Program-made: the position numbers and the translations under genes
Notes under the pieces: model-generated
The model's input: the letters and a program-made list of their open reading frames with translations, nothing else
The model's database searches: none
What the model was told of the DNA's origin: nothing
In this document: positions 1 to 64,000 of the stretch, one piece after another
Layout: the number at the start of each line of letters is the position of its first letter
Position numbering within the stretch: position 1 is the stretch's first letter
Assembly: GCA_035873375.1 (NCBI GenBank)
Contig: JAYWMQ010000006.1
Span: forward strand, 135,706 to 199,705
Reading direction: 5' to 3'
Source: Nitrospirota bacterium
GTDB lineage: Bacteria > Nitrospirota > Thermodesulfovibrionia > Thermodesulfovibrionales > JdFR-85
DNA: 64,000 nucleotides

Positions 1-810
1 AATTACATCATAACCAATTGAGTTACCAATCGTCAGAACATGATGCTGCATTTCAGTATGGAGGTCTTCCTCCTCCAACTCACTCGTTACTTCAGTATGG
101 CGTTTTTTTATTTTCTTCTCTATCTTTGCTCGTTCCTCCTCCGAAATATAATCGTCGCTTATTAAAAGTTTTTTTTCACCGACATCAAACAGAAGACCGG
201 CAAAGGCGCCGAGGTCATTGGATAAATCAGACTTCAATTCATTATTTTTATCTACTATTACCTCTCTCATCCTGAGATATTCCGGCCATGACCCGAGCTT
301 GACTTTGTCTTTAAAAAGGGCATTAAAGCCGTTGACTATCGCTGTATTACACGGAGGGATAATTGTAGGGTGTAAAAAATAAAGGATACTTGCAACAGCC
401 GGGCCTAACCCTTTAATTTTACGCTGATCCAGCAAAATGATTTCTTTAATGATCTGCTCTTCTTTAGTAACATTTATACATTTTTCCAGGAACTGCCCGA
501 AAGCAATCTTATTTTCCTCATTCTCATAAATATCAGGTATTCGTAATTTTGGTTTCCAGTAAAATGGATGTGCTGCACCCTTGAAAACCTGTTTTTGTTC
601 TGTGATACAATTTAAAACAAACTCTAAGGAAGACCCTTTAAAATCATTCCCAAAATTCCCGTTTTTTATATCCTGTATTACTTCAAGAACACCCCTTCGG
701 ATAGAACGAAATGCCTTCAGGCGCTCTTCATTATTTACGAACCAGCTGTTGTAAACCGTTTCTTCGTCTTTTTTATAATCATCAATTATCGATTTCAGAT
801 CCTGGCTCAT
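1..810 (-). CDS. Partial ORF (runs off window start), conserved protein resembling families annotated as type II restriction endonuclease-like
   Basis: Not in the ORF track. I translated it by hand: ATG at 810, preceded by GGGTAGGAGT, open for 270 codons to the window edge ([24 protein letters not shown]...[16 protein letters not shown]...[20 protein letters not shown]). Function is from recalled similarity only. Confidence 0.6.
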
Positions 811-926
811 ACTCCTACCCTTTCATTTTGTTTGCGACATAATGCCTGCCTGAGTTGCCGGGACAAGAGCGTGATACAAAAAGCACCTCTTTAATGTTAA
901 CTTATCTACAGTGACACTACTTTCAT

Positions 927-2447
927 CTATGGCGTTATGAACTGGCCGTAGACATCGTCTCCTACGGCGTAGCAACCCTCAGTGCAACCTGACGGAGCTA
1001 CAGAGACGCCGTCAACTATCTCCACAAGATATTTCGCTCCGCCAAAGAATACCATAGCCATCTGGTTACCAGGATCCGTGTTAATGGTAAGCTCAGAGCC
1101 CACAAGGTTTCCTGCTGTGCTTATGTACTGACCATATATATCCCAACAAGTACCCTCGTCAGCATCACAGACAAACCAGTTGCTTATCTCACTGCTCGTA
1201 TCTATCCATGTAACCAGATAGTTTGTCCCGTCGAAGGCGATAGAGGGCTGTAGCCCCTGATGTCCTGGCGCTGTAATTACAGGAATCACATTGCCTATGT
1301 GATTACCCGATTTGTCAACGAGTTGCCCGAAGATATCCCATTCGCCGCTACCTACCTCGTCCATCCAGACCACAAGGTAGTTTGTGCCGTCAAAGGCGAG
1401 GGTAAGAGGATTGTCACTTAAATATGTGCTTGCATTGATGCTGAACTCGGTTCCTACTAATTCTCCTGTGGAACTTATGAACTGGCCTTTGACCTCGTAG
1501 TTGCTGCTGGCGCCGGCCGTTTCCGTCCAGACTACAAGGAAGTTTGTCCCGTCAAAGGCCACATTGTTGTAGCCGAAATAGCCGAATCCAGTGCTTATGC
1601 TAATTTCTGTGTCTACTATGCCAGAAGTGGAAACAATACGGCCATAGACTTTTCTGCTATCTGGAATTGCGGGGTTCTCTACTTTATAGTAGCAAACCAG
1701 ATATTGCCCATTGCCATAAGCTACTGCTGGCCCTATCCTGGCCTCTATGCCTGTGGCAATTAGAAACGGTGTGCCTGGAGACCCTGACGGATCTATAAAC
1801 ATGCCATAGAGGTCGGAAGGGATAGTGGCATCGTCCGCCCAAACCAAAAGGTAGTTTGTCCCGTCAAAGGCAATAAACGGGGCACTTCCCGATCGCCCGG
1901 TGGAAATCAGAGAGCCCACCAGAGTTCCGGTCTGAGAGACAAGCTGTGCTCCAACGCCATTGGCAGAACTGGCATCTCCATTAATGCCGACAAGATAGTT
2001 TGTGCCGTCAAAGGCTATCCCCCCGCTCATTTCATGGTTTACTGTTGTTGCGATTGGGAATTTGCTTCCGACTCCTGCTCCTAATGTCGTGACACACTTC
2101 TCAGTACTTTGCCCTGACTCGTTATCTGCCGCATCGTAGGCGGAGACTGCATAGCAGTACTGAGTGCTGGCATTAAGGTTGGTATCGCTGTAAGATGTCG
2201 TGGCAGAAGTCCCTATCACTGTCCCATCTCGGTATATCTTGTAGCCAGTAACCCCAACATTATCGGTAGAGGCTGTCCAAGCAATGTCTGTCTGACCGGA
2301 GCTGACTACAGTAACAGTGAGATCTGCTGGGGTACTGGGTGATGTGGTATCTGCGGCTCCGTTACTATCACCACATGCAAATAAGTATACCGCGGGCAAA
2401 ACAACTAATATTAACATCCCGATAAATCTTAGACTACTTTTCATCAT
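927..2447 (-). CDS. Lipoprotein with fibronectin type III domain and seven AFDGTNYLVVW-type repeats (probable beta-propeller)
   Basis: GGAGG 7 nt before ATG 2447. Signal peptide ends in lipobox LFAC. FN3 signature (WTASTDNVGVTGYKIYRDG...YSDTNL...Y.YAVSAYDAADNES). Seven repeat cores are visible in protein, and five recur in DNA as tttgt(c/g)ccgtc(a/g)aaggc. Confidence 0.8.
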   Translation of the reverse strand: MMKSSLRFIGMLILVVLPAVYLFACGDSNGAADTTSPSTPADLTVTVVSSGQTDIAWTASTDNVGVTGYKIYRDGTVIGTSATTSYSDTNLNASTQYCYAVSAYDAADNESGQSTEKCVTTLGAGVGSKFPIATTVNHEMSGGIAFDGTNYLVGINGDASSANGVGAQLVSQTGTLVGSLISTGRSGSAPFIAFDGTNYLLVWADDATIPSDLYGMFIDPSGSPGTPFLIATGIEARIGPAVAYGNGQYLVCYYKVENPAIPDSRKVYGRIVSTSGIVDTEISISTGFGYFGYNNVAFDGTNFLVVWTETAGASSNYEVKGQFISSTGELVGTEFSINASTYLSDNPLTLAFDGTNYLVVWMDEVGSGEWDIFGQLVDKSGNHIGNVIPVITAPGHQGLQPSIAFDGTNYLVTWIDTSSEISNWFVCDADEGTCWDIYGQYISTAGNLVGSELTINTDPGNQMAMVFFGGAKYLVEIVDGVSVAPSGCTEGCYAVGDDVYGQFITP

Positions 2448-2483
2448 GTTCATTCCTCCCTTTCTCGGCACACATACCTGAGA

Positions 2484-2536
2484 GCATAACGACTGCTTAA
2501 CCTTACTGGGCCACTGAGTTCAGTGTCAAGTTATCG
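2484..2536 (-). other. attC-like recombination site
   Basis: Minus strand: CGATAAC-ttgac-ACTGAACT-14 nt-GGTTAAG-cagtc-GTTATGC. This matches R''-5-L''(8)-VTS-L'(7)-5-R' spacing, directly upstream of the lipoprotein ORF. Confidence 0.5.
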
Positions 2537-2804
2537 AAAGTATATCATATTTTTGTAGTATTTTTAGTCCCCCTGTCAACAGTTTTGCATAGTATGCAAC
2601 AACGTAACGATAAGGTGCATGGTTTCATTACGGTGAGAGACTTGCCACAAAATTTAAAAAGTCTTTTGAAGACTTGGGAGGAGAGGTGCGTTTGAATCTT
2701 TGTAGGATTCTGCAACTGTCTAATTCTAAAAAATATTTCTTGAAGTGTATTTTTTGCTTGATAGGGGAGTATAGGGTGTCCCCTCCCCGGACATATTTAT
2801 TCAC

Positions 2805-4016
2805 CTATTCTTGATCAATGATTGAAGCAAATGAAGCTTCGGCTTCCCTTGCCATGGATTGGCCGTTATGGAACTCGTTGATTAGCAGCTGGAGGACATT
2901 GACCATTGAACGTTTTGACCGATTCAATGTAGTAGTCATTCGTGGAAGTGAAGCGATCGTATCTTGAAACTCAGTAATCCGGCCTTCGACACTAGTTAAA
3001 GTATCAGAGAATTCACGAACCGCATCAAGGTTCTCTTTGGCCTGCCCAAGGTCGTCGTCTTCAACCTTAAATTCGATAGCCATCGCTGCGGCCTGAACTA
3101 AGGCGTTCATACCCGCGTTAAGATGTTGGCTAAAAAGGGGTAACTCTGCCTCCATCCTTTGAACGTATTGATCCATGTCGGCAGCAGCCCTCGCGATCAA
3201 ACGTTTGGCGACCTTGCGATTAGTACAGTCTGGGCCTGAAGTAAATTCTTCTATTTCAGCTGTACGAGTCTGCATTTTTTCACCGATTTCGTTGGTTGCA
3301 GTTGCAATTCGTTCAGTTATTTCTGTGATAGTTGTGAACTCGTCCTCAAATTGTTCCATCAGGTCTAATAAACCTGGCTCGTCCTCAAAATCAGTCGTCC
3401 CAGAATCCAAGCTCCCCTCTTTTTTGATTGATGATTCGATGCCCAATATATGTTGTGCCTCAATTGAGTGCTTAGAACGCCAAGTTTGTATATGGCGAGT
3501 CAGATGAAGTCGCACCAGCTTTTCGAAGTCTTCTAAAGAGACAAATGACCAATAAAGACCACTTTTGTCTCCGAGATTTGACCTAAATTCCGTTATCTTA
3601 GCAAGCTGAGAATGGTCCAGCTTAGATGGTGGCACTGGGACTGGGGCATCCTTGAAGTAAAACATCAATTGGAGTGAGGATGGGTCCTGATCGAATCGTT
3701 CCTTGGCCCGCTGGAATTCCTCAACTGTCCCGGATCCAGCGCGTCCAGTTGACGTTCCAAAACGATACCACATTAGGCCTATGAATAAGTCGTAATCATC
3801 CGGTATTTGTTCATTTATTACAGCTTGAGGATCTTCACCAAAACTGGGATAGGCGTGAGTTTCCCAACGAATCAATTCAAGACGAATCCCGAGCTCGCGC
3901 GCCCATGCTGTATTAAAATCACGGATGACTTCTTCAAGACAGCTTCTCTCTTCATCGACATCACTCGGTGAGGCGACGAACACACTTAAAATGGTCTCTT
4001 GCCTTGCCAAAAGCAT
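2805..4016 (-). CDS. DUF4062-like N-terminal domain plus long helical/coiled-coil C-terminus
   Basis: VFVASPSDVDEER...LIRWE...DLFIGLMWYRFGT...GTVEEF...LMFYFK pattern. GGAGG abuts the ATG, so TTG at 4010 may be the true start. Confidence 0.7.
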   Translation of the reverse strand: MLLARQETILSVFVASPSDVDEERSCLEEVIRDFNTAWARELGIRLELIRWETHAYPSFGEDPQAVINEQIPDDYDLFIGLMWYRFGTSTGRAGSGTVEEFQRAKERFDQDPSSLQLMFYFKDAPVPVPPSKLDHSQLAKITEFRSNLGDKSGLYWSFVSLEDFEKLVRLHLTRHIQTWRSKHSIEAQHILGIESSIKKEGSLDSGTTDFEDEPGLLDLMEQFEDEFTTITEITERIATATNEIGEKMQTRTAEIEEFTSGPDCTNRKVAKRLIARAAADMDQYVQRMEAELPLFSQHLNAGMNALVQAAAMAIEFKVEDDDLGQAKENLDAVREFSDTLTSVEGRITEFQDTIASLPRMTTTLNRSKRSMVNVLQLLINEFHNGQSMAREAEASFASIIDQE

Positions 4017-4028
4017 CCTCCTACATGC

Positions 4029-4099
4029 ACATAACCAGTTATTAACCGGTTTTTTGATAACTACGGCAAATTTCAGAAAGTTCCAGTTTCAGGTTGAAA
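4029..4099 (-). other. attC-like (or degenerate attI/attC) site
   Basis: Minus strand: TTTCAAC-ctgaa-ACTGGAACT...GGTTAAT-aactg-GTTATGT, immediately before the DUF4062 RBS. Both halves resemble the 2484-2536 site. Confidence 0.4.
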
Positions 4100-4275
4100 T
4101 ATACTGTGCAACAGACTGCATCTCATAATATATTGCTTTTTAGAGATTCTGAAATAAATTCAGAATGACATAGTAAGCATTTATTTACTGGTTTAATAAG
4201 CTATTAAAACGTGGAGTTATCAAAAGATTTGGTATGCTTAATGTAGCAGGTGTCCATGGAAGCTGTCAAGACTGT

Positions 4276-4307
4276 TTCCGGATTCCTGCAAGAACAGGAA
4301 TCCGGAA
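4276..4307 (-). terminator. 13-bp perfect hairpin downstream of the OprI-like gene (terminator or REP-like; no clear U tract)
   Basis: ttccggattcctg-caagaa-caggaatccggaa. Confidence 0.45.
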
Positions 4308-4329
4308 TTCGTATAATTCATGGGTTAAT

Positions 4330-4698
4330 CTATTTCTTCAATCCCTTCTGCAGTGCTGCTTCTGCCCTGCGCATTGCGGATTCGGCCTTTTTCAGGGCCT
4401 CCTCTGCCTTTTTGTAAGCCTCGTCAGCCCTGCCCTCAGCCCTCTGGGCAATTGCCTTTGCCTCCTGAGCCAGTGCCTTTACTTCCTTGATATCCACCTC
4501 CAGCACTGTAACCCTGCTGTCAAGGGAATCGAGCTTCTGAATCATTGAGTCTACCTTCTTGTTAAGGGCAGCAACGCTGTCTTCAACAGTATCAACCTTC
4601 TTCTGTACAGGCTCAACCTGTTTGGCCACATACTCCCTTGTTGCACAGCCTGTTGTAAATAGCCCTAAAAGCATTAATAAAATAATCGTCTTTTTCAT
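4330..4698 (-). CDS. Alanine-zipper (OprI/Lpp-like) outer-membrane lipoprotein
   Basis: Lipobox TTGC. Coiled coil with RADEAYKKAEEAL, similar to OprI RADEAYRKADEAL. C-terminal Lys. Confidence 0.75.
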   Translation of the reverse strand: MKKTIILLMLLGLFTTGCATREYVAKQVEPVQKKVDTVEDSVAALNKKVDSMIQKLDSLDSRVTVLEVDIKEVKALAQEAKAIAQRAEGRADEAYKKAEEALKKAESAMRRAEAALQKGLKK

Positions 4699-4739
4699 TT
4701 TGCACCTCTCCGGTAATCAGGACTTTTAGATTTTCCCGC

Positions 4740-7445
4740 CTACTCCTTTAACGCAGCCTGTGCAGCAGCAAATCTTGCTATAGGCACCCTGAAAGGAGAG
4801 CAGCTTACATAATCGAGTCCAAGCTGATGGCAGAATTCAACAGATTTTGGCTCTCCTCCGTGCTCACCGCATATGCCTAACTTGAGCCCCTTCTTGACCT
4901 TTCTGCCCTTGTCAACAGCTATGCGCATAAGGGCGCCGACTCCATCCGTGTCTATGGATATAAAAGGATCATCCTTGAGTATCCCGTTTTCTATGTAATA
5001 AGGGAGGAACCTGCCTGCGTCGTCCCTTGAAAGACCATAGACCGTCTGTGTGAGGTCGTTTGTGCCAAAGGAATAAAAGTCGGCATGGACTGCTATTTCA
5101 TCAGAGGTTACACATGCACGGGGCAGCTCTATCATGGTTCCCACAGTGTATGCCACCCTTGCCTTGTATTTCTTCTTCACTTCCTCTGCCACACTTACAG
5201 CGAGGTCTCTCATTACTTCAAGCTCTCTGACATGTGCGACAAGGGGTATCATTATCTCCGGGATAACCTTTCCCTTCTCTTTTGAGACCTCACATGCAGC
5301 CTCCATAATGGCCCTGACCTGCATCTCGTATATCTCAGGGAAAGTCACCCCAAGACGGCATCCGCGGTGTCCGAGCATGGGATTGAATTCGTGAAGCGAT
5401 TTATTCTTGGCACTCAGTTGTTTAAATGAAACGCCCATCTCTTTGGCCAGTGCCTTCAGTTCAGCATCGGTATGGGGCAGGAACTCATGAAGCGGCGGGT
5501 CCAGAAGCCTTATGGTTACAGGGAGACCATTCATTGCCTTGAATATTCCTTTAAAATCACCCTTCTGCATGGGGAGAAGCCTGGCAAGTGCGTTCTTTCT
5601 TCCCTCAACAGTCTCGGAGAGTATCATCTCCCTCACGACCATTATTCTGTCAGCCTCAAAAAACATATGCTCTGTCCTGCAAAGACCAATCCCTTCAGCC
5701 CCAAAACCTCTTGCTGTAACAGCATCCTTCGGAGCATCGGCATTTGCCCTGACCTTTAATTTTCTGAACTTGTCCGCCCAGGTCATTAATTCCTTGTACC
5801 ACTTGTTGCGGTCAGGATCAGCTGACAACAGATTCAATTTACCTTCATATACACGGCCCTTTGAGCCGTTCAGGGTTATCCAGTCACCCTCTTTCAGCAC
5901 TCTGCCGTTTACATAAAGTTCCTTCTTTTTCAGGTTTATCTCGAGTTCAGAACAGCCCACAATACAGCATTTACCCCAGCCCCTGGCAACAAGTGCTGCA
6001 TGGCTTGTCATACCGCCCTTGGCAGTAAGAATTGCTGCTGCGGCATGCATTCCGTGTACGTCCTCAGGTGATGTCTCGTTTCTGACAAGTATCACGGGCT
6101 CACCCTTCTTTGCCCACGCCTCTGCATCATCAGCAGTAAATACAATCCTTCCTGTAGCACCGCCCGGACCGGCAGGCAGACCCTTTGCGAGTTCCACGAC
6201 CTTCTTTTCAGCCTCAGGGTCAACACTTGGATGTAAAAGCTCGTCTATCTGATCAGGCTTGACCCGCAGAATAGCGGTTCTTTTGGAGATTAATCTGGAT
6301 TTGGCCATATCAACAGCCATCCTTATGGCAGCCTGACCGTTACGCTTGCCAACCCTTGTCTGGAGCATCCAGAGCCTTCCGTTTTCTATTGTGAATTCGA
6401 TATCCTGCATATCCTTGTAATGTTTTTCAAGCTTCCTCTGTATGGTGTATAACTGCTTGTATACCTTGGGCATCGCCTCTTCAAGAGACGGTAGATGCTT
6501 TGTATCAGCTGTTTTACCGGCATTGTTAACAGGGTTTGGTGTCCTGATACCGGCCACAACGTCCTCTCCCTGTGCATTTGGCAGCCACTCGCCGAAAAAT
6601 ACGTCTTCACCTGTGGCTGGGTTACGCGTAAAGGCAACACCGGTTGCAGAATCATCACCTGTATTACCAAAAACCATTGCCTGGATATTTACTGCAGTTC
6701 CCCAATCCTCGGGTATCTTCTCAATCTTGCGGTACGAAATAGCACGTTTTCCCATCCACGACTGGAAAACAGCGCTTATAGCGCCCCAGAGCTGCTCGTG
6801 CGGGTCGTCAGGAAACTCCTTTTTAAGGGTCTTTTTTATTATTACCTTGAATTCTTTGCAGAGTTTTTTCAGGTCATCCACTGTCAGGTCAGTATCATTC
6901 TTGTAACCCTTTGTCTTCTTTATCCTGTCCATTGCGTGCTCAAGTTTCTCGCGGATACCATCACCGTCTTCTGTCTCTATACCAACAGCCTTTTCCATAA
7001 CAACGTCAGAGTACATCATAAGCAAACGGCGGTATGCATCATATACGAAGCGCTCGTTTTTGGTCTGTTTTATGAGTCCGGGAATGGTCTTCGTGGTAAG
7101 GCCGACGTTCAGGACGGTTTCCATCATGCCGGGCATGGAGGTACGTGCCCCTGAACGGACGGAGACGAGAAGCGGGTTGTCCGGGTCTCCGAATTTCTTC
7201 CCCATAATCTTCTCAATCCTGGCTAATGCCTCCTCTACCTGTTTTTTAAGTTCCCGTGGATACTTGCGATTGTTTTTGTAATAAAGGGTACAAACCTCTG
7301 TGGTTATCGTAAATCCAGGTGGTACCGGAATGCCAAGGTTGGTCATCTCTGCGAGGTTTGCCCCCTTGCCTCCCAGAAGATTCTTCATGTCAGACCTTCC
7401 GTCAGCCTTGCCGTTGCCGAAGAAATAGACATACTTTTTAGCCAT
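4740..7445 (-). CDS. ppdK: Pyruvate, phosphate dikinase
   Basis: LLGGKGANLAEM, SVRSGA, GGMTSHAA (phospho-His), GICGEHGG. Start moved to MAKKYVYFFG (ATG 7445, RBS GGGAGG). Confidence 0.97.
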   Translation of the reverse strand: MAKKYVYFFGNGKADGRSDMKNLLGGKGANLAEMTNLGIPVPPGFTITTEVCTLYYKNNRKYPRELKKQVEEALARIEKIMGKKFGDPDNPLLVSVRSGARTSMPGMMETVLNVGLTTKTIPGLIKQTKNERFVYDAYRRLLMMYSDVVMEKAVGIETEDGDGIREKLEHAMDRIKKTKGYKNDTDLTVDDLKKLCKEFKVIIKKTLKKEFPDDPHEQLWGAISAVFQSWMGKRAISYRKIEKIPEDWGTAVNIQAMVFGNTGDDSATGVAFTRNPATGEDVFFGEWLPNAQGEDVVAGIRTPNPVNNAGKTADTKHLPSLEEAMPKVYKQLYTIQRKLEKHYKDMQDIEFTIENGRLWMLQTRVGKRNGQAAIRMAVDMAKSRLISKRTAILRVKPDQIDELLHPSVDPEAEKKVVELAKGLPAGPGGATGRIVFTADDAEAWAKKGEPVILVRNETSPEDVHGMHAAAAILTAKGGMTSHAALVARGWGKCCIVGCSELEINLKKKELYVNGRVLKEGDWITLNGSKGRVYEGKLNLLSADPDRNKWYKELMTWADKFRKLKVRANADAPKDAVTARGFGAEGIGLCRTEHMFFEADRIMVVREMILSETVEGRKNALARLLPMQKGDFKGIFKAMNGLPVTIRLLDPPLHEFLPHTDAELKALAKEMGVSFKQLSAKNKSLHEFNPMLGHRGCRLGVTFPEIYEMQVRAIMEAACEVSKEKGKVIPEIMIPLVAHVRELEVMRDLAVSVAEEVKKKYKARVAYTVGTMIELPRACVTSDEIAVHADFYSFGTNDLTQTVYGLSRDDAGRFLPYYIENGILKDDPFISIDTDGVGALMRIAVDKGRKVKKGLKLGICGEHGGEPKSVEFCHQLGLDYVSCSPFRVPIARFAAAQAALKE

Positions 7446-7702
7446 ATAGATTGCCTCCCTAAGTAATTTTCTGATTAACCGTATTTTTTTCAAATAATGC
7501 AGACAATGCAAAATACGATAACCCAAAATTGATATTTTTTTCAAGTTTTTCAAGCAGAATTTACTGAAAATGTGGCATTTTATCCCGGAAGCAGCGACAA
7601 AAAGCCTTCATCGAGTAAAAAAAACAAAGCAATCAATCCTGAACGGGTTATTTTTCTCTCTGGTTAGGCTTATTTTAATAACTGTAAGGCGTGCCTTGCT
7701 AT

Positions 7703-7738
7703 GGAGAGACATGATAAACCCTGAAAGGTTTTAAGTAT
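7703..7738 (-). repeat. Terminal fragment of the structured intergenic repeat family
   Basis: ggagagacatgataaaccctgaaaggttttaagtat differs at 2 of 36 nt from 26893-26928. Confidence 0.7.
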
Positions 7739-7748
7739 AATATTTGTT

Positions 7749-9701
7749 ATGCATTTATGCGACATAGTGTTTCCTCAGAATCTACCGCCACTTACGTACC
7801 ATGTACCGGAAAAACTCCGCCCATCCGTAAAAGCCGGTATGATGGTACTGGCACCGTTGAGGGGGAAGATAAAAAAAGGCATGGTTTTAAGGCATTATCC
7901 TTCGGGCAGCGGGACCTTTAAGGGCAGGTTGAATGAAATACTTGAGATTGTTATGCCTGCATATTCTCCTGCAATGACCGAGCTGATTGACTGGAGTACA
8001 GACTACTACATCACAAACCATGGAACAATGCTGAAAAACATACCATTTAAAGAGATTCTCAAGGCAGCAAGAAAACCCCGCCACAGACCCCCTGCTGCAT
8101 TTGAATTTACCCCCCCGTTACCATCTAAAGAGGAGACTGCTTTTATAAATGAGATATCGACTTCAGCCCAAAAAGGAGAGTACAGGACCTTTCTGTACCA
8201 TGCACCGGGAGATGAACACGAGATCGGCTTTGTGCTGGGACTTCTTCAGGGGATGCGCAGCGCCCTCATACTTGCACCAGAGGTCAGGGATGCAGAGCTC
8301 ATTTACTCGCTCCTGCGGGGGCTGCCGGACGGCAGCAGGGTCTGTGCATACCATGGAGAAATGAAGAGAACCGAGAGGTATGATTCCATCGAAGGCATAT
8401 ACGCCGGCAGATACGACATAGTGGTCGGAACAAGGCCTGTTGTGTTTGCCCCCCTATTCTCCCCCTCGGTAATTATCGTAACAAAGGAGCACAACACGGC
8501 ATACAAACAGGAAGAGTCCCCAAAATACCATGGGAGAGACGTTGCCGTAATGAGGGGATTTATTGAAAAGGTACCGGTTGTATTGACCTCTGTCACTCCC
8601 TCTGTGGAATCCTGTTACAACTCCTTTAATAAGAAGTACATCCTTCTTAGCCAGAAAGAAAGGGGCACCGGGCCTGCTGTCTCCCTGATTCAACTAAGGA
8701 AAGCAAAAACGGTTGCCCCTTTTTTATCAGTAAAGCTTCTGAACAGTTTAAAGACTGCCATTAGTAAATCAGAAAGACCTGCAGGTGCCATGGTGGTTAT
8801 ACAGCGCCGTGGGTATTCCATGCTGAAATGCGATGACTGTGAAGAGATAGAGATGTGTGCTGAGTGTCAGACTCCACTTGTTGTGCACAGGGGAGAGGGG
8901 CTTGTCTGCCATATCTGCGGCTACAGCAAAGAGATACCCCACTCCTGCAGCAGGTGCGGCAGCTTTAAACTCAGTCATTTTGGGGCAGGAACGGAAAGGA
9001 TTGAAGAGGAGTTAAAAAAACACCTCGGTATAAACGTAATCAGACAGGACAGCGATATCTCCAGGAAGTCTAAAACAAAAAAACAGGAGCCGGAATCCGT
9101 GAATGCATCATCAGAGGTCTTGATTCCTGATTCCACCGCCCGACACATCGTGGTAGGTACACTGAAGGCAAGGAGGATACCCCAAAAGAGTCTGGACATT
9201 ATTGCATTCCTGAATCCGGACCTGCTGCTGAACCTCCCTGAGGTGAGGGCCCCTGAAAAACTCGTTCAGGAGATATACTCTTTAAGAGGGCTCCTCTCTG
9301 AAAAAGGACGGCTATTGCTCCAGACGGAGATACCATGGCATCCTGTATATAAATACTTAAGGAAATGGGACTATATGGGATTTATAAAAGACGAACTCAA
9401 GGTAAGAAAAGAGAGCTCCATGCCGCCTTATACAAAGCTGGTGACCCTCTGCATCTATACGAATGACGATAAGTTCACCACTGACAGGCTCAGTGATACC
9501 ATCAGGAGAGCATGCGGCAGGATAGAGGCCATAGGCCCCATCAGAATAACACCGAGGATAAAGGGTTACTCCTCCTGTTTTCAGGTTATTTTAAGGGATA
9601 TGAACAGACAGGCACTGAAGGAGTGCGCAAAGTCCATAAAGAAAGTTGTTGAGCATACCGGCATGACATTAAGGATAGACGTTGACCCGGTGCTCTTTTA
9701 G
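7749..9701 (+). CDS. priA: Primosomal protein N' (PriA), helicase motifs degenerate
   Basis: 3'-binding N-terminus (LTYHVP...VLAPLRG), YKQEESPKYHGRDVA, 8-Cys region CDDC/CAEC/CHIC/CSRC, C-terminal IDVDP. Walker A, Walker B and motif VI are not conserved. Confidence 0.9.
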   Translation: MHLCDIVFPQNLPPLTYHVPEKLRPSVKAGMMVLAPLRGKIKKGMVLRHYPSGSGTFKGRLNEILEIVMPAYSPAMTELIDWSTDYYITNHGTMLKNIPFKEILKAARKPRHRPPAAFEFTPPLPSKEETAFINEISTSAQKGEYRTFLYHAPGDEHEIGFVLGLLQGMRSALILAPEVRDAELIYSLLRGLPDGSRVCAYHGEMKRTERYDSIEGIYAGRYDIVVGTRPVVFAPLFSPSVIIVTKEHNTAYKQEESPKYHGRDVAVMRGFIEKVPVVLTSVTPSVESCYNSFNKKYILLSQKERGTGPAVSLIQLRKAKTVAPFLSVKLLNSLKTAISKSERPAGAMVVIQRRGYSMLKCDDCEEIEMCAECQTPLVVHRGEGLVCHICGYSKEIPHSCSRCGSFKLSHFGAGTERIEEELKKHLGINVIRQDSDISRKSKTKKQEPESVNASSEVLIPDSTARHIVVGTLKARRIPQKSLDIIAFLNPDLLLNLPEVRAPEKLVQEIYSLRGLLSEKGRLLLQTEIPWHPVYKYLRKWDYMGFIKDELKVRKESSMPPYTKLVTLCIYTNDDKFTTDRLSDTIRRACGRIEAIGPIRITPRIKGYSSCFQVILRDMNRQALKECAKSIKKVVEHTGMTLRIDVDPVLF

Positions 9702-10613
9702 TATCAATCTTGCTGTCTCTATATCTTTGCCTATCTCTTTTTTGAGTGATTCAGCATCAGGAAAGGTCCTCTCGCCACGGATTCTGTCAATGAAAAAGAG
9801 CCTGATATCCTTGCCTAACAGGTCACCGTTGAAATCAAAGAGATGGGCCTCGTAGCTCAGTGCCTCACCACCAAAGGTGGGGTTTTTACCTATATTTGCC
9901 ACTCCGTCATAGACATTGCCGTTTATCTTCACCTTAACTGCATAGACCCCCTCTCTGGGTGCCAACTCATTCGGGGTCTCAATGTTTGCAGTCGGTATGC
10001 CGAGTATGCTTGCCCCCCTGCCGGCCCCTGTAATCACCCTGCCGTGTATTGAATAGGGCCTTCCAAGCAGAGTGGCTGCCTCACATACCCTTCCCCACAG
10101 CAGAAGCTGCCTAATCCTGCTGCTGCTGACAATATAACCGGAAATCCTCCTGTTTCTCACAACATTAACCTTAAACCCATACTTTCTGCCACGCCTCCTG
10201 AGCAGGTCAGTGGTGCCCTTTTTTCCTTTACCAAATCGATAGTTATGACCTACTATCACATGTTTTACCTTAAGTTTCCCTACCAGCACTTCCCTGACAA
10301 AATCATCGGGTGCCATCTTTGCAAACTCCCTGTCAAAATCAATACATAAAAAGACATCAATGCCGGTCATCTCAATAAGCCTTATTTTCTCATCAAGGGG
10401 GGTAAGGAGTTTCAGTTTCCTGTCAGGGGCTATCACCTTGAGTGGATGGGGATCAAAGGTAATGACTATTGAGGTGCCGCCGCCACGGGCTGCATCCATC
10501 ACTTTACGGAAGATCTTCTGATGACCGAGATGGACTCCGTCAAAATTACCAATCGTTACAACAGGATCCGGGAACTCCTTATCCAATGCCTGGAGACCTT
10601 TGATTACAACCAT
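9669..10613 (-). CDS. ribF: Bifunctional riboflavin kinase/FAD synthetase
   Basis: GNFDGVHLGH, PTAN, EAH motifs. Overlaps the priA 3' end by 33 nt. Confidence 0.95.
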   Translation of the reverse strand: MVVIKGLQALDKEFPDPVVTIGNFDGVHLGHQKIFRKVMDAARGGGTSIVITFDPHPLKVIAPDRKLKLLTPLDEKIRLIEMTGIDVFLCIDFDREFAKMAPDDFVREVLVGKLKVKHVIVGHNYRFGKGKKGTTDLLRRRGRKYGFKVNVVRNRRISGYIVSSSRIRQLLLWGRVCEAATLLGRPYSIHGRVITGAGRGASILGIPTANIETPNELAPREGVYAVKVKINGNVYDGVANIGKNPTFGGEALSYEAHLFDFNGDLLGKDIRLFFIDRIRGERTFPDAESLKKEIGKDIETARLILKEHRVNVYP

Positions 10614-10996
10614 CTGACCTTTTTACAGCATATTATTTTAACGTTAGACATACTTTAAACCCGGGTTCCCTTGTTATTATAAAGTTATATGAAAAAGCCG
10701 ACACATTTTGTGTAATGGATTTCCCTTTATCTAAAAATTATAAAACCTTGCCTTAATTAAAGTAAATATGCAAAATATATGACATTCGACAGAATGCCTC
10801 CGGTATCAACTATTAACTATTATATATGCAAGCTATGTCAACGATGTGTCATCTTGTGTCATCTTAAAACAAGCCGGAGTATACCAGGGGGTTGAATCCA
10901 GGGTAAATGCCTGTATACTGTAAACGGTATATTTTTTGCATTAAATCATGATATTACGATCGCGAAAGTTAAATAATTTCAATAATAAGGAGCTCC

Positions 10997-12046
10997 ATGC
11001 CTGAGGATTTGACGTATAAATCAGCCGGCGTCGATATCGACGAAGGAGAGCGTTTTGTAAGGCTCATCTCGCCAATGGTAAAGGAGACCTTCCGGAAAGA
11101 GGTACTTACCGGCCTCGGACAATTCGGGGCCCTCTTTGAGCTTGCCCCCGGCAAATATAAAAGGCCTGTACTGATAAGCGGAACAGACGGCGTTGGAACA
11201 AAGCTGAAGATTGCTTTTATGTGTGACAGGCATGACACCATCGGTATTGACCTTGTTGCAATGTGTGTAAATGATATTCTGACCTCCGGAGCTGAACCTC
11301 TCTTCTTTCTCGACTACCTGGCAACCGGAAGGCTTATGGCGGAAAAGGCAAGCGAAATCATCAGTGGTATTGTAAGGGGTTGCAAGGAATCCGGATGTTC
11401 ACTTATCGGTGGTGAAACGGCAGAGATGCCAGGATTTTACAGGGAAGATGAATATGACCTTTCAGGTTTTGCCGTTGGTGTTGCAGAGAGGGAAAAGGTA
11501 ATAGATGGAAGCACGGTCTCCCATGGTGACCTCATTGTTGGCATTTCATCAAGCGGACTTCACAGTAACGGATACTCCCTTGTGAGGAAGCTATTTTTCG
11601 ATTTGAAGGCATTTAAACCCGATACCTTCATCGAGGAGTTCGGCAGGACGCTCGGTGAAGAGCTGCTTGAGCCCACAAGGATATATGTAAAAGCCTTTAA
11701 CCTGCTGAAAGATGCAGGGCACAATGTCAAGGCAATGGCCCATATAACAGGCGGTGGAATACCCGGAAATCTCCCAAGGGCACTCCCTGAAGGGATGGAA
11801 GCGGTTATCAGAACGGGGTCATGGCCTGAGCAGCCTGTTTTTCAGGTGATCCGCAAAACCGGAAACATATCAGGGGAAGAGATGAAAAAAGCCTTTAATC
11901 TCGGCATCGGATATATTGTAATATTACCCCCTGATCAGGGAGACAGGGCTGTTTCCCTCTTAAAGTCATCAGGTTACGAGAGTTTTATCATAGGTGAAAT
12001 ACAGAAAGCCACATCAGGGATTAAGGCAGGGATCAGGTATGTATAA
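10997..12046 (+). CDS. purM: Phosphoribosylformylglycinamidine cyclo-ligase
   Basis: YKSAGVDID, TDGVGTK, GGETAEMPG, HSNGYSL, HITGGG. Confidence 0.97.
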   Translation: MPEDLTYKSAGVDIDEGERFVRLISPMVKETFRKEVLTGLGQFGALFELAPGKYKRPVLISGTDGVGTKLKIAFMCDRHDTIGIDLVAMCVNDILTSGAEPLFFLDYLATGRLMAEKASEIISGIVRGCKESGCSLIGGETAEMPGFYREDEYDLSGFAVGVAEREKVIDGSTVSHGDLIVGISSSGLHSNGYSLVRKLFFDLKAFKPDTFIEEFGRTLGEELLEPTRIYVKAFNLLKDAGHNVKAMAHITGGGIPGNLPRALPEGMEAVIRTGSWPEQPVFQVIRKTGNISGEEMKKAFNLGIGYIVILPPDQGDRAVSLLKSSGYESFIIGEIQKATSGIKAGIRYV

Positions 12047-12887
12047 AGTGAAAAAGTTCATCCGCCGTCTCTTCAACCCAGTTACCATAATCCTTGTCTC
12101 CAGTGGCAATAAAAAACCTGTCAGTGCCAAACTCCCCTCTATCGGGATCATCCTGATCCTCGCTTCATGGATTGTTTTTACCGGATATATTATCTCTGTG
12201 GGTGTGACAACTACAAAATACTTTGCCATAAAAGACAAGCTCGACTTCTACTACAGCCAGTTTGTTGAGCTGAGAACCACCATCAATTCCCTTAAAAAGG
12301 CAGAGACAAAGTTTAACAGGCTTTTCTCTCTTAAGAGCAAAGCGGATATCCTTGAGACCCTCGATGTTTCCGATACAGGCTCTCTTGACATGGAACTGCT
12401 GAAAAAGCAGATCGAAAGGAGTATGGAGACTGTTGGAGAGATAAAAGACTATCTGAGACAGCAGAGGGACATCTATTTTGCAACCCCGATCGGCATGCCT
12501 GTTGATAAAGGATATATAAGCTCCAATTTTGGATGGAGAACCCATCCGCTGACAGGCAAAAGAAACTTTCATTCAGGGGTGGACGTGGCTGCCTGGCCAG
12601 GCTCACCTGTCAGGGCAACTGCCGATGGAATTGTCAGCTTTGCCGGATGGAGTGGAGGAAGCGGCAAACTTGTTGTTATAGAGCATGGATTCGGGTTCAC
12701 TACATGTTTTGCCCATAACAGAAAAATCATCGTGAAAGTGGGACAACGGGTCAAGAGGGGTGATGTCATTTCATATGTCGGCTCAACCGGTAATACCACG
12801 GGGCCTCATGTCCATTACGAGGTCTGGATAGACAAGAAACCTGTTAACGCCAAAACCTTTATGGGGGTGAAAAAAAATGTTCAATAA
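12039..12887 (+). CDS. M23 family peptidase with N-terminal TM and coiled coil
   Basis: HSGVD (HxxxD) and GPHVHYEV (HxH). Start set at ATG 12039, overlapping the purM stop. Confidence 0.9.
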   Translation: MYKVKKFIRRLFNPVTIILVSSGNKKPVSAKLPSIGIILILASWIVFTGYIISVGVTTTKYFAIKDKLDFYYSQFVELRTTINSLKKAETKFNRLFSLKSKADILETLDVSDTGSLDMELLKKQIERSMETVGEIKDYLRQQRDIYFATPIGMPVDKGYISSNFGWRTHPLTGKRNFHSGVDVAAWPGSPVRATADGIVSFAGWSGGSGKLVVIEHGFGFTTCFAHNRKIIVKVGQRVKRGDVISYVGSTGNTTGPHVHYEVWIDKKPVNAKTFMGVKKNVQ

Positions 12888-13263
12888 GAAAAACGACAGG
12901 ATTGAAACACTTATCGGCAGCAATACAACCATAAAAGGAGACATCGAGATCAAGGGGACCATACGCATTGACGGAAGATTCGAAGGAACTATCAAGGCGG
13001 ACTGGATAGTGGTTGGCGAAAACGGACATTTGAAGGGTGATGCATTTGCAAATGGTGTAATTGCCGGTGGAACGGTTGAAGGCAATATCTCTACCAGTGA
13101 ATCTGTTGAGATAAATTCCAGCGGCAAGGTATTTGGAGATGTGCAGACCCAGAAACTTGTTATTATAGAGGGCGGCATTTTTGAGGGACGCTCAAGGATG
13201 CAAAAAGAACATAAACAAGAGAAGAAGGTTGTTGAGCTCCAGAAGGGACAGAAGGCTGACTAA
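12877..13263 (+). CDS. Bactofilin (polymer-forming cytoskeletal protein)
   Basis: TLIGSNTTIKGDI...IDGRFEG...GGTVEGNI...GGIFEG beta-helix repeats. Paired with the M23 peptidase, a known cell-shape gene pair. Confidence 0.92.
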   Translation: MFNKKNDRIETLIGSNTTIKGDIEIKGTIRIDGRFEGTIKADWIVVGENGHLKGDAFANGVIAGGTVEGNISTSESVEINSSGKVFGDVQTQKLVIIEGGIFEGRSRMQKEHKQEKKVVELQKGQKAD

Positions 13264-13314
13264 CCTGAGAGCTCGTTATTTTATTAAGATACCTGAAACA
13301 GTGATAAATGGTTG

Positions 13315-13450
13315 AAGGGAGCGATATGACAGATTCTTCACTCATTCTCGATGGACATCGTGTCCATCTGCGAGGTAATTTCGCAATTAACCATCCAGGT
13401 GAATTTACAGCGAAATTAAAACCGTTCAGACTCTATCATACCGCTTCCTT
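13315..13450 (+). repeat. Structured intergenic repeat, copy A
   Basis: Terminal inverted arms 19/23 matched. Core cactcattctcg, hairpin atggac/gtccat, stem taatttcgc/gcgaaatta, ccatccaggtgaa, aaaaccgttcag. Confidence 0.85.
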
Positions 13451-13477
13451 TTCAGGTTTTGTAATCAAAAAACCCGA

Positions 13478-15418
13478 GTGAAGCAATCCCGAAGAATATA
13501 TCAGGATAACACACCCCTTCAGGACGCAATTGAAAAGTGGCTTGCGGTAGTCGAACCGCTTCCGCCAAAGGAAGGGGAGTTCATTCCCGTGCATCAGTCC
13601 GCGGGCAGGATAACCGCCCAGGCAGTACAGGCCATGATATCCTCACCCTTCTTTCACTCCTCTGCAATGGACGGCTACGCAGTACGTTTTCATGAAACCT
13701 TTGGTGCAACAGAGACACATCCCCTGCGCCTAAAACTCAACGAAGAGGCAATCCCCGTAAATACCGGCGAGCCCATGCCCCATGGGTTCAATGCAGTCAT
13801 AATGGTTGAGGATGTCAGCATCGAGGGGTCTTTTATCGAGATAACGGAATCCGTCACCCCGTATCAGCACGTAAGGACCGTGGGTGAAGATATTGTCCAG
13901 ACTGAGTTGATACTGCCGGAAAATCAGAGGATCAGGCCTGTTGATATCGGTGCCATACTTGCGGGCGGTCATACCGGGGTATCTGTCAGGAAAAAACCAC
14001 TCGTAACCCTGATACCAACCGGCAACGAGGTGGTGGAGCCGGGAACTACACCGCTCAGAAAAGGTAATATAATCGATTTCAACAGTTACATGACAGGTGC
14101 CCTCATCAATCAGTGGGGCGGGGAGTTCAGGAGAGAAGGCGTTGTTTCAGACGATAAGGAATTGCTTAAGGAGAGAATTTCAGAGTCATTGAAGGATAGC
14201 GATCTTGTTGTGGTTATCGCAGGTTCTTCTGCAGGGACAAAGGACTTTACACCAAATGCGATAGGAGAGCTCGGCAGGATAATCGTCCACGGCATCAATA
14301 TAAAACCGGGCAAGCCCGTACTCCTTGGCATGGTTAAGGACAAGCCGGTTATCGGACTTCCGGGTTATCCGGTCAGTGCCTATATAACATTTGAGTTGTT
14401 TGCAAAACCGCTTGTTTACCATTTGCTCGGCATTGTGCCGGAGATGCCCGGGATATTAAAGGCCTGGCTCTCCAGACCAATAGCCTCTTCACTCGGACAG
14501 GAGGAGTTTCTGAGGGTAAAGGTTGGAAAAGTAGGTGGCAAATACATAGCAACACCATCAGGCAGGGGGGCCGGTGCCCTGATGACGCTTCAAAGGGCTG
14601 ACGGGATTGTCAGGATTCCGGCAATGAGCGAAGGCCTGGCACAGAAGTCCGAAGTTGAGGTAACCCTTTTGAGATCAAGAGATGAGATTGAGAATACAAT
14701 TGTATGTATCGGAAGTCATGACAACACACTTGACATCCTTGCAAACCTCCTGAAGAAGCGGTCCCACTCCTACAGCCTCTCTTCAGCACATGTGGGCTCA
14801 ATGGGGGGGATAATGGCTATAAAGAAGATGGAGACACATATCGCGGGTACTCACCTTCTTGACGAATCCACAGGAGAGTACAATATCCCGCTCATTAAAC
14901 GGCTTCTCTGTGATATACCTCTCTTAGTGGTAAATCTTGTTCATCGTCAACAGGGACTCATAGTCCGGAAGGGCAATCCAAAAAGGATAAGGGTGATTGA
15001 AGACCTTACCCGTGAGGGAATTGTATTTATTAACCGGCAGCGTGGCTCCGGGACCAGACTCCTGACGGACAAGTGTCTGAAGGACAGGGGGATCCCCCCA
15101 CAGGAGATAGAGGGCTATGACCGGGAAGAGTATACCCATATGGGCGTGACCTCTGCAGTTGCTACAGGTGTGGCAGACGCCGGGATGGGGATTCTTTCGG
15201 CTGCAGTGGCACTTGGGCAGGAGTTTATCCCGGTGGCAAAGGAGAGGTATGACCTGATAATAAGGGGTGAGTATATCGAAACCCCAAAGATACAGTCTCT
15301 CCTTAATATCCTGACATCCGACAGCGAGTTCAGGAATCTGGTAACGACCCTGGGAGGGTATGATGTGAGTGACATGGGGAAAGTTATCTACACAACCGTG
15401 GGCCCTCCGCGCAATTGA
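13478..15418 (+). CDS. moeA: Molybdopterin molybdotransferase MoeA fused to a periplasmic-binding-protein-like domain
   Basis: SAMDGYA, TGEPMP, KPGKP, LPGYPVSA. C-terminal GSHD...GSMGG...INRQRGSGTR domain. GTG start. Confidence 0.9.
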   Translation: MKQSRRIYQDNTPLQDAIEKWLAVVEPLPPKEGEFIPVHQSAGRITAQAVQAMISSPFFHSSAMDGYAVRFHETFGATETHPLRLKLNEEAIPVNTGEPMPHGFNAVIMVEDVSIEGSFIEITESVTPYQHVRTVGEDIVQTELILPENQRIRPVDIGAILAGGHTGVSVRKKPLVTLIPTGNEVVEPGTTPLRKGNIIDFNSYMTGALINQWGGEFRREGVVSDDKELLKERISESLKDSDLVVVIAGSSAGTKDFTPNAIGELGRIIVHGINIKPGKPVLLGMVKDKPVIGLPGYPVSAYITFELFAKPLVYHLLGIVPEMPGILKAWLSRPIASSLGQEEFLRVKVGKVGGKYIATPSGRGAGALMTLQRADGIVRIPAMSEGLAQKSEVEVTLLRSRDEIENTIVCIGSHDNTLDILANLLKKRSHSYSLSSAHVGSMGGIMAIKKMETHIAGTHLLDESTGEYNIPLIKRLLCDIPLLVVNLVHRQQGLIVRKGNPKRIRVIEDLTREGIVFINRQRGSGTRLLTDKCLKDRGIPPQEIEGYDREEYTHMGVTSAVATGVADAGMGILSAAVALGQEFIPVAKERYDLIIRGEYIETPKIQSLLNILTSDSEFRNLVTTLGGYDVSDMGKVIYTTVGPPRN

Positions 15419-15456
15419 TATTTCAATCAGCGAGACAAATCCTGTAATATTATAGG

Positions 15457-16938
15457 ATGAAACCTTTAAGCTTCTCTTTAGACTTAAAACTCCCCCTGCC
15501 CTCCCCTGATGACAAGAGGGCAGATGTGGAGAGACTCAGTGAGACCGCTGCCATAGAGGACATTCATGTTCCCCTTGAGCTGATGAGGGCCCTGCCCACG
15601 GTGCTGAGGGAGAAGAATTTTGCAATAAAGCCTGTTTTCGGCATAACCGGACCCTGCACCAGATTACTGGAAATAGATTCAGAACAGGTCTTCGGCATTG
15701 CCATTGATATCGGCACCACCAACATAGTCGCCTCCCTTTTTGACTTAAAAAGCTCAAAAAAGATTTCAGAGAAGCACATGACGAATCCCCAGACCGTTTA
15801 TGGCGATGACATTCTCAGCAGGATGCATTTTGCCATGAGCCGTGGGGTTGAAGAACTGCAGAGGGCGGTTATTGGTGGCCTGAACAGTATAATCGCATCA
15901 CTCGCGGATGACGCAAAGATAAAGACCCCAAGGGTATTTGCTGTCACTGTGGCTTCAAATACAGCAATGACCCATCTTCTGCTCGGCCTTGATGTGAGCA
16001 ATATTCCGGTTGAACCCTACATCCCTGTTGTACATTCACCTGATTTTCTGAAAGCAGGTGAGCTTGACCTTGCAGCAAATCCCGAAGCAGTAGTCTATGC
16101 ATTTCCGAATGCCGGCAGCTATGTAGGCGGCGACATTATCTCGGGAATACTCTCTATCGGAATTCATAAGGCTGAGGCCCCGACTGTCCTTATTGACGTG
16201 GGAACAAATGCAGAGATTGTGGTCGGCATGAAGGACTGGCTCTTCGTAGGCGCCGGGGCTGCGGGTCCTGCACTTGAGGGGGGGATTTTCAGTGCAGGCA
16301 TTAGGGCTCAGCCAGGGGCCATTTACAGGGTTGACATAGATCCTGTCACTCATGATGTAAGATATAAAACCATTGAAGATACCCCGCCGGCTGGTATCTG
16401 TGGCTCGGGTGTAATTGACCTGATTGCAGAGCTGTTTGAAAAAGGCATTATTGACAGTATGGGGAGATTCAGGGATACAGCAGGGGTAATCAAGACAGAA
16501 AACGGCCCTTCGTTTGTTGTCGTACGCACTGAAAGAGCAACGATAGAGGTTAGTGAACGGGAAATCAACAATTTTCTGAGATCAAAGGCAGCAATGTTTA
16601 CATCCCTTCATGTACTGCTTAAATCCCTTGGTCTTGGGTTCAGAGATATAGACAGGTTTTATATTGCAGGAGCTCTCGGTTCAGGGGTCAGGGTTCGGAA
16701 GGCAATAGGTATCGGGATGCTTCCTGATATACCTGTTGAGAAATATATCCCCGCCAATAACTCCTCGCTCAACGGGGCTGAGTTGTTACTCACAAATGGC
16801 GAACTGTACAGGGAAGTGGAAAAGATACGCTCAATGATTACCTACAGGGAAATGAACACTGACACCGAGTTCATGAAGGAGTTCCCGGATGCCCTCTTTC
16901 TTCCACACCTGAACCCCGACATCCTTACTAATGGATAA
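15457..16938 (+). CDS. ASKHA-family ATP-dependent corrinoid reductive activator (RACo/DUF4445-like), lacking the N-terminal 2Fe-2S domain
   Basis: IDIGTT, NPQTVYGDDILSR, YVGGDI, IDVGTNAE, AGPALEG, GICGSG. No N-terminal ferredoxin Cys motif. Confidence 0.85.
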   Translation: MKPLSFSLDLKLPLPSPDDKRADVERLSETAAIEDIHVPLELMRALPTVLREKNFAIKPVFGITGPCTRLLEIDSEQVFGIAIDIGTTNIVASLFDLKSSKKISEKHMTNPQTVYGDDILSRMHFAMSRGVEELQRAVIGGLNSIIASLADDAKIKTPRVFAVTVASNTAMTHLLLGLDVSNIPVEPYIPVVHSPDFLKAGELDLAANPEAVVYAFPNAGSYVGGDIISGILSIGIHKAEAPTVLIDVGTNAEIVVGMKDWLFVGAGAAGPALEGGIFSAGIRAQPGAIYRVDIDPVTHDVRYKTIEDTPPAGICGSGVIDLIAELFEKGIIDSMGRFRDTAGVIKTENGPSFVVVRTERATIEVSEREINNFLRSKAAMFTSLHVLLKSLGLGFRDIDRFYIAGALGSGVRVRKAIGIGMLPDIPVEKYIPANNSSLNGAELLLTNGELYREVEKIRSMITYREMNTDTEFMKEFPDALFLPHLNPDILTNG

Positions 16939-17011
16939 CAGCGAAACCCAAGCCACAGACTCTTCCGTGATTAATTTGACCCTCCGTTTAATTTTATGAG
17001 ATAATGACAGG

Positions 17012-18742
17012 ATGAAAAAAAGGTTGTTGTTATTACTTATATCACTCACCCTCGTCTCCTGTGTAACTCCTGCGGTAATAAAAAAGCCGGCTACCGGGAC
17101 AGTGGTTGAAACAGTCAGCACCAAAGAGGCCGGGATTCCATCAACAGCCAATGAGGAATCTTCCCTGAACTATATCCTCGGCTATCAGGCCGAGATGGAA
17201 GGCCGATGGGCTGAAGCACTCAAATACTACGAAGAGGCGTCAAAACTTGACCCTGCTTCTCCGTACCTGAAAGTACAGATTGGACGCATCCTGCTCAGAA
17301 CCGGCAAGGTAAAGGCTGCAACAGAAAAGATAGAAGAGGTAATAAAGAGTTATCCTGATTACCTGCCCGCCCTCAGACTCCTTGGACAGCTTTATAATGG
17401 TCAGAAAAAAACCGCCGATGCCATCAGGATATACGAAAGGATAATCAGGATTGATCCAGCTGACACTGAGGCGCATCTCTTCCTGGGTATGCTCTATGCC
17501 GCTGAAAAAAAGTACCCGGAATCCATAAATGTCCTCGAAAAATTTCTTGAAAAGAGGCCGGATAATCTGATGGCCCTTTATTATCTTGGGTCGGTCTATT
17601 TTGATATGAAGGATATTGAAAAGGCAGAGACGTATTTTCAAAAATGCCTTGAGTTGAAGCCCGACTTTGACGCCGCCCTTTACAGGCTCGGCCTCATCAG
17701 TGAGGTCAGGGGTAAAAACGATGAAGCAATAAAATACTACAAAAAGGCATCGGAAATTAATCCGTTTAATTTTCAGGCCAGAGAAAGACTTTCGAGGTTA
17801 TACATAAAAGAGAACAAACTGCAGGAAGCCATAGATGAGCTTGAAAAGATAAGCAGTCAATTTCCCAAAAACACAGAGATACATAAAAGACTCGGGCTTC
17901 TGTACTTTGACAATAAAGAGTATGAAAAGGCTATTGATCAATTCAGGCTCGTGATAGAGGCAAAACCTGATGACCTTGCAGTAAGGTATTACCTCTCCCT
18001 TGCCCTTGGCACACTCAAAAAATACGACATGGCCATAGATGAGCTCAAGGCGATACTCGCCCTGGACCCAAAAAATATCCAGGCATTCCTGAATCTGGCC
18101 TACATCTATTCAGACTCCGGACAATACGAGGATGCAATAAAGACATATGATGAATTAATTGCAATTGACGCCAAACCTGAATATTATATATACAAGTCAT
18201 CAAACCTGCTGAAACTTAACAAGACCAAAGCTGCTGAAAAGACGCTTAAGGAGGCGATTGAAAGGTTTGGAGAAAATGACGAACTCTACTTTAATCTTGC
18301 AGTTGTCTACGAAAAAGAGAAGAGATTCGATGACATGGTCAAATTTCTCAAAAAAACCTTAAGCCTCAATCCAGACCATGCTGATGCACTTAATTTCCTT
18401 GGGTACAGTTATGCTGATAAAGGGATTAAACTCGACGAGGCATTATCAATGATACAGAAAGCCCTCTCTCTTATGCCGGGTAACGGTTACATTATTGACA
18501 GCCTTGGCTGGGTTTATTATAAACTCGGCAGATACGAAGAATCCCTGAAAGAACTCAGACGGGCTGTAAAGACAGTAAAGGATGACCCTTTGGTTTACGA
18601 GCACCTCGGTGATGTGCTTACAGCCATAGGGAATGAAAAAGAGGCCATTGAGGCATACAGGAAGGCCCTTCTTTACTCTGAAAAAGAGGAAGGCCTTAAA
18701 GAGCGGGTCGAGAAAAAGCTGGAAGAATTATCCAGCAAATAA
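17012..18742 (+). CDS. TPR-repeat lipoprotein
   Basis: Lipobox LVSC. Many TPR units; C-terminal LNFLGYSYAD...DSLGWVYYKLG. Confidence 0.88.
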   Translation: MKKRLLLLLISLTLVSCVTPAVIKKPATGTVVETVSTKEAGIPSTANEESSLNYILGYQAEMEGRWAEALKYYEEASKLDPASPYLKVQIGRILLRTGKVKAATEKIEEVIKSYPDYLPALRLLGQLYNGQKKTADAIRIYERIIRIDPADTEAHLFLGMLYAAEKKYPESINVLEKFLEKRPDNLMALYYLGSVYFDMKDIEKAETYFQKCLELKPDFDAALYRLGLISEVRGKNDEAIKYYKKASEINPFNFQARERLSRLYIKENKLQEAIDELEKISSQFPKNTEIHKRLGLLYFDNKEYEKAIDQFRLVIEAKPDDLAVRYYLSLALGTLKKYDMAIDELKAILALDPKNIQAFLNLAYIYSDSGQYEDAIKTYDELIAIDAKPEYYIYKSSNLLKLNKTKAAEKTLKEAIERFGENDELYFNLAVVYEKEKRFDDMVKFLKKTLSLNPDHADALNFLGYSYADKGIKLDEALSMIQKALSLMPGNGYIIDSLGWVYYKLGRYEESLKELRRAVKTVKDDPLVYEHLGDVLTAIGNEKEAIEAYRKALLYSEKEEGLKERVEKKLEELSSK

Positions 18743-18764
18743 CTATTAACCTACAATCCTGCCA

Positions 18765-19607
18765 ATGACATCACTCTATTCACCTGCAAAGATAAACTGG
18801 TTTCTTAAGGTCCTCGGCAAAAGAGCAGACGGTTACCACAACATCTATTCCGTCATGCAGAGGATTGCCCTCAGTGATACACTCTCTTTTGAAGAGACAA
18901 AAGGGGAGATAGTGATAGAGTCGGACCTTGAGATTGCAATGGAAGAGAACCTTGTTTACAAGGCTGCCGCACTTATGAAGAAACATACCTCCTGTTCTTC
19001 AGGAGCCAGGATAAAACTTTTAAAAAAAATACCCCTTCAGGCTGGGCTCGGCGGCGGCAGCAGTAATGCAGCCACTACACTTTTTGGATTAAACAACCTG
19101 TGGAAGACAGGGCTTAACCTCAGGACATTAACAGAGCTGGGCGCAAGTTTGGGCTCGGACGTGCCTTTTTTCCTGAACGGCCCCATTGCCGTTGTTGAAG
19201 GCAGGGGAGAGGTGATTACACCCTTGCAGGCTTCAACGAAGGAGATTACACTGCTCATTGTAAAGCCTGGACACGGTATATCTACTGCCCTTGCCTACAA
19301 AGAAGTAGCAGAATATTCTGAGATGGACAGGTCCCGGCTGGACCTGCTCATTAAGATACTCAAGTACGGTCCGATTGACAGGCTGCCTGAAGTCCTCGGT
19401 AATGACTTTGAAGAGCCGGTATGCAGGCTGTATCCTGAACTCAAAGATATCAGGGACAGGCTATTGAACCAGGGGGCAATTGCTGCCTTGCTGTGCGGCA
19501 GCGGCTCCAGCATCTTCGGGGTATTCACAAACAATGCATATGCAGAAGAGGCGTCAAGGTCATTTGGAGACCTCTGGCACGTGGTAACGGAAACGGTTTC
19601 CCATTAA
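18765..19607 (+). CDS. ispE: 4-diphosphocytidyl-2-C-methyl-D-erythritol kinase
   Basis: PAKIN, GLGGGSSNAA, GSDVPF, GSGSSIF. Confidence 0.95.
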   Translation: MTSLYSPAKINWFLKVLGKRADGYHNIYSVMQRIALSDTLSFEETKGEIVIESDLEIAMEENLVYKAAALMKKHTSCSSGARIKLLKKIPLQAGLGGGSSNAATTLFGLNNLWKTGLNLRTLTELGASLGSDVPFFLNGPIAVVEGRGEVITPLQASTKEITLLIVKPGHGISTALAYKEVAEYSEMDRSRLDLLIKILKYGPIDRLPEVLGNDFEEPVCRLYPELKDIRDRLLNQGAIAALLCGSGSSIFGVFTNNAYAEEASRSFGDLWHVVTETVSH

Positions 19608-20290
19608 TGACAAATACATTTAATATGTTCAGCTTAAAGACCAACGGCCGCAGAACAGGAAGGATGGGAAAGGCCGACTGGGAAATCCTCAGGGAAGTCC
19701 TTCCCCGGCTTGAGATCAAATCCAACGGGTTTATCGACCCTGCTGAAATCTTCGGCAGGCAGGCGCCACTGTATGTTGAAATAGGGTTTGGCAACGGAGA
19801 CTTCCTCTTTGAAAAGACGATAAGCACCCCTGATGCTGATTTTATCGGGATCGAACTCTACATAACAGGTGCTGCCAAATTACTGAAAAAAATCGTCCAG
19901 CACAAAAACACCTCTGACGGCCCTTACCTGAAAAACCTCCGTATATTTATAGATGACTCACGGAAGGTTCTTGAAAAAAATATTCCTGATGAAAGCATAG
20001 ACGGAATTTATATACTCTTTCCCGACCCGTGGCCAAAAAAACGGCACAACAAGAGGAGACTCGTCAAGCCTGAGTTTTCACGGCTTATTTATTCAAAACT
20101 GAAAAATGGTGGATTTATTGTAACAGCTACAGACCACCACGACTATGCCGAAGGGATAGCAGAATCTTTCACTACCGGCTTTCAGCCATCAAAAACAGAG
20201 CTGTCCGATATCAGAACAACAAAATATGCCTCAAGGGCCATAGCTCAAGGGAAAGAACTCCACATCTCTGCATTCAGAAAGATTTTTTAG
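19607..20290 (+). CDS. trmB: tRNA (guanine-N7)-methyltransferase
   Basis: EIGFGNG, FPDPWPKKRH, TD motifs. Start set at the TAATG overlap with the ispE stop. Confidence 0.9.
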   Translation: MTNTFNMFSLKTNGRRTGRMGKADWEILREVLPRLEIKSNGFIDPAEIFGRQAPLYVEIGFGNGDFLFEKTISTPDADFIGIELYITGAAKLLKKIVQHKNTSDGPYLKNLRIFIDDSRKVLEKNIPDESIDGIYILFPDPWPKKRHNKRRLVKPEFSRLIYSKLKNGGFIVTATDHHDYAEGIAESFTTGFQPSKTELSDIRTTKYASRAIAQGKELHISAFRKIF

Positions 20291-20294
20291 CGCC

Positions 20295-21869
20295 TTACTT
20301 TTCGAGTATATATCCGACCACATCTCTCAGGTTGTTAAAAACCCTGTCAGCATAGCCTGAGCTTGAGTCCTTGCCGGTTCTTACAAGTATAGCCTCTGCC
20401 CCGACACTTTTTGCCAACTCCATATCCGTACCCTTATCACCAACAACTATCGAGGAGCGCAGGTCGACATTAAAATCACTCCTTGCCCTGAGTAACATGC
20501 CGGGAGATGGCTTTCTGCAGGCACAGTTGTCATCAGGGTGGTGAGGACAATAATAAAAAGCATCAAACCCGTATCTTTCGAGGAAAATATTATTTACACT
20601 CTCGGTAAACTTTTTTTCAACTATTCCCCTTGCAATCCCTGACTGGTTACTCACTCCAATCAACAAAAAACCTTTATCTTTCAGCTTGGTTAGCATCTTT
20701 ACATCAGGAAACACTTTAAGGTCATCCATCCTGTTGAGGTAATCTGCATCATGGCAGAGGATACCATCTCTGTCAAAAAAGACCGCCTGTTTTGCCGGTA
20801 CAATCTGCAAAAGCGCATCAAAAACCTCTTCAGGTGTAATTTGTCTGAGACAAAGGACATCACCTCTGGGGCATCTCCTCTCAAAACAGGGAGAACACTC
20901 CAGGTCTGTTTTGAGCACAACATCACTCAGGCCAAACTCTATTTCTGAGTCAAAGCCGTTATCTCCGGGACGTACACACGATGGAGGGCCTGTGAGGGTA
21001 GGGTCAGTGGAACCGAATATCGACACAAGCGGGGTACCGACTGCATAACCCAGATGCATGGGGCCAGAATCGTTTGAGACAACCGCGTCTGCCTGCGAGA
21101 GTATGGCAATAAGGTCTCTGAGCGATGTAATCCCGGCAAGGTTCATAACCCGGTCTGCTGCTGTCAGGTCATGGTTTATCATACCCGTTATTTTATCTGC
21201 TATACCTCTTTCAGCCTCAGATCCTGTTAACACTACACTTCCGCCAAGCCTCCTGATTATCATCTCTGAAAGGCCTGCATAGCTCTCCTCCGGCCATCTC
21301 TTTGCCGAACCATAGGTGGCTCCCGGATTTAATACAACAATGGGTCTGCATAATCCTTCCAGCACCTCTGTTGCCTTTAGCCGTTCATGAGTGTCCAGGT
21401 ATATCCAGGGATGTCTGTATACGGCCTTAAGACCAGCCCCCCTCAGGAGGTTCAGATAGTAAAGAACGTGGTGAAGGCGCTTTGTTTCTGCTGTTACAGG
21501 AATGCCCCTGCTTAATAAAAAACCCCTTCCGTCACGGTTATAACCGATTCTTTCCGGTATGCCTGAAAGATAGGCGAGTATGGCGGCATCAAAGGCATTC
21601 TGAAAAAGGAAAGCAGAATCATAGCAGCCCTTTCTTAAATCCCCGGAGGCAGACAGTTTTCCTATAACACCGCTATATTCCGTTTTATACTCAACAAATC
21701 TGTCTATATTCGGGTCCTTTCCAAATACAGGGGCAATCCACCTCTTTCCCATGAGATGAATCTCTGAATCACGATATTCAGACCTCAGAACCCTGAAGGA
21801 TGGCAATGTCATCACAGCATCACCAATCCAGTTTACACCCCTTACAAGTATCTTTTTTCTGTCATTCAT
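20295..21869 (-). CDS. waaF: LPS heptosyltransferase II fused to a GmhB-type heptose-bisphosphate phosphatase (HAD)
   Basis: NWIGDAVM, PGATYGSAKRW, SNDSGPMH. C-terminal FFDRDG, SNQSG, CPH...CRKP, GDK. Confidence 0.88.
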   Translation of the reverse strand: MNDRKKILVRGVNWIGDAVMTLPSFRVLRSEYRDSEIHLMGKRWIAPVFGKDPNIDRFVEYKTEYSGVIGKLSASGDLRKGCYDSAFLFQNAFDAAILAYLSGIPERIGYNRDGRGFLLSRGIPVTAETKRLHHVLYYLNLLRGAGLKAVYRHPWIYLDTHERLKATEVLEGLCRPIVVLNPGATYGSAKRWPEESYAGLSEMIIRRLGGSVVLTGSEAERGIADKITGMINHDLTAADRVMNLAGITSLRDLIAILSQADAVVSNDSGPMHLGYAVGTPLVSIFGSTDPTLTGPPSCVRPGDNGFDSEIEFGLSDVVLKTDLECSPCFERRCPRGDVLCLRQITPEEVFDALLQIVPAKQAVFFDRDGILCHDADYLNRMDDLKVFPDVKMLTKLKDKGFLLIGVSNQSGIARGIVEKKFTESVNNIFLERYGFDAFYYCPHHPDDNCACRKPSPGMLLRARSDFNVDLRSSIVVGDKGTDMELAKSVGAEAILVRTGKDSSSGYADRVFNNLRDVVGYILEK

Positions 21870-21946
21870 TGAAAATCCATAATCCTTTGTTTGGTTCTAC
21901 CGAGTTTATAAACCGAGTCTTTTAATTCCAAATTGAATACAGGCTT

Positions 21947-22122
21947 CTCTGTGCTTTCCCGAAAGCTTTCGGGATGGTTTGTTCTACTATTTGTTGTTTC
22001 TCTCAGTTTCCTGAAGAGTTCCCGAAAATATCTTGTTTTTCTCTGTGCCTTCCCGAAAGCTTTCGGGATGGTTTATTCTGCCTCATTTCAGTATTCCAAT
22101 CAGTTTCCCGAAGAGCCTTCCC
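21947..22122. repeat. About 95-bp imperfect tandem duplication containing the palindrome TCCCGAAAGCTTTCGGGA twice
   Basis: Palindromes at 21957-21974 and 22051-22068. tcagtttcc(t/c)gaagag at 22003 and 22100. Confidence 0.8.
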
Positions 22123-23230
22123 TGTAAATATGAACATCCCTCTGGGGGAATGGAATTCTTATGCCGGTTTCCCTGAATTTCCAGTATATGGAGCTGTTTA
22201 TCTCGTGAATTGTCAGCCCCCGAACAGCGGGTTCCCTGGCCCAGCACAGGAGTTCAAATCTCAGCGATGAATTCCCGAATTCCCTGAACCTTACCCTCGG
22301 GGCAGGAGAATCAAGAACGTTTTTATTCTCAAGGGAAATATCGAGCAGGGTTTTCTCAACAAGGTCAATATCACTTCCGTAGGCCACTGAAATCGGTATC
22401 CTCACCCTGAATCTCGGTACCGGCGCACTTTCATTGATAATCTTTGTATTTGCAACGATTGCATTCGGGATGGCTATCAATATATCATCTCTTGTCTTGA
22501 TCCGCGTGCTTCTCAACCCTATTGCCACAACCTCCCCCCGCTCCCCCCCATCCAGCACAATGTAGTCCCCGATCTTGAAAGGCTTGTCTATAAAGACACT
22601 GACACCCCCGATAAAATTGGCTATCGTATCCTTTGCGGCAAGGGCCACGGCAGCCCCTGCAATACCGGCTGAGGCGATAAGGGGGGTGATGTTTATCTTC
22701 CAGTAAGATAGTATTATTGTCAGGGAGGCAATTATTATGGCAACTTTGGCGATATTTTCAACCAGCGGTACGATATCCCTGCCCAATCCGGTCACATCGG
22801 ATACCTTGTTGATGGTATGTTTAACTATCAGCCTGCTTATTCTTATTATGGTTATAGTCCAGATCAAGGTAATTACCGTATAAAGCAAGCCATTCGAATA
22901 AAATATAATCTTTTGAGGTGGATTCAGGTATAAAACGGCATTAATCAGGCCAATCAGGATTATGGTCAGGAATATCGGATAATGGATAAGGTCTATTATT
23001 ATGTCGTCAATCTCTGTTTTCGTGAAACTTGAAAACCGACGCAGAACCTTGTCCACAAATAAGTCGGCAATCTTTGCCACCACCACAAAGGCCAGAACAG
23101 AGATCGCAGCATTAACATAGGGAGAGGATGATATGTTGAAAGATTCAATAAGTCCTGTCATGTTCTTTATTGTATTATTTTTTATACCAAAAATAAAAAT
23201 GTAGACTACATTTCTCCAAACATTTTTCAC
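22100..23230 (-). CDS. mscS: Small-conductance mechanosensitive channel family protein
   Basis: N-terminal TMs, GAAVALAAKDTIANFIGG, PFKIGD, IPN, IRIPFPQRDVH. Start may be ATG 23161. Confidence 0.92.
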   Translation of the reverse strand: MKNVWRNVVYIFIFGIKNNTIKNMTGLIESFNISSSPYVNAAISVLAFVVVAKIADLFVDKVLRRFSSFTKTEIDDIIIDLIHYPIFLTIILIGLINAVLYLNPPQKIIFYSNGLLYTVITLIWTITIIRISRLIVKHTINKVSDVTGLGRDIVPLVENIAKVAIIIASLTIILSYWKINITPLIASAGIAGAAVALAAKDTIANFIGGVSVFIDKPFKIGDYIVLDGGERGEVVAIGLRSTRIKTRDDILIAIPNAIVANTKIINESAPVPRFRVRIPISVAYGSDIDLVEKTLLDISLENKNVLDSPAPRVRFREFGNSSLRFELLCWAREPAVRGLTIHEINSSIYWKFRETGIRIPFPQRDVHIYREGSSGN

Positions 23231-23313
23231 TTGACTTTAATGCCCTCAACCATGTATAAAAAAGAAACCTGTTGTTATCAGGCGTTAGTATCTTAAAAGG
23301 AGGCTTTTGTCGT

Positions 23314-23520
23314 ATGTCTTTTGAAGGAAAGGTTAAGTGGTTCAATGAGACCAAAGGCTACGGGTTCATCCAGAAGGATGATGGGGAAGATGTCTTTGTT
23401 CATTACTCCTCTATTCAGGGAGATGGATTCAAGACTCTTGCAGAAGGCCAGCGGGTATCCTTTGACGTTGTTGAAGGCGAAAGAGGTCCCAAGGCTACAA
23501 ACGTTGTCAGGTTAGACTGA
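23314..23520 (+). CDS. cspA: Cold-shock protein
   Basis: RNP motifs KGYGFI and VFVHY. RBS AAGGAGG supports a start at 23314. Confidence 0.95.
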
Positions 23521-23529
23521 CCTACTGGA

Positions 23530-23558
23530 GGTGCCTGCAGTTCCTGCAGGCACCCTTT
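23530..23558 (+). terminator. Probable intrinsic terminator after csp
   Basis: ggtgcctgcag-ttc-ctgcaggcacc followed by a short T run. Confidence 0.6.
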
Positions 23559-23649
23559 AAATCCCCTCCTGTTTTAGGTTTATAAACCAACAGATTTATA
23601 TTGCAGTAATGTCTACGCTTTTGTAACCGTAACCATTTAAACCACAAAC

Positions 23650-24528
23650 ATGAGACTGCCTGAATGGATAAAGACCGGAAAAGTTATTGGTGACCACAAA
23701 ACCAAAAAGGTCCTCCGGTCACATGGAGTCTCCACAGTCTGCGAAGAGGCCCGCTGTCCCAACAAGGGACACTGTTTTTCAAAGCCTACGGCCACGTTCA
23801 TGATACTTGGTGACTCCTGCACAAGAAACTGCGGCTTCTGCTCCGTGAACTCCTCCCGCCCTGCCCTGCCGGACCCCCTGGAACCCGAAAAGATCGCACT
23901 TGCCTCAAAGGAGATGGGGCTGAGATATGTGGTTATAACCTCTGTTACACGTGATGACCTGCCTGACGGAGGTGCCGGTCAGTTTGCAGAGACGATAACG
24001 ATGGTGAGAAGGTATCTTCCAAAGGCCAGGATAGAGGTACTTACTCCTGACTTTTTCGGCAACAGGGATGCAGTGAAGACAGTGCTCAAGGCCCGCCCTG
24101 ACGTCTTTAATCACAATATCGAGACAGTACCGCGGCTTTACTCTCAGGTAAGGCCCCAGGCCGTTTACAGGCGGTCCCTTGAAGTGCTGAAGGCAGCACA
24201 GGAGACGGCACCGTCAATACCAACCAAGTCGGGTCTGATGGTTGGACTCGGGGAGTCCTTCGACGAGGTGATCTCTGTAATGAGAGACTTGAGGAGTGTT
24301 GGATGCAGGATACTGACAATCGGACAGTACCTGAGACCGGGGAGGGAGAACTTGCCGGTTACAGAGTATGTGCGTCCAGAGGTATTCGACAGATACAGGG
24401 AGGTTGCCCTGGAACTTGGATTCAGCTTTGTCGCCTCAGCACCGCTCGTTAGAAGCTCAATGAATGCTGAGGAGATGTATTCCGCCCGAGAGGATGGTGC
24501 AGACCCTACTCCAGAATTGCCTTGCTAA
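23650..24528 (+). CDS. lipA: Lipoyl synthase
   Basis: CEEARCPNKGHC, CTRNCGFC, RSS. Confidence 0.96.
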   Translation: MRLPEWIKTGKVIGDHKTKKVLRSHGVSTVCEEARCPNKGHCFSKPTATFMILGDSCTRNCGFCSVNSSRPALPDPLEPEKIALASKEMGLRYVVITSVTRDDLPDGGAGQFAETITMVRRYLPKARIEVLTPDFFGNRDAVKTVLKARPDVFNHNIETVPRLYSQVRPQAVYRRSLEVLKAAQETAPSIPTKSGLMVGLGESFDEVISVMRDLRSVGCRILTIGQYLRPGRENLPVTEYVRPEVFDRYREVALELGFSFVASAPLVRSSMNAEEMYSAREDGADPTPELPC

Positions 24529-24737
24529 TTCAGAACATCCTCAGCAGTAATAAAAGATGCCTTTCCTTTCCTCTCTTTTTCCTCGAACTTTTCAATCACC
24601 TCCATATCCAACAGGTTTTCATATAATTCAAGTATTGATTTCCTTATCAAGGTTGATTTATCAATACCCAGATTGTCGGATAATTCTTTTAAGATTTTTT
24701 CTTCCTCTTTATTTAATCTGACAGATATCACTCCCAT
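24525..24737 (-). CDS. RHH-type antitoxin (DUF6290-like)
   Basis: N-terminal ISVRLNKEEE ribbon-helix-helix and acidic C-terminus. Overlaps the upstream toxin. Confidence 0.7.
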   Translation of the reverse strand: MGVISVRLNKEEEKILKELSDNLGIDKSTLIRKSILELYENLLDMEVIEKFEEKERKGKASFITAEDVLN

Positions 24738-24997
24738 CTTTTATATACCTCCTCTCTTTTAGCAATAGAGATAACATAATAATCTTTATCCTCCATGTAA
24801 AATATTGCTCTATACTTACCTTTCCGCAAACGATAGTATGCTCTTTTTTCTGAAGACTTGAGTTTTTTTATATCAAAAAGTCCCAGATCATTAGTCATAT
24901 CCAATGCAATGAAAATATTATTAAACCTTTTAAAGATTTCTTTTGATAAACTCCCTCTCTTTACAGCCTTTTTAATATCCTTTTCATAGAAGACCAT
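24728..24997 (-). CDS. RelE/ParE-family toxin
   Basis: DIKKLK...YRLRKGKYRAIF...REEVY pattern, 89 aa. Confidence 0.75.
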   Translation of the reverse strand: MVFYEKDIKKAVKRGSLSKEIFKRFNNIFIALDMTNDLGLFDIKKLKSSEKRAYYRLRKGKYRAIFYMEDKDYYVISIAKREEVYKRWE

Positions 24998-25052
24998 TCA
25001 TTTATGTTTACATTGTAATACGTTGTTTGTCAAGTTGATTGTACCTGAACGA

Positions 25053-25442
25053 TTACTCGGCTTTCTCCGCCACCACACTGAAATTCCTGACCCCGGCAAG
25101 CCTCACCTCGTCAATCACCTTCATAAGCAGGCCGACACTTGCATCCCTGTCTGCCTTTATCCTCAGGGAATCCTTTGCCCCCTCCCTCACAACCTCCTGA
25201 AGCCCTGTCAGACTCACCTCCCTGTCCATAAAGAGAATCCTGCCTGAACGTGTGATTGTTATTGTCTTTATTGTTTCCTGCCCTGTGGCAGCGGTCTTTG
25301 ATTCGGGCAGTTTTATCTTTACAACCGGCTCCCGCACCAGGCTGGAGGTGAGCATGAAGAACAGGAGCAGCAGGAAGACCACATCCACCAAAGGTGCAAT
25401 GTTCATGTGTGAATGACTGTACCTTTTCCGCTCAAACTCCAT
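25053..25442 (-). CDS. exbD: Biopolymer transporter ExbD/TolR
   Basis: NIAPLVDVVFLLLLFFM, IKADR. Confidence 0.92.
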   Translation of the reverse strand: MEFERKRYSHSHMNIAPLVDVVFLLLLFFMLTSSLVREPVVKIKLPESKTAATGQETIKTITITRSGRILFMDREVSLTGLQEVVREGAKDSLRIKADRDASVGLLMKVIDEVRLAGVRNFSVVAEKAE

Positions 25443-25974
25443 CCCTGCACCTCATATAAAGGCTTATGGTTATCTCCTTCAGGAGGAATGCTATATCGTC
25501 GGCCTGTTTCTCCAGATAGTGGTGCCCCACACTGATCGGGATGGCCACCAGGAGTCCGGCCGCAGTGGTGATAAGGGCCTCCCAGATTCCACCGGCAAGC
25601 ATGGATGGATTTACGCTTGTACTCGTCGCTATGACCATGAATGCCTTTATCATCCCGATAACCGTACCGGTGAGTCCCAAAAGAGGTGTGATTGTTGCAA
25701 TCAGACCAAGCCAGCTGAGTCCCCGTTCCGTCTCCCTTACCTGCCTTGTGCCGACCACTGACAATTCCTGTTCATCACAGCCCACTTCCAGCCCTTTGAT
25801 GATAGGCATTAAAATCAGGGGCCTTGTCTTCAACACCTCGTTCAGGGGACGTTCGATTGATCTGAAAATTCCCCTGTACTGAATTACCTTGTTTATAATT
25901 ATTGCAAGACCTGCAACAGAGCACAGCAGTATCGGATACATCAGAAAGCCGCCTTTTAAGATAAAATCAATCAT
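25432..25974 (-). CDS. exbB: MotA/TolQ/ExbB proton channel
   Basis: PLLGLTGTVIGM, GIWEALITTAAGL. Confidence 0.92.
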   Translation of the reverse strand: MIDFILKGGFLMYPILLCSVAGLAIIINKVIQYRGIFRSIERPLNEVLKTRPLILMPIIKGLEVGCDEQELSVVGTRQVRETERGLSWLGLIATITPLLGLTGTVIGMIKAFMVIATSTSVNPSMLAGGIWEALITTAAGLLVAIPISVGHHYLEKQADDIAFLLKEITISLYMRCRDGV

Positions 25975-25996
25975 TCAGCACCTCCATAAACAAAAC

Positions 25997-26794
25997 CTAC
26001 TCACGTTCTTCAAACTCAAATTTCACATACAACAACGCCTCGGATTTTACGGGCATTCCATTTCTTACAGCCGGCCGGTACGTTGAGAGCCTGACCGCCC
26101 TGACCGCCTCACGTTCAAAGCCAAAACCTGCCTTCTCCACAACCACCACGTTGAGCAGCCGACCTGTCTCGTCAATGGTGAGCCTCAGCAGCACCCTCCC
26201 CTCTCTTCCCATCTTCCTTGCTATCCATGGATACTCAGGGAGTACCCTTCTGACAAACGCCGGGCTATCTGCCGAGCCGATCTCTGTCAGATAAGGTTTG
26301 CCGGAGAACTCACCCTGCAGTGAATCCTGAGCACTAACAGCAGAGACCGCACCCTGCTCAGAGTCCTCTGCCCGGGCGGATAACATCTCCTGAGCCAACT
26401 GATTCCGATCCTCTTCAGGCTCTGCAACCGTCTGGACTTCAGTCTCCTCTTTTTTTTCAGCAGGCCTGACAACATCTGTTTCTTCTGCCTCCGACGCCGC
26501 GTCAGTCTCACTGCTTATTGCCACGGTCTTTGTTTCCTTTTTCTGCTGAACTCTCTCTTCAGCCTTTTCCTCTACCTTTGGAGGTTTTGGTTCTTTTTTC
26601 TTCTCAACACGTTTTTTTGCCGCTCCGGAAACAGCGACCTTACGGTCACCTGCCGGGCTGACGCTGCCGTCAATTATGGAAATCTTTATATTTCCGAAGC
26701 CCTGCTCTGAAAAGTGAGTGACTGTTGCAGACAACGGGATCGAAAGCAGAAGCATATGAATCAGGACAGATATTATCACACCATAATTTTGCAT
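25997..26794 (-). CDS. tonB: Energy transducer TonB
   Basis: N-terminal TM with S..H, charged linker, C-terminal PEYPWIARKMGREGRV...PAVRNG. Confidence 0.9.
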   Translation of the reverse strand: MQNYGVIISVLIHMLLLSIPLSATVTHFSEQGFGNIKISIIDGSVSPAGDRKVAVSGAAKKRVEKKKEPKPPKVEEKAEERVQQKKETKTVAISSETDAASEAEETDVVRPAEKKEETEVQTVAEPEEDRNQLAQEMLSARAEDSEQGAVSAVSAQDSLQGEFSGKPYLTEIGSADSPAFVRRVLPEYPWIARKMGREGRVLLRLTIDETGRLLNVVVVEKAGFGFEREAVRAVRLSTYRPAVRNGMPVKSEALLYVKFEFEERE

Positions 26795-26890
26795 CTCTAA
26801 CCTTTTGCTCCTTGCAATGACTATAATGGACTATTTACGAGTTCATCATATATACCCGCCTCCAGCGACAAAACAGCGACGGGCACTGTA

Positions 26891-27028
26891 AAGGAGAGAG
26901 ATGATAAACCCTGAACGGTTTTAAGTATCACAATAGCTTCACCTGGATGGTGAAGCGTGATACTTCCCTCGGAGTCCCGACTGGATGTCGGGACGAGAAT
27001 GAGTGAGGGGTTTATCATCTCTCTCCTT
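26891..27028 (-). repeat. Structured intergenic repeat, copy B
   Basis: Perfect 21-bp terminal inverted repeat aaggagagagatgataaaccc. Internal stems aagtatcac/gtgatactt, ttcacc/ggtgaa and tcccgac/gtcggga. Confidence 0.9.
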
Positions 27029-27133
27029 AAAACCTCTTATCTCTGAATCACGGTAAGATAATGATTAAATCCTGAGATTAAAAACCTCCATTCCCCTCAA
27101 ATAACCTTTCATCACAAAATCCATACATATACT

Positions 27134-28303
27134 TCATTCCCCGCCTTGACCCCACTTCTCCCTGAACCCCAGGGCAAAGGCCCTGTAAACAAGGTCCAGA
27201 AAACTCTCTCTTCCGATTCCCCGGGACTCTCCTGACAGGGCGGTTCTGTAGTATTCCAGACGGTGATATTTCCCTGAGAGCGCAGCAGCAATCTGTGCTC
27301 CATAGGTTGAAAGAATTTCGGGCACACAACTCTTCGGCAGTATCTCCCACTGAATCTTGTCCCTGAGGTGAACTATTGCTGCAACTGCCGCTACTGTAAG
27401 CGGATCGTTGTTTATGGAATTAAAATTCCTGCGGTAAAGTTCAGCCTCTTTTTCTGAAAGATAGCCGGTAATACCTGCACACATGGTGTCCATGCTGAGC
27501 CCGAAACGCTCCAGGTGAACACGGGCAAAACATCGGGCCTCCGGAGTGAGCTTGTTTTGCAATGACAGGGTCTTTTTTATTGCCTGAAGGACCGAGCGGC
27601 CGATCAGTTCACCGAGTTTGGAGTGCTTGCCCGCCCCCGTGAGGGGGGCACCGGTGTCCAGCCTGGAGGCAATCCCGATCTGGTCCGTGCCTGTTCCCGT
27701 GGCAAGCCCATCCGAATAGCGCGAAGGCACGGCAAGTTCCTGAAGGGCCGCTGTCTTGGCCTCAGTGGCGGTTATCACTGAACGCACCATTGCCGCAGGA
27801 GTCAGTTCCCTGTTGATGAACAGCATGGTGTTAATGGTGCCGTGAGCTGCCACCGGAGCTGTCCCCAGTTTCTCAAATACACCGTTGCTTTCATATACTG
27901 AAGCCGGATCACCAATCCTGCCTGCATTCGTCTCAACTCCCCCCGTGCATACAGCAACCACCCCCAGGTCACGAAATTTTTCCGACACTATGGCCGCATT
28001 ATTCATGTTTGCTGCAGTACCAAGGGAAGCGCTCTTTTCAGGTGGAAGCCCATACCGCTCACATATAGACCTCCTGTATCCGTCCGGATCAGAGCTCATT
28101 CTCCTGTGTGATTCATGGGAGTGTCCAGCTGGTTCACACGCCTGGTGATTGTAGATATACTCCAGGTCATCCCTGAGTCCGCCGTCCACACGGCAGGTGG
28201 ATATCACCCTGTGGGGAGACAGAAACCTGACATAGATAATCTTCTCCTCCCTGTGAACCTCAATTGCATCATAGAATCTTTCCAAAAGCATATACTCCTC
28301 CAT
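27134..28303 (-). CDS. cbiZ: Adenosylcobinamide amidohydrolase (CbiZ-like)
   Basis: NHQACEP, LGTAANM, GTIN, ATEAKTAAL, TGTGTD, KHSKLGELIG. Confidence 0.85.
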   Translation of the reverse strand: MEEYMLLERFYDAIEVHREEKIIYVRFLSPHRVISTCRVDGGLRDDLEYIYNHQACEPAGHSHESHRRMSSDPDGYRRSICERYGLPPEKSASLGTAANMNNAAIVSEKFRDLGVVAVCTGGVETNAGRIGDPASVYESNGVFEKLGTAPVAAHGTINTMLFINRELTPAAMVRSVITATEAKTAALQELAVPSRYSDGLATGTGTDQIGIASRLDTGAPLTGAGKHSKLGELIGRSVLQAIKKTLSLQNKLTPEARCFARVHLERFGLSMDTMCAGITGYLSEKEAELYRRNFNSINNDPLTVAAVAAIVHLRDKIQWEILPKSCVPEILSTYGAQIAAALSGKYHRLEYYRTALSGESRGIGRESFLDLVYRAFALGFREKWGQGGE

Positions 28304-29199
28304 TACAGATATAATCTGGAGATCTCGTAGATCCCCCGTAACCGTGATACATAAAGAATATCCCAGAGATAAAGACCATAAAGTATCTTCAGCAGCACAA
28401 GGGCTGTTGTGCTCAGAAGGACAACGGAGAGAAGCACCTTTTCTCCCTTTCCAAGCTGTCTGCTTTCGGCAGTTGAGCGGGCAGCCGAAGGCTGAAAAGC
28501 CCTTGACTGAATTGAGAGTGACAGTATATTCGACCTCCTGTAGCAGTTGATAAAGACAGGCCGTATCAGCTTCAGCCAGTTTTTAAGAAGCCTTGCCGGA
28601 TTGAAAGAGAGCACCCTTGCACCCCTCATACGCATGGCAAGAATAACAGTGGCAAACTCGTCCATTATGGCCGGAATAAACCTGATGGCAGTCACTGTCA
28701 TGAATGCAAGCACATAGGGCACCCTCAATTGAAGCATGCCCGAAAGCATCTTCCCTGTATCAGTACTCCAGCAGAAGAGAAAACCAAAGGTCATCATGGA
28801 GGCAAACCTCAATGACTGGATGGCACCATAGCGGAACCCTTCACGGTAGATACTTATATCCCCTGTCCACTTACCTATCAGGGGGGTATCCATATTGACA
28901 AGGTTTATGAGCACGGTCCTTGGTTCTTCAAAGTAGAAGATGGACTGGGAAAACATCGTTCCCCATACCGTCAATACAACAAGAAAAAGGAGCAGACGCA
29001 GCTTTGACCATTCCACCCGCTCAATACCTGCCAGAACCCATGAAACAGAAAAAAGAATGATGAGAGGAACCGTATTTTCAAGCATTACCGCATAGACCGA
29101 GATGCAGAGAAGGCCAATGATCTTGACCCTGGGATCGAGCCTGCCGATAATTCCCTGACGTTCCCTCTGCCGGGTAAGGCTGCTGATACCATAGCTCAT
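28303..29199 (-). CDS. ecfT: ECF transporter transmembrane T component
   Basis: LDPRVK N-terminus, RFIP, and two Arg-containing coupling-helix motifs (AMRMRGA, SIQSRAF). Confidence 0.85.
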   Translation of the reverse strand: MSYGISSLTRQRERQGIIGRLDPRVKIIGLLCISVYAVMLENTVPLIILFSVSWVLAGIERVEWSKLRLLLFLVVLTVWGTMFSQSIFYFEEPRTVLINLVNMDTPLIGKWTGDISIYREGFRYGAIQSLRFASMMTFGFLFCWSTDTGKMLSGMLQLRVPYVLAFMTVTAIRFIPAIMDEFATVILAMRMRGARVLSFNPARLLKNWLKLIRPVFINCYRRSNILSLSIQSRAFQPSAARSTAESRQLGKGEKVLLSVVLLSTTALVLLKILYGLYLWDILYVSRLRGIYEISRLYL

Positions 29200-31122
29200 C
29201 TAACCGTCCTCCCATTTCAACCGATCGCTGAATCGCCAGCCCATAAATGTCGCTGCAAAGGTATAGAGCAGGCTGTTCACTATCAGGGTCATGTATATGT
29301 ACCAGTCAGCAAAGTAGAGTCGGAAGAGCACCATATGCAGGTAGAGCCCGGTCAGGGTTATAAATGCATCGGCAACACACAGATAGAGCGCCAGATAAAA
29401 GACAGACGGTGTATTCCAGCGGAAATTTTCTCCCTTGCGCGTAAGTCCCGACATGTAGAAGGCCGCCTCCTTTGCAACTATGCCCGTACCTGTAAATAGT
29501 ATGTCCGTCAGTTGAAACCCGCCAAACATTATGCCGTTGAGCATATAGCGGACAAGGGTCGCAAATGTGACAGTGCCGGGTCTCGGGATCGACCTGACGA
29601 GCGAGACAAGGAGTGTCCAGTAAAGCAGCTCTGAAAAGAAACCTGTAACAAAGGCGCTGAAGGGACCGAGCAGTGCCGAGACAAGGTTTCCGAATATCCT
29701 GACAGGCAGGTTTGAGACCACAAAGGTCATTGCCCCGTAGAGTGAGATGATAACCAGCCACCTGACCTTCATGCCTGCCACAATATTTTTAAACCTGAGG
29801 ACAAAGACCAGAGTGGCAGTCAGACTCAGAAATACAGCAAAGAGTGTAAATGTCCATGCAGTCAGGTTCATGGATGTGACATAGAGGGGGAACTCATATT
29901 CTGCAACAGGGAGGACCGAGCCCATAGGGATAAGCTTTACCACCCTGCGGTACTCTCCGGGCAGGGGGTCAGAGGTTAAATAAACAGGCATCACCACCCG
30001 TGTCTTTTCTCCGGGCAGAAGCATGGCTGTCACAGTGACGGCCGTCTCCTTTGTCCCGCCGGTCAGCAAGTCCGGCGGTCTGAATGCCTCAGGCGTGATG
30101 TCACGGTCTTTATAATAGATACCGGAGTTGACAAGCAGTGCAATGCTGCCGGTCCCGGTGTTTTCCAGGACAAGGCTCTGATATGTAAAGGGATGATTGT
30201 AGTCAATATACTTTGGCTCAACCCCGAAAAAACGTCCGAGTTTCCGAAATACAGCGGGCTGTATGTATAGCGTGTCTTCTGCATACCGCCTGAGGGCTAT
30301 ACCGCGAATACCTACAGGTATTGATGTCTTTACAAGCCTTATTGTCTCCCCTGCTGATTCCTGTTTAACGACCTTGATGGTCACATCCCTGCTGAAGAAA
30401 GACTCCCTGCCTCCAGCTCCTTTCAAGGTAATGCCTGCATGGAGACGATACTTCCCTTCACCCGGCACCTGTATGCTGAAGGGGAGATAAAACCTCTCAT
30501 AAGCAACGGAGAGGGTTGTTCTGAAGTATATTACGGTCTCTTCTTCCCTGAAGACGACTCTCGTGTCACGGTTTTGCGGAAAAGCCGCAACCTTTACCCC
30601 TGCAGGGATGGTGACACTGCCTGTAATGATGGTCTCATCCTGCTGATATGTGGTAATGATAACGGCAGAGGTCAGTTCATTATTCTCAACTGCCGTGCTT
30701 AAAGCCTGCATCTCATTTTCAAATACCATGCCACCAGCCTGTTCAGCCATTGAGGTGAACGGGGCTGAAAACTGGACAGCAACAGCATAGTCATTATCCG
30801 GAGATTTTTCCTTTATATCCATAGTTCCCTGATTGCTTATGAGCCTGAATCTGTAGGTTGTGTTACTCTTCCAGTCAAAGGCAAGCCAGAGGTTCCCTTT
30901 CTTTATGTTGTTCAGGGACTGAGAGACGATCACACCTTCCGGACCCTGAATCCCGATAGACTTAAGTCTCAGCGGAGAGCTGAAAAACAGCCATGCACCA
31001 TCAGGGACAAACTTCACATCTGCCTCCTGCAAGGCCTCGTGTGGTGCAAGCAGATACCATGCAGTAACGCCGGTGCCTGCAAGTAATATAATAATTATGA
31101 TAGTTTTTTTAACCTTACTCAT
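29200..31122 (-). CDS. Membrane protein: N-terminal anchor, about 390-aa extracytoplasmic domain, extra TM, C-terminal ECF S-component-like domain
   Basis: Hydrophobicity read by eye. The last ~190 aa start LVIISLYGAMTFVV, like S-component helix 1, with ~6 TMs. Lies next to ecfT. Confidence 0.65.
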   Translation of the reverse strand: MSKVKKTIIIIILLAGTGVTAWYLLAPHEALQEADVKFVPDGAWLFFSSPLRLKSIGIQGPEGVIVSQSLNNIKKGNLWLAFDWKSNTTYRFRLISNQGTMDIKEKSPDNDYAVAVQFSAPFTSMAEQAGGMVFENEMQALSTAVENNELTSAVIITTYQQDETIITGSVTIPAGVKVAAFPQNRDTRVVFREEETVIYFRTTLSVAYERFYLPFSIQVPGEGKYRLHAGITLKGAGGRESFFSRDVTIKVVKQESAGETIRLVKTSIPVGIRGIALRRYAEDTLYIQPAVFRKLGRFFGVEPKYIDYNHPFTYQSLVLENTGTGSIALLVNSGIYYKDRDITPEAFRPPDLLTGGTKETAVTVTAMLLPGEKTRVVMPVYLTSDPLPGEYRRVVKLIPMGSVLPVAEYEFPLYVTSMNLTAWTFTLFAVFLSLTATLVFVLRFKNIVAGMKVRWLVIISLYGAMTFVVSNLPVRIFGNLVSALLGPFSAFVTGFFSELLYWTLLVSLVRSIPRPGTVTFATLVRYMLNGIMFGGFQLTDILFTGTGIVAKEAAFYMSGLTRKGENFRWNTPSVFYLALYLCVADAFITLTGLYLHMVLFRLYFADWYIYMTLIVNSLLYTFAATFMGWRFSDRLKWEDG

Positions 31123-32999
31123 CAGTGAATTATATGAACCCGGTACCTTCCCTTATTCGTGCCCTTTGCATCAGTAAACGGCACCTCCACGAGCGCTATA
31201 TACCTGCCGTCTGGTGATATGTCAGCCATGAAAAAGACCGGACCTTCCGTGGGATAAAGATAGATGAGTTTATCCATACCGGATCCCTTCCTTGATGTAT
31301 CAAAGAGAGTGGCCCCAAAAAAGGATGTCATACCGCCCCTGCGGGAGCCTGCCATCCCTGCAACGGCATTAACAGTAAAGAGCCACCTGCCGTTCCTGGA
31401 GAGATAAATGCCCTGCATGGAGCCGTAGGACTTCCATTTCCATCTCAGCCTGCCGTCAAAACCAAAGGCATAAAACTGATTTGCCGCAGGATGGGGCGCG
31501 GGTTTCTGCACCTTGCCTTTTACAGCACCTGAAGGAATGGAGGTTCCGGGCAGAACAAAGTAGACAGCATCAGGCCCGACCCTGGCATAGCTTATGTAGG
31601 ATGAGACTGGAATATCCCCGATCAGGACAGGTGTACCGATCTCCCTTATCCACACGGGACTGTTCTGTTGAAATCTCTTTCCCTCTACCTTTACAGCACT
31701 CTCTGTATCGAAGAACATTCCCCTGCCGTCATTAAGCCCGATTGCCGCATACCTGCCGTCCCTGGAGAGGGCAACCCCCTGCCAGGCACTGGCCGTCTCG
31801 TAATACGGCCTCAGGGGCGGCACCCTGTACTCCCACAGGACCTCTCCTGTCCTGCCGTTGAGGCAATAGAGTGTGCCGTTTCCGTACAGGGAATCAGTGC
31901 GCTCAGGTGGACGCCATGTTGACGTAAGAAGCAGGAGTTTCTCCCCACTGGCTGAGATATCAAACCATGTAAGGCTGTAGGGAAGCGGCCTGTCCACTGG
32001 CCACCGCCATTTTATACTGCCGGTCCTGCCGTTGAACCGGTAGACCATGCACCTGTAAAGCCTCCTGCCCTCCTTGTTCCATCCATGTGTGCCGACCACG
32101 ACCACATCACCACCGGGAAGCACCTTCAACTGGTAGACACCCGGAAACTTGTATATCGCATAACGGTCATTTTCCCTCTCAGGCCTCGATGTCTCAATGT
32201 CGTCAGCCAGGCGGTACTTCCATATTTCCCTGCCTGTCATTGCATCAAGACAGTAAAGATACCCGTCAGGTGACTGCTCTCCCACATACAGCACCCTTTG
32301 TCCGTCTATCTCTCCCCATCCAATACGCTTCACCATACCCTCAGCGATCTTCCGTGAGAAGACGACTTTACCGGTCCTCACCTCAACAACCCTGAGATAG
32401 CCCTGAAAACTGCCGATTGCAAGGTATTTATTGTCTTCTGAAAATTTCACGAATGTATCAGGGGCTGTCCCCTCGTCAATGCTGAATGGAACGACCTTTT
32501 CCAGCTCCACCCGCTGAACAAGCATGGGCGAAGGCTTGAGCGGCGCGGTAACCTCCTTCACAAACCGTGCATCTCTGCTGCGCACCTCCACGCTGTATTC
32601 CTCCCCGGGGCTCCATTTAAGGGGAATGAGCAGTTTTTTGTCTGCAAAAAGCACTGTTTCTTCATCCCCTTCGCCCTTCACCCACCTGAAAACCTTTCTC
32701 CCTTTCGAGCGGAGTGTAACCATCTTAAGCCCGCTCAGCTCCACAGCAAGTCCGTCACGGACAAAATAGACCTGAACCCCTGGCTGCTCCTTTATGCAGC
32801 CCTGCACAAAAACAAGCAGCAAGAGAGAGAAAAAAAGGCTCAACCGTCTGAATGATGAGAGATACCGGGGCGCAGGGTTTGAACGGTTTTTTTCGCTGAA
32901 AGCGAAAACCTCGGAGGCAGGCAGAATGCCTGTCGAGAATGAGTGAAAGCCCTGTGCCCCGGTATCTCTCAGGGGTTCCAACTCCAGTATATCAGGCAT
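31122..32999 (-). CDS. PQQ-like beta-propeller protein, probable lipoprotein
   Basis: Hydrophobic stretch ending VQGC. Repeats such as LYCLDAMTGREIWKY, YRFNGRTGSIKWRW, LYCLNGRTGEVLWEY. Confidence 0.75.
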   Translation of the reverse strand: MPDILELEPLRDTGAQGFHSFSTGILPASEVFAFSEKNRSNPAPRYLSSFRRLSLFFSLLLLVFVQGCIKEQPGVQVYFVRDGLAVELSGLKMVTLRSKGRKVFRWVKGEGDEETVLFADKKLLIPLKWSPGEEYSVEVRSRDARFVKEVTAPLKPSPMLVQRVELEKVVPFSIDEGTAPDTFVKFSEDNKYLAIGSFQGYLRVVEVRTGKVVFSRKIAEGMVKRIGWGEIDGQRVLYVGEQSPDGYLYCLDAMTGREIWKYRLADDIETSRPERENDRYAIYKFPGVYQLKVLPGGDVVVVGTHGWNKEGRRLYRCMVYRFNGRTGSIKWRWPVDRPLPYSLTWFDISASGEKLLLLTSTWRPPERTDSLYGNGTLYCLNGRTGEVLWEYRVPPLRPYYETASAWQGVALSRDGRYAAIGLNDGRGMFFDTESAVKVEGKRFQQNSPVWIREIGTPVLIGDIPVSSYISYARVGPDAVYFVLPGTSIPSGAVKGKVQKPAPHPAANQFYAFGFDGRLRWKWKSYGSMQGIYLSRNGRWLFTVNAVAGMAGSRRGGMTSFFGATLFDTSRKGSGMDKLIYLYPTEGPVFFMADISPDGRYIALVEVPFTDAKGTNKGRYRVHIIH

Positions 33000-35900
33000 C
33001 CGTCCTCTCCTCTATATCCCCCTCCACATCAAGATACACATCCTCAAGCCTCTTTTTCATCTCCTCAGAGGCATTCCACATTCCCCGATTAGCTGCCTCG
33101 AGGAGACGCTCGGCAATATTCTGCAGGGCATAGGGATTAACCTCTTTAAACCACTTCTGCATCTCCTCATCAAGCGCGTACTTTTCAGACAGGGCATCAT
33201 ACATCCAGTCTTCCATAACATCAGAGGTGGCATCCCAGTGGAATGAGATATCCACAGCCCTTGAGAGGTCTCCTGCACCCTTGTACCCGTGGCGCATGAG
33301 ACCCTCCATCCACTTGGGATTGAGTATCCGAGAGCGGAAGATATGTTTTGTCTCCTCCTGAATGCTCCTGTACCTGACACGATCCGGGTCGGATGCATCA
33401 CCTGAATATGCCTTTGGATAATTACCGGACACCGTCTTAACTGCTGCCACAAAGCCTCCAAAGTAGGCATTAAAGTCATCAGAGGAGAGCAGGTCATACT
33501 CCCGTGAATCCTCGTTTTTCACTACAAGGCTGATATCTGAAAGCCTCCTGCGGAACACCTCTCTCCTGTCTTCCCCATAAACCCCTTTGCCGTATGCATA
33601 CCCACCCCATGTAATATAGACCCCCCCCAGGTCCTCGCTCTTCTCCCATGCCTTTGCGTCAATAGCTGCCGGGATTCCCGCACCATAGACACCGGGGGGA
33701 TCGCTGAAGATACGGAATGATGCCTCACGCAAGGCCTCTTCAGGGTCAATACCGCGTTCAACAAGCTCTTCAGCCTCTGCCAGTACGTGTTTTCTCAAAA
33801 AATTCTTTCCATCAGGCTCATTGAGGGCAGTCACCATTGCTACAGCCTCATCCAGGAGTTCCATCAGGTTGGGGAACGAGTCCCTGAAAAAGCCTGACGT
33901 CCTGAAAGTCACATCCACGCGCGGAAACTTCAATTCCCCGACAGGGATAATCTCAAGCCCCTCGATACGCCCGTTCCTGCCGTTCCATATCGGCTTCATA
34001 CCCATAAGGTAGAAAGCCTCTGCAATGTCCTCACCCATTGTACGCATTGTAGGGCTGCCCCAAATGACCATGCCTATGCTTTCAGGAGGCTTGCCTGTCT
34101 CATTCATATGTCTTTCAACAAGTGCGTCTCCGAGTGCCTTGCCGGTGGCCCATGCAGTGAGGGACGGAATCCTGAAGGGATCAACGGAGAAGAAATTCCT
34201 TCCTGTGGGCAGGATGTCCACCATACCGCGGGTAGGAGTACCGCTGCCGCCGGGAAGGACATGCCTGCCTGAAAGGGCGGCAGCCACTGAATCTATCTCC
34301 TCTGTGGTCCGTTCCAGTTTCGGCAGTACGACATCCCTTATAAACTCCACCACTCTGCGCACCTCCGGGCCTTCATCTGCAATCAGGGGCTCGCTACCCT
34401 CTATCACAACTTTCACCATCTCAAGGGCAGTCCTGTGGATCTCTGTTATTGCAACGGCATTTGTGGGGAACCGGCCTGTCGGGTCTGCTTGTCCCCTGTA
34501 TTGAAGGAGATTGTCATAATCGTATCCCCACTGCCTTGCAATCGCCTCCCTCAGGGATGGTACATCCCCGTTTTTGATCCGCACCAGTTGAGTAACAAGC
34601 TCTGCAAGTCCTTCATCCTCGGGCACAATGCCCATTACGTGAAGGCCGTCATTGATGGCAGTATCAGCAACCTCGGAAAGATAGGAATGCAGCCTCTCCA
34701 CAAAAGCGTCAAAGTCTAAAAATGCTTCATCCTCAGAGACCTCTATATCCGAGTGAAGATTGTCTTTTGTGGCCAGTTGCCAAATCTCCTTCTGGAGTAC
34801 AGGCAGTCTTGCAGGGTTCATGGACTTTGTCTGGATGTACTCAAGGATTTTTGTATCCACCTCTGCCAGCCCCTCATACCTGTCGGCATTGGTCATAACA
34901 GGGATAAGGTGGTCAACCACACAGGCATAGGAGCGGCGCTTTGCCTGTGTGCCCTCTCCGGGGTCATTGATGATATAGGGATAGATATTCGGCAGGTCCA
35001 TTATGGAAATGTCGGGATAACACTCCTCAGAAAGCGCCAGAGACTTGCCGGGCAGCCACTCAAGGGAGCCGTGCTTGCCGATGTGGAGCACTGCATCCGC
35101 CTTAAAAACATCCCTTATCCACCTGTAATGAAATATGTAATGATGGCTTGGCGCAAGATGCGGGTCGTGAATCTTTTCAGGCTGCTCAACAAAGCCCCTT
35201 GGCGGCTGAATGCCTATGTATACATTGCCGTTGATAATCCCGTTGACCATAACCTCGTCTTCATGGACAAAGAGCTCACCCGGAATGTCTCCCCAGTCCT
35301 TAAGCATGTGTCTTTGGTTCTTCTCCGGGAGACCTTCGTGCCATACACTGTATTGAGCAGACCCAATACGGTCAGCCGCCTTCTGCGCCATACCCTCAGG
35401 GGTAAGCCACCTCCTGTCAGCAGTAACCCCGTCAAGTATCTCATGCGCAAGGGCATCACCTGATTCATACTCCCTTTCAATTGAATACCCCTCCTGCTTC
35501 AGCCTGTCGAGAATATTTTTAACACTTTTAAAGGAGTCAAGCCCTGCGGCACATCCGATGCGGTCATTGCGCGGCGGATAGTTATGAAAGATTACAGCTA
35601 CCCTCTTTTCAGCATTCGGCTTTATTCTGAGCATTGCCCATTTCCCTGCAAGGCTCACGATCTTCTCTATCCGCTCCTCAACAGGCATATTCCTCAGCAG
35701 CGTTGCACCTGTAAGCAGATCCTGTTCCGCCACATCCCTTGTTGAGACAGGCACGGTAATAAGGATGCCGTCAAACTCCGGCTGTGCTGCGCTTATGCAG
35801 ACATCCAGGGGAGTAGCCCCCTGTTCGGTCTCTTTCCAGTCCCTGTGGGTCGTAAAGAGGGTAATCGCCTGCAGAACCGGCACTCCGATCTTTTCATAAA

Positions 35901-36729
35901 CTCTGGCAAACTTGGGGAGGGTGAGCCTCATTGAAAAGACCATGCAACTCAGGAGCACATGGATAATGGTCTTTCCATCCACCTGAAAAAAATTCTCCGC
36001 AACCCACTCCGGGTCCCTGTTATTCAAAATCCTGTCAGGAAACCGGTTATAAAAGCATGCAATGGGAAAGCCCCCCTGCCTCTCTATCTCGTTGACAAGG
36101 CTGTCGACAAACGCCAGGTTGCCGTCCACGTAATAACCCTGATAAAACCACATGCCTATTATGGGAGTCTTTTTATCTTCAAGCTCTTTCAGGGATGTGC
36201 CCTGTGAGTCTATGTACTCGTTAAGTGTCAGGGACACCCCTGTGCGCGGGTGATAGATGCCCTCGCAGGGCATCTTCTGCGGCGGGTCACAGGGAATATC
36301 CTCTCCCGAGAACTTTTTTATCAGACTCCTGAAGAGATTTGTCCAGTTATCCCTGCCACCGAACTTGATAAAGCGCACCATCTCATCAAAAAAATCACTG
36401 CCGTATTCTGTGGAGTACTGTGCAGAGAGCGACATCTCGTCCTCATCACCGGGCTGAATGAAGACAAAGGCATTCCGGGATTCTTCAATCAGCCGGTCAA
36501 AAAACCTGAATGATTTTCTGCCTCCATGGAGTATCACGATTACACAGTCTGCTGTCTGAAGGTGATGAGTAAAACGATCCATCATCTTTGAGTCAAAAAG
36601 GTCGTCACTGGTCCGTGCCTGCACCTCCATACGTCCGGGATACTCCTCTTCTATCCGGCGAAATGCGCTGGTCATGCTTATCATTCCGGTGCCTGTGGCA
36701 TTAAATACAACTGTCTTTATCTTTTTCAT
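32992..36729 (-). CDS. cobN: Cobaltochelatase large subunit CobN (CobN/ChlH family)
   Basis: HIGKHGSLEWLPGK, NDPGEGTQAKRR, PTGRNF, NPKWMEG; 1245 aa. Confidence 0.92.
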   Translation of the reverse strand: MKKIKTVVFNATGTGMISMTSAFRRIEEEYPGRMEVQARTSDDLFDSKMMDRFTHHLQTADCVIVILHGGRKSFRFFDRLIEESRNAFVFIQPGDEDEMSLSAQYSTEYGSDFFDEMVRFIKFGGRDNWTNLFRSLIKKFSGEDIPCDPPQKMPCEGIYHPRTGVSLTLNEYIDSQGTSLKELEDKKTPIIGMWFYQGYYVDGNLAFVDSLVNEIERQGGFPIACFYNRFPDRILNNRDPEWVAENFFQVDGKTIIHVLLSCMVFSMRLTLPKFARVYEKIGVPVLQAITLFTTHRDWKETEQGATPLDVCISAAQPEFDGILITVPVSTRDVAEQDLLTGATLLRNMPVEERIEKIVSLAGKWAMLRIKPNAEKRVAVIFHNYPPRNDRIGCAAGLDSFKSVKNILDRLKQEGYSIEREYESGDALAHEILDGVTADRRWLTPEGMAQKAADRIGSAQYSVWHEGLPEKNQRHMLKDWGDIPGELFVHEDEVMVNGIINGNVYIGIQPPRGFVEQPEKIHDPHLAPSHHYIFHYRWIRDVFKADAVLHIGKHGSLEWLPGKSLALSEECYPDISIMDLPNIYPYIINDPGEGTQAKRRSYACVVDHLIPVMTNADRYEGLAEVDTKILEYIQTKSMNPARLPVLQKEIWQLATKDNLHSDIEVSEDEAFLDFDAFVERLHSYLSEVADTAINDGLHVMGIVPEDEGLAELVTQLVRIKNGDVPSLREAIARQWGYDYDNLLQYRGQADPTGRFPTNAVAITEIHRTALEMVKVVIEGSEPLIADEGPEVRRVVEFIRDVVLPKLERTTEEIDSVAAALSGRHVLPGGSGTPTRGMVDILPTGRNFFSVDPFRIPSLTAWATGKALGDALVERHMNETGKPPESIGMVIWGSPTMRTMGEDIAEAFYLMGMKPIWNGRNGRIEGLEIIPVGELKFPRVDVTFRTSGFFRDSFPNLMELLDEAVAMVTALNEPDGKNFLRKHVLAEAEELVERGIDPEEALREASFRIFSDPPGVYGAGIPAAIDAKAWEKSEDLGGVYITWGGYAYGKGVYGEDRREVFRRRLSDISLVVKNEDSREYDLLSSDDFNAYFGGFVAAVKTVSGNYPKAYSGDASDPDRVRYRSIQEETKHIFRSRILNPKWMEGLMRHGYKGAGDLSRAVDISFHWDATSDVMEDWMYDALSEKYALDEEMQKWFKEVNPYALQNIAERLLEAANRGMWNASEEMKKRLEDVYLDVEGDIEERTDA

Positions 36730-36774
36730 TCCTCAATCCTCCTGCTGATTTCCTTACGCATATGGCACTCGATA

Positions 36775-37809
36775 TCAGACCCCTGTCTTCATACCTCTTC
36801 GGCCCTTCCCGATCTCCTCAAACGGCTGCCTGCGCATACGATGTGGCAGGGCAAGCCCTGCAGCAACCTCAATATCCTCATCCGTGACATGGGTGCGTCC
36901 ATGCCAGGCTGCCAATGTCTTTGCTGTCTTGAGGGTGATTATATCCCCCCTGTGACCATCAACTCCCGCCTCCATACAGCGCGTTGCAATAGTGAAGAGT
37001 TTTTCCCTCTCGATCTTCACTTCCGGATACAGCTTTATCGCTGACTCAATCCGCTCAGCTGTCCTCGCAGACTCCTCCTTCCACTTCAGGCAGAAGACCT
37101 CCGGCTCGTCTTCAAAGGCGATCCGCCTCTCCATTACCTCCACCCTCTCTGCATGGTTCCGGCTGCCTTCAATGCTGACGCAGAGACCGAACCTGTCGAG
37201 GAGCTGCGGTCTCAATTCCCCCTCTTCGGGGTTCATGGTGCCTACCAGCGTAAACCGGGCAGGATGACTGAAGGAAACTCCCTCACGCTCCACGGTATTT
37301 ACTCCCATGGCAGCAGCATCCAGGAGCACGTCCACTACATGGTCGTCAAGCAGGTTAATCTCATCCACATAGAGGATTCCCCTGTGGGCTGCTGCAAGGA
37401 TGCCTGGCTCAAACCTCTTTTTCCCCTTGCTCAGGGCATGCTCGATATCCATGGTCCCGACAACCCGGTCCTCTGTAGCTGAAACAGGCAGCTCCACCAC
37501 CCTCACCTTCCGCCTTACAACATCAACGCCGTTTCCATTAAAAATCTCTTCAGCACAGCCCCTGTTGTCACAATCCCGGCAGACCCTTGAGTCTCCATTC
37601 CCGGGCATCTGGTAAGGACAACCCTTTACCACATCAATCAGCGGAAGTATGTCTGCCAGTGCCCTGACCGCCGTTGATTTTGCCGTGCCCTTCTCTCCCC
37701 TGACAAGTGCTCCGGCAATATGGGGATTGATGATATTAAGGATAAGGGCCAGTTTCATCTCATCCTGCCCCACAATTGCATTAAACGGATACATGGTTCT
37801 TCCGGTCAT
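36775..37809 (-). CDS. chlI: Chelatase AAA+ subunit (ChlI/BchI-like)
   Basis: [43 protein letters not shown]. Confidence 0.9.
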
Positions 37810-39890
37810 CAGATATTCCTCCTGACTATATTTACAATGTCGCCTGCCATAAGGTCATTAAAGCTGAAATGCTCTGCCCCCAGTGCTGAGGCAAGCCTTG
37901 CAGCAAGTCCGAACCTCACCACTGACTTTTCTTCCGTATCTATCACGATAAATTTTATCCGCTTCTCCCTTGACATCTCTCCGGCTATCCGCAGCACTTC
38001 GTCCTGCGGAGAAAGACGGTTGTCAATGGATACATTGGCCCTGCCGTCCGTAACGATTATTGCTATGGGGCGTGAAGAGGTCTCTTTCACAAGATGCACG
38101 CCGAGCAGATTAAAACCCTTGAGAAGCCCCTCTGACATGGGAGTGCGTCCTCCCACAGGCATCTCGCTGAGGTGTCTTACGGCAAGTTCAACAGACGAGG
38201 TGGGCGGCAGGTTGACCACGGCCTTTCGCTGTCTGAAGGTCACCATTGCCACCTTGTCTCTTTTCTGATAGGCATCGAGCAGGAGGGAGAGGATTGCCCC
38301 CTTGGTTGCAATCATGCGTGCCTTTGCCCCCATTGAGCCGCTGGCATCAACCATAAAGACAAGGAAATTCCCTACCCTCTTCTCCCTTATCTTTCTTCGT
38401 ATATCATCCCTGCGTATGGATATGGCCATTCCTCTCTCTTTTTCCCTGCTCCCCTGGTGCGGAGCAGCAGCCCTGATGGTCGCATCAATGGCTATATCAG
38501 GATATTTATCACTCTGAATACTTTTCACAAACCTGCCGCTCTTCTGCGTTGTTCTTGTCCTCGTACGTCTGCCCGAACCACGGCGCACAAGGCGATCCTT
38601 CTCCTGCGTAATACTCTGCACCCTGAATGTGCGGCCTGGCTCAAATACCTGTTCAGTACCCCCTGACGGCTCATCCTCTTCAGAGGACGATTCAGGATCA
38701 GGAAGTCCCCTCTGATAATCCTCCTCCACACCATCCATTTCACCGTCCCTGTCCTCTCCATTTTCATGGGGCTGATTCTTTATGTCATTGTTGTCAACAG
38801 ACCTGTTTTGCCCTTGCTCCTTCTGATCATCCCCGTCACCGGAATCATCACGGTTATCAGGATCATCATGCCCGGGTGGCGGCGGGGGCGGGGGCAGGGC
38901 ATCCCTTCTGCGGTGCAGTATTGCCATACCGGCCACACGGTTTATGTCACTGACCGTTACAGCGGAGCGGCCCTCATAGGCGGCAAGGGCCCTGGCTGCA
39001 TATTTTATAGCCATGTCCGCCCTGTGACCTGCAACGTTGTTTTGCAGGCATATTTCAGAGATAAGGCCAAGGAGTCGCTGAGGAAAGACCACCCCTTCAA
39101 GTCTTTCCCCCGCACTCCTGATCCGATCTGCAATCCCTCTGTTCTCGTTGAGGTAACGGGCTGCAAACTCCACGGGATTGTTGTCATAGCTGTCCCTCAT
39201 CTCCATGAGCCGTACCCTGTTGTCAGGATCGCCCTCCCCTCTAATCTCAACACAGAGGCCGAAGCGGTCGAGCAACTGAGGACGGAGCGCCCCTTCTTCA
39301 GGATTCATGGTGCCTGCAAGAATAAATCGTGAGGGATGAAGATATGAAAGTCCTTCACGCTCCACAATATTTATACCGCTTGAGACAGCATCGAGGATTA
39401 TATCCACTAAATGGTCATCCAGAAGATTAACCTCATCTATGTAGAGGATTCCCCTGTTTACCCTGGCAAGGAGCCCCGGCTGAAAACGCCTTTGCCCTTT
39501 CCTCATGGCAAATTCAATATCCAGGCTGCCGGTGACCATCTCCTCTGTTGCATTCAGCGGAAGGGTGACAAGGGGAACCTTGATATATCCGCTTTCAGGA
39601 TAATTTCCAGTCTTGATCTTCCCTGCACATTCAGGACAGAGGAGCACCCTGTTGTCAGGATCACAGAGACACGAACATCCCCTGACCACTTTTATATCAG
39701 GTAAAAGACTCCTTAATGCCCTGACTGCCGTTGATTTTGCAGTACCTTTCTCCCCCCTGATGAGTACACCGCCGATGCGGGGCTCTATTGCATTGAGGAT
39801 AAGTGCAAGCTTCATCTCCTCCTGTCCCATGATTGCGGAGAAGGGATAAAGATAATCCTCTGTCAGTGTCCTGTTGTTATTAAACTCCAT
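37809..39890 (-). CDS. chlD: Chelatase subunit D (AAA + Pro/acidic linker + vWA)
   Basis: [16 protein letters not shown] followed by a D/E-rich linker, MIDAS VDASGSM. Confidence 0.9.
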
Positions 39891-41556
39891 TCACCACTCC
39901 TATAAATTCCTCAACTGTAAGTGCAGGCGGGGAGATTCCGCTTTTCCTTGAAAGCATGAAGGACAACGAAGGCAGAAGGCCTGCATCTTTGAGGGCCTCT
40001 TCACTGCCAAGCACCTCCCTGGCCGGACCGTCAGCAACCACACAGCCATCCTTCATAAGCAATACCCTGTTTGAAAAACGCACTGCTGTCTCAAAATCAT
40101 GCGTGCAGAAAACCACCGCCTCTATCCCGGCTTCATTTCTGATTATTCGGATCAGGTTGCATATATTCTCCTCGTTCTGCCCTGTCGTCGGCTCATCCAG
40201 CAGCAGCAGCCGCGGGTCCATGGCAAGCACCGCCCCTATCACCACCCTGAGACGCTGTCCTTTTGATAGGGCATGCGGGGGTATCCTTTCCAGTCCTTCA
40301 AGCCGAAGCATAGCGACAAGGGACCTGTTTCTTGCCATGCGCACCACTTTATCAACACCAAGATTCTTCTGGCTGAACTCCAGTTCAACCCACACACTGT
40401 CTTCAAATAACTGGAGGTCAGGATTCTGAAAGACCATTCCCACCCTGCCCGAATTTCCATGCCTGCGTCCCTTGAGACTGCTCAGTCCGTTCATTTCGGC
40501 ACTGCCTGCAACCGGCTGGTTCAGGCCTGACAGTATACTCAGGAGCGTTGATTTGCCTGAACCGTTCTGCCCCATGATCGCAATTATGTCACCACTGTAA
40601 ATCTCAAGAGAGACTCCTTTTAAGGACGGCTCCCCTGCCCCCCGGTAGGCAAAGGAGATATCCCTGAGAGAGGCAACACGTCTTTTTTTAGTGCCATTGT
40701 TTCCTGCAGGACTCTCATACCTGAAGCCCTGCTTTGATGGTTTGAGTTTAATGACTTCATCAATCAGATTCCCGGTCCACTCACTTGCCCATTCGTGGCA
40801 AACAGCCCCTGCAATCTGAACGGCATCAGGCACCTTGAGGCCAAGGGTTTTAAAAATTCCGGTATGTGCCGGCAGGTCCTTCCTGTCAATATCAAGGACG
40901 ACCCTTCCCTGGTCCATCACCATTATACGGTCGACAATCCCTATCACGTCATCCACCCTGTGCTCCACCAGGACGATGGTTATGCCCCTCTGCTTAAGGT
41001 CATCGAGACACCTGACTATCTCGGCAGTACCGGCAGGGTCGAGCTGGCTCACCGGCTCATCAAGCGCCAGCACCACCGGTCCCATGGCGAGTTGCGAGGC
41101 AATGGCAACACGCTGTTTCTGACCACCGGAGAGTCTTGCGGTCTGCCGTTCTTCAAATCCCTCAAGACCGACCTGGGCCAAGGCCTCCCCCACTCTCTTC
41201 GTGATCTCTGCAGGGGGAAGGCCGAGATTTTCAGGGCCGAATGATATCTCATCCCTCACTGTATTACAGAAGAGCTGATCATCAGGACTCTGAAATACCA
41301 TCCCCACATATTGCGAGATGTAGGGCAGGGACGAAGTGCGGGTCTCTATTCCGTTGACAACCACCAGACCCCGCATCCCACCTGCGCTCTCATGAGGGAT
41401 TATCCCACCCAGCATCTTCAGAAGCGTGCTCTTGCCGCAGCCTGTACGGCCTGTGACAAGCACGCACTGTCCCCTGGGCACGGAAAAGGAGACCTCCTGC
41501 ACTGACAGATCGCTGCGTCCTGCATATTTAAAGGAGACGTTTTTAAAGGTTATCAT
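39880..41556 (-). CDS. Duplicated ABC ATPase (ECF A-A' fusion)
   Basis: GRTGCGKST/LSGGQ/DEP and GQNGSGKST/LSKGQ/DEPT. FQSPDDQ and FQNPDLQ Q-loops are typical of EcfA. Confidence 0.9.
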   Translation of the reverse strand: MITFKNVSFKYAGRSDLSVQEVSFSVPRGQCVLVTGRTGCGKSTLLKMLGGIIPHESAGGMRGLVVVNGIETRTSSLPYISQYVGMVFQSPDDQLFCNTVRDEISFGPENLGLPPAEITKRVGEALAQVGLEGFEERQTARLSGGQKQRVAIASQLAMGPVVLALDEPVSQLDPAGTAEIVRCLDDLKQRGITIVLVEHRVDDVIGIVDRIMVMDQGRVVLDIDRKDLPAHTGIFKTLGLKVPDAVQIAGAVCHEWASEWTGNLIDEVIKLKPSKQGFRYESPAGNNGTKKRRVASLRDISFAYRGAGEPSLKGVSLEIYSGDIIAIMGQNGSGKSTLLSILSGLNQPVAGSAEMNGLSSLKGRRHGNSGRVGMVFQNPDLQLFEDSVWVELEFSQKNLGVDKVVRMARNRSLVAMLRLEGLERIPPHALSKGQRLRVVIGAVLAMDPRLLLLDEPTTGQNEENICNLIRIIRNEAGIEAVVFCTHDFETAVRFSNRVLLMKDGCVVADGPAREVLGSEEALKDAGLLPSLSFMLSRKSGISPPALTVEEFIGVVNGV

Positions 41557-41577
41557 CTGTTGTTGCCCATCCTCGTC

Positions 41578-43635
41578 CTAAAGTGAAACCCTGTAGCTTA
41601 GATACCAGGCCCGTCCGGATAATGGAAACTCCGGTTTTTCATAATAATACTCGTCAAAGATATTGTTGACCTTAAGGGTTAGCTCCTGCTGCTTTTTGAA
41701 TTTAATACCGGCAACAAGGTCAACAACAGTAAAGCCTTTATAGGTAATTTCGGGATATCCAGGTGTATACCAGTCATAATCCTTGCGGCTGCCAACGTAG
41801 CGGGCCAGCAGCCTTGTGTTGACCCGGCCGTCATCATAGCTGAGGCCGTAGTTCACCTTCCAGCGGGCAACGTTATGAATATTGTCCTCTTCTTCCCCGG
41901 GTATCTTCTCTGTTGCTTCAAAGAGCCTGGTGGCATTGGTAAAGAAACTGACAGAGCGGTCCCATTTAAAGAAGACTCCGGCATCCCATTTGAGTTCAAC
42001 CTCCATCCCTTCCATTCTGGCCTCAGCCGCATTCTCAAAAGTGGTAATATTGCCGTCCTTCTTCCGCGTGATCTTGTCGTCCACCCTTGTCAGGAAATAG
42101 GTTGTATCCAGGCTAAGCCCCCAGTCATTGCGGTCAAGGCCAACCCCTATATCCCAGGTCCAGCTCTTCTCAGGTCCGAGGTCAGGGTTTCCCTGTGTTA
42201 TCATTGTGGTGCCACCAACGATCCGCTCGGAATATCCGGCCATCTGGTAGGCATTAGGAGGCACAAAGGCCTTGCCCAGCGTGCTGTGAAGGTTCAGGAT
42301 GGAAGAGATAAAGTACTTGATTCCAAACCTTGGATTTATGGTATCAAAGTTTTCGCTGGCTGGATAAAAATCCGTCTTGTACGGGGTCTCCTTGGTCTCC
42401 ACATTGAAGTAATCATAACGAAGCCCTGCATTCAGTATGAGTCTGTTATCAAGAAACTTCCATAATGTGTCGCCAAAGACTGCCCAGTTCTCCCTTTCAT
42501 CATCAGGAGAATAAGGGGCCTTGCGGGTTCCGTCCTGTTTGTAGCTCTTACGTTCCTCCTCAATATCCTGGTAATCGGCTCCAACAGTAAACTGATGAGT
42601 CCTCCAGTGCGTTGCATTTTGAATCTGCACACCCTGCCACCTGGTGGCACTTTCGTAATTCTTGTAGGGCTCTGCAAGGACATAGGAGCCAACGCTGTAA
42701 TCATAGACATACTTCTTGTAATACTCACTGCTTTCATTGGAGGCAAAGACTGTAACCCTGCTCTCGTTTTGACCCCAAACCCTTCTTAACTGCATGTCGC
42801 CTCCGTAGCGCACAATATCCTTCCGGCTCTGCTGAAGATCACCGTAAAAGAGTGCTCCAGGCGTTTCAATATCAATTCCCTTATACAGATCACCCTTGAT
42901 ATCCAGCCTCCAGCCGGGGCTGAGGTCACTGCCGAGACGCAGCGAGCCATACCTTGTCTTGTACGAGGTTCCGGGGCGGATACCTTCTCCGTCACCCAGT
43001 TTCATGTCACTCACCTGTGTGTAGTTGCGAAGTGTCAGGTCGAAATCGAGCCAATCGGCAAGACGGCCTCCGGCAGCCAGCTTTTCAAAGTTGGTATCAA
43101 AACTGCCTCCACCCAATTCAGCAGAACCTGTGAGGGGGCCTATGGTCTTCTTTGTGATTATATTGATCACACCACCCATTGCTTCAGCACCGTAAAGGGA
43201 AGAGGCCGGCCCCTTCAGCACCTCTATGCGCTCTACATTGTCCATCAGGATAGTGGCAAGGTTGGTGGCACCGGCCGGCCGGCCGTCGATAAGGAGTAAC
43301 GAGTGCTTTGTAATCCCTGAAAACTCAGGTCTGAAGCCCCGTATGCTGATCCCTGAAAGTGCACCCGGGTACTCGATAACGTCAACATTGCTGTTCTTCT
43401 TGAGCTGTTCGGAAAGTGTATCTCCAGCAGTCGCCTTAATCTCTTCAGAGGTTATTACATCCACAACCTGGGGAACCTCTTTTTTCGGCATCTCCGTACG
43501 GGTTGCAGTAACAACAATCTCTTCCATAGCGTTAACGTCATTGCCTGTCGTGTCATCACCTGCAGACGCAGTTGTGACTATGAATAAAATACAGAGGGTA
43601 ATCAAAACAGGATACAAAAGATGCGTTGCTTTCAT
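41578..43635 (-). CDS. TonB-dependent outer-membrane receptor (B12-regulated)
   Basis: Signal peptide, TonB box EEIVVTA, plug ERIEVLKGPASSLYG, C-terminal NIFD.YY...GR.W. Confidence 0.92.
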   Translation of the reverse strand: MKATHLLYPVLITLCILFIVTTASAGDDTTGNDVNAMEEIVVTATRTEMPKKEVPQVVDVITSEEIKATAGDTLSEQLKKNSNVDVIEYPGALSGISIRGFRPEFSGITKHSLLLIDGRPAGATNLATILMDNVERIEVLKGPASSLYGAEAMGGVINIITKKTIGPLTGSAELGGGSFDTNFEKLAAGGRLADWLDFDLTLRNYTQVSDMKLGDGEGIRPGTSYKTRYGSLRLGSDLSPGWRLDIKGDLYKGIDIETPGALFYGDLQQSRKDIVRYGGDMQLRRVWGQNESRVTVFASNESSEYYKKYVYDYSVGSYVLAEPYKNYESATRWQGVQIQNATHWRTHQFTVGADYQDIEEERKSYKQDGTRKAPYSPDDERENWAVFGDTLWKFLDNRLILNAGLRYDYFNVETKETPYKTDFYPASENFDTINPRFGIKYFISSILNLHSTLGKAFVPPNAYQMAGYSERIVGGTTMITQGNPDLGPEKSWTWDIGVGLDRNDWGLSLDTTYFLTRVDDKITRKKDGNITTFENAAEARMEGMEVELKWDAGVFFKWDRSVSFFTNATRLFEATEKIPGEEEDNIHNVARWKVNYGLSYDDGRVNTRLLARYVGSRKDYDWYTPGYPEITYKGFTVVDLVAGIKFKKQQELTLKVNNIFDEYYYEKPEFPLSGRAWYLSYRVSL

Positions 43636-43671
43636 TTTTTTCTTCCTCCCGCGAGAAATTTTTAGTTTTTT

Positions 43672-43882
43672 TCCGGTCTGGACAGGTCTTCCGGCTCAGG
43701 GCGATAAGACAGTTGCGAGTTGCGGGTTCCGGGTTGCGAGTCAAACCGCGTCTCTTTCCTACTCACCCGCCTTCCCGTCATGGTGTTATCCATGACAGTG
43801 GCTTCTTTCGGGCTTTCGTTCCCTTCACGGCTGCGGGGCAGCGGGGGATTTTCACCCCTCTTCCCTGACATCCAGCCTTGTG
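43672..43882 (-). ncRNA. Cobalamin riboswitch 1
   Basis: Minus strand: AGGGAA-GGTGAAAATCC-GCTGCCCCGCAGCCGTGA...GCCACTG...GGGAAGG...GAGCCGGAAGACCTG, directly upstream of the receptor RBS. Confidence 0.93.
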
Positions 43883-44029
43883 GTCAAAATGCGTGTTTAT
43901 AAATTACTGCCTCTGTTCTCACCTCCCTTACTGTCAGATCCCTACTGTCATACTGAACTTGTTTCAGCATCTGCGTGTTACCTCTCCAAGATTTTCATAA
44001 CTTACGGTTTTTTCAGTCATGAACCGACC

Positions 44030-44806
44030 TTATCCGCAGAGATAGGCATCGCAGTATATGCCTCCGGCACACAGGAGCTTTACGGTCTTTGCCGTCTCCA
44101 TAACGAACCTGTCAAGCGGATTCATAATTGCGGCATCAAGACCTGCACCTGCCAGCACTCCAAGTGCGGAACTGTTCATGATGGACCTGTTTTCCCCTTT
44201 CAGCCCCTGTGAGATATTGCTCAACCCCACCAGGGTCTTTACCTCCGGAAAGGTCTCCTTAAAAAGACGGCCAGCAACAGCTGCCTCGGTCAGTGCGTCA
44301 GGATTCATCGAAAACGAAGCAAGTACAGGGTCAAGGTAGACGTCAGACTGCATAATGTCATACCGGACAGCCTCCTCAATGATATCCATTGCAATGCTGC
44401 ACCTCTCGTTTATACTGCCTGCATAACCCCTTTCCGGAAGGGTCATGCCTATGATACCGGCATTGAACTCAGATGCAAGGGAAAGCAGTCTCCCCATCCT
44501 CTCCCTGTCACCGGTAACCCCGTTTATTATTGCCCTTCCCCTGTGAACACCAAGCCCTGCCTCTATCATTTCAGGCGTTCCATTAAGACAGAGGGGCACA
44601 TCCACACTCTGCTGGATAACCTCAACCACATCCCTCATAAGCCGCTCTCCACCGGCAATATCAGGCCCGATATTCACATCCAGCATATCTGCACCTGATT
44701 CAGCCTGCAAAATGGCAAGGCTGACAACCCGGGAAAGGTCTCCGGATACAAGACTCTCATATACAGCAGGGGCCAGCACATTTATCTTTTCACCTATAAC
44801 CAGCAT
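44030..44806 (-). CDS. Pterin-binding methyltransferase (AcsE/methyltetrahydrofolate:corrinoid methyltransferase-like)
   Basis: IGEKIN, GADMLDVN, YLDPV, GLSNIS, GLDAAI. Confidence 0.8.
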   Translation of the reverse strand: MLVIGEKINVLAPAVYESLVSGDLSRVVSLAILQAESGADMLDVNIGPDIAGGERLMRDVVEVIQQSVDVPLCLNGTPEMIEAGLGVHRGRAIINGVTGDRERMGRLLSLASEFNAGIIGMTLPERGYAGSINERCSIAMDIIEEAVRYDIMQSDVYLDPVLASFSMNPDALTEAAVAGRLFKETFPEVKTLVGLSNISQGLKGENRSIMNSSALGVLAGAGLDAAIMNPLDRFVMETAKTVKLLCAGGIYCDAYLCG

Positions 44807-44862
44807 ATTTGTACGCCTCCTTTTTATCCTGAATCCGTTAATAAAAAGGTTCCGTCAACGTA

Positions 44863-45000
44863 AGGAAGTGATATGATAGAGTCTGAACGGTTTTAAGTAT
44901 CACAAAGGCTTCACCTGGATGGTGAACCGTGATACTTCCCTCGGAGTGCCGGCTGGATGCCGGGACGAGAATGAGTTCAGACTCTATCATATCGCTTCCT
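44863..45000 (-). repeat. Structured intergenic repeat, copy C (overlaps the nrdG stop)
   Basis: Terminal arms 25/26 complementary. The 94-nt core differs from copy B at 6 positions, including one compensatory pair. Confidence 0.9.
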
Positions 45001-45720
45001 AAAACCTTTTATTCCTGATTCCAGGTTTATATTTCTGATTCCGCATCTCTTCCAAAAGTATCCGGAACCTGCAAGATTTTCATGCAGGCACTCAATATCC
45101 GGATATTCCGGAGAGAGGTCTTCCCTGCATCCTGGAAAAGACCGGAAGACCTGAAGAAAATAACTCTCCACATTCATGAACTGTAACTCCGTCATCATAT
45201 CAAGGAGATCACTCATGCCCAGCCCACTGAAGACGGTTGTTCTTATCTCGTAGGAAAGTCCGCTTCCTGTTATTACTTCAATTGACCGGCGTATCTTCTC
45301 TTTATTGCTCTCCACTCCGGTGACCCCTGCGTATCTGCTGAGTGGAGCCTTATAGTCCATTGCCATATAATCAACAAGCCCCGCTCTCACCAACTCCTCA
45401 AGCCTGTCAGGCCTTGAGCCGTTGGTGTCCAGTTTTATCTGATACCCCATATCCCTCACCTCCCGGAGGAAATCCTCAAGATCGGACTGAAGGAGAGGCT
45501 CTCCGCCTGTCACGACCACTCCATCGAGCAGCCCCTTTCTACTGTCAAGAAAGGAGAGGATTTCATTTTCCGGTATCGGTTCCTTAAACAAATGCGGGTA
45601 AACAAGCTCCTGGTTATAACAGTAGACACATCTGAAATTACAGCCCTGCATAAAGACAATGGCACTGATTTGTCCGGGATAATCTATTAAAGAGAATTTC
45701 TGAAGACCTCCAATCGTCAT
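44977..45720 (-). CDS. nrdG: Anaerobic ribonucleotide reductase activating enzyme (radical SAM)
   Basis: GCNFRCVYC, VTGGEP, KLDTNG; adjacent to nrdD. Confidence 0.93.
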   Translation of the reverse strand: MTIGGLQKFSLIDYPGQISAIVFMQGCNFRCVYCYNQELVYPHLFKEPIPENEILSFLDSRKGLLDGVVVTGGEPLLQSDLEDFLREVRDMGYQIKLDTNGSRPDRLEELVRAGLVDYMAMDYKAPLSRYAGVTGVESNKEKIRRSIEVITGSGLSYEIRTTVFSGLGMSDLLDMMTELQFMNVESYFLQVFRSFPGCREDLSPEYPDIECLHENLAGSGYFWKRCGIRNINLESGIKGFRKRYDRV

Positions 45721-47810
45721 GCCAGCTCAAACTCCTTCCGGGTCCTGAACTCCTCCTTCTTTCCCTTGTTCCACTGTCTCACAGGCCGGAGATAGCCGAC
45801 TATGCGGGAATAAATCTCCGTCTCCTCATGACAGCGGGGACACTCTGCAAACTCCCCGGCAATGTATCCGTCCACAGGGCAGACACTGAACGTTGGGGTA
45901 ACGGTAAAGTAGGGGAGGTGATATTGTTCACAGACCGTCTTTACAAGTCTCTTCAGTGCCCCGGTATCCTCTATCTTCTCACCGATAAAGAAATGCAGCA
46001 CTGTTCCGCCGGTGTATCGCTGCTGTACCGTGGCCTGATGATCAAGCACCTCAAATATATCGTCCGTAAAATCCACGGGCAACTGTGTGGAATTTGTATA
46101 AAAAGGCTCTGCATTAAATGTACGGTACTGAACCTCATTGGCACAGACAATCCCGGGAAACCTGTCCTTGTCAATCCTTGCCAGCCGGTAAGAAGTCCCC
46201 TCTGCCGGGGTTGCCTCAAGGTTATAGCTATTCCCGGTCTCTTCCTGGAACCCCACCAGCTTTTCCCTCATAAAATCCATCACCCTGAGCGTAAAGGCAT
46301 GCCCTTCCGGAGATGCAATCCCCTTGTTGATGAGATTCAGACACGCCTCGTTCATCCCTATAAGACCGATGGTGGAGAAGTGATTCTTCCAGTACTCATC
46401 AAAGCGTTCCTTGACACTCCTGAGGTAGTACTTTGCATAGGGATAAAGGTTGCCTTCAGTAAACTTCTCCAGAACCTTTCTTTTTATCTCAAGGCTCTCT
46501 TTGGCCATGACCATCAGCCTGTCCAGGAGGGCAATAAACTCATCCGCATCCTTAGCTGAATATCCGAGCCTCGGCATGTTGATGGTGACCACACCGATTG
46601 AACCGGTCAGGGGGTTTGCACCAAAGAGCCCGCCTCCCCGCTTCTGAAGCTCGCGGTTGTCGAGCCTAAGTCTGCAGCACATGGAACGGGCATCCTCCGG
46701 CTTCATATCCGAGTTGATGAAGTTCGAGAAATAGGGAATACCATATCTGGCAGTCACCTCCCACAGGATATCAAGGTTAGGGTTATCCCAATCGAAATCC
46801 TTCGTGATATTGTAGGTGGGGATGGGAAAGGTAAAGACCCTGCCCTTGGCATCGCCCTCAAGCATCACCTCTAAAAAAGCCCTGTTGAAGAGGTCCATCT
46901 CTTTCTGGAACTCCCCGTAGGTCTCATCCCGCATTCTGCCGCCTGCAACAACAGGCTGGTCTGTAAAGTTTTTCGGAACCGTAAGGTCAAGGGTGATGTT
47001 GGTAAAGGGTGTCTGAAACCCCACCCTTGTCGGAACGTTTATATTGAAGACAAACTCCTGAAGGGCCTGCTTGACCTCCCTGAAGCCCAGGCCGTCGTAT
47101 CTTATAAAGGGACTGAGAAGGGTGTCAAAATTGGAAAATGCCTGCGCACCAGCTGCCTCTCCCTGAAGGGTGTAGAAGAAGTTGACCACCTGGCCCAGCG
47201 CGCTCCTGAAATGCCTTGCCGGACTGCTCTCTATCTTGCCTGAGGCACCTTTAAAACCCTGAAACAAAAGGTCATGAAGGTCCCACCCGACGCAGTACAC
47301 AGAAAGGATGTTTAGATCGTGGATATGAAAATCTCCGTCAAGATGGGCCTTCCTGACCTCAGGAGGGTATATCTTGTTCAGCCAGTAAATCATGCTGATC
47401 TCTGAAGAGATGTAGTTATTCAGCCCCTGGAGAGAAAAGCCCATATTGCTGTTTTCATTAACCTTCCAGTCAAGCTGCTTCAGGTAATGGTCAACAAGGT
47501 CGATGTCCGCCTTCGTAGTAATCTTCCTGATCCTGGCATGTTGCTCCCTGTAAAGTATATACGCCTTGGCGGTTCTGCGGTAAACAGAAGACAGAAGCAC
47601 CTCTTCAACGATATCCTGAATCTCCTCTACAGCAGGAACCCTGTTGCCCATAACCTGTGCTGCCAGATTCAGCACCCTGAGCATCAGCCGTCCGGCAACT
47701 TCGCCATCAAACTCTCCGGTTGCAGCACCGGCTTTTGCAATTGCATTAGTAATCTTCTCTGCATTGAATTTTACTGTCTTGCCGTCCCGTTTCCGTATCT
47801 CCTTAAACAT
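45717..47810 (-). CDS. nrdD: Class III anaerobic ribonucleoside-triphosphate reductase with ATP cone
   Basis: KRDG ATP cone, SMCCRL, EATPAEG, CPVDG...CPRC, glycyl-radical loop YSRIVGYLRP. Start at ATG 47810 (RBS GGAGG). Confidence 0.96.
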   Translation of the reverse strand: MFKEIRKRDGKTVKFNAEKITNAIAKAGAATGEFDGEVAGRLMLRVLNLAAQVMGNRVPAVEEIQDIVEEVLLSSVYRRTAKAYILYREQHARIRKITTKADIDLVDHYLKQLDWKVNENSNMGFSLQGLNNYISSEISMIYWLNKIYPPEVRKAHLDGDFHIHDLNILSVYCVGWDLHDLLFQGFKGASGKIESSPARHFRSALGQVVNFFYTLQGEAAGAQAFSNFDTLLSPFIRYDGLGFREVKQALQEFVFNINVPTRVGFQTPFTNITLDLTVPKNFTDQPVVAGGRMRDETYGEFQKEMDLFNRAFLEVMLEGDAKGRVFTFPIPTYNITKDFDWDNPNLDILWEVTARYGIPYFSNFINSDMKPEDARSMCCRLRLDNRELQKRGGGLFGANPLTGSIGVVTINMPRLGYSAKDADEFIALLDRLMVMAKESLEIKRKVLEKFTEGNLYPYAKYYLRSVKERFDEYWKNHFSTIGLIGMNEACLNLINKGIASPEGHAFTLRVMDFMREKLVGFQEETGNSYNLEATPAEGTSYRLARIDKDRFPGIVCANEVQYRTFNAEPFYTNSTQLPVDFTDDIFEVLDHQATVQQRYTGGTVLHFFIGEKIEDTGALKRLVKTVCEQYHLPYFTVTPTFSVCPVDGYIAGEFAECPRCHEETEIYSRIVGYLRPVRQWNKGKKEEFRTRKEFELA

Positions 47811-47831
47811 TCCGCCTCCCTGGCAGTTCAT

Positions 47832-48044
47832 CTACCCGCACTGTATTTTGTTGTATTTACGGCACTTGTCCGCGTGCATCTCCTGTATGGCAAGTGAATC
47901 GACCATTCCGGGACGCACTGATATTTCAGCTCGCAACTCGCTTAAGTAGATATGGGGGGAAACAATCGCAATGGTAGCAGTCCGTGTATGTGTGGGGCTA
48001 TGAAGAAAAGACACTGTACAATAAGGCAGACGTATGAAGTCCAT
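47832..48044 (-). CDS. 70-aa ORF of unknown nature directly under riboswitch 2 (leader or gene remnant)
   Basis: Strong RBS GGGAGG at the position equivalent to the receptor start under riboswitch 1. No recognisable motif. Confidence 0.35.
   Translation of the reverse strand: MDFIRLPYCTVSFLHSPTHTRTATIAIVSPHIYLSELRAEISVRPGMVDSLAIQEMHADKCRKYNKIQCG
47838..47853. promoter_or_regulatory. Possible NrdR box
   Basis: gcaCTgtATtTTGttg resembles the consensus acaCwAtATaTwGtgt, about 28 nt upstream of the nrdD start. No second box seen. Confidence 0.3.
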
Positions 48045-48083
48045 CTCTTTTCCTCCCGCGAGAAAAGATTTTAGATTTATATC

Positions 48084-48290
48084 CGGTCTGGACAGGTCTT
48101 CCGGCTCAGGGCGATAAGACAGTTGCGAGTTGCGGGTTATGAAGTTACGAGTTAAACCGCTTCTCTTTCCTACTCACCCGCCTTCCCGCCATGGTGTTAC
48201 CCATGACAGTGGCTTCTTTCGGGCTTTCGTTCCCTTCACGGCTGCGGGGCAGCGGGGGACTTTCACCCCTCTTCCCTGGCATCCAGCCAG
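48084..48290 (-). ncRNA. Cobalamin riboswitch 2
   Basis: Near-identical to riboswitch 1, including all conserved B12-box segments. Confidence 0.93.
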
Positions 48291-48426
48291 ATGTTTAAAT
48301 TGTCATACTACAGTAGCACAGGGTTTTGATTTTTTTCAATAACCGGATTTTTCCAAAACCGGGTTCTTATCGTTATGCGTTTATTAAGTTTTCAGTACCC
48401 CATAGTCTCTGTGGCGGAAAGGTTCA

Positions 48427-48651
48427 TCAGGAGGCCTTCTCAAGGCGTTCAGCAATCCAGACCTTGATAATGGATTGCCGGGGCACACCTAAACGTCTTG
48501 CTTCCTTATCCAGTAACTGAATCATCCATAAAGGAAAATCCACATTTACTCTTCTCTGTTCCTGCTCAGGTCTTCTCGCTTTTGAAAGATCAAGGTATTT
48601 GGAAATATCCCTGCCTTCATCAAAGTTCTTGTCAAACTCCTTAGCTTTCAT
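48427..48651 (-). CDS. brnA: BrnA-like (CopG) antitoxin
   Basis: EFDKNFDEGRDIS...RVNVDFP...RQSIIKVWIAERL; follows brnT. Confidence 0.8.
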   Translation of the reverse strand: MKAKEFDKNFDEGRDISKYLDLSKARRPEQEQRRVNVDFPLWMIQLLDKEARRLGVPRQSIIKVWIAERLEKAS

Positions 48652-48901
48652 ATATATAAACCTCCTCTTTTCGTGATCGTCTTACTGAAATGATCCTTAC
48701 CTTTTCTCCTCGATAAGTAATTACTCCAGACCAATGTTTCCCCGATATCTTTCCAATAACAACAAATCTCGGCTCGTCACTGCATTTTACAGGTATCTCG
48801 ATTAAGTCAGGATCTTCCCACAGCGACTGTGCTTCGCTGAAGTCAATCCCGTGTTTTTTCCTGTTGCTGTTGCTCTTTTCCGGATCAAATTCAAATTGCA
48901 T
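48641..48901 (-). CDS. brnT: BrnT-family toxin
   Basis: FEFDPEKSNSNRKKHGIDF...RIISVRRSRKEE. Confidence 0.88.
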   Translation of the reverse strand: MQFEFDPEKSNSNRKKHGIDFSEAQSLWEDPDLIEIPVKCSDEPRFVVIGKISGKHWSGVITYRGEKVRIISVRRSRKEEVYIYES

Positions 48902-49026
48902 AATATATAATAATTATACTTTAATTATACCAATTATTGCATATCGGATTCTGAAGTCTGCCAGCTGATGGGTAATCCATCTCTTGCCAATGCAAGGGAA
49001 TTATCTTTTTTGTTATATTATCTGGT

Positions 49027-49491
49027 ATGAAATCAGTTGATCGTCTTGAATACATAAACGATGCCCTTTATTTTGTGGTCATCCCCGAAAATAAAAGGCT
49101 TATCTACTGCTCAGGGATAAATTTCAAACGTTTTCTTCCCATCACAAAGGGCAGACACAAGGCAATGTCAAACCCTGTAATCAGGGGGCTTCAGATTGTA
49201 AACCATGAAATCCGTTCCATGGCAATAGAGGCCGGAGCGACCCCTAAAACAATAATCCTCACAGAGTGTAAGGGAATCGCACCGACTGATGACAGCTGGA
49301 ACACCGAAAGCCTCCTCATAGAAAACCCGCCTGAGGGTTTTGGAGAGAAAATAATCACACATGGAGTGATAAATCTCCTTAAAAAGATAGACAAGGCGAT
49401 CATGCTTGACACCAAAATGCCTGAAAACCTGCTGCCACCGGAGGAACTGGAAAAGTTCATTGAAGAACTCTGCAGAAAGTTTGCTTCCTGA
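49027..49491 (+). CDS. Hypothetical protein
   Basis: 154-aa ORF with protein-like composition. Extended -10 (TGtTATATT) 7 nt before the ATG. Confidence 0.75.
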   Translation: MKSVDRLEYINDALYFVVIPENKRLIYCSGINFKRFLPITKGRHKAMSNPVIRGLQIVNHEIRSMAIEAGATPKTIILTECKGIAPTDDSWNTESLLIENPPEGFGEKIITHGVINLLKKIDKAIMLDTKMPENLLPPEELEKFIEELCRKFAS

Positions 49492-49584
49492 TGTTACACT
49501 TTTTGTTTCTTGTCATTCCAGGTGGGAAAGAAAATGGCTTGGTGGGTCTGCCAAACCCGGCATTTTACCTATATTTGCCTATTT

Positions 49585-49734
49585 ACACACCCCCTACCCC
49601 CTCTTTTTAGAGGGGACTTACACTCTGCCTGTTTTAAATAACTGATTTTACTATTCTGCTCTCTGCCCTTACTTCTGGTGAGACCTGAAATTATCATAGA
49701 TTTTCCCTTATATCAAGGGAATTAAGGGGTGTGT
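49585..49734. repeat. Inverted doublet of REP-like hairpin units
   Basis: acacaccccctac-cccctct-tttt-agagggg at 49585-49617, and an inverted unit ttccctt-atatc-aagggaa-ttaaggggtgtgt at 49703-49734. Confidence 0.65.
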
Positions 49735-49776
49735 TCTTTTATCCGGTTAATAAATCTGTTTTTATTTGCCGGTTTA

Positions 49777-50040
49777 TTATTTACGATAAATATCTTTTCT
49801 GTGACGAACATGATAAATAACAATTAATTTCTTTTCAGTATCAACCTGATATATTACACGATAATCTCCAACGCGAATACGGTAGCTTGACTCAGCACCC
49901 TGAAGCTTACGATATTGAGATGTAAATGGATTGTCAAAAAGGGATTCAATAGCTTCAAGAATGCGAGGGATATATTGCTTGTCAATGCTTCTCAAGTCTT
50001 TTTCAGCAGAATGCTTCCACTGAACTTCATAAGAGCCCAT
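49777..50040 (-). CDS. relE: RelE-family toxin
   Basis: AEKDLRSI...KLQG...YRIRVGDYRVIY...HRKDIY. Confidence 0.9.
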   Translation of the reverse strand: MGSYEVQWKHSAEKDLRSIDKQYIPRILEAIESLFDNPFTSQYRKLQGAESSYRIRVGDYRVIYQVDTEKKLIVIYHVRHRKDIYRK

Positions 50041-50212
50041 TTGCTTCCAAATGTTTTTTTAACTCATTAAAGCTAATAGTTGATTCATCTTTTCGTTCTG
50101 CAATAACAGCAAGGTCATGTATGTCTTCGAGGAGTTCTTCATATTCTTCTACCGGCAAAACAACGGCTGTCTTTTTACCGCTCTCGTCAACTAAATACTG
50201 TGCTTTACCCAT
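50027..50212 (-). CDS. Antitoxin of the RelE pair
   Basis: DESGKKTAVVLPVEEYEELLEDIHD; 61 aa, overlaps the toxin start. Confidence 0.85.
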   Translation of the reverse strand: MGKAQYLVDESGKKTAVVLPVEEYEELLEDIHDLAVIAERKDESTISFNELKKHLEANGLL

Positions 50213-50323
50213 AATATCTCTCCTTCATTAACTCTTTATAAATTATAACAAATCGGCACAAATTATTCTTTTTTATTGCGGATTATCTTTATTCCGTTAC
50301 AAGCGGAAAAGGCCCTGTATTAT

Positions 50324-50356
50324 AAAAAGGGACAAGGATCTGCATCCTTGTCCCTT
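50324..50356 (-). terminator. Intrinsic terminator after the aldolase gene
   Basis: 13-bp stem aagggacaaggat/atccttgtccctt with a T run on the minus strand. Confidence 0.8.
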
Positions 50357-50387
50357 CCCACAGCTCTGTTACTGTTTCAAAATATCT

Positions 50388-51734
50388 CTAACTACCGGAC
50401 AGTTCCTTCCCTACAATCACGGGCTTTACCGTCCTGTTAACTATCTCCGAGGAATTTCCTACTTTCAGCTTATCAAATAGAAGCTCAAACTTCGCTTCCA
50501 GCTCCTTCATGATAGGCTCCTTTACATTTGAAGGCAGGTCCCACCATTTCTTCTTCAATGGTCCAAACCCCTTCTTTCTTGTGCTGTATATAAACTGCTC
50601 CTCGGTCTGTCCCTCTTTTTTATCCTTGGCATACTCCTGTTTTATAAAATTGTACACCTCTGCCCTGAACTCCTCTGGAAGGTGTTTGCTGTCATATATC
50701 ATGTTCTGAAATCCCGTGGCCAGATGGACCTCTGAAGTCCCGGTCTCAGGGAACATATGGAAGGCGGTATCAGGCAGTGTTGAAGCACCGTGCTGGACAC
50801 AGCCTGAAAGGCCGTATTCCTTTCTTGCAATCTCGGAAAGGCTCCTTAATGTCTCAAAATCTATCTTGACCTCGGCAAGACTGCCATCCGGCAGGACAAC
50901 ACCGCCATGGCTGGTGCCTGTCTGGACACTCAGTTTACTCAACCCTTTTTCACCCTTAAAAGTCTCTTTAAACCCGTCAAGATAAGCCCTCAATTCCTCG
51001 GGGTTACTGTTCTTTTTGCCGATTTCTCCTATTTCCCCACCGATTGAGACGTCCAGACCAGAGGGCTGAATCCCTCTTATGTATTCCGACAGTTCTGCGG
51101 TCTTCTCAAAATTCGGCCGCTGCTGCTCTTTTACAGTGGGTTTGTCGAGATCAACAAGGGTGGATGAATCGATATCAATGTTGTAGAACTCTGCCTCCAC
51201 AGCCTCTGCTATTAGCCCTTTTATGTAGTCTGTCTCTGCACCCGGGTTATCAAGAAAATACCGTCTGACCAGCTGAAAATGGTCTCCCTGAACAAAAACC
51301 GGGCCTTCAAACCCCTCCCGGACCGCAGCAGCCAGGACCACGGTGGAGTACTCCAGAGGCCTCTGCTTTGTATATCCAATCTCTGACCGCGCAATCTCAA
51401 ATATGAGGGCTCCCACATTCATCTGAAGCGCCTTCCTGAAGATTGCCCTTGCCACATCATAGGTAAGCCCTCTTATGTTTATCGCCGGGACAGTAAAGCC
51501 CGGGTATTCCCTTCCCATCTCCTCATATAGTCCCTGGATGGAGGAAGGCACAGCACCGCAAGCCTTTGCAACTTCCTTGATAAAGATAAGCTTTGCTCTC
51601 TTTTTCTCATCGTCAGCCTCGAAAACTGCATCATAAATAGCCGTATCCATGAGATTCTTGATTCCCTGCTTGTCCTTTACAAGGACAGTGTCATTCTTAA
51701 GCTCAACAAGATCCTTAAATATTTCTGTAGCCAT
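50388..51734 (-). CDS. Class II ketose-bisphosphate aldolase-like protein
   Basis: PAINIR, QGDH, GGEIGEIG, TGTSHGG, VQHGAST metal-binding motifs. Confidence 0.85.
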   Translation of the reverse strand: MATEIFKDLVELKNDTVLVKDKQGIKNLMDTAIYDAVFEADDEKKRAKLIFIKEVAKACGAVPSSIQGLYEEMGREYPGFTVPAINIRGLTYDVARAIFRKALQMNVGALIFEIARSEIGYTKQRPLEYSTVVLAAAVREGFEGPVFVQGDHFQLVRRYFLDNPGAETDYIKGLIAEAVEAEFYNIDIDSSTLVDLDKPTVKEQQRPNFEKTAELSEYIRGIQPSGLDVSIGGEIGEIGKKNSNPEELRAYLDGFKETFKGEKGLSKLSVQTGTSHGGVVLPDGSLAEVKIDFETLRSLSEIARKEYGLSGCVQHGASTLPDTAFHMFPETGTSEVHLATGFQNMIYDSKHLPEEFRAEVYNFIKQEYAKDKKEGQTEEQFIYSTRKKGFGPLKKKWWDLPSNVKEPIMKELEAKFELLFDKLKVGNSSEIVNRTVKPVIVGKELSGS

Positions 51735-51855
51735 TGCCCCTCCTTAAAATAGTTTTAGGATTATTAGGATTATAATGACTTCAATTACGATAAAAATTAT
51801 ACCATAAATGTTTTATTTTTACAGGCCCTTCTGCCCACCTGTCAGCCTGAGTGAA

Positions 51856-51894
51856 AGATGTTTCTTTTTGCGGTATTTTGCTAAACTATTACTC
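51856..51894 (+). promoter_or_regulatory. Promoter of gnd (extended -10, apparently leaderless); motif shared with 55513-55551
   Basis: AGATGTTTCTTT-N7-ATTTTGCTAAA-N9-ATGAAAA. Confidence 0.6.
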
Positions 51895-52800
51895 ATGAAA
51901 ACATTAGGATATATCGGGTTGGGAAAGATGGGGGGAAACATGGTTTTCAGGCTGCTTGAGCACGGCTGGAACATTGCCGCTTATGACTCCGTCACAGAAA
52001 ATGTAAGGGAAGTGGAAAAAAAGGGCGCCAAAGGGGCAGGTTCCCTGGAGGATCTGGTTGAAAAAGCCGGGACTCCCCGTCTCCTGTGGCTCATGGTGCC
52101 CCATCAGAGGGTTGATAATGTGCTTACGGCACTGACTCCACTCCTGAATAAAGGCGATACGATAATTGACGGGGGAAATTCAAATTACAAGGAATCCATA
52201 AGGCGGAGCCGGGAACTCAATGAAAAAGGGATTAACTTCCTGGACGTTGGTGTGAGCGGCGGGCCCCGGGGCGCAAGGGAAGGAGCCTGCGTAATGGTTG
52301 GGGGAGAGAAAGGGCTTTTTGAAAAGCACGAAGTCCTGTTTAAAGATATCGCTGCCCAGGACGCATATGGATACATGGGAAAGTCCGGAGCAGGTCACTT
52401 TGTAAAGATGGTTCACAATGGAATTGAATACGGTATGATGCAGGCGATTGCCGAGGGTTTTGCGGTAATAAAGGCATCTGATTTTGATATAGACCTCAGG
52501 GAGGTCTGCCGCGTATACAACCACAGGAGCGTTATTGAATCCCGTTTGACCGGGTGGCTGCAGAAGGCATTTGAAGAATACGGTGAAGACCTTGATGAGA
52601 TTTCCGGCAGTGTCTCTCATAGCGGAGAGGGTCTCTGGACAGTAGAAACTGCAAAAGAATTAGGGGTTTCCGTACCCGTTATTGAAGAATCACTTAAATT
52701 CCGTGAGGAATCACAAAAAACCCCTTCCTACACAGGCCAGATACTCTCAGCCCTCCGAAACCAGTTCGGAGGGCATGAAGTTAAGAAAAAGCAGAACTGA
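51895..52800 (+). CDS. gnd: 6-phosphogluconate dehydrogenase, decarboxylating (short type)
   Basis: IGLGKMG, IDGGNS, GVSGG, GHFVKMVHNGIEY, SGEG, ALRNQFGGH. Start moved to 51895. Confidence 0.95.
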   Translation: MKTLGYIGLGKMGGNMVFRLLEHGWNIAAYDSVTENVREVEKKGAKGAGSLEDLVEKAGTPRLLWLMVPHQRVDNVLTALTPLLNKGDTIIDGGNSNYKESIRRSRELNEKGINFLDVGVSGGPRGAREGACVMVGGEKGLFEKHEVLFKDIAAQDAYGYMGKSGAGHFVKMVHNGIEYGMMQAIAEGFAVIKASDFDIDLREVCRVYNHRSVIESRLTGWLQKAFEEYGEDLDEISGSVSHSGEGLWTVETAKELGVSVPVIEESLKFREESQKTPSYTGQILSALRNQFGGHEVKKKQN

Positions 52801-52934
52801 CCCTAATGGTGTCACCATAGAAGATGGATGATGGCCTTTTCCTGATTCCAGCCTTTGCATGGCAAAAACATCATACCGCCTTGTTTTTGTATAGTAGTCT
52901 TCAGCTTACAAAAATCCAAACCGGGCTAACAAAG

Positions 52935-55151
52935 TTAATGCCTGCATTTACGCTTGTGCGGGTGAGTGCTTTCTTTCCCAAAAGTAAACTTTGACACAAA
53001 GGCATGAAAATAATAACCAACATCAAGAAATGTATCATAGGCACCAGCGGTTGTCGGAAAATCCGACGACTTGGTCCTGCCGGTCACAAACACATCTCCG
53101 TTACCGTCAATGGTTAATGAATTAGCGTTGTCCCGGTCAATCCCGCCGAGATAAGTCGATGACAACAGTGTCTCCAAATTACTGTCGAACTTTGATATAA
53201 AGGCATCACTGTCACCATTGTAGGTTGTATCATAAGCGTCGGGAGTTGTTGGAAAGTTTGCTGACACTGTCCAGCCGGTCACGTATAAATCACCGCTGCT
53301 GCCCACCATAACAAAACTGGCTTTATCATTGTCATCTCCACCCAGAAAAGTGGAGGCAAGGAGGTTTTCAAGGTCATTGTCGAACTTTGATACAAAAATG
53401 TCACCACCGCCATTGTAGGTCTCATCGTAAGCACCGGGTGTTACCGGGAAATCCGGCGACCAAGTCAAGCCGGTCACATAGATGTTTCCACTGTCATCTG
53501 TGAAGACTGAATCGGAAGATTCTCCTGCCTCGCCTCCAAGAAATGTAGCAGCGAGAATCCCTTCCAGGTTCCCGTCGAACTTTGATACAAAAACATCACC
53601 ACCACCATTGTAGGTCTCATCGTAAGCACCAGGAGTTGTGATATTGCCTGAACCAACCACATAAACATTTCCGCTGCTGTCAACAGAAATAGCGTTGGCA
53701 CTTGAACCACGGGAAAGTAATATAGAGGCAAGTTGATTTTCAAGCCTTGCATCAAATTTGGCTATGAAGGCACAGTAAATCTCATTGTATACATAGCCAC
53801 AACGAAATGGACTGGCCATATAAATATTTCCGTCATTGTCTAACGTTATTTCAATAGGCCCACTGAAGTCATAATCAGTCAGGAGTCCCAGAAACGTGGA
53901 GGCAAGAAGATTTTCAAGGTCACCGTCAAACTTTGAAATAAAACCATCGAAAAAAGAAGAATCCCATGGCTGAGGATCACCTAAGCCGATAGTCCTGTCG
54001 TAGGCACCGGGAGTTGTCGGGAAGTCTGGGGAAGGAGTTACACCCGCCACATAAATGTTGCCATTACGGTCTATGGCCATGGAATTAGAATAAAAAGCCG
54101 GACCAATAAATGTAGAAGCAAGCAGTTCTTCAAGATCACCGTCGAACTTTGATACAAACGCCTCCACATACGAGAAGATTGTATCAAAAGCCCCTGTAGT
54201 TGTCGGAAAGTCTGATGAGTAAGTTCCGCCAGACACATATATATTGCCGCTGTTGTCCACAATTATGGATATAGCGTTATCTGAACTGCTCCCGCCCAAA
54301 AACGTAGAAGCCAAAAGCGGGTCTATTATGAGAGGCTTTGTCTTATCGTATTCTCCAACCTGAAAACCGTAGGTTAAACCTTGGCTTTGACTTGAAACTA
54401 TATAGTTCGCGGCAATTTCAACCCGCTTGCCGTCAATCTCCTGATAGGCAACCGGCCTTGTCATCTTCACGGTCCCAAAGGCTGTCTCTATCTCGAGTTC
54501 ACCTTCACTGTTCACTCTGAGCCTCTTTGCACCTTCTATCTTCAGGCGTATCTTCTCAACCGAGCCCACCGGTTGGACAGTAAAGAGTTTTTCCACATTC
54601 TTCCCGTATGCCTTCAGCTTAAGCTCTATGCCCTTATATACCTCTCCAAGGTTCACCTCCTGCCACGTCGGGATTCCTGTCCTCCAATTCTCTTTCTTGC
54701 CGATAAAGTAATTGACCCTGGTAACTGATTTATTGATGCCTACCGGATGCAAGGAAATTGATTCCCCTTTCTTGCCGGTCTTCTTCAAGCCAGTAAGGCT
54801 CTCCCTTAATGCCAAGGCCTTTGAAATTGAGCTTTTGGGCCGGAGTGCGGGATTAATATCTCTGTCTTTCGTGTTTTCTGCTGCTGGTTCCGTCTTGACA
54901 AGGCTGTAAACAATCTCGCCCTTGTCTGTTACATATACTGTGCCTGCGAAAGTGTTGGCATAAAACCTGACTGATGCATCCTTGACCTGCCCCTGATTCT
55001 CGATAAAAGGCATCTGAAGCCCTGAGACCTTCTTCATCACAGCACCCCTGTCCACATCTGCTGATGCAACTGTTGGGAAAAGCATTACCAGAAATAAAAA
55101 TCCTGTCAAACTTATCAGACTTACTCGTTTTTTCATGAATATCCTTCCCAT
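52935..55151 (-). CDS. Secreted SBBP (beta-propeller) repeat protein
   Basis: RBS GGAGGAGG before 55151. Signal peptide ...PTVASA, N-terminal FIENQGQ...LIIDP domain, repeated ASTFLGG / GNIYVTG.T.S.DFP.TPGAYD units. Confidence 0.85.
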   Translation of the reverse strand: MGRIFMKKRVSLISLTGFLFLVMLFPTVASADVDRGAVMKKVSGLQMPFIENQGQVKDASVRFYANTFAGTVYVTDKGEIVYSLVKTEPAAENTKDRDINPALRPKSSISKALALRESLTGLKKTGKKGESISLHPVGINKSVTRVNYFIGKKENWRTGIPTWQEVNLGEVYKGIELKLKAYGKNVEKLFTVQPVGSVEKIRLKIEGAKRLRVNSEGELEIETAFGTVKMTRPVAYQEIDGKRVEIAANYIVSSQSQGLTYGFQVGEYDKTKPLIIDPLLASTFLGGSSSDNAISIIVDNSGNIYVSGGTYSSDFPTTTGAFDTIFSYVEAFVSKFDGDLEELLASTFIGPAFYSNSMAIDRNGNIYVAGVTPSPDFPTTPGAYDRTIGLGDPQPWDSSFFDGFISKFDGDLENLLASTFLGLLTDYDFSGPIEITLDNDGNIYMASPFRCGYVYNEIYCAFIAKFDARLENQLASILLSRGSSANAISVDSSGNVYVVGSGNITTPGAYDETYNGGGDVFVSKFDGNLEGILAATFLGGEAGESSDSVFTDDSGNIYVTGLTWSPDFPVTPGAYDETYNGGGDIFVSKFDNDLENLLASTFLGGDDNDKASFVMVGSSGDLYVTGWTVSANFPTTPDAYDTTYNGDSDAFISKFDSNLETLLSSTYLGGIDRDNANSLTIDGNGDVFVTGRTKSSDFPTTAGAYDTFLDVGYYFHAFVSKFTFGKESTHPHKRKCRH

Positions 55152-55512
55152 TTTTGCACCTCCTCCTTTTTGTGCTTCCTGTTTTTTATGTTTTCTGTCC
55201 CGGCCAGAAACGGAATAACCGGACAAAAGGTAAAAATCCGGAGCTCCACTTCCACCACATTCCCTATGTAACACCAGCCACAGAGATGAAAACACTGAGC
55301 AAGGATTAAGGGATTAAAGGTAGCGAGTTTTGATAAGGAAATAAAATATCGGAGGATAGTCTCCCCCTTCGTATTTCAGGCATTCATGTTCATCTTTATT
55401 TTTTTAACTTACACCTCACATATAGCACACTTTACCTCAAACTTCAACATCCTAATAGGTTTATTGATTTATTTAATAACTAAAAGGCTAACCCAACCCA
55501 TACAGAGGTTAC

Positions 55513-55596
55513 AGATGTTTCTTTCTTCAGCATTTTGCTAAAATGTTTAACATGAAAAAAAGTGTAATCACCGACCCTTCTGGTACAGAAGAATGA
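55513..55596 (+). promoter_or_regulatory. Promoter motif duplicating the gnd promoter, plus a 14-aa uORF (55552-55596) whose stop overlaps the pgl start
   Basis: Same motif and spacing as 51856-51901. uORF MKKSVITDPSGTEE ends in an ATGA overlap. Confidence 0.55.
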
Positions 55597-56342
55597 ACAG
55601 GACAATCGGGAACCTCAGGATAAGTATTTTTGAGGACAAGGCTGCGGCAGCAAGGCAGGTTGCTGATGATATTTCCCACTACCTGTCGGATGCAAAGAAA
55701 GGGGGCAGGAAAGTCCTGTTTCTAAGTTCCGGAGGGTCTTCACTTGCAATACTCGATTTCTTTTCAGATGACATATTGGGAGACTATCTGACCATTGGCG
55801 TCCTGGATGAACGATACGACAGGGAAGGCAAAAACAATAATTTTTCCCAGTTATCCAGGACGGACTTTTACAGGAAGGCTCTGAAATCCGGATGTGCCTT
55901 TATTGACACAGGCGTCCGACCGGGACAGACACAGAAGGCCCTTGCCGATTATTTTGAAGGGAAATTGAGGGAGTGGAGAAAAAACAATCCAGCTGGCGGG
56001 ATTATTGCTACCATTGGTATCGGCCCTGATGGGCACACCTCGGGCATATTGCCCTTTCCGGAGGATAAAGACAGGTTTAACACCCTGTTTAACGGTGAGA
56101 GATGGGTTGTGGCCTATGATGCAGCAGGCAAAACACCCTATCCCGAGAGGGTAACAACAACAAACACATTCCTGAAACTGATTAACCGGGCCTTTGTTTT
56201 TGCTACCGGCAGGGACAAGGCTGAGGCACTCCGCCGCATGCAGGAAGACAGACCGGTTTCAGAAGTGCCTGCAGCCATTTTGAAGGAACTCAGGGGGGAT
56301 ATGTATATTGACAGGGAACTTTCTGAAGTTGTTCCAGGATAG
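55593..56342 (+). CDS. pgl: 6-phosphogluconolactonase (glucosamine-6-P isomerase superfamily)
   Basis: SGGSS, DERY, GIGPDGHTSGILP, ATGRDK. Confidence 0.8.
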   Translation: MNRTIGNLRISIFEDKAAAARQVADDISHYLSDAKKGGRKVLFLSSGGSSLAILDFFSDDILGDYLTIGVLDERYDREGKNNNFSQLSRTDFYRKALKSGCAFIDTGVRPGQTQKALADYFEGKLREWRKNNPAGGIIATIGIGPDGHTSGILPFPEDKDRFNTLFNGERWVVAYDAAGKTPYPERVTTTNTFLKLINRAFVFATGRDKAEALRRMQEDRPVSEVPAAILKELRGDMYIDRELSEVVPG

Positions 56343-56354
56343 TGGTTGTGAAAA

Positions 56355-56467
56355 GGGGATAGACAAGGATACAGAGTTTTCACTCATTCTCGATCCCGAA
56401 GTATTTCGGGAGTGAAATAAAAGTGATAATTTGAAACCGTTCAAACTCCATATCCATGTCTATCCCC
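56355..56467 (+). repeat. Structured intergenic repeat, short copy E
   Basis: Terminal arms 22/25 complementary. Core cactcattctcg, hairpin tcccgaa/ttcggga, aaaccgttca. Confidence 0.8.
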
Positions 56468-56544
56468 AAAAATTAACCTGTTTTATACAGACAACCTTGA
56501 GAGTTGCAAAACTACCGTCAAGATAAGGTAAAATAATAACCACC

Positions 56545-57384
56545 ATGTACATACTTTTTGATATAGGAGCGACAAACATGCGCCTTGCTGCCTCAGCAGA
56601 CGGCAGGGCACTTGGGGAGATCAGAAATCTTGCTACCCCGAAAGAGTTTGAAGAAGGAATAGAGGTTTTTAAGGGTGCAGCCCTTGAGCTTGCCAAGGGT
56701 GAAAGGATTGAGGCTGTTGTGGGCGGGATAGCAGGACCTCTGAACAAGGACAAGACAATGGCCGTCGGCGGCCCCAATATTCCCGGCTGGTGGAATAAGC
56801 CACTCAAGGATGCTTTGGAGAAGGCATTAACAACGGTTGCATATATTGAAAATGACGCAGCAATGGGCACACTCGGAGAGGCAATTTACGGAGCAGGCAG
56901 GGGCTATCCCATAGTCGTATATATTACCGTAAGCACGGGCGTTGGCGGGGCAAGGGTAGTCAACGGTAAAATTGATGAATGCGCGATGGGCTTTGAACCC
57001 GGAGCGCAGATAATTGATGCAGGTAACGCCCTCTGTCCCGGGTGGAGTGAAAGGGGATACCTGATAAATTACATCTCAGGCGCAGACATAGAGAGACAGT
57101 GCGGGAAAAAGCCATATGAGATTACTGATGAAAAATTCTGGGATGACAGGGCAAGGTTTCTTGCATACGGCCTCAATAATATAACTGTTATCTGGTCTCC
57201 TGACATCATCATACTTGGGGGCTCCATGATGAACGAGATCGGCATCCCTGTCGAAAGGGTCCGTTATTATTTAAAAGAAGCGTTAAACATATTCCCCACC
57301 CCTCCAGTTGTAGAAAAGGCAAAGCTTGGAGATGAACTGAGCCTCTATGGTGCACTCGCCTATATCAATCAAAACCTGGAATAA
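56545..57384 (+). CDS. ROK-family sugar kinase (non-canonical: no E-x-G-H or Cys-rich Zn motif)
   Basis: DIGAT, ENDA, STGVGG. Confidence 0.85.
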   Translation: MYILFDIGATNMRLAASADGRALGEIRNLATPKEFEEGIEVFKGAALELAKGERIEAVVGGIAGPLNKDKTMAVGGPNIPGWWNKPLKDALEKALTTVAYIENDAAMGTLGEAIYGAGRGYPIVVYITVSTGVGGARVVNGKIDECAMGFEPGAQIIDAGNALCPGWSERGYLINYISGADIERQCGKKPYEITDEKFWDDRARFLAYGLNNITVIWSPDIIILGGSMMNEIGIPVERVRYYLKEALNIFPTPPVVEKAKLGDELSLYGALAYINQNLE

Positions 57385-57434
57385 ACAACTCTTTCAAACC
57401 TTATCTTATAACCTTAAATGCACTGATGATTAAA

Positions 57435-57501
57435 GAGTGACATGATAAACCCTTCACTCATTCTCGTCGGGCATCCGGCCCTCCTCCGAGGTAAGTATCA
57501 C
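57435..57501 (+). repeat. Structured intergenic repeat, truncated left half (copy D)
   Basis: gacatgataaaccctt-cactcattctcg-hairpin-tccgagg-taagtatcac. Confidence 0.75.
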
Positions 57502-57633
57502 TCTTTTACATCACCCAACGCTGTTTAATCGCGGTATCCGGAATTAAAGTTAAATATCCGTTTATCTCTGAAGTACAGCATTTTGTGATCCTGTAAACAC
57601 CTTGTTGTATTAAAATAAAATCCTGCTGAAATA

Positions 57634-57666
57634 ATACTTGACAGATATGGTTAAGTATTTTATAAT
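57634..57666 (+). promoter_or_regulatory. Consensus sigma70 promoter overlapped by an IscR type-1-like operator
   Basis: TTGACA 57638-57643, 17 nt, TATAAT 57661-57666. ATACTTGACAGATATGGTTAAGTAT (57634-57658) matches 22/25 of ATASYYGACTRwwwYAGTCRRSTAT. Confidence 0.85.
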
Positions 57667-57671
57667 TATTT

Positions 57672-58130
57672 ATGCTCAGGTTATCGACAAAGGGTCAGTA
57701 CGGCGTGAGGGCCATGTTTGAGATAGCGCGGGGGTATCCTGATGAACCCGTTAATATCAAGGTAATCTCGGAAAGGCAGGATGTCTCCCCTCATTACCTT
57801 GAGCAGATACTCAACAGGCTGCGACGTTCAGGCCTTATACGGAGTGTTAAAGGCCCCGGCGGCGGGTATCTCCTTACAAACAGACCTGAGGAGATAAGCA
57901 TCTCGGAGATACTGAGGGAACTTGAAGGCCCGGTTGCCATAACCTCGTGTCTCAATCCTGCGGAGGGGTGCGTGAGGGTTGATAGCTGTGTTACCCACCT
58001 CCTGTGGAAGGCGTTGGGAAGACAGATTGAGGAATTTTTAAACACCATAACCCTTGCTGACCTCCTGAGCGGTAAGTCATATGACGATTTTACGCTTATA
58101 GCCGGAAAGGGCAAGGGTGCAGTGGCATGA
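57672..58130 (+). CDS. iscR: Rrf2-family regulator, IscR-type
   Basis: SVKGPGGGY wing, and Cys-Cys-Cys-His ligands in SCLNPAEGCVRVDSCVTH. Confidence 0.88.
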   Translation: MLRLSTKGQYGVRAMFEIARGYPDEPVNIKVISERQDVSPHYLEQILNRLRRSGLIRSVKGPGGGYLLTNRPEEISISEILRELEGPVAITSCLNPAEGCVRVDSCVTHLLWKALGRQIEEFLNTITLADLLSGKSYDDFTLIAGKGKGAVA

Positions 58131-58387
58131 AAAAGGTCAGGTTTGTAGACCATATAACACCTGATGTAACCACTGATATAGTCTACATGATGTGTCCGAT
58201 GCACTTGCTCAAGCTTGATGAGATGATGGGAAAACTGAAGAGCGGGCAGATACTTGAGCTCCTCACTGACTATGACGGCGCCCTTGAAGACATACCCGAT
58301 TGGTGTGAAAATACGGGGAATGAATTTATTGGTGTTGATGAGACTGATGATTACTTCAAGTTTTATATCAGAAAAACGGGCTCATAA
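58127..58387 (+). CDS. tusA: TusA-family sulfur carrier (CPMH instead of CPxP)
   Basis: MMCPMHLLK...LELLTDYDGALEDIPDWC...FYIRK. Confidence 0.8.
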   Translation: MKKVRFVDHITPDVTTDIVYMMCPMHLLKLDEMMGKLKSGQILELLTDYDGALEDIPDWCENTGNEFIGVDETDDYFKFYIRKTGS

Positions 58388-58416
58388 CTAAATGGCCCTG
58401 ACAGAAGGAGACCATC

Positions 58417-59613
58417 ATGGAGTGTTATTTTGATCATGTAGCAACAACCCCCTTAAGACCAGAGGTGCTGGATGCAATGATGCCCTATTTCAGGGAGGAA
58501 TTTGGAAACCCGCTGAGCATTTACCCGCTTGGGACTAAAGCCAGAGAAGCGGTTGAAAATGCAAGGGAGCAGGTTGCAGGACTTATAAATGCCAAAAATA
58601 CCGAGATAATATTTACATCAAACGGCGCAGAGGCCAATAATTTTGCACTCAGGGGCATTGCCTTTGCCCGCCAGCATGAGGGCAAGCATATCATAGTCAC
58701 AAGGATGGAACACCACTCGATACTTAATTCCGCAAGGTTCCTTGAAAAGATGGGTTTTACGGCAACTTATCTGCCCCCTGATAAATACGGCCTGATAGAC
58801 CCCGAGGCTGTCAGAAAGGCAATCATTGATGAGACAATAGTAATCTCCGTAATACATGCCAGCCCAGAGGTCGGTACGATCGAACCAATAAGTGAAATAG
58901 CCTCCATTGCAAGGGAGAGAAACATTACTCTTCACACCGATGCCGTTGCCTCAATAGGCAACATCCCCGTTGATGTAAAGGAACTCGGCGTAGACCTCCT
59001 CAGCATGTCGGCCCATCAGTTCAATGGTCCTAAAGGTGCAGGGGCCCTGTATCTCAGGGAAGGCCAGAGGATTATACCCCTTATCTTCGGCGGCATCCAG
59101 GAAGGCGGACGAAGGGCGGGAACTGAAAACGTTCCGGCAATAGCTGGTATGGGCAGGGCTGCAGAGATTTCAAAGGCTGAGTTACCCATGAGGGTTGAAA
59201 ATATCAGGCAACTGAGGGACAGGCTCATCAAGGGCATCATGAAGCTTGAAGACGTCCATTTTACGGGCCATCCTGAAAGGAGGCTGCCCGGACATGCCAG
59301 TTTCTGTGTGGAGTATATAGAAGGGGAAGGAATGCTACTCATGCTTGCAGCAAAAGGGATATACGTTGCAAGCGGCTCGGCATGTACGTCAAAGGCTCTA
59401 AAATCCTCACCGGTGCTGCTCTCAATGGGAGTCCCTACACATGTAGCACATGGCTCTGTAGTCTTCACGCTCGGAGCAGACAATACGGAAGAACAGATTG
59501 AGTATGCCCTTGAGGAGTTTCCTCAGATAATCAAGAGACTACGAGAACTCTCACCCTTTTCCAAGGGGTGGGGAGAGATTGAGGAGGGTGGAACATGTAT
59601 TCCAAAGAAGTGA
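58417..59613 (+). CDS. iscS: IscS/NifS-family protein lacking the PLP-binding lysine
   Basis: Fold motifs ATTP, EHHS, HTDA, GTEN and SGSACTS are present. SAHQFNGPKG replaces SxHKxxGPKG. Confidence 0.9.
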   Translation: MECYFDHVATTPLRPEVLDAMMPYFREEFGNPLSIYPLGTKAREAVENAREQVAGLINAKNTEIIFTSNGAEANNFALRGIAFARQHEGKHIIVTRMEHHSILNSARFLEKMGFTATYLPPDKYGLIDPEAVRKAIIDETIVISVIHASPEVGTIEPISEIASIARERNITLHTDAVASIGNIPVDVKELGVDLLSMSAHQFNGPKGAGALYLREGQRIIPLIFGGIQEGGRRAGTENVPAIAGMGRAAEISKAELPMRVENIRQLRDRLIKGIMKLEDVHFTGHPERRLPGHASFCVEYIEGEGMLLMLAAKGIYVASGSACTSKALKSSPVLLSMGVPTHVAHGSVVFTLGADNTEEQIEYALEEFPQIIKRLRELSPFSKGWGEIEEGGTCIPKK

Positions 59614-59990
59614 TGGATCATTTCATGAATCCAAGAAATGTGGGCGAGATGCCTGATGCAGACGGAGTGGGCTCAGAGGGCAACCCTGTCTGCGGGGACA
59701 TGATGAAGCTCTTTATCAAGGTGAAAGACAACAGGATCGTGGAAGCAAAATTCCAGACATTTGGCTGCGGTGCCGCCATAGCAGTAAGCAGTATGATAAC
59801 GGAGATGATAAAGGGCAAGACCCTTGAGGAAGCCATGTCTATATCAAAGGAACAGGTTGCAAGTGCCCTCGGCGGATTACCCCCGCAGAAGATGCACTGC
59901 TCCAACCTCGGCGCTGATGCGCTGAGAAAGGCGATAGATGATTACAGACAGAAACAGGGAAAAGGCGAGGAAACCTCGCCACTACCTTAA
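59595..59990 (+). CDS. iscU: Fe-S scaffold IscU/NifU-N
   Basis: GNPVCGD, FGCGAAIA, KMHCS. Confidence 0.95.
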   Translation: MYSKEVMDHFMNPRNVGEMPDADGVGSEGNPVCGDMMKLFIKVKDNRIVEAKFQTFGCGAAIAVSSMITEMIKGKTLEEAMSISKEQVASALGGLPPQKMHCSNLGADALRKAIDDYRQKQGKGEETSPLP

Positions 59991-60015
59991 GAAGGCGGGG
60001 AAACCCCGCCACTAC
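59964..60015 (-). repeat. Two tandem GTAG-type REP-like palindromes (30-nt period)
   Basis: Minus strand GTAGT-GGCGAGG-TTT-CCTCGCC and GTAGT-GGCGGGG-TTT-CCCCGCC, related by a compensatory change. Confidence 0.8.
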
Positions 60016-60148
60016 CAATAACCTCGTCAGTGAATCAGAAATCATTATAGAAAGCCAGGCAAAGCAATTATTCTTTGCATGACCTGCTGTTTTTCTGTTA
60101 GAATATCCGTTAATTATCAATCGTCAATCGTAGATTGTCAATCAATAT

Positions 60149-60241
<93 letters not shown>

Positions 60242-60259
60242 AATATGCGAGAAAAGAAG

Positions 60260-60281
60260 GGCGAGGTAACCTCGCCACTAC
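60260..60281 (-). repeat. Third GTAG-type REP-like palindrome
   Basis: ggcgagg-taa-cctcgcc-actac. Confidence 0.8.
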
Positions 60282-60309
60282 AACAACCTGTTGAAAAAAA
60301 ACTGTATCA

Positions 60310-61086
60310 TTAACGGGTCAACGCATGACTGATTATGTTTGCAAGCCCTTCAAGAAGAAATATAAGTGACTCCACATCCAGAAACCTGTCCGCCGAGCTG
60401 TCAAAGAGTATTTTGCACGTTGAAGAACCCATAACATCAAGGTCATTATCCTCCTTCCAGTAAAGGATAAGTACCGGAATTTTCGGCAGTGCCTGAAGTC
60501 TCCACGCATGGTCTGCTGACTCGGAAGCCGTTTCTTCTGCACCAAGCCGGGACAGCATGGCTCCAGTCCGCACAATATCACGGTCCAGCAACTCTCTCAG
60601 GGGTTCCTCACAATCGCGGTGAAAGGATGACGCCTTTACCAGACCGGCTTTGAGCTCTGAAAACGAGACCCATCTGCCTGCAGGCTCACCCCTGCCGCCG
60701 GTCCTTATATAGTGCAGCAGGAGTATTTTTATCCAGGGATTTATGTATCCACGAGTGGTTATATCTCCACCCGGGCTGACCAGAAAATCCATTCCAAGGC
60801 AGCTTATCTTCATTGACCCGTCAACAAGTTCTGCACCTATCCCGCCGGCACAAAGGGGAAAATCAAGTCTGCTCACCTCTTCCCTGAGACTCGCTATCAG
60901 GCTTTCACGCCAGTCAGCCCCTTTTGCACCCCTTAACTCCTCTGCAACGGCAGCCTCAAGGTAAGGACAATTCTCTACATCCGTTCCGCCTTTAACTAAT
61001 GAGAGTGCAAAGGCCATGCAGGTCTTCTCAGGACATTGGCCGCAATTCTTTCCCGGCAGCTTTTTATATACATCAATAGTATTCAT
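60310..61086 (-). CDS. Fe-S domain plus DUF3786-like protein
   Basis: N-terminal LPGKNCGQCPEKTCMAFA...CPYL, then WVSFSELKAG...ALPKIPV...LFD. Confidence 0.8.
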   Translation of the reverse strand: MNTIDVYKKLPGKNCGQCPEKTCMAFALSLVKGGTDVENCPYLEAAVAEELRGAKGADWRESLIASLREEVSRLDFPLCAGGIGAELVDGSMKISCLGMDFLVSPGGDITTRGYINPWIKILLLHYIRTGGRGEPAGRWVSFSELKAGLVKASSFHRDCEEPLRELLDRDIVRTGAMLSRLGAEETASESADHAWRLQALPKIPVLILYWKEDNDLDVMGSSTCKILFDSSADRFLDVESLIFLLEGLANIISHALTR

Positions 61087-61099
61087 CTTTATTTCCTCC

Positions 61100-62548
61100 T
61101 TATTTTTTCCAGAAATGGGGAATAAACAGTATAATCACCGTATAAACCTCAAGCCTTCCCACAAGCATACAAAATATAAGTACCCATTTTGCCATATACG
61201 GTAACCCGGCATAGTTCTCTGCAGGACCGGCCCCGCCAAGGGCAGGCCCTACATTGCAGAGTGCGGAAACAACAGTTGAAGCGGCTGTAATAATATCTAT
61301 CCCCTGTAATGTCATCACAAGCGTTGCACTGACCCATATTATCAGAAAGAGAAATAGAAATCCCCAGATGCTGCCCAATATCTCTTTTGGAACGAATTTG
61401 TCCTCCAGTTTCAGCACGGTCACTGCCCTGGGATGGATGAGCTGGTAGAGCTCCCTGTATGCCTGCTTGAACATCAGCAATATCCTTACCTGCTTCATGC
61501 CACCACCGGTCGAACCAATCATCCCCCCAAAAAACATCAGGATAACGAGGAGCAACTGGGCAAAGTAGGTCCATTTTTCATAATCAGCAGTGACATAGCC
61601 TGTTGTTGTCATTATTGAAACCACCTGAAACGATGCATACCTGACAGACTCCAGGAGAGTGCTGTAATCCCTCCCCCAAAGGTCTATGGTCAACAGTGCT
61701 ATGGCAATAACAGTGACCCTCAGATAAAACCTGAACTCGTCACTCCTTGCAAACTTTGAAAGGTCGCCCTTGAAGGCATAAAAATAGAGAGTATAATTTA
61801 TCCCTGCAAGAAACATAAATACAGTTGTGACTGCATCTATATAAGGACTGTTATAATATCCGATACTCGTATTCTTTGTAGAAAACCCCCCCGTTGCAAG
61901 GGTGGTAAACGAGTGACTGATGCCATCATATACGGTCATGCCGCCAAGTATGAAAAGGATCGCAGCCAGTGCCGTAAGAGATGCATATATATACCACAAT
62001 GCCTTTGCCGTATCCACAATCCTTGGCCTTAATTTATCAACGGTAATCTCGGGCACTTCGGCCTTAAACAACTGCATGCCTCCGCCGCCAAGCATGGGCA
62101 GCACGGCAAGGGAGAAGAGCACTATGCCCATTCCACCCAACCACTGGGTCAGGCTTCTCCAGAAAAGAACCCCTTTTTGAGCTCCTTCAATATTTCCGAG
62201 CACTGATGCCCCGGTTGTAGTAAAGCCGGCCATGGCCTCAAAATATGCATCTGTAAAGGATGCAAAGGTCTGGGAAAACAGAAAGGGCAGTGAACTGAAA
62301 AACGTAACGACTACCCAGCTGGCTGTAACAGCAAGAAAGCCGTCCCTGTGTCTCAGGTCCTCCTTTCTCGACTTCCTGGTAAGGAAAAAAAGCGCCATAC
62401 CCGAAAAAAAAGTTACCGCAAAAGAATAAATCAGTGCTATCAGGTCACTTCCGTTAAAATAAAGAGATACACCTATGGGAAAGAGCATAAAGAATGAGAC
62501 AATAAGGACAACTATTCCGGTGAGGTTTACAATGGTCTTCCAGTTCAT
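61100..62548 (-). CDS. trkH: Trk potassium uptake membrane protein
   Basis: Pore motifs FTTTGAS, LATGGFS, MTTTGY, GGSTGGG-like and LCNVGPA; GRLE. Confidence 0.95.
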   Translation of the reverse strand: MNWKTIVNLTGIVVLIVSFFMLFPIGVSLYFNGSDLIALIYSFAVTFFSGMALFFLTRKSRKEDLRHRDGFLAVTASWVVVTFFSSLPFLFSQTFASFTDAYFEAMAGFTTTGASVLGNIEGAQKGVLFWRSLTQWLGGMGIVLFSLAVLPMLGGGGMQLFKAEVPEITVDKLRPRIVDTAKALWYIYASLTALAAILFILGGMTVYDGISHSFTTLATGGFSTKNTSIGYYNSPYIDAVTTVFMFLAGINYTLYFYAFKGDLSKFARSDEFRFYLRVTVIAIALLTIDLWGRDYSTLLESVRYASFQVVSIMTTTGYVTADYEKWTYFAQLLLVILMFFGGMIGSTGGGMKQVRILLMFKQAYRELYQLIHPRAVTVLKLEDKFVPKEILGSIWGFLFLFLIIWVSATLVMTLQGIDIITAASTVVSALCNVGPALGGAGPAENYAGLPYMAKWVLIFCMLVGRLEVYTVIILFIPHFWKK

Positions 62549-63891
62549 AGCAACAGGTTTTCTATCTGTCTTATGGACTCTCTGAGGGCAAAAATAATCA
62601 GCCTGTCGCCTTTTCTTATTATATCGTCACCACCGGGTATGATTACTTCACCATTACGGATAATTGCACCAATCAGGGCAGAGACCGGTATTTTTGCATC
62701 CTTCAGTCTCTTGCCGATAAAGTTTGATTTTTCACCAACCCCGGCCTCGATAATCTCGGCCATGTCTTCTGCAATTGCGGTAAGACTCAGAATCTCTCCA
62801 CGTCTGATGTATCTCAGAATGGAACTTGCCGTAATAAGCCTTGGACTTATTACCACCTCAATCCCGAGACTGTGGGCAAGGGGCAGATAGTCTGTCCGGT
62901 TAACCACGGTTATTACTTTCCTCACCCCGAGCCTTTTTGCAAGCAGGGAAGACATGATGTTAAGTTCTTCATTATTGGAGATGGCTGCAAAGACATCCAT
63001 TGAACTTATGTTCTCCTCATCAAGCAGTCCCCTGTCGGCACCGTCACCAATCAGCACTACAGTACGCCGCAGGTTCTTTATGAGGAACTTGCATCTCTCC
63101 GGATTCTTCTCGATTATCTTGACGGTCACGTCCTTCTTTTCCATCTCCCTTGCTACATGAAACCCTATCCTGCCACCCCCCACTATAATCATATTCCTTA
63201 CAGGTTTCAGGGCACCACTGATTAAGGCCGCCGTCCTGTGGACGTGGTCACTGTGAACAGGCAGATAGACGATATCGTTCTCCTCAATCCTGTCCTTTCC
63301 AGTGGGGATTATCGCGCTGTTCTCACGCTGAATAATGCCTATCAGCACTTTTTCCCTTATTCTTTCCCTGAACTCCTGTAAAGTCTTTCCGGCAAGCAGG
63401 GAGTCTTTCTGAACCCTGAAACCGATAACCTTTATCATGCCCCCCTCAAACTCTTCAACATCAGTGGCAAACGGGGCATCGATAATCCTGAGAATCGCGC
63501 TTGCAGATTCAAGTTCAGGGTTAATAACAGGGGCTATATCAAGGTTATCCCTTGCAAGGAGAAGCCTGTTGGCATAATACTCATCGTTTCTTATCCTTGC
63601 AATCTTCCGCGGTATATTAAAGAGGGCCTTGGCCACGAGGCAGGAGATCATATTGGTCTCGTCACTATTGGTTACTGCAAGCAGAATGGATGCCTTCTCA
63701 GCGCCGGCCTCCTTCAGAACCGCAGGGGATCCACCCTCCCCCTCCACTACGGCAATATCAAGCTCCTCACTTATTCTACTGAGCTGCTCCTTATTTGTAT
63801 CAACAACAACAACCTCCACCTCTTCTTCCCTGGATAGGAATTTTGATATATGGTATCCTACCTCACCGGCACCTATAATGATAATTCTCAT
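62545..63891 (-). CDS. trkA: Trk potassium uptake RCK protein
   Basis: Two Rossmann motifs GAGEVG and GGGRIG. Start moved to ATG 63891, which has TGtTATAAT 7 nt upstream. Confidence 0.95.
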   Translation of the reverse strand: MRIIIIGAGEVGYHISKFLSREEEVEVVVVDTNKEQLSRISEELDIAVVEGEGGSPAVLKEAGAEKASILLAVTNSDETNMISCLVAKALFNIPRKIARIRNDEYYANRLLLARDNLDIAPVINPELESASAILRIIDAPFATDVEEFEGGMIKVIGFRVQKDSLLAGKTLQEFRERIREKVLIGIIQRENSAIIPTGKDRIEENDIVYLPVHSDHVHRTAALISGALKPVRNMIIVGGGRIGFHVAREMEKKDVTVKIIEKNPERCKFLIKNLRRTVVLIGDGADRGLLDEENISSMDVFAAISNNEELNIMSSLLAKRLGVRKVITVVNRTDYLPLAHSLGIEVVISPRLITASSILRYIRRGEILSLTAIAEDMAEIIEAGVGEKSNFIGKRLKDAKIPVSALIGAIIRNGEVIIPGGDDIIRKGDRLIIFALRESIRQIENLLL

Positions 63892-64000
63892 AACGAAGAT
63901 TATAACATAACAAAAAAGAAGGGTTACATCACCCGGAACAAGGCTGTTTGGAGAAACTCTGGAACCGATTAAACTCAAATATGGAAAAAACCTTTAAATT

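Follow-up and report, generated by a model that had tools for sequence, protein, structure and literature searches.

What role do class I (ATP-driven) chelatases play in strict anaerobes already equipped with the ATP-independent early-cobalt route? The overlap of chelatase types has long been noted by comparative genomics, and the question was restated in the 2025 HmuS paper (PMC12583661). The window analysed here, a stretch of 64,000 nucleotides from an anaerobic, Thermodesulfovibrio-like hot-vent bacterium of the Nitrospirota, contains a compact instance, conserved among phyla, in which a true CobN is an add-on to CbiK/CbiX. Its repression by B12 and its tie to CbiZ and large-ligand uptake narrow the candidate substrates to an assayable handful. 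The enzyme is probably an accessory, B12-repressed, cobalt-inserting chelatase tied to scavenging, and the insertion of cobalt into scavenged cobalt-free corrins, the possibility ranked first, is weighed below against three other explanations.

Organization and control of the chelatase operon

The operon runs from a cobalamin riboswitch to a long CbiZ and is followed by a TonB-ExbB-ExbD set, with the features in this order (window coordinates):

43664..43890, minus strand: cobalamin riboswitch aptamer at the operon head (Rfam RF00174, 75.3 bits; gathering score 31.5)
41578..43635, minus strand: TonB-dependent outer-membrane receptor, 685 aa, with signal peptide (Plug and barrel Pfam domains)
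39880..41556, minus strand: fused double ECF-type ATPase (EcfA-A'/CbiO-like), 558 aa (two ABC_tran domains)
37809..39890, minus strand: ChlD-type medium subunit, 693 aa (Pfam AAA_lid_2, Mg_chelatase and VWA)
36775..37809, minus strand: ChlI-type AAA+ motor subunit, 344 aa (Pfam; TIGR02030 428 bits, TIGR02442 490 bits)
32992..36729, minus strand: CobN large substrate-binding subunit, 1245 aa (PF02514, 1282.6 bits)
31122..32999, minus strand: PQQ-like beta-propeller protein with a lipoprotein-type signal (PQQ_2 Pfam match)
29200..31122, minus strand: predicted S-component fusion membrane protein, 640 aa (AF2 model; no match in Pfam)
28303..29199, minus strand: ECF T component of the CbiQ family, 298 aa (PF02361, 97.3 bits; TM segments)
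27134..28303, minus strand: long CbiZ, 389 aa (PF01955, 213.6 bits)
25053..26794, minus strand: TonB (25997-26794), ExbB (25432-25974) and ExbD (25053-25442) (Pfam TonB_C, MotA_ExbB and ExbD)

The tight spacings from the receptor gene to CbiZ (21, -11, -1, 45, -8, -1, 0 and -1 bases) indicate that these genes form one operon. The initial annotation had placed the chelatase between transport genes, and this arrangement was recovered, with the receptor and ATPase upstream and the propeller, the membrane protein, CbiQ, CbiZ and TonB/ExbB/ExbD downstream. The neighbouring nrdD (45717-47831), nrdG (44977-45720) and RACo-like (15457-16938, plus strand) genes to which it had pointed are likewise real. 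The operon is larger than was then described, and the riboswitch at its head is an addition to that description.

The 3' end of the riboswitch lies 28 nt ahead of the receptor ATG, beside a Shine-Dalgarno sequence (GGGAGG). The receptor scored 261 bits with the TonB-hemin model TIGR01785 and 146 bits with the TonB-B12 model TIGR01779, both under the cut-offs, so that by sequence it appears nearer to the haem-receptor subfamily than to BtuB. The TonB-ExbB-ExbD set, which starts 339 bases downstream of CbiZ, is the energising set for this receptor, and its gene order is the same in six related vent Nitrospirota-type loci.

The haem-like receptor counts in favour of a different reaction, in which the chelatase would handle another metal or a non-corrin tetrapyrrole for a cofactor needed only when B12 is short, with CbiZ and the importer as unrelated passengers of the same regulon; so does the large number of CobN-like proteins in anaerobes and archaea that lack a functional assignment (PMC12583661). 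However, loci in several phyla are under the control of a cobalamin riboswitch, CobN is constantly paired with CbiZ, the protein belongs to the CobN clade, and no regulator or chaperone for nickel or another metal was found within the operon. This explanation, the least favoured of those considered, is very unlikely.

Identity and completeness of the chelatase

The CobN, ChlI and ChlD reading frames, reported as intact in the initial annotation, are all uninterrupted. The large subunit passed the CobN equivalog model TIGR02257 (985.1 bits against a cut-off of 822), and fell short of the BchH model TIGR02025 (792.5 bits against 829); the genome carries no other PF02514 gene. Among solved structures, it scored highest with M. 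tuberculosis CobN (7c6o, 768 bits), followed by CobN 9uk9 (673 bits), ChlH (502 bits) and HmuS 9d26 (341 bits). The phylogeny against CobN, HmuS and ChlH that had been proposed as a check, a quick LG+G4 tree with long-branched outgroups, placed the protein in a 29-row CobN clade (SH-aLRT 100) anchored by the CobN proteins of Paracoccus (cobW-cobN-cobG), Sphingobium, Ralstonia and Haloferax, with Roseobacter BchH and Prevotella HmuS outside. Its place within this clade is a sub-clade of anaerobes (support 86), the sister group of the anchors. By HMM, structure ranking and anchored tree alike, the protein is a true CobN. A ChlH/BchH identity was rejected on the BchH cut-off, the tree position outside BchH and the single PF02514 gene.

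The AAA+ and VWA partners, encoded directly upstream, are of the ChlI/ChlD rather than the CobS/CobT type. ChlI shares 51% identity with the N-terminal portion of ChlD. ChlD combines an AAA+ domain, a lid and an acidic linker with a VWA domain that carries an intact MIDAS motif (DASGS, residue 515), and it scored 768 bits with TIGR02442 'putative cobaltochelatase' (cut-off 779). Walker A (GEKGTAKS) and Walker B are kept in both ChlI and ChlD, and CobN carries the superfamily motif H-x-G-x-H-G as HIGKHG at residue 549; judged by these motifs, the insertion machinery is complete. No signal peptide or TM segment was found in any of the three subunits, nor any hydrophobic segment along the whole of CobN, a cytoplasmic protein by these criteria.

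The initial annotation had compared the protein with HmuS and BtuS and proposed that it may remove or swap metal, as an alternative to inserting cobalt into scavenged metal-free corrins. In the former scenario, the complex would strip or exchange the metal of imported corrinoids or metallo-tetrapyrroles as HmuS does, either harvesting cobalt for the cell's own pathway or repairing wrongly metalated rings. HmuS is a precedent for the reverse reaction in this superfamily (PMC12583661), the TonB receptor with its likeness to haem receptors and the ExbB/ExbD set recall hmu loci, ABC-2 exporters, CN-hydrolases and radical SAM genes stand beside the chelatase in relatives, and harvested cobalt would be useful to B12 producers only, which fits the co-occurrence with de novo genes described below. 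However, an HmuS identity was rejected on several grounds. The protein has no membrane anchor and lies outside HmuS in the tree. At the place of the HmuS motif LSLDHxxEFMGG (defined, like H-x-G-x-H-G, in PMC12583661), it reads LSSDDFNAYFGG, in which Asp and Ala replace His-1209 and Glu-1212. In addition, the locus supplies a full AAA+/VWA insertion motor, which hmu loci do not have, and the operon contains no exporter, hydrolase or reductase, and neither HmuY nor DUF2149. We know of no mild removal of cobalt from a corrin, so tightly is the metal bound. The HmuS/BtuS comparison has thus proved weak, and removal or swapping, the less likely half of the earlier proposal given a CobN that lacks both the anchor and the motif, is very unlikely.

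An ECF importer and a long CbiZ

The fused ATPase passed the ECF models TIGR04520 (398 bits) and TIGR04521 (387 bits) and carries two Walker A motifs. In the AF2 model of the 640-aa membrane protein (pLDDT 92.7), the N-terminus is an anchor, Ig-like beta-sandwich domains lie on the periplasmic side, and the C-terminal part is predicted to adopt an ECF S-component fold. With the C-terminal domain, which reached pLDDT 91.6 when modelled alone, the top 15 VIA matches were all ECF S components (Z 8.2-11.0; rmsd 3.1-4.9 Å over 148-187 residues), the next match having a Z of 6.5, and the best Foldseek match was 5edl. A complex of the S-component fusion with CbiQ was also predicted. With A, T and S components all present, the importer is of the ECF type. 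A canonical CbiM cobalt importer is encoded elsewhere in the genome, separate from the chelatase operon, so the operon's importer need not carry Co2+.

The lipoprotein signal of the propeller protein is a hydrophobic stretch with C at its end, and translation probably starts about 50 codons further downstream than listed. Its homologues are 560-575 aa long, and its gene adjoins the S-component fusion in other phyla as well, a conserved arrangement. The CbiZ of the operon, the sole CbiZ in the genome, consists of an adenosylcobinamide amidohydrolase domain (residues 26-242) and a C-terminal extension of about 147 aa with no Pfam or PDB sequence match. Together, the riboswitch, receptor, ECF importer and CbiZ fit a scavenging role for the operon.

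Corrin route of the host

The genome encodes an early-cobalt corrin route (CbiK, CbiL, CbiD, CbiE, CbiG-CbiJ, CbiF, CbiH and CbiC), including the early-route markers CbiD, CbiG and CbiK, in agreement with the anaerobic host suggested at the outset, as well as the late-pathway enzymes CbiB, CobQ/CbiP and a CbiA-like protein. Hosts that use CobN for late insertion make its substrate with CobG or CobZ and with CobF. The search for such genes, which covered CobG and CobF, gave a best CobG score of 19.9 bits against a cut-off of 234.8 and no CobF: every TP_methylase was accounted for as CbiL, CbiE, CbiF, CbiH, CobA-HemD or RsmI, and since the sole one otherwise unassigned is RsmI, CobF is absent from the genome. 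Judged by CobG and CobF, the genome lacks a full late-insertion cob pathway, which the initial annotation had named as the finding that would overturn its proposal. Hydrogenobyrinic acid a,c-diamide cannot be made in this host by the known route, and the CobN chelatase is surplus to the route that the host is known to have. The accompanying premise that CobN belongs to the aerobic route is somewhat too strict: CobN is not unusual in anaerobes, and comparative genomics found neither chelatase type exclusive to either route (PMC6461909).

The cbiD of the assembly is frameshifted. A misassembly at a short repeat could account for this, but if the frameshift is real, it would make the cell reliant on scavenging. 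The genome's only CbiK bears a signal peptide, which favours another explanation, a second, high-affinity chelatase that would serve de novo synthesis when cobalt is scarce. Low cobalt would let B12 fall and the riboswitch open, whereupon the ATP-driven CobN-ChlID would load scarce Co2+ into endogenous sirohydrochlorin or a later intermediate, for which the ATP-independent CbiK would be too slow, while the uptake genes would in parallel supply either chelated cobalt or finished corrinoids. Biosynthetic cbi genes are typically under riboswitch control, in agreement with this explanation. However, same-family relatives with CbiD and the same signal-peptide CbiK have no CobN at all, indicating that the early route runs without it. 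The importers suit large organic ligands, with the canonical CbiM encoded elsewhere, and to our knowledge no class I enzyme acts on sirohydrochlorin.

Occurrence and linkage in other genomes

The distribution of the CobN clade bears on both explanations. CbiC together with CbiK or CbiX was found in all 23 other genomes tested that carry the same CobN clade, a phylogenetically clustered sample; the chelatase is therefore an add-on rather than the primary enzyme. A pure salvage enzyme would be expected in non-producers too, so this pattern fits a de novo role at least as well. In Ralstonia and Haloferax, moreover, CobN and ChlD-type partners lie inside biosynthetic clusters next to CbiD, CbiE, CbiC and CbiX. 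The linkage pattern points the other way. A cobalamin riboswitch lies upstream on the same strand in 9 of the 12 scanned loci with a related CobN, drawn from five phyla, as well as at the related locus of Dethiosulfatarculus sandiegensis. A CbiZ gene lies within 10 kb of CobN at 22 of 54 loci, many of them incomplete, and directly adjoins CobN in a Chloroflexi contig; all CobN-linked CbiZ copies seen are of the long form (388-401 aa). The uptake systems at these loci are TonB-dependent receptors, BtuFCD-like ABC systems or the same ECF module. This recurrent linkage of CobN, riboswitch, CbiZ and uptake fits starvation-induced corrinoid scavenging, and a back-up for de novo synthesis gives no reason for such a tight, recurrent pairing with long CbiZ. 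We consider the low-cobalt back-up only slightly less likely than the full scavenging mechanism proposed below, and far more likely than metal removal; if true, it would explain how anaerobes continue to make B12 in sulfidic, cobalt-poor waters.

A proposed route for scavenged corrins

For the scavenging chelatase, we propose a scheme in which the reaction direction (insertion), the choice of metal, the imported molecule and the step order are all inferred. When adenosylcobalamin is low, the riboswitch would open, and the TonB-energised outer-membrane receptor would import a corrinoid-type tetrapyrrole. By way of the propeller lipoprotein and the periplasmic part of the S-component fusion, this molecule may reach the ECF importer (S fusion, CbiQ and fused ATPase). 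In the cytoplasm, the long CbiZ would cut the side chain or nucleotide loop. The class I CobN, with ChlI and ChlD as its ATP-driven motor, would form the cytoplasmic end station of the operon, putting Co2+ into cobalt-free corrins of the hydrogenobyrinic or hydrogenobyric-acid type, and the product would join the cell's own late pathway (CbiP, CbiB and later steps). The full sequence with an imported cobalt-free corrinoid is put forward tentatively, with odds somewhat against it. The apparent likeness of the receptor to haem receptors rather than BtuB speaks against scavenging, CbiZ and the importer could merely be co-regulated B12-supply functions that share no substrate with CobN, and we know of no evidence that cobalt-free corrinoids are available in such habitats. 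If an imported cobalt-free corrinoid is the substrate, the operon would define a new salvage route, and a new class of metabolites would be among those exchanged.

A broader version, in which B12-making anaerobes generally import cobalt-free or wrong-metal corrins via TonB/ECF or ABC systems, trim them with CbiZ and load them with cobalt by CobN-ChlI-ChlD, is slightly more doubtful. Such re-metalation would be a third source of B12 besides de novo synthesis and cobamide remodelling, and anoxic habitats would then have to contain a pool of corrinoids without cobalt.

Relation to known systems

The arrangement is already known from other anaerobes, the closest cases being 'operon-2' of Dehalobacter restrictus PER-K23 and its counterpart in Acetobacterium woodii (Rupakula et al. 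2015, PMC4285132). Operon-2, which is preceded by a riboswitch, combines transporters and two CbiZ genes with CobN and Mg-chelatase-type subunits, and under corrinoid starvation its RNA rose 346-fold and its protein 46-fold (PMC4285132). The Nitrospirota operon likewise holds a riboswitch, CobN, ChlI/ChlD-type subunits, CbiZ and corrinoid-type uptake genes in one cluster and is of the operon-2 type; both hosts are strict anaerobes with an anaerobic cbi set in which one de novo gene looks broken (cbiH in Dehalobacter, cbiD here). However, Dehalobacter is monoderm and has FepBCD/BtuCDE-like ABC importers and two CbiZ paralogues, whereas the Nitrospirota operon has a TonB receptor with TonB-ExbBD, a fused-S ECF importer and a propeller lipoprotein. 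Starvation induction is a measured result for Dehalobacter and a prediction for the operon of the uncultured Nitrospirota organism.

With the late-route CobNST and CobN-ChlID enzymes of Paracoccus, Sphingobium and Ralstonia (7c6o, 9uk9), the Nitrospirota chelatase shares family, clade, catalytic motif and a three-subunit, ATP-driven design; AAA+ and VWA partners of the ChlI/ChlD kind are common to this operon, Ralstonia and TIGR02442. In contrast to late-route CobN, its host has no CobG or CobF, its gene sits in an uptake operon rather than among biosynthetic genes, cobW is not adjacent, and the clade to which it belongs lies beside the anchored aerobic clade as a sister group, not within it. 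HmuS of the Bacteroidota hmuYRSTUV locus (PDB 9d26; PMC12583661) is of the same superfamily, with the His of H-x-G-x-H-G kept, and its gene also lies alongside TonB-dependent receptor and ExbB/ExbD-type genes in an anaerobe. However, HmuS is a membrane-anchored protein of about 1469 aa that carries LSLDHxxEFMGG, needs NADH and has no AAA+ partners, whereas the Nitrospirota CobN (1245 aa) is soluble, is accompanied by ChlI and ChlD, and lies far from Prevotella HmuS in the tree.

In the Desulfobacterota Dethiosulfatarculus sandiegensis and Desulfobacula toluolica, a second paralogue, 'CobN-B', lies directly after the receptor in the same module as in the Nitrospirota (riboswitch, receptor, fused ECF ATPase, propeller, S-component fusion and CbiQ). 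CobN-B is 30% identical to the Nitrospirota CobN, and Glu replaces its catalytic His (HFGxEG). The Nitrospirota CobN is instead the orthologue (59-60% identical) of the other Desulfobacterota paralogue, which sits with ChlD, ChlI and CbiZ.

Organization and control of the operon

On the minus strand of the window, a single closely packed run of genes extends from ~43.9 kb to 25.0 kb and comprises the following features.

Features of the chelatase operon (window coordinates, in operon order)
43664-43890, minus strand: cobalamin riboswitch (75.3 bits)
41578-43635, minus strand: TonB-dependent receptor
39880-41556, minus strand: fused double ECF ATPase
37809-39890, minus strand: ChlD-like gene
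36775-37809, minus strand: ChlI-like gene
32992-36729, minus strand: CobN
31122-32999, minus strand: PQQ-like propeller protein with a lipoprotein-type signal
29200-31122, minus strand: 640-aa membrane protein without a Pfam match (S-component fusion)
28303-29199, minus strand: CbiQ
27134-28303, minus strand: CbiZ, 389 aa
26794-25053, minus strand: TonB, ExbB and ExbD, beginning 339 bases past CbiZ

The gaps from the receptor to CbiZ measure 21, -11, -1, 45, -8, -1, 0 and -1 bases. CobN and the ChlI-like and ChlD-like genes are all intact, and the initial annotation was exact in its coordinates for these uninterrupted genes and right in placing them between transport genes, with the receptor and ECF ATPase upstream and the propeller, S-component fusion and CbiQ downstream. 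The operon is predicted to be repressed by B12; the aptamer adjoins the ribosome-binding site of the receptor, whose start codon lies 28 nt past the aptamer end. Together, the genes encode large-ligand uptake machinery spanning both membranes and a corrinoid-trimming enzyme.

A second cobalamin riboswitch (48074-48301, minus strand) lies ahead of a unit of three genes (44030-47831, minus strand), namely nrdD, nrdG and one for a pterin-binding (methyltransferase-like) protein, and B12 therefore appears to repress the B12-independent ribonucleotide reductase. Both nrdD-nrdG and the RACo-like gene (15457-16938), which had been noted as neighbours, are present in the window.

Identity of the chelatase

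The large subunit clears the NCBI CobN equivalog model (985 bits against a cut-off of 822) and falls below the BchH cut-off, and its ranking against solved structures places Mycobacterium tuberculosis CobN first (768 bits), followed by a second CobN (673), ChlH (~500) and HmuS (341). For phylogenetic analysis, anchors were taken from annotated replicons, namely CobN from Paracoccus (cobW-cobN-cobG), Sphingobium (cobW-cobN), Ralstonia (with a ChlID-type partner) and Haloferax, together with Roseobacter BchH and Prevotella HmuS (within hmuY-hmuR-hmuS). In the resulting maximum-likelihood tree of 33 proteins, a quick LG+G4 reconstruction with long outgroup branches that is usable for strongly supported splits only, a single clade (SH-aLRT 100) separate from BchH and HmuS unites the CobN anchors with every anaerobe sequence. 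Within it, the window protein belongs to an anaerobe sub-clade (25 rows, support 86) sister to the CobN anchors. The comparison with CobN, HmuS and ChlH called for in the initial annotation thus groups the protein with CobN.

The superfamily motif is retained in the protein (HIGKHG, residue 549), and no hydrophobic segment was found along its length. Walker A (GEKGTAKS) and Walker B motifs are present in both ChlI and ChlD, and ChlD additionally carries an acidic linker and a MIDAS motif. Because the HMM scores, structure ranking, tree, intact motifs and lack of a hydrophobic segment agree, the chelatase is, on sequence grounds, a CobN-type insertion enzyme that is both complete and cytoplasmic. 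Its partners are of the ChlI/ChlD type, and NCBI TIGR02442 names this combination 'putative cobaltochelatase'. A 2026 preprint on CobSTN gives no substrate-site residues that could be compared with this CobN.

The removal or exchange of metal in imported tetrapyrroles, as by the haem dechelatase HmuS of the same superfamily, had also been proposed. HmuS carries the motif LSLDHxxEFMGG, whereas the window CobN reads LSSDDFNAYFGG in the matching stretch. The HmuS-like identity did not survive comparison, as the protein fails every HmuS test (anchor, motif and gene context) and is accompanied by an insertion motor, making metal removal or exchange the weakest of the three readings considered and a quite improbable one.

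Corrin synthesis in the host genome

The host assembly (2.67 Mb, 63 contigs, 99% complete) contains one CobN-family gene. Its own corrin genes are distributed over three contigs as follows.

Corrin pathway genes by contig of the host genome
C61: CbiL, CbiD, CbiE, a CbiG-CbiJ fusion, CbiF, CbiH and a ThiC/BzaB-like gene (early-cobalt route)
C25: CbiC and CbiK (early-cobalt route)
C22: HemA, HemC and CobA-HemD (early-cobalt route)

CbiB, CobQ and two CbiA-like genes are also encoded, as are a SirC/Met8-like gene and HemH. A full late-insertion cob pathway needing the CobN chelatase, which by the initial annotation would have refuted its proposal, is not what the genome encodes: the early-cobalt route is present, no CobG reached the cut-off, and CobF is absent, since the sole unassigned TP_methylase is RsmI. 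The chelatase is surplus to the known corrin pathway of the host.

A 14-nt tandem duplication (ACTCTGAACTCTTG twice, ~L002:1258-1285) breaks the cbiD gene on C61 (L002:1087-2177) into two frames. Its N-terminal 60 residues are in one frame and the remainder in another; each stretch shares 92-93% identity with the uninterrupted cbiD of a genus relative. The split reflects either a real loss of de novo corrin synthesis or an assembly error; if real, it would parallel Dehalobacter restrictus, in which cbiH appears inactivated. Besides the full CbiL that opens C61 (C61:140-844), a CbiL fragment lies at the end of C25 (C25:1-366), indicating either two copies or a contig break inside a repeat of the cbi cluster.

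The only CbiK of the host (on C25, L003:5100-6071, minus strand) carries a clear Sec-type signal peptide, a feature common to every genome of the family, and is flanked inside the cbi cluster by a porin-like gene on one side and by PepSY_TM, ABC-2 and BtuCDF-like transport genes on the other. An internal second start yielding a cytoplasmic form is conceivable, because the family CbiKs share a conserved Met-(Met/Leu)-Lys-Thr directly past the predicted cleavage site. That CobN might be the sole cobaltochelatase in the cytoplasm was rejected as an argument, given that most family genomes carry CbiD and the signal-peptide CbiK without CobN, that close CobN orthologues turned up in just part of the genus, that CbiK or CbiX also occurs in all 23 genomes examined that carry this CobN clade, and that the host has the SirC/Met8-like gene and HemH.

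Transporter, propeller and CbiZ extension

The high-confidence model of the S-component fusion (pLDDT 92.7) starts with an N-terminal anchor, continues through beta-sandwich domains at residues 34-417 and closes with a helical membrane domain, such that about 380 residues of periplasmic Ig-like domains precede the S-component fold. With the whole 640-aa model, Foldseek matched Ig-like domain arrays only, and the C-terminal membrane domain was folded separately (pLDDT 91.6) for structure search. The top 15 rows for this domain are all different ECF S components (RibU, ThiT, FolT, BioY, PanT, CbiM/NikM, BtuM and 5edl among them; Z 8.2-11.0, rmsd 3.1-4.9 A over 148-187 residues), after which Z falls to 6.5; Foldseek ranks the S component 5edl highest (E 8e-3). 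When the membrane domain was modelled together with CbiQ, the predicted complex scored 0.65, and the best of three controls 0.00. Of the reference pairs, 58 of 80 solved complexes and 2 of 110 mismatched pairs came up to that mark, and the three runs agreed in at least 89% of contacts with a partner pLDDT of at least 76. The modelling supports binding of the membrane domain to CbiQ, although the pass may reflect likeness to ECF complexes, because such complexes are already solved.

The S-component fusion family comprises 381 representatives at E<=0.001 in a 50%-clustered library and has no Pfam model; an Atlas feature search with the 640-aa protein returned weak leads only (0.86; PF09819 at rank 10). 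Pfam searches to E 5 gave no match for the C-terminal extension of CbiZ, the periplasmic domains of the fusion or the propeller N-domain, and PDB sequence searches gave none for the CbiZ extension or the fusion and only generic WD40/PQQ matches for the propeller. A canonical CbiM is encoded elsewhere in the host genome, so the operon importer need not import cobalt, and the receptor is nearer haem receptors than BtuB. Over 300 residues, the propeller shares 25% identity with one from a Haloferax mediterranei replicon (L107:1518-2747, plus strand) that is encoded between CbiX/DUF3209 and ChlD-CobN and is without a signal peptide, pointing to a propeller family that travels with CobN in both Bacteria and Archaea.

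Related loci, proposed function and probable acquisition

B12-regulated cobN/chlID genes were reportedly first described by Rodionov et al. in 2003. CobN with ChlI/ChlD-type genes, a riboswitch, CbiZ and transporters is known from the anaerobes Dehalobacter (operon-2) and Acetobacterium woodii (PMC4285132) and from Chlorobium (PMC8620254); neither chelatase type is tied to one corrin route, as a general statement (PMC6461909), and unassigned CobN-like proteins have been posed as an open question (PMC12583661). The operon type is already in the literature, and the window locus adds a further example, distinguished by its TonB receptor with an ECF importer; it also has a clean three-gene chelatase. 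Its worth is that of a well-defined cross-phylum example suited to assay, rather than of a new kind of system.

Among 54 CobN loci, many of them incomplete, 22 have CbiZ within 10 kb, and the CobN-linked copies are all 388-401 aa long. A cobalamin riboswitch lies ahead of 9 of 12 scanned CobN loci (in Nitrospirota, Desulfobacterota, Acidobacteriota and Bacillota), with none at gathering score in loci L048 (upstream DNA missing), L053 and L096. Ranked first, and tentatively, is a reading in which the operon would import rings of corrinoid type, CbiZ would trim them, and CobN-ChlID would insert cobalt into those arriving without it. This scavenging with re-metalation is favoured because CobN is repeatedly paired with long CbiZ and importers of organic ligands, and because the Dehalobacter operon is induced under corrinoid starvation (RNA 346-fold, protein 46-fold; PMC4285132). 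CbiC is likewise present in all 23 genomes reached through CobN loci which, together with the CbiK or CbiX in each, means that CobN is always a second chelatase in these corrin producers. Such co-occurrence with ring synthesis favours, nearly as strongly as the scavenging evidence favours its own reading, an ATP-driven back-up chelatase serving the cell's own route when cobalt is scarce, which ranks second and is somewhat doubtful.

CobN orthologues (>90% identical) occur in four of seven other genomes of the genus, the assemblies from which CobN/cbi co-occurrence is read being incomplete (78-98%) and broken inside the cbi cluster. The other family genera searched yielded no orthologue, the only matches there being distant homologues of ~30% identity in two genomes; Chloroflexi (63%) and Desulfobacterota (~60%) hold the next relatives. 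G+C is 49-52% over the chelatase operon and nrdDG unit (~26000-48000), against 44-47% in the flanks and 46% in the genome. The operon looks like an acquired accessory, because of this patchy occurrence, raised G+C and the placement of its next relatives.

Gene order from receptor to ExbD is conserved in six vent Nitrospirota-type contigs. The receptor has been exchanged: in the otherwise unchanged, near-identical operon of a genus relative (locus L048), the receptor (L048:50-2100) is only 28% identical to window 41578-43635, and CobN is 96% identical. A Polyangia contig has all operon parts in a different order. Dethiosulfatarculus sandiegensis has the same transporter module (riboswitch, receptor, fused ATPase, propeller, S-component fusion and CbiQ) but a different CobN paralogue; an orthologue of the window CobN adjoins the module, with ChlD, ChlI, a radical SAM gene and CbiZ. 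The second CobN paralogue of Desulfobacterota (L007:17734-21450; L008:36-3716) directly follows the TonB receptor, shares 30% identity with the paralogue linked to ChlID, and has Glu in place of the otherwise invariant catalytic His (HFGGEG or HFGAEG). On a Chloroflexi contig (L009:6305-9773), the genes after CobN-CbiZ are a xylose-isomerase-like (AP_endonuc_2) gene, a NifH-NifD-like fusion and a second nitrogenase-like gene, the nitrogenase-like genes resembling reductases of F430 and chlorophyll synthesis.

Follow-up and report, generated by a model that had tools for sequence, protein, structure and literature searches.

Where does the sulfur for Fe-S clusters of anaerobes come from when the donor is something other than cysteine? 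Could a homologue of cysteine desulfurases that has lost its catalytic residues take part in its delivery? These questions are raised by a four-gene Fe-S cluster assembly operon of a sulfite-reducing Nitrospirota bacterium, located at positions 57634-59990 on the + strand of the 64,000-nucleotide stretch of DNA that was analyzed (the window). In order of transcription, the operon encodes an IscR-like regulator, TusA, a degenerate IscS homologue referred to here as IscS*, and IscU:

57634..57658, unstranded: palindrome ATACTTGACAGATATGGTTAAGTAT, 25 bp, a putative IscR type-1-like operator at a position conserved in orthologues
57638..57666, + strand: sigma-70 promoter TTGACA-17-TATAAT, 12/12 match
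57672..58130, + strand: Rrf2-family IscR-like regulator, 152 aa (PF02082, 138 bits; predicted cluster ligands C93, C100, C106 and H109)
58127..58387, + strand: TusA-family sulfur carrier, 86 aa (PF01206, 72.6 bits; Cys23 in CPMH, second cysteine Cys60)
58417..59613, + strand: degenerate IscS/NifS homologue IscS*, 398 aa (PF00266, 266.1 bits)
59014..59019, + strand: codons CAT-CAG inside IscS*, encoding His200-Gln201 in place of the His-Lys of active enzymes
59595..59990, + strand: IscU scaffold, 131 aa (PF01592, 172 bits; C33, D35, C58, H101-C102, LPPQK)

The start codon of tusA overlaps the stop codon of the Rrf2 gene (ATGA), and the start of iscU overlaps the 3' end of the IscS* gene by 19 nt. 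A search of the operon downstream of iscU revealed no hscB, hscA, fdx or iscA, which sets it apart from the classical ISC operon of E. coli; iscU is followed by a gene of opposite orientation for a DUF3786/FeS-domain protein. The order Rrf2-TusA-IscS*-IscU, with the Rrf2 gene upstream of tusA, is kept in Nitrospirota loci L011-L059 wherever the contig reaches far enough. Aminicenantes, Planctomycetota, Dehalococcoidales, Desulfobacterales and one archaeon carry the same genes in different orders.

Is IscS* still a cysteine desulfurase? Its predicted fold can be considered settled, because sequence matches to solved structures reach E = 1e-136; the class V aminotransferase domain PF00266 covers residues 4-363 with 266.1 bits against a cut-off of 21.5. 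In contrast, both equivalog models fall short of their cut-offs (TIGR03402 for NifS, 490.3 versus 530.75; TIGR02006 for IscS, 385.2 versus 643.2). HMMER alignment to solved desulfurases and MAFFT alignments confirmed every substitution listed in the original prediction. In E. coli IscS numbering, with the residue of IscS* after the arrow, these are K206->Q201 (SAHQF; Gln codon CAG at 59017-59019), N155->P150 (HASPE), Q183->A178 (DAVAS), R354->V349 (SVVFT), and T76->A71 together with G74->N (TSNGAE, where SGAT had been noted to read SNGA). Retention of H104 (H99), D180 (D175), T243 (T236) and the persulfide cysteine of the mobile loop, C328 (C323; SGSACTS), was predicted correctly as well, and S203 and H205 (His200) are likewise kept. 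Of the residues that characterize active type I cysteine desulfurases, IscS* therefore lacks K206, R354, Q183, N155 and T76 and possesses the loop cysteine. Without K206 a PLP internal aldimine should be impossible, and without R354 and Q183 the protein is expected to be unable to bind cysteine. The loss is confined to few positions: when compared with 119 canonical relatives, in which N155, Q183 and R354 are 97-100% conserved, the degenerate clade to which IscS* belongs has given up only N155, Q183, K206 and R354 among the strongly conserved residues and has kept all others. Arg218 of IscS* (E. coli position 223), variable among canonical enzymes, is 94% conserved in the clade, and a lineage-specific C-terminal tail carries a conserved cysteine, Cys394. 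In public records proteins of this kind are named 'cysteine desulfurase', a systematic misannotation of degenerate IscS proteins that is flagged here.

The chance that these substitutions merely reflect sequencing or assembly error, or a decaying pseudogene, is negligible. The reading frame is intact, as already noted in the original prediction, which had argued against error. Lysine is absent at the K206 position in all 120 of the closest homologues (at least 70% identity, from independent assemblies), replaced by Gln in 119 and by Glu in one, and the R354 position is Val in 120/120, a pattern well outside what chance would produce. The Gln codon itself varies synonymously between CAG and CAA among orthologues, one of which has ATG (Met). 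Finally, dN/dS of IscS* is 0.03-0.07, demonstrating strong purifying selection.

The companions of IscS* had been described as a normal IscR with its operator and a normal IscU. For IscU and the operator this description holds. IscU exceeds the cut-off of TIGR03419 (203.5 versus 187.9), and its set of cluster ligands, three Cys and one Asp, is complete (C33, D35, C58, C102). The palindrome overlaps the sigma-70 promoter, resembles the type 1 binding-site consensus of E. coli IscR, and lies between -38 and -44 relative to the Rrf2 start in 44/44 orthologous Nitrospirota loci with sufficient upstream sequence, in 40 of them at -38/-39. The regulator is better classified as IscR-like than as an orthologue of the E. 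coli type: the three Cys and one His that would bind a cluster can be read from its sequence, yet it scores 140.1 against a cut-off of 207.55 for the IscR equivalog TIGR02010. Both the -35 and the -10 hexamers are conserved among orthologues, and since the -10 box ends only 5 nt ahead of the Rrf2 ATG, the operon mRNA is probably leaderless. TusA passes the family cut-off (72.6 bits versus 28.6 for PF01206) and stays below that of the E. coli TusA equivalog (30 versus 78).

Is the pairing of a degenerate IscS with a sulfur carrier peculiar to this genome? As judged from homology, IscS* belongs to a large family that is represented in Nitrospirota, Aminicenantes, Planctomycetota, Dehalococcoidales, Desulfobacterales and archaea. 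At 85 of 91 degenerate loci, IscS has a TusA or DsrE gene no more than 2.5 kb away, as opposed to 0/10 canonical loci; about half of the 91 are Nitrospirota orthologues, which leaves roughly 12-15 independent lineages. The survey of TusA co-occurrence that had been proposed thus uncovered a near-universal linkage. Among the six exceptions, contig ends truncate four loci; the other two are L118, which has full flanks, and L106, with a short upstream flank. The active cysteine of the CP motif (CPMH/CPMP; Cys23 in the window) is conserved in 73/74 linked TusA genes. In Archaeoglobus fulgidus the order is DsrE-IscS2-IscU. Our literature search found no report on a link of DsrE or TusA with IscU or on the AF0563/AF0564 neighbourhood, although a description in a subscription journal is possible. 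Gene adjacency alone gives neither the direction nor the fact of sulfur transfer. At Aminicenantes-type loci IscU is long and has a C-terminal zinc ribbon.

All full-length members of the degenerate clade retain the loop cysteine, while K206 has been replaced by Q, T, R, S, I, G, L, D, A, M or P. Three members have kept K206 but are without R354 and Q183; TusA adjoins two of them (L107, L114). FastTree and a quick ML tree placed IscS* and A. fulgidus IscS2 in two degenerate clades, suggesting that the residues were lost independently. A tree constrained to a single degenerate clade that includes A. fulgidus IscS2 nevertheless had the higher likelihood (AU p = 0.70); a common origin is not rejected, and for this reason we make no claim of convergence. 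One genus of ten genomes, from the same order as the source organism, lacks the module, which is thus dispensable there.

What other routes of sulfur mobilization does the host possess? The search for a second active desulfurase, suggested along with the original prediction, yielded a canonical NifS-NifU pair and a further canonical desulfurase of the active type, so IscS* is not the sole desulfurase homologue of the cell. Seven TusA genes are present. No SufBD was found in the genome, which is 99.3% complete; this speaks against SUF or SMS as a backup. DsrA is encoded, and a weaker second match beside it is likely DsrB.

We consider it slightly better than an even bet that the operon constitutes an IscR-autoregulated Fe-S module of a TusA carrier, a catalytically dead IscS* and IscU, in which TusA-borne sulfur is relayed through IscS*. 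IscS* may be an inactive adaptor that passes sulfane sulfur from TusA to IscU. Cys23 of TusA would be loaded with sulfane sulfur by a canonical desulfurase or by the cell's own sulfur metabolism; TusA would then dock on IscS* and hand the sulfur to the loop cysteine, Cys323, in reverse of the transfer from IscS to TusA in E. coli; and IscS* would hand it on to IscU. By analogy with the A. fulgidus IscS-IscU structure, IscS* may also contribute the fourth ligand to the [2Fe-2S] cluster as it forms. TusA and IscU of E. coli are reported to compete for IscS, which would complicate a ternary relay.

How do other explanations compare with this relay? Following a pure A. fulgidus model, IscS* would serve IscU only as a structural partner and as the donor of a ligand, free sulfide would be derived from dissimilatory sulfite reduction, and TusA would be separate or regulatory. 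DsrA and the likely DsrB could provide such sulfide, and the loop cysteine of the archaeal protein ligates the cluster in structure 4EB5 (PMC7585200); the sulfur source of A. fulgidus IscS2-IscU is unknown according to the literature, with sulfide proposed (PMC8918507). However, an Aminicenantes chromosome and a Planctomycetota genome carry the same module without DsrA, which weakens Dsr-derived sulfide as a general sulfur source, and the near-universal adjacency of TusA or DsrE, A. fulgidus included, would stay unexplained. We regard this model as unlikely, though deserving of serious attention. Sulfide, the TusA-like protein and another desulfurase had all been offered as sources in the original prediction; because of the carriers that lack DsrA, the general route is more likely to be relay through TusA or DsrE than supply by free sulfide. 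It is improbable, in our estimation, that the operon traffics sulfur for a purpose apart from general Fe-S assembly, for instance tRNA thiolation, molybdenum cofactor synthesis or one dedicated enzyme, with the IscU-like protein as a sulfur acceptor. E. coli TusA does serve tRNA thiolation and Moco (PMC5372717), adjacent IscU is absent at 7/91 degenerate loci, and the separate NifS-NifU pair could cover housekeeping functions. On the other hand, IscU scores above the scaffold equivalog cut-off with a complete set of ligands, an IscR-like regulator with predicted cluster ligands and a conserved operator controls the operon, no tRNA or Moco genes adjoin it, and the genome is devoid of a SUF system.

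Might IscS* instead remain an enzyme that acts on something other than free cysteine, with PLP or PMP bound non-covalently or with a different cofactor? Such activity would fit the retention of D180, H104, S203, H205 and T243, and A. fulgidus IscS2 binds PMP non-covalently (PMC8918507). Yet the Schiff-base lysine, Arg354 for the substrate carboxylate and the cofactor contacts Q183, N155 and T76 are all lost, and the residue at position 206 varies across the clade, which is unexpected for a new catalytic residue. Moreover, the D199K mutant of the A. fulgidus protein is reported to contain PMP still, instead of PLP (PMC8918507). A surviving enzymatic function therefore seems very improbable to us. 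The same observations qualify the earlier designation of a PLP-independent assembly system with a pseudo-IscS: the catalytic site has indeed been dismantled specifically, in a protein under selection, but independence from PLP does not follow, given the PMP of A. fulgidus and the kept H104, D180 and T243, with which a cofactor bound to IscS* would be compatible.

Does the relay extend beyond this operon? Tentatively, and with somewhat less than even confidence, we propose that degenerate IscS proteins, which have lost R354, Q183 and usually K206, are ancient and widespread transpersulfidase adaptors of anaerobic bacteria and archaea, conveying sulfane sulfur from TusA or DsrE to IscU without a dedicated cysteine desulfurase step. 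If correct, this would constitute a distinct mode of sulfur entry beside ISC, NIF, SUF, MIS and SMS, and would provide the missing explanation for the sulfur supply of A. fulgidus IscS2-IscU. The inactive IscS design is no archaeal oddity, but is found in a strongly selected bacterial operon with an IscR-like regulator, and its partner across the family is a sulfur carrier of the TusA/DsrE type. What used to be a vague proposal that the source is perhaps sulfide can now be turned into an experiment with three proteins, feasible in vitro.

Among known systems, A. fulgidus IscS2-IscU (PDB 4HVK, 4EB5, 4R5F) had been cited as a precedent, and rightly so: IscS2 has no desulfurase activity, and its cysteine ligates the IscU cluster (PMC7585200, PMC8918507). 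Like IscS*, which matches 4EB5 with 385 bits in phmmer, it is a type I homologue that lacks K206, Q183 and R354 and retains the loop cysteine, with IscU directly downstream and a small sulfur-relay gene, in its case DsrE, directly upstream. The two proteins differ in detail. In the archaeal one the lysine is replaced by Asp, H205 by Asn and T243 by Ser, with T76 and N155 kept, whereas in IscS* the lysine is replaced by Gln, H205 and T243 are retained, and T76 and N155 are lost. The operon in the window is bacterial, has an IscR-like regulator with a putative operator and TusA in place of DsrE, and its IscS* bears a cysteine-containing C-terminal tail. A second archaeal example, IscS1-IscU1 of Methanosarcina acetivorans (MA0808-MA0807), likewise pairs IscU with an IscS that reportedly has neither the catalytic lysine nor the PLP-binding residues (PMC7585200). 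IscS1 is insoluble and hence uncharacterized, and IscU1, at 24 kDa, resembles the long zinc-ribbon IscU of Aminicenantes-type loci, unlike the 131-aa IscU of the window.

The minimal iron-sulfur (MIS) system MisS-MisU of anaerobes and archaea shares the two-component core of an IscS-like and an IscU-like protein without chaperones or carriers. MisS, however, is described as a cysteine desulfurase, and the review of this system mentions neither lysine-less bacterial members nor a TusA/DsrE partner (PMC13066941). The closest solved structure by sequence is the 406-aa 'cysteine desulfurase' of the PDB 9WEP series (E = 1e-136), for which our literature search found no paper. It has the C-terminal SPF..W motif in common with IscS*, but its presumed wild-type chain contains K206, N155, Q183 and R354. 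Other entries of the series are apparently variants at positions of the PLP pocket, including K->L and R->V. E. coli IscS, TusA and IscU (PDB 3LVJ, 3LVL, identified as sequence matches) represent the same three families, again with an IscR-type regulator. There, IscS is a PLP enzyme that gives sulfur to TusA, and tusA is unlinked to isc. In the window the residues for desulfurase chemistry are gone and tusA is part of the operon, and it is for these reasons that we propose a flow of sulfur from TusA to IscS*.

The lysine-less IscS/NifS homologue (IscS*, 398 aa) belongs to a set of four closely packed plus-strand genes recognized in the window by ORF analysis, with assignments backed by Pfam and NCBIfam profile matches:

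57634-57658: palindrome ATACTTGACAGATATGGTTAAGTAT, overlapping the operon promoter
57638-57666, plus strand: perfect promoter TTGACA-17-TATAAT, upstream of the Rrf2 gene
57672-58130, plus strand: Rrf2-family regulator
58127-58387, plus strand: TusA-family protein, its start overlapping the stop of the Rrf2 regulator gene
58417-59613, plus strand: IscS*, class V aminotransferase fold
59595-59990, plus strand: IscU, its start overlapping the 3' end of IscS* by 19 nt

The window IscU passes the NCBIfam scaffold equivalog cut-off, and IscS* scores below those for NifS and IscS. The distance from palindrome ATACTTGACAGATATGGTTAAGTAT to the start codon is about constant in all 44 orthologous loci examined. 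Because 5 nt separate the -10 box from the Rrf2 ATG (57661-57674), a spacing kept in 44 orthologous loci, and a Shine-Dalgarno sequence is absent, the regulator mRNA is probably leaderless. Downstream, a convergent minus-strand gene (60310-61086) codes for a protein with DUF3786 and, at its N terminus, a 'putative Fe-S cluster' domain (PF04060). Three copies of a 23-nt hairpin unit, GGCGRGGAAACCYCGCCACTACC, are present (59964-59986, 59994-60016 and 60260-60282; none expected by chance). The first lies within the final iscU codons and appears to encode the C-terminal ~9 residues of IscU; two copies score as terminator-like on the minus strand, and the unit may be a small REP-like element.

Could the loss of the Schiff-base lysine reflect sequencing error or gene decay? 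Alignments to solved desulfurases and to relatives confirmed every predicted substitution (K206Q, N155P, Q183A, R354V and T76A/G74N, in E. coli IscS numbering) as well as the retention of H104, D180, T243 and the mobile-loop Cys328; S203 and H205 are likewise retained. Among the 120 best homologues (70–97% identity), position 206 is Gln in 119, Glu in one and Lys in none, position 354 is Val in all, and the loop cysteine is always kept. Pairwise dN/dS between IscS* and its orthologues is 0.03–0.07, and the Gln codon replacing K206 varies synonymously among them. Error and decay are thereby excluded, and the original prediction holds on this point. Residues ~382–398 of IscS* (59560-59613) form a lineage-specific tail, GW(G/E) followed by an acidic/Gly-rich stretch and C(Y/T/I)xx. 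Almost every Nitrospirota orthologue keeps the tail cysteine, located 4–6 residues from the end, which could act as a further relay or ligand. Members from Aminicenantes, Planctomycetota and A. fulgidus lack the tail.

To place IscS* in its family, we aligned 150 cluster representatives obtained by searching 1.84 billion proteins. The lysine is missing in 22, replaced by Q, T, R, S, I, G, L, D, A, M or P, and in nearly all of these Q183 and R354 are both gone too (exceptions include representatives P0169, P0199 and P0249). A comparison of the main degenerate clade (32 members) with 119 canonical sequences showed that the only strongly conserved canonical positions lost were N155, Q183, K206 and R354, all established PLP or substrate contacts in IscS; every other such position is kept. 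Conservation is newly gained at a few positions, such as Arg218 (E. coli 223) and the cysteine-loop residue Lys329. Since some clade members (representative P0122, loci L107 and L114) keep K206 yet lack Q183 and R354, the family signature is loss of substrate binding, usually accompanied by loss of the lysine.

IscS* orthologues (at least 64% identity) occur in 21 of the 31 genomes of the same order within a 150-genome Nitrospirota sample, the ten others all belonging to one genus. Gene order differs between lineages:

Rrf2-TusA-IscS*-IscU: Nitrospirota loci L011-L059, wherever the contig reaches far enough
Rrf2-IscS*-IscU-TusA: more distant Nitrospirota families
IscS*-IscU-TusA, with a long IscU ending in a zinc ribbon: Aminicenantes, Planctomycetota and Clostridia-labelled MAGs
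IscS*-IscU then DsrE: three Dehalococcoidales MAGs, one of them with TusA in addition
TusA-IscS*-Rrf2-IscU: Desulfobacterales
TusA-IscS*: an archaeal MAG
TusA-IscS*, DsrE-IscS*-IscU, TusA-DsrE-IscS*-IscU, Rrf2-IscS*-IscU-DsrE, IscS*-DsrE-TusA and IscS*-TusA: divergent representatives

The long IscU of the Aminicenantes-type loci (~220 aa with its C-terminal zinc-ribbon domain; L061:5065-5730, similar in L062-L075) resembles in size the 24-kDa IscU1 of M. acetivorans (PMC7585200). TusA or DsrE lies within 2.5 kb in 85 of 91 degenerate loci, as against 0 of 10 canonical loci; with related Nitrospirota making up around half of the degenerate loci, the independent evidence for this linkage amounts to roughly a dozen lineages. 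A contig end cuts four of the six degenerate loci without either gene. IscU adjoins IscS* in 84 of the 91.

Where, then, might the sulfur come from? A second active desulfurase had been envisaged, and the window's genome (99.3% complete) offers two candidates that are canonical by sequence: a NifS adjoining a three-domain NifU, and an IscS-like gene. SerC is also present; SufB/D was not found in this genome. It carries six TusA-family genes besides the operon copy, among them:

G000:C41:883-1089 (L097)
G000:C3:24496-24708 (L094)
G000:C17:25723-25935 (L095)
G000:C58:6130-6330 (L099)

By eye, their neighbours include an apparent YeeE/YedE-type membrane transporter, beside one TusA-family gene, and what look like small DsrE-like, ThiF/MoeB-like and SelA-like proteins, which suggests that TusA proteins serve a broad network for trafficking sulfur and selenium. 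Two related complete Nitrospirota chromosomes each have a single canonical desulfurase domain (G153:C1:853962-855041, G154:C1:1527147-1528223), within a ~1130-aa open frame. The frames match in length the representative P0215 (~1130 aa), where Pfam identifies the Fe4S4, Molybdopterin and Molydop_binding domains of a molybdopterin oxidoreductase in fusion with a canonical desulfurase domain of class V. Sulfide from sulfite reduction was also considered, and the window's genome does encode DsrA with an adjacent weaker match, probably DsrB. DsrA was not found in a module-carrying Aminicenantes chromosome and a Planctomycetota genome, which rules out this sulfide as a family-wide source.

The catalytic-site losses in IscS*, together with the measured inactivity of A. 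fulgidus IscS2 (PMC7585200, PMC8918507), make it very probable that IscS* cannot act as a cysteine desulfurase. The retained loop cysteine, the strong selection and the adjacent IscU indicate that IscS* probably still acts together with IscU, by way of that cysteine. Since a TusA/DsrE partner is found family-wide, the carrier's cysteine would bring sulfane sulfur, which IscS* would hand on to IscU; the carrier could be loaded by NifS, the second IscS-like enzyme or sulfur metabolism. IscS* may additionally donate a cluster ligand, as in 4EB5. It may still bind a cofactor, given that A. fulgidus IscS2 binds PMP (PMC8918507) and that H104, D180 and T243 are conserved.

The nearest solved structures to IscS* are 9WEP, 9WER, 9WEW, 9WF8, 9WFB, 9WFE and 9WFY, one 406-aa 'cysteine desulfurase' for which our literature search found no associated paper. 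Changes in this series at PLP-pocket positions include K->L, R->V and VQ->AP, and several coincide with positions degenerate in the natural family.

How does IscS* relate to its characterized counterpart? A. fulgidus IscS2 (4EB5) carries Q183A, H205N, K206D, T243S and R354L and keeps T76 and N155. Quick trees place it in a smaller degenerate clade; because forcing the degenerate sequences into one clade gives a better-scoring tree, which the AU test does not reject (p = 0.70), we treat the two as one broad family rather than convergence. On the A. fulgidus chromosome a DsrE-family gene lies upstream of iscS2 and IscU downstream; the accessible literature, with most subscription journals outside its scope, yielded no paper considering this DsrE neighbour. 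Among known proteins, A. fulgidus IscS2 lacks the lysine, and the same was noted for M. acetivorans IscS1 (PMC7585200). New relative to the accessible literature are the family's large bacterial membership, IscR-type control, the tail cysteine of Nitrospirota IscS*, and the near-obligate TusA/DsrE partner, A. fulgidus included.
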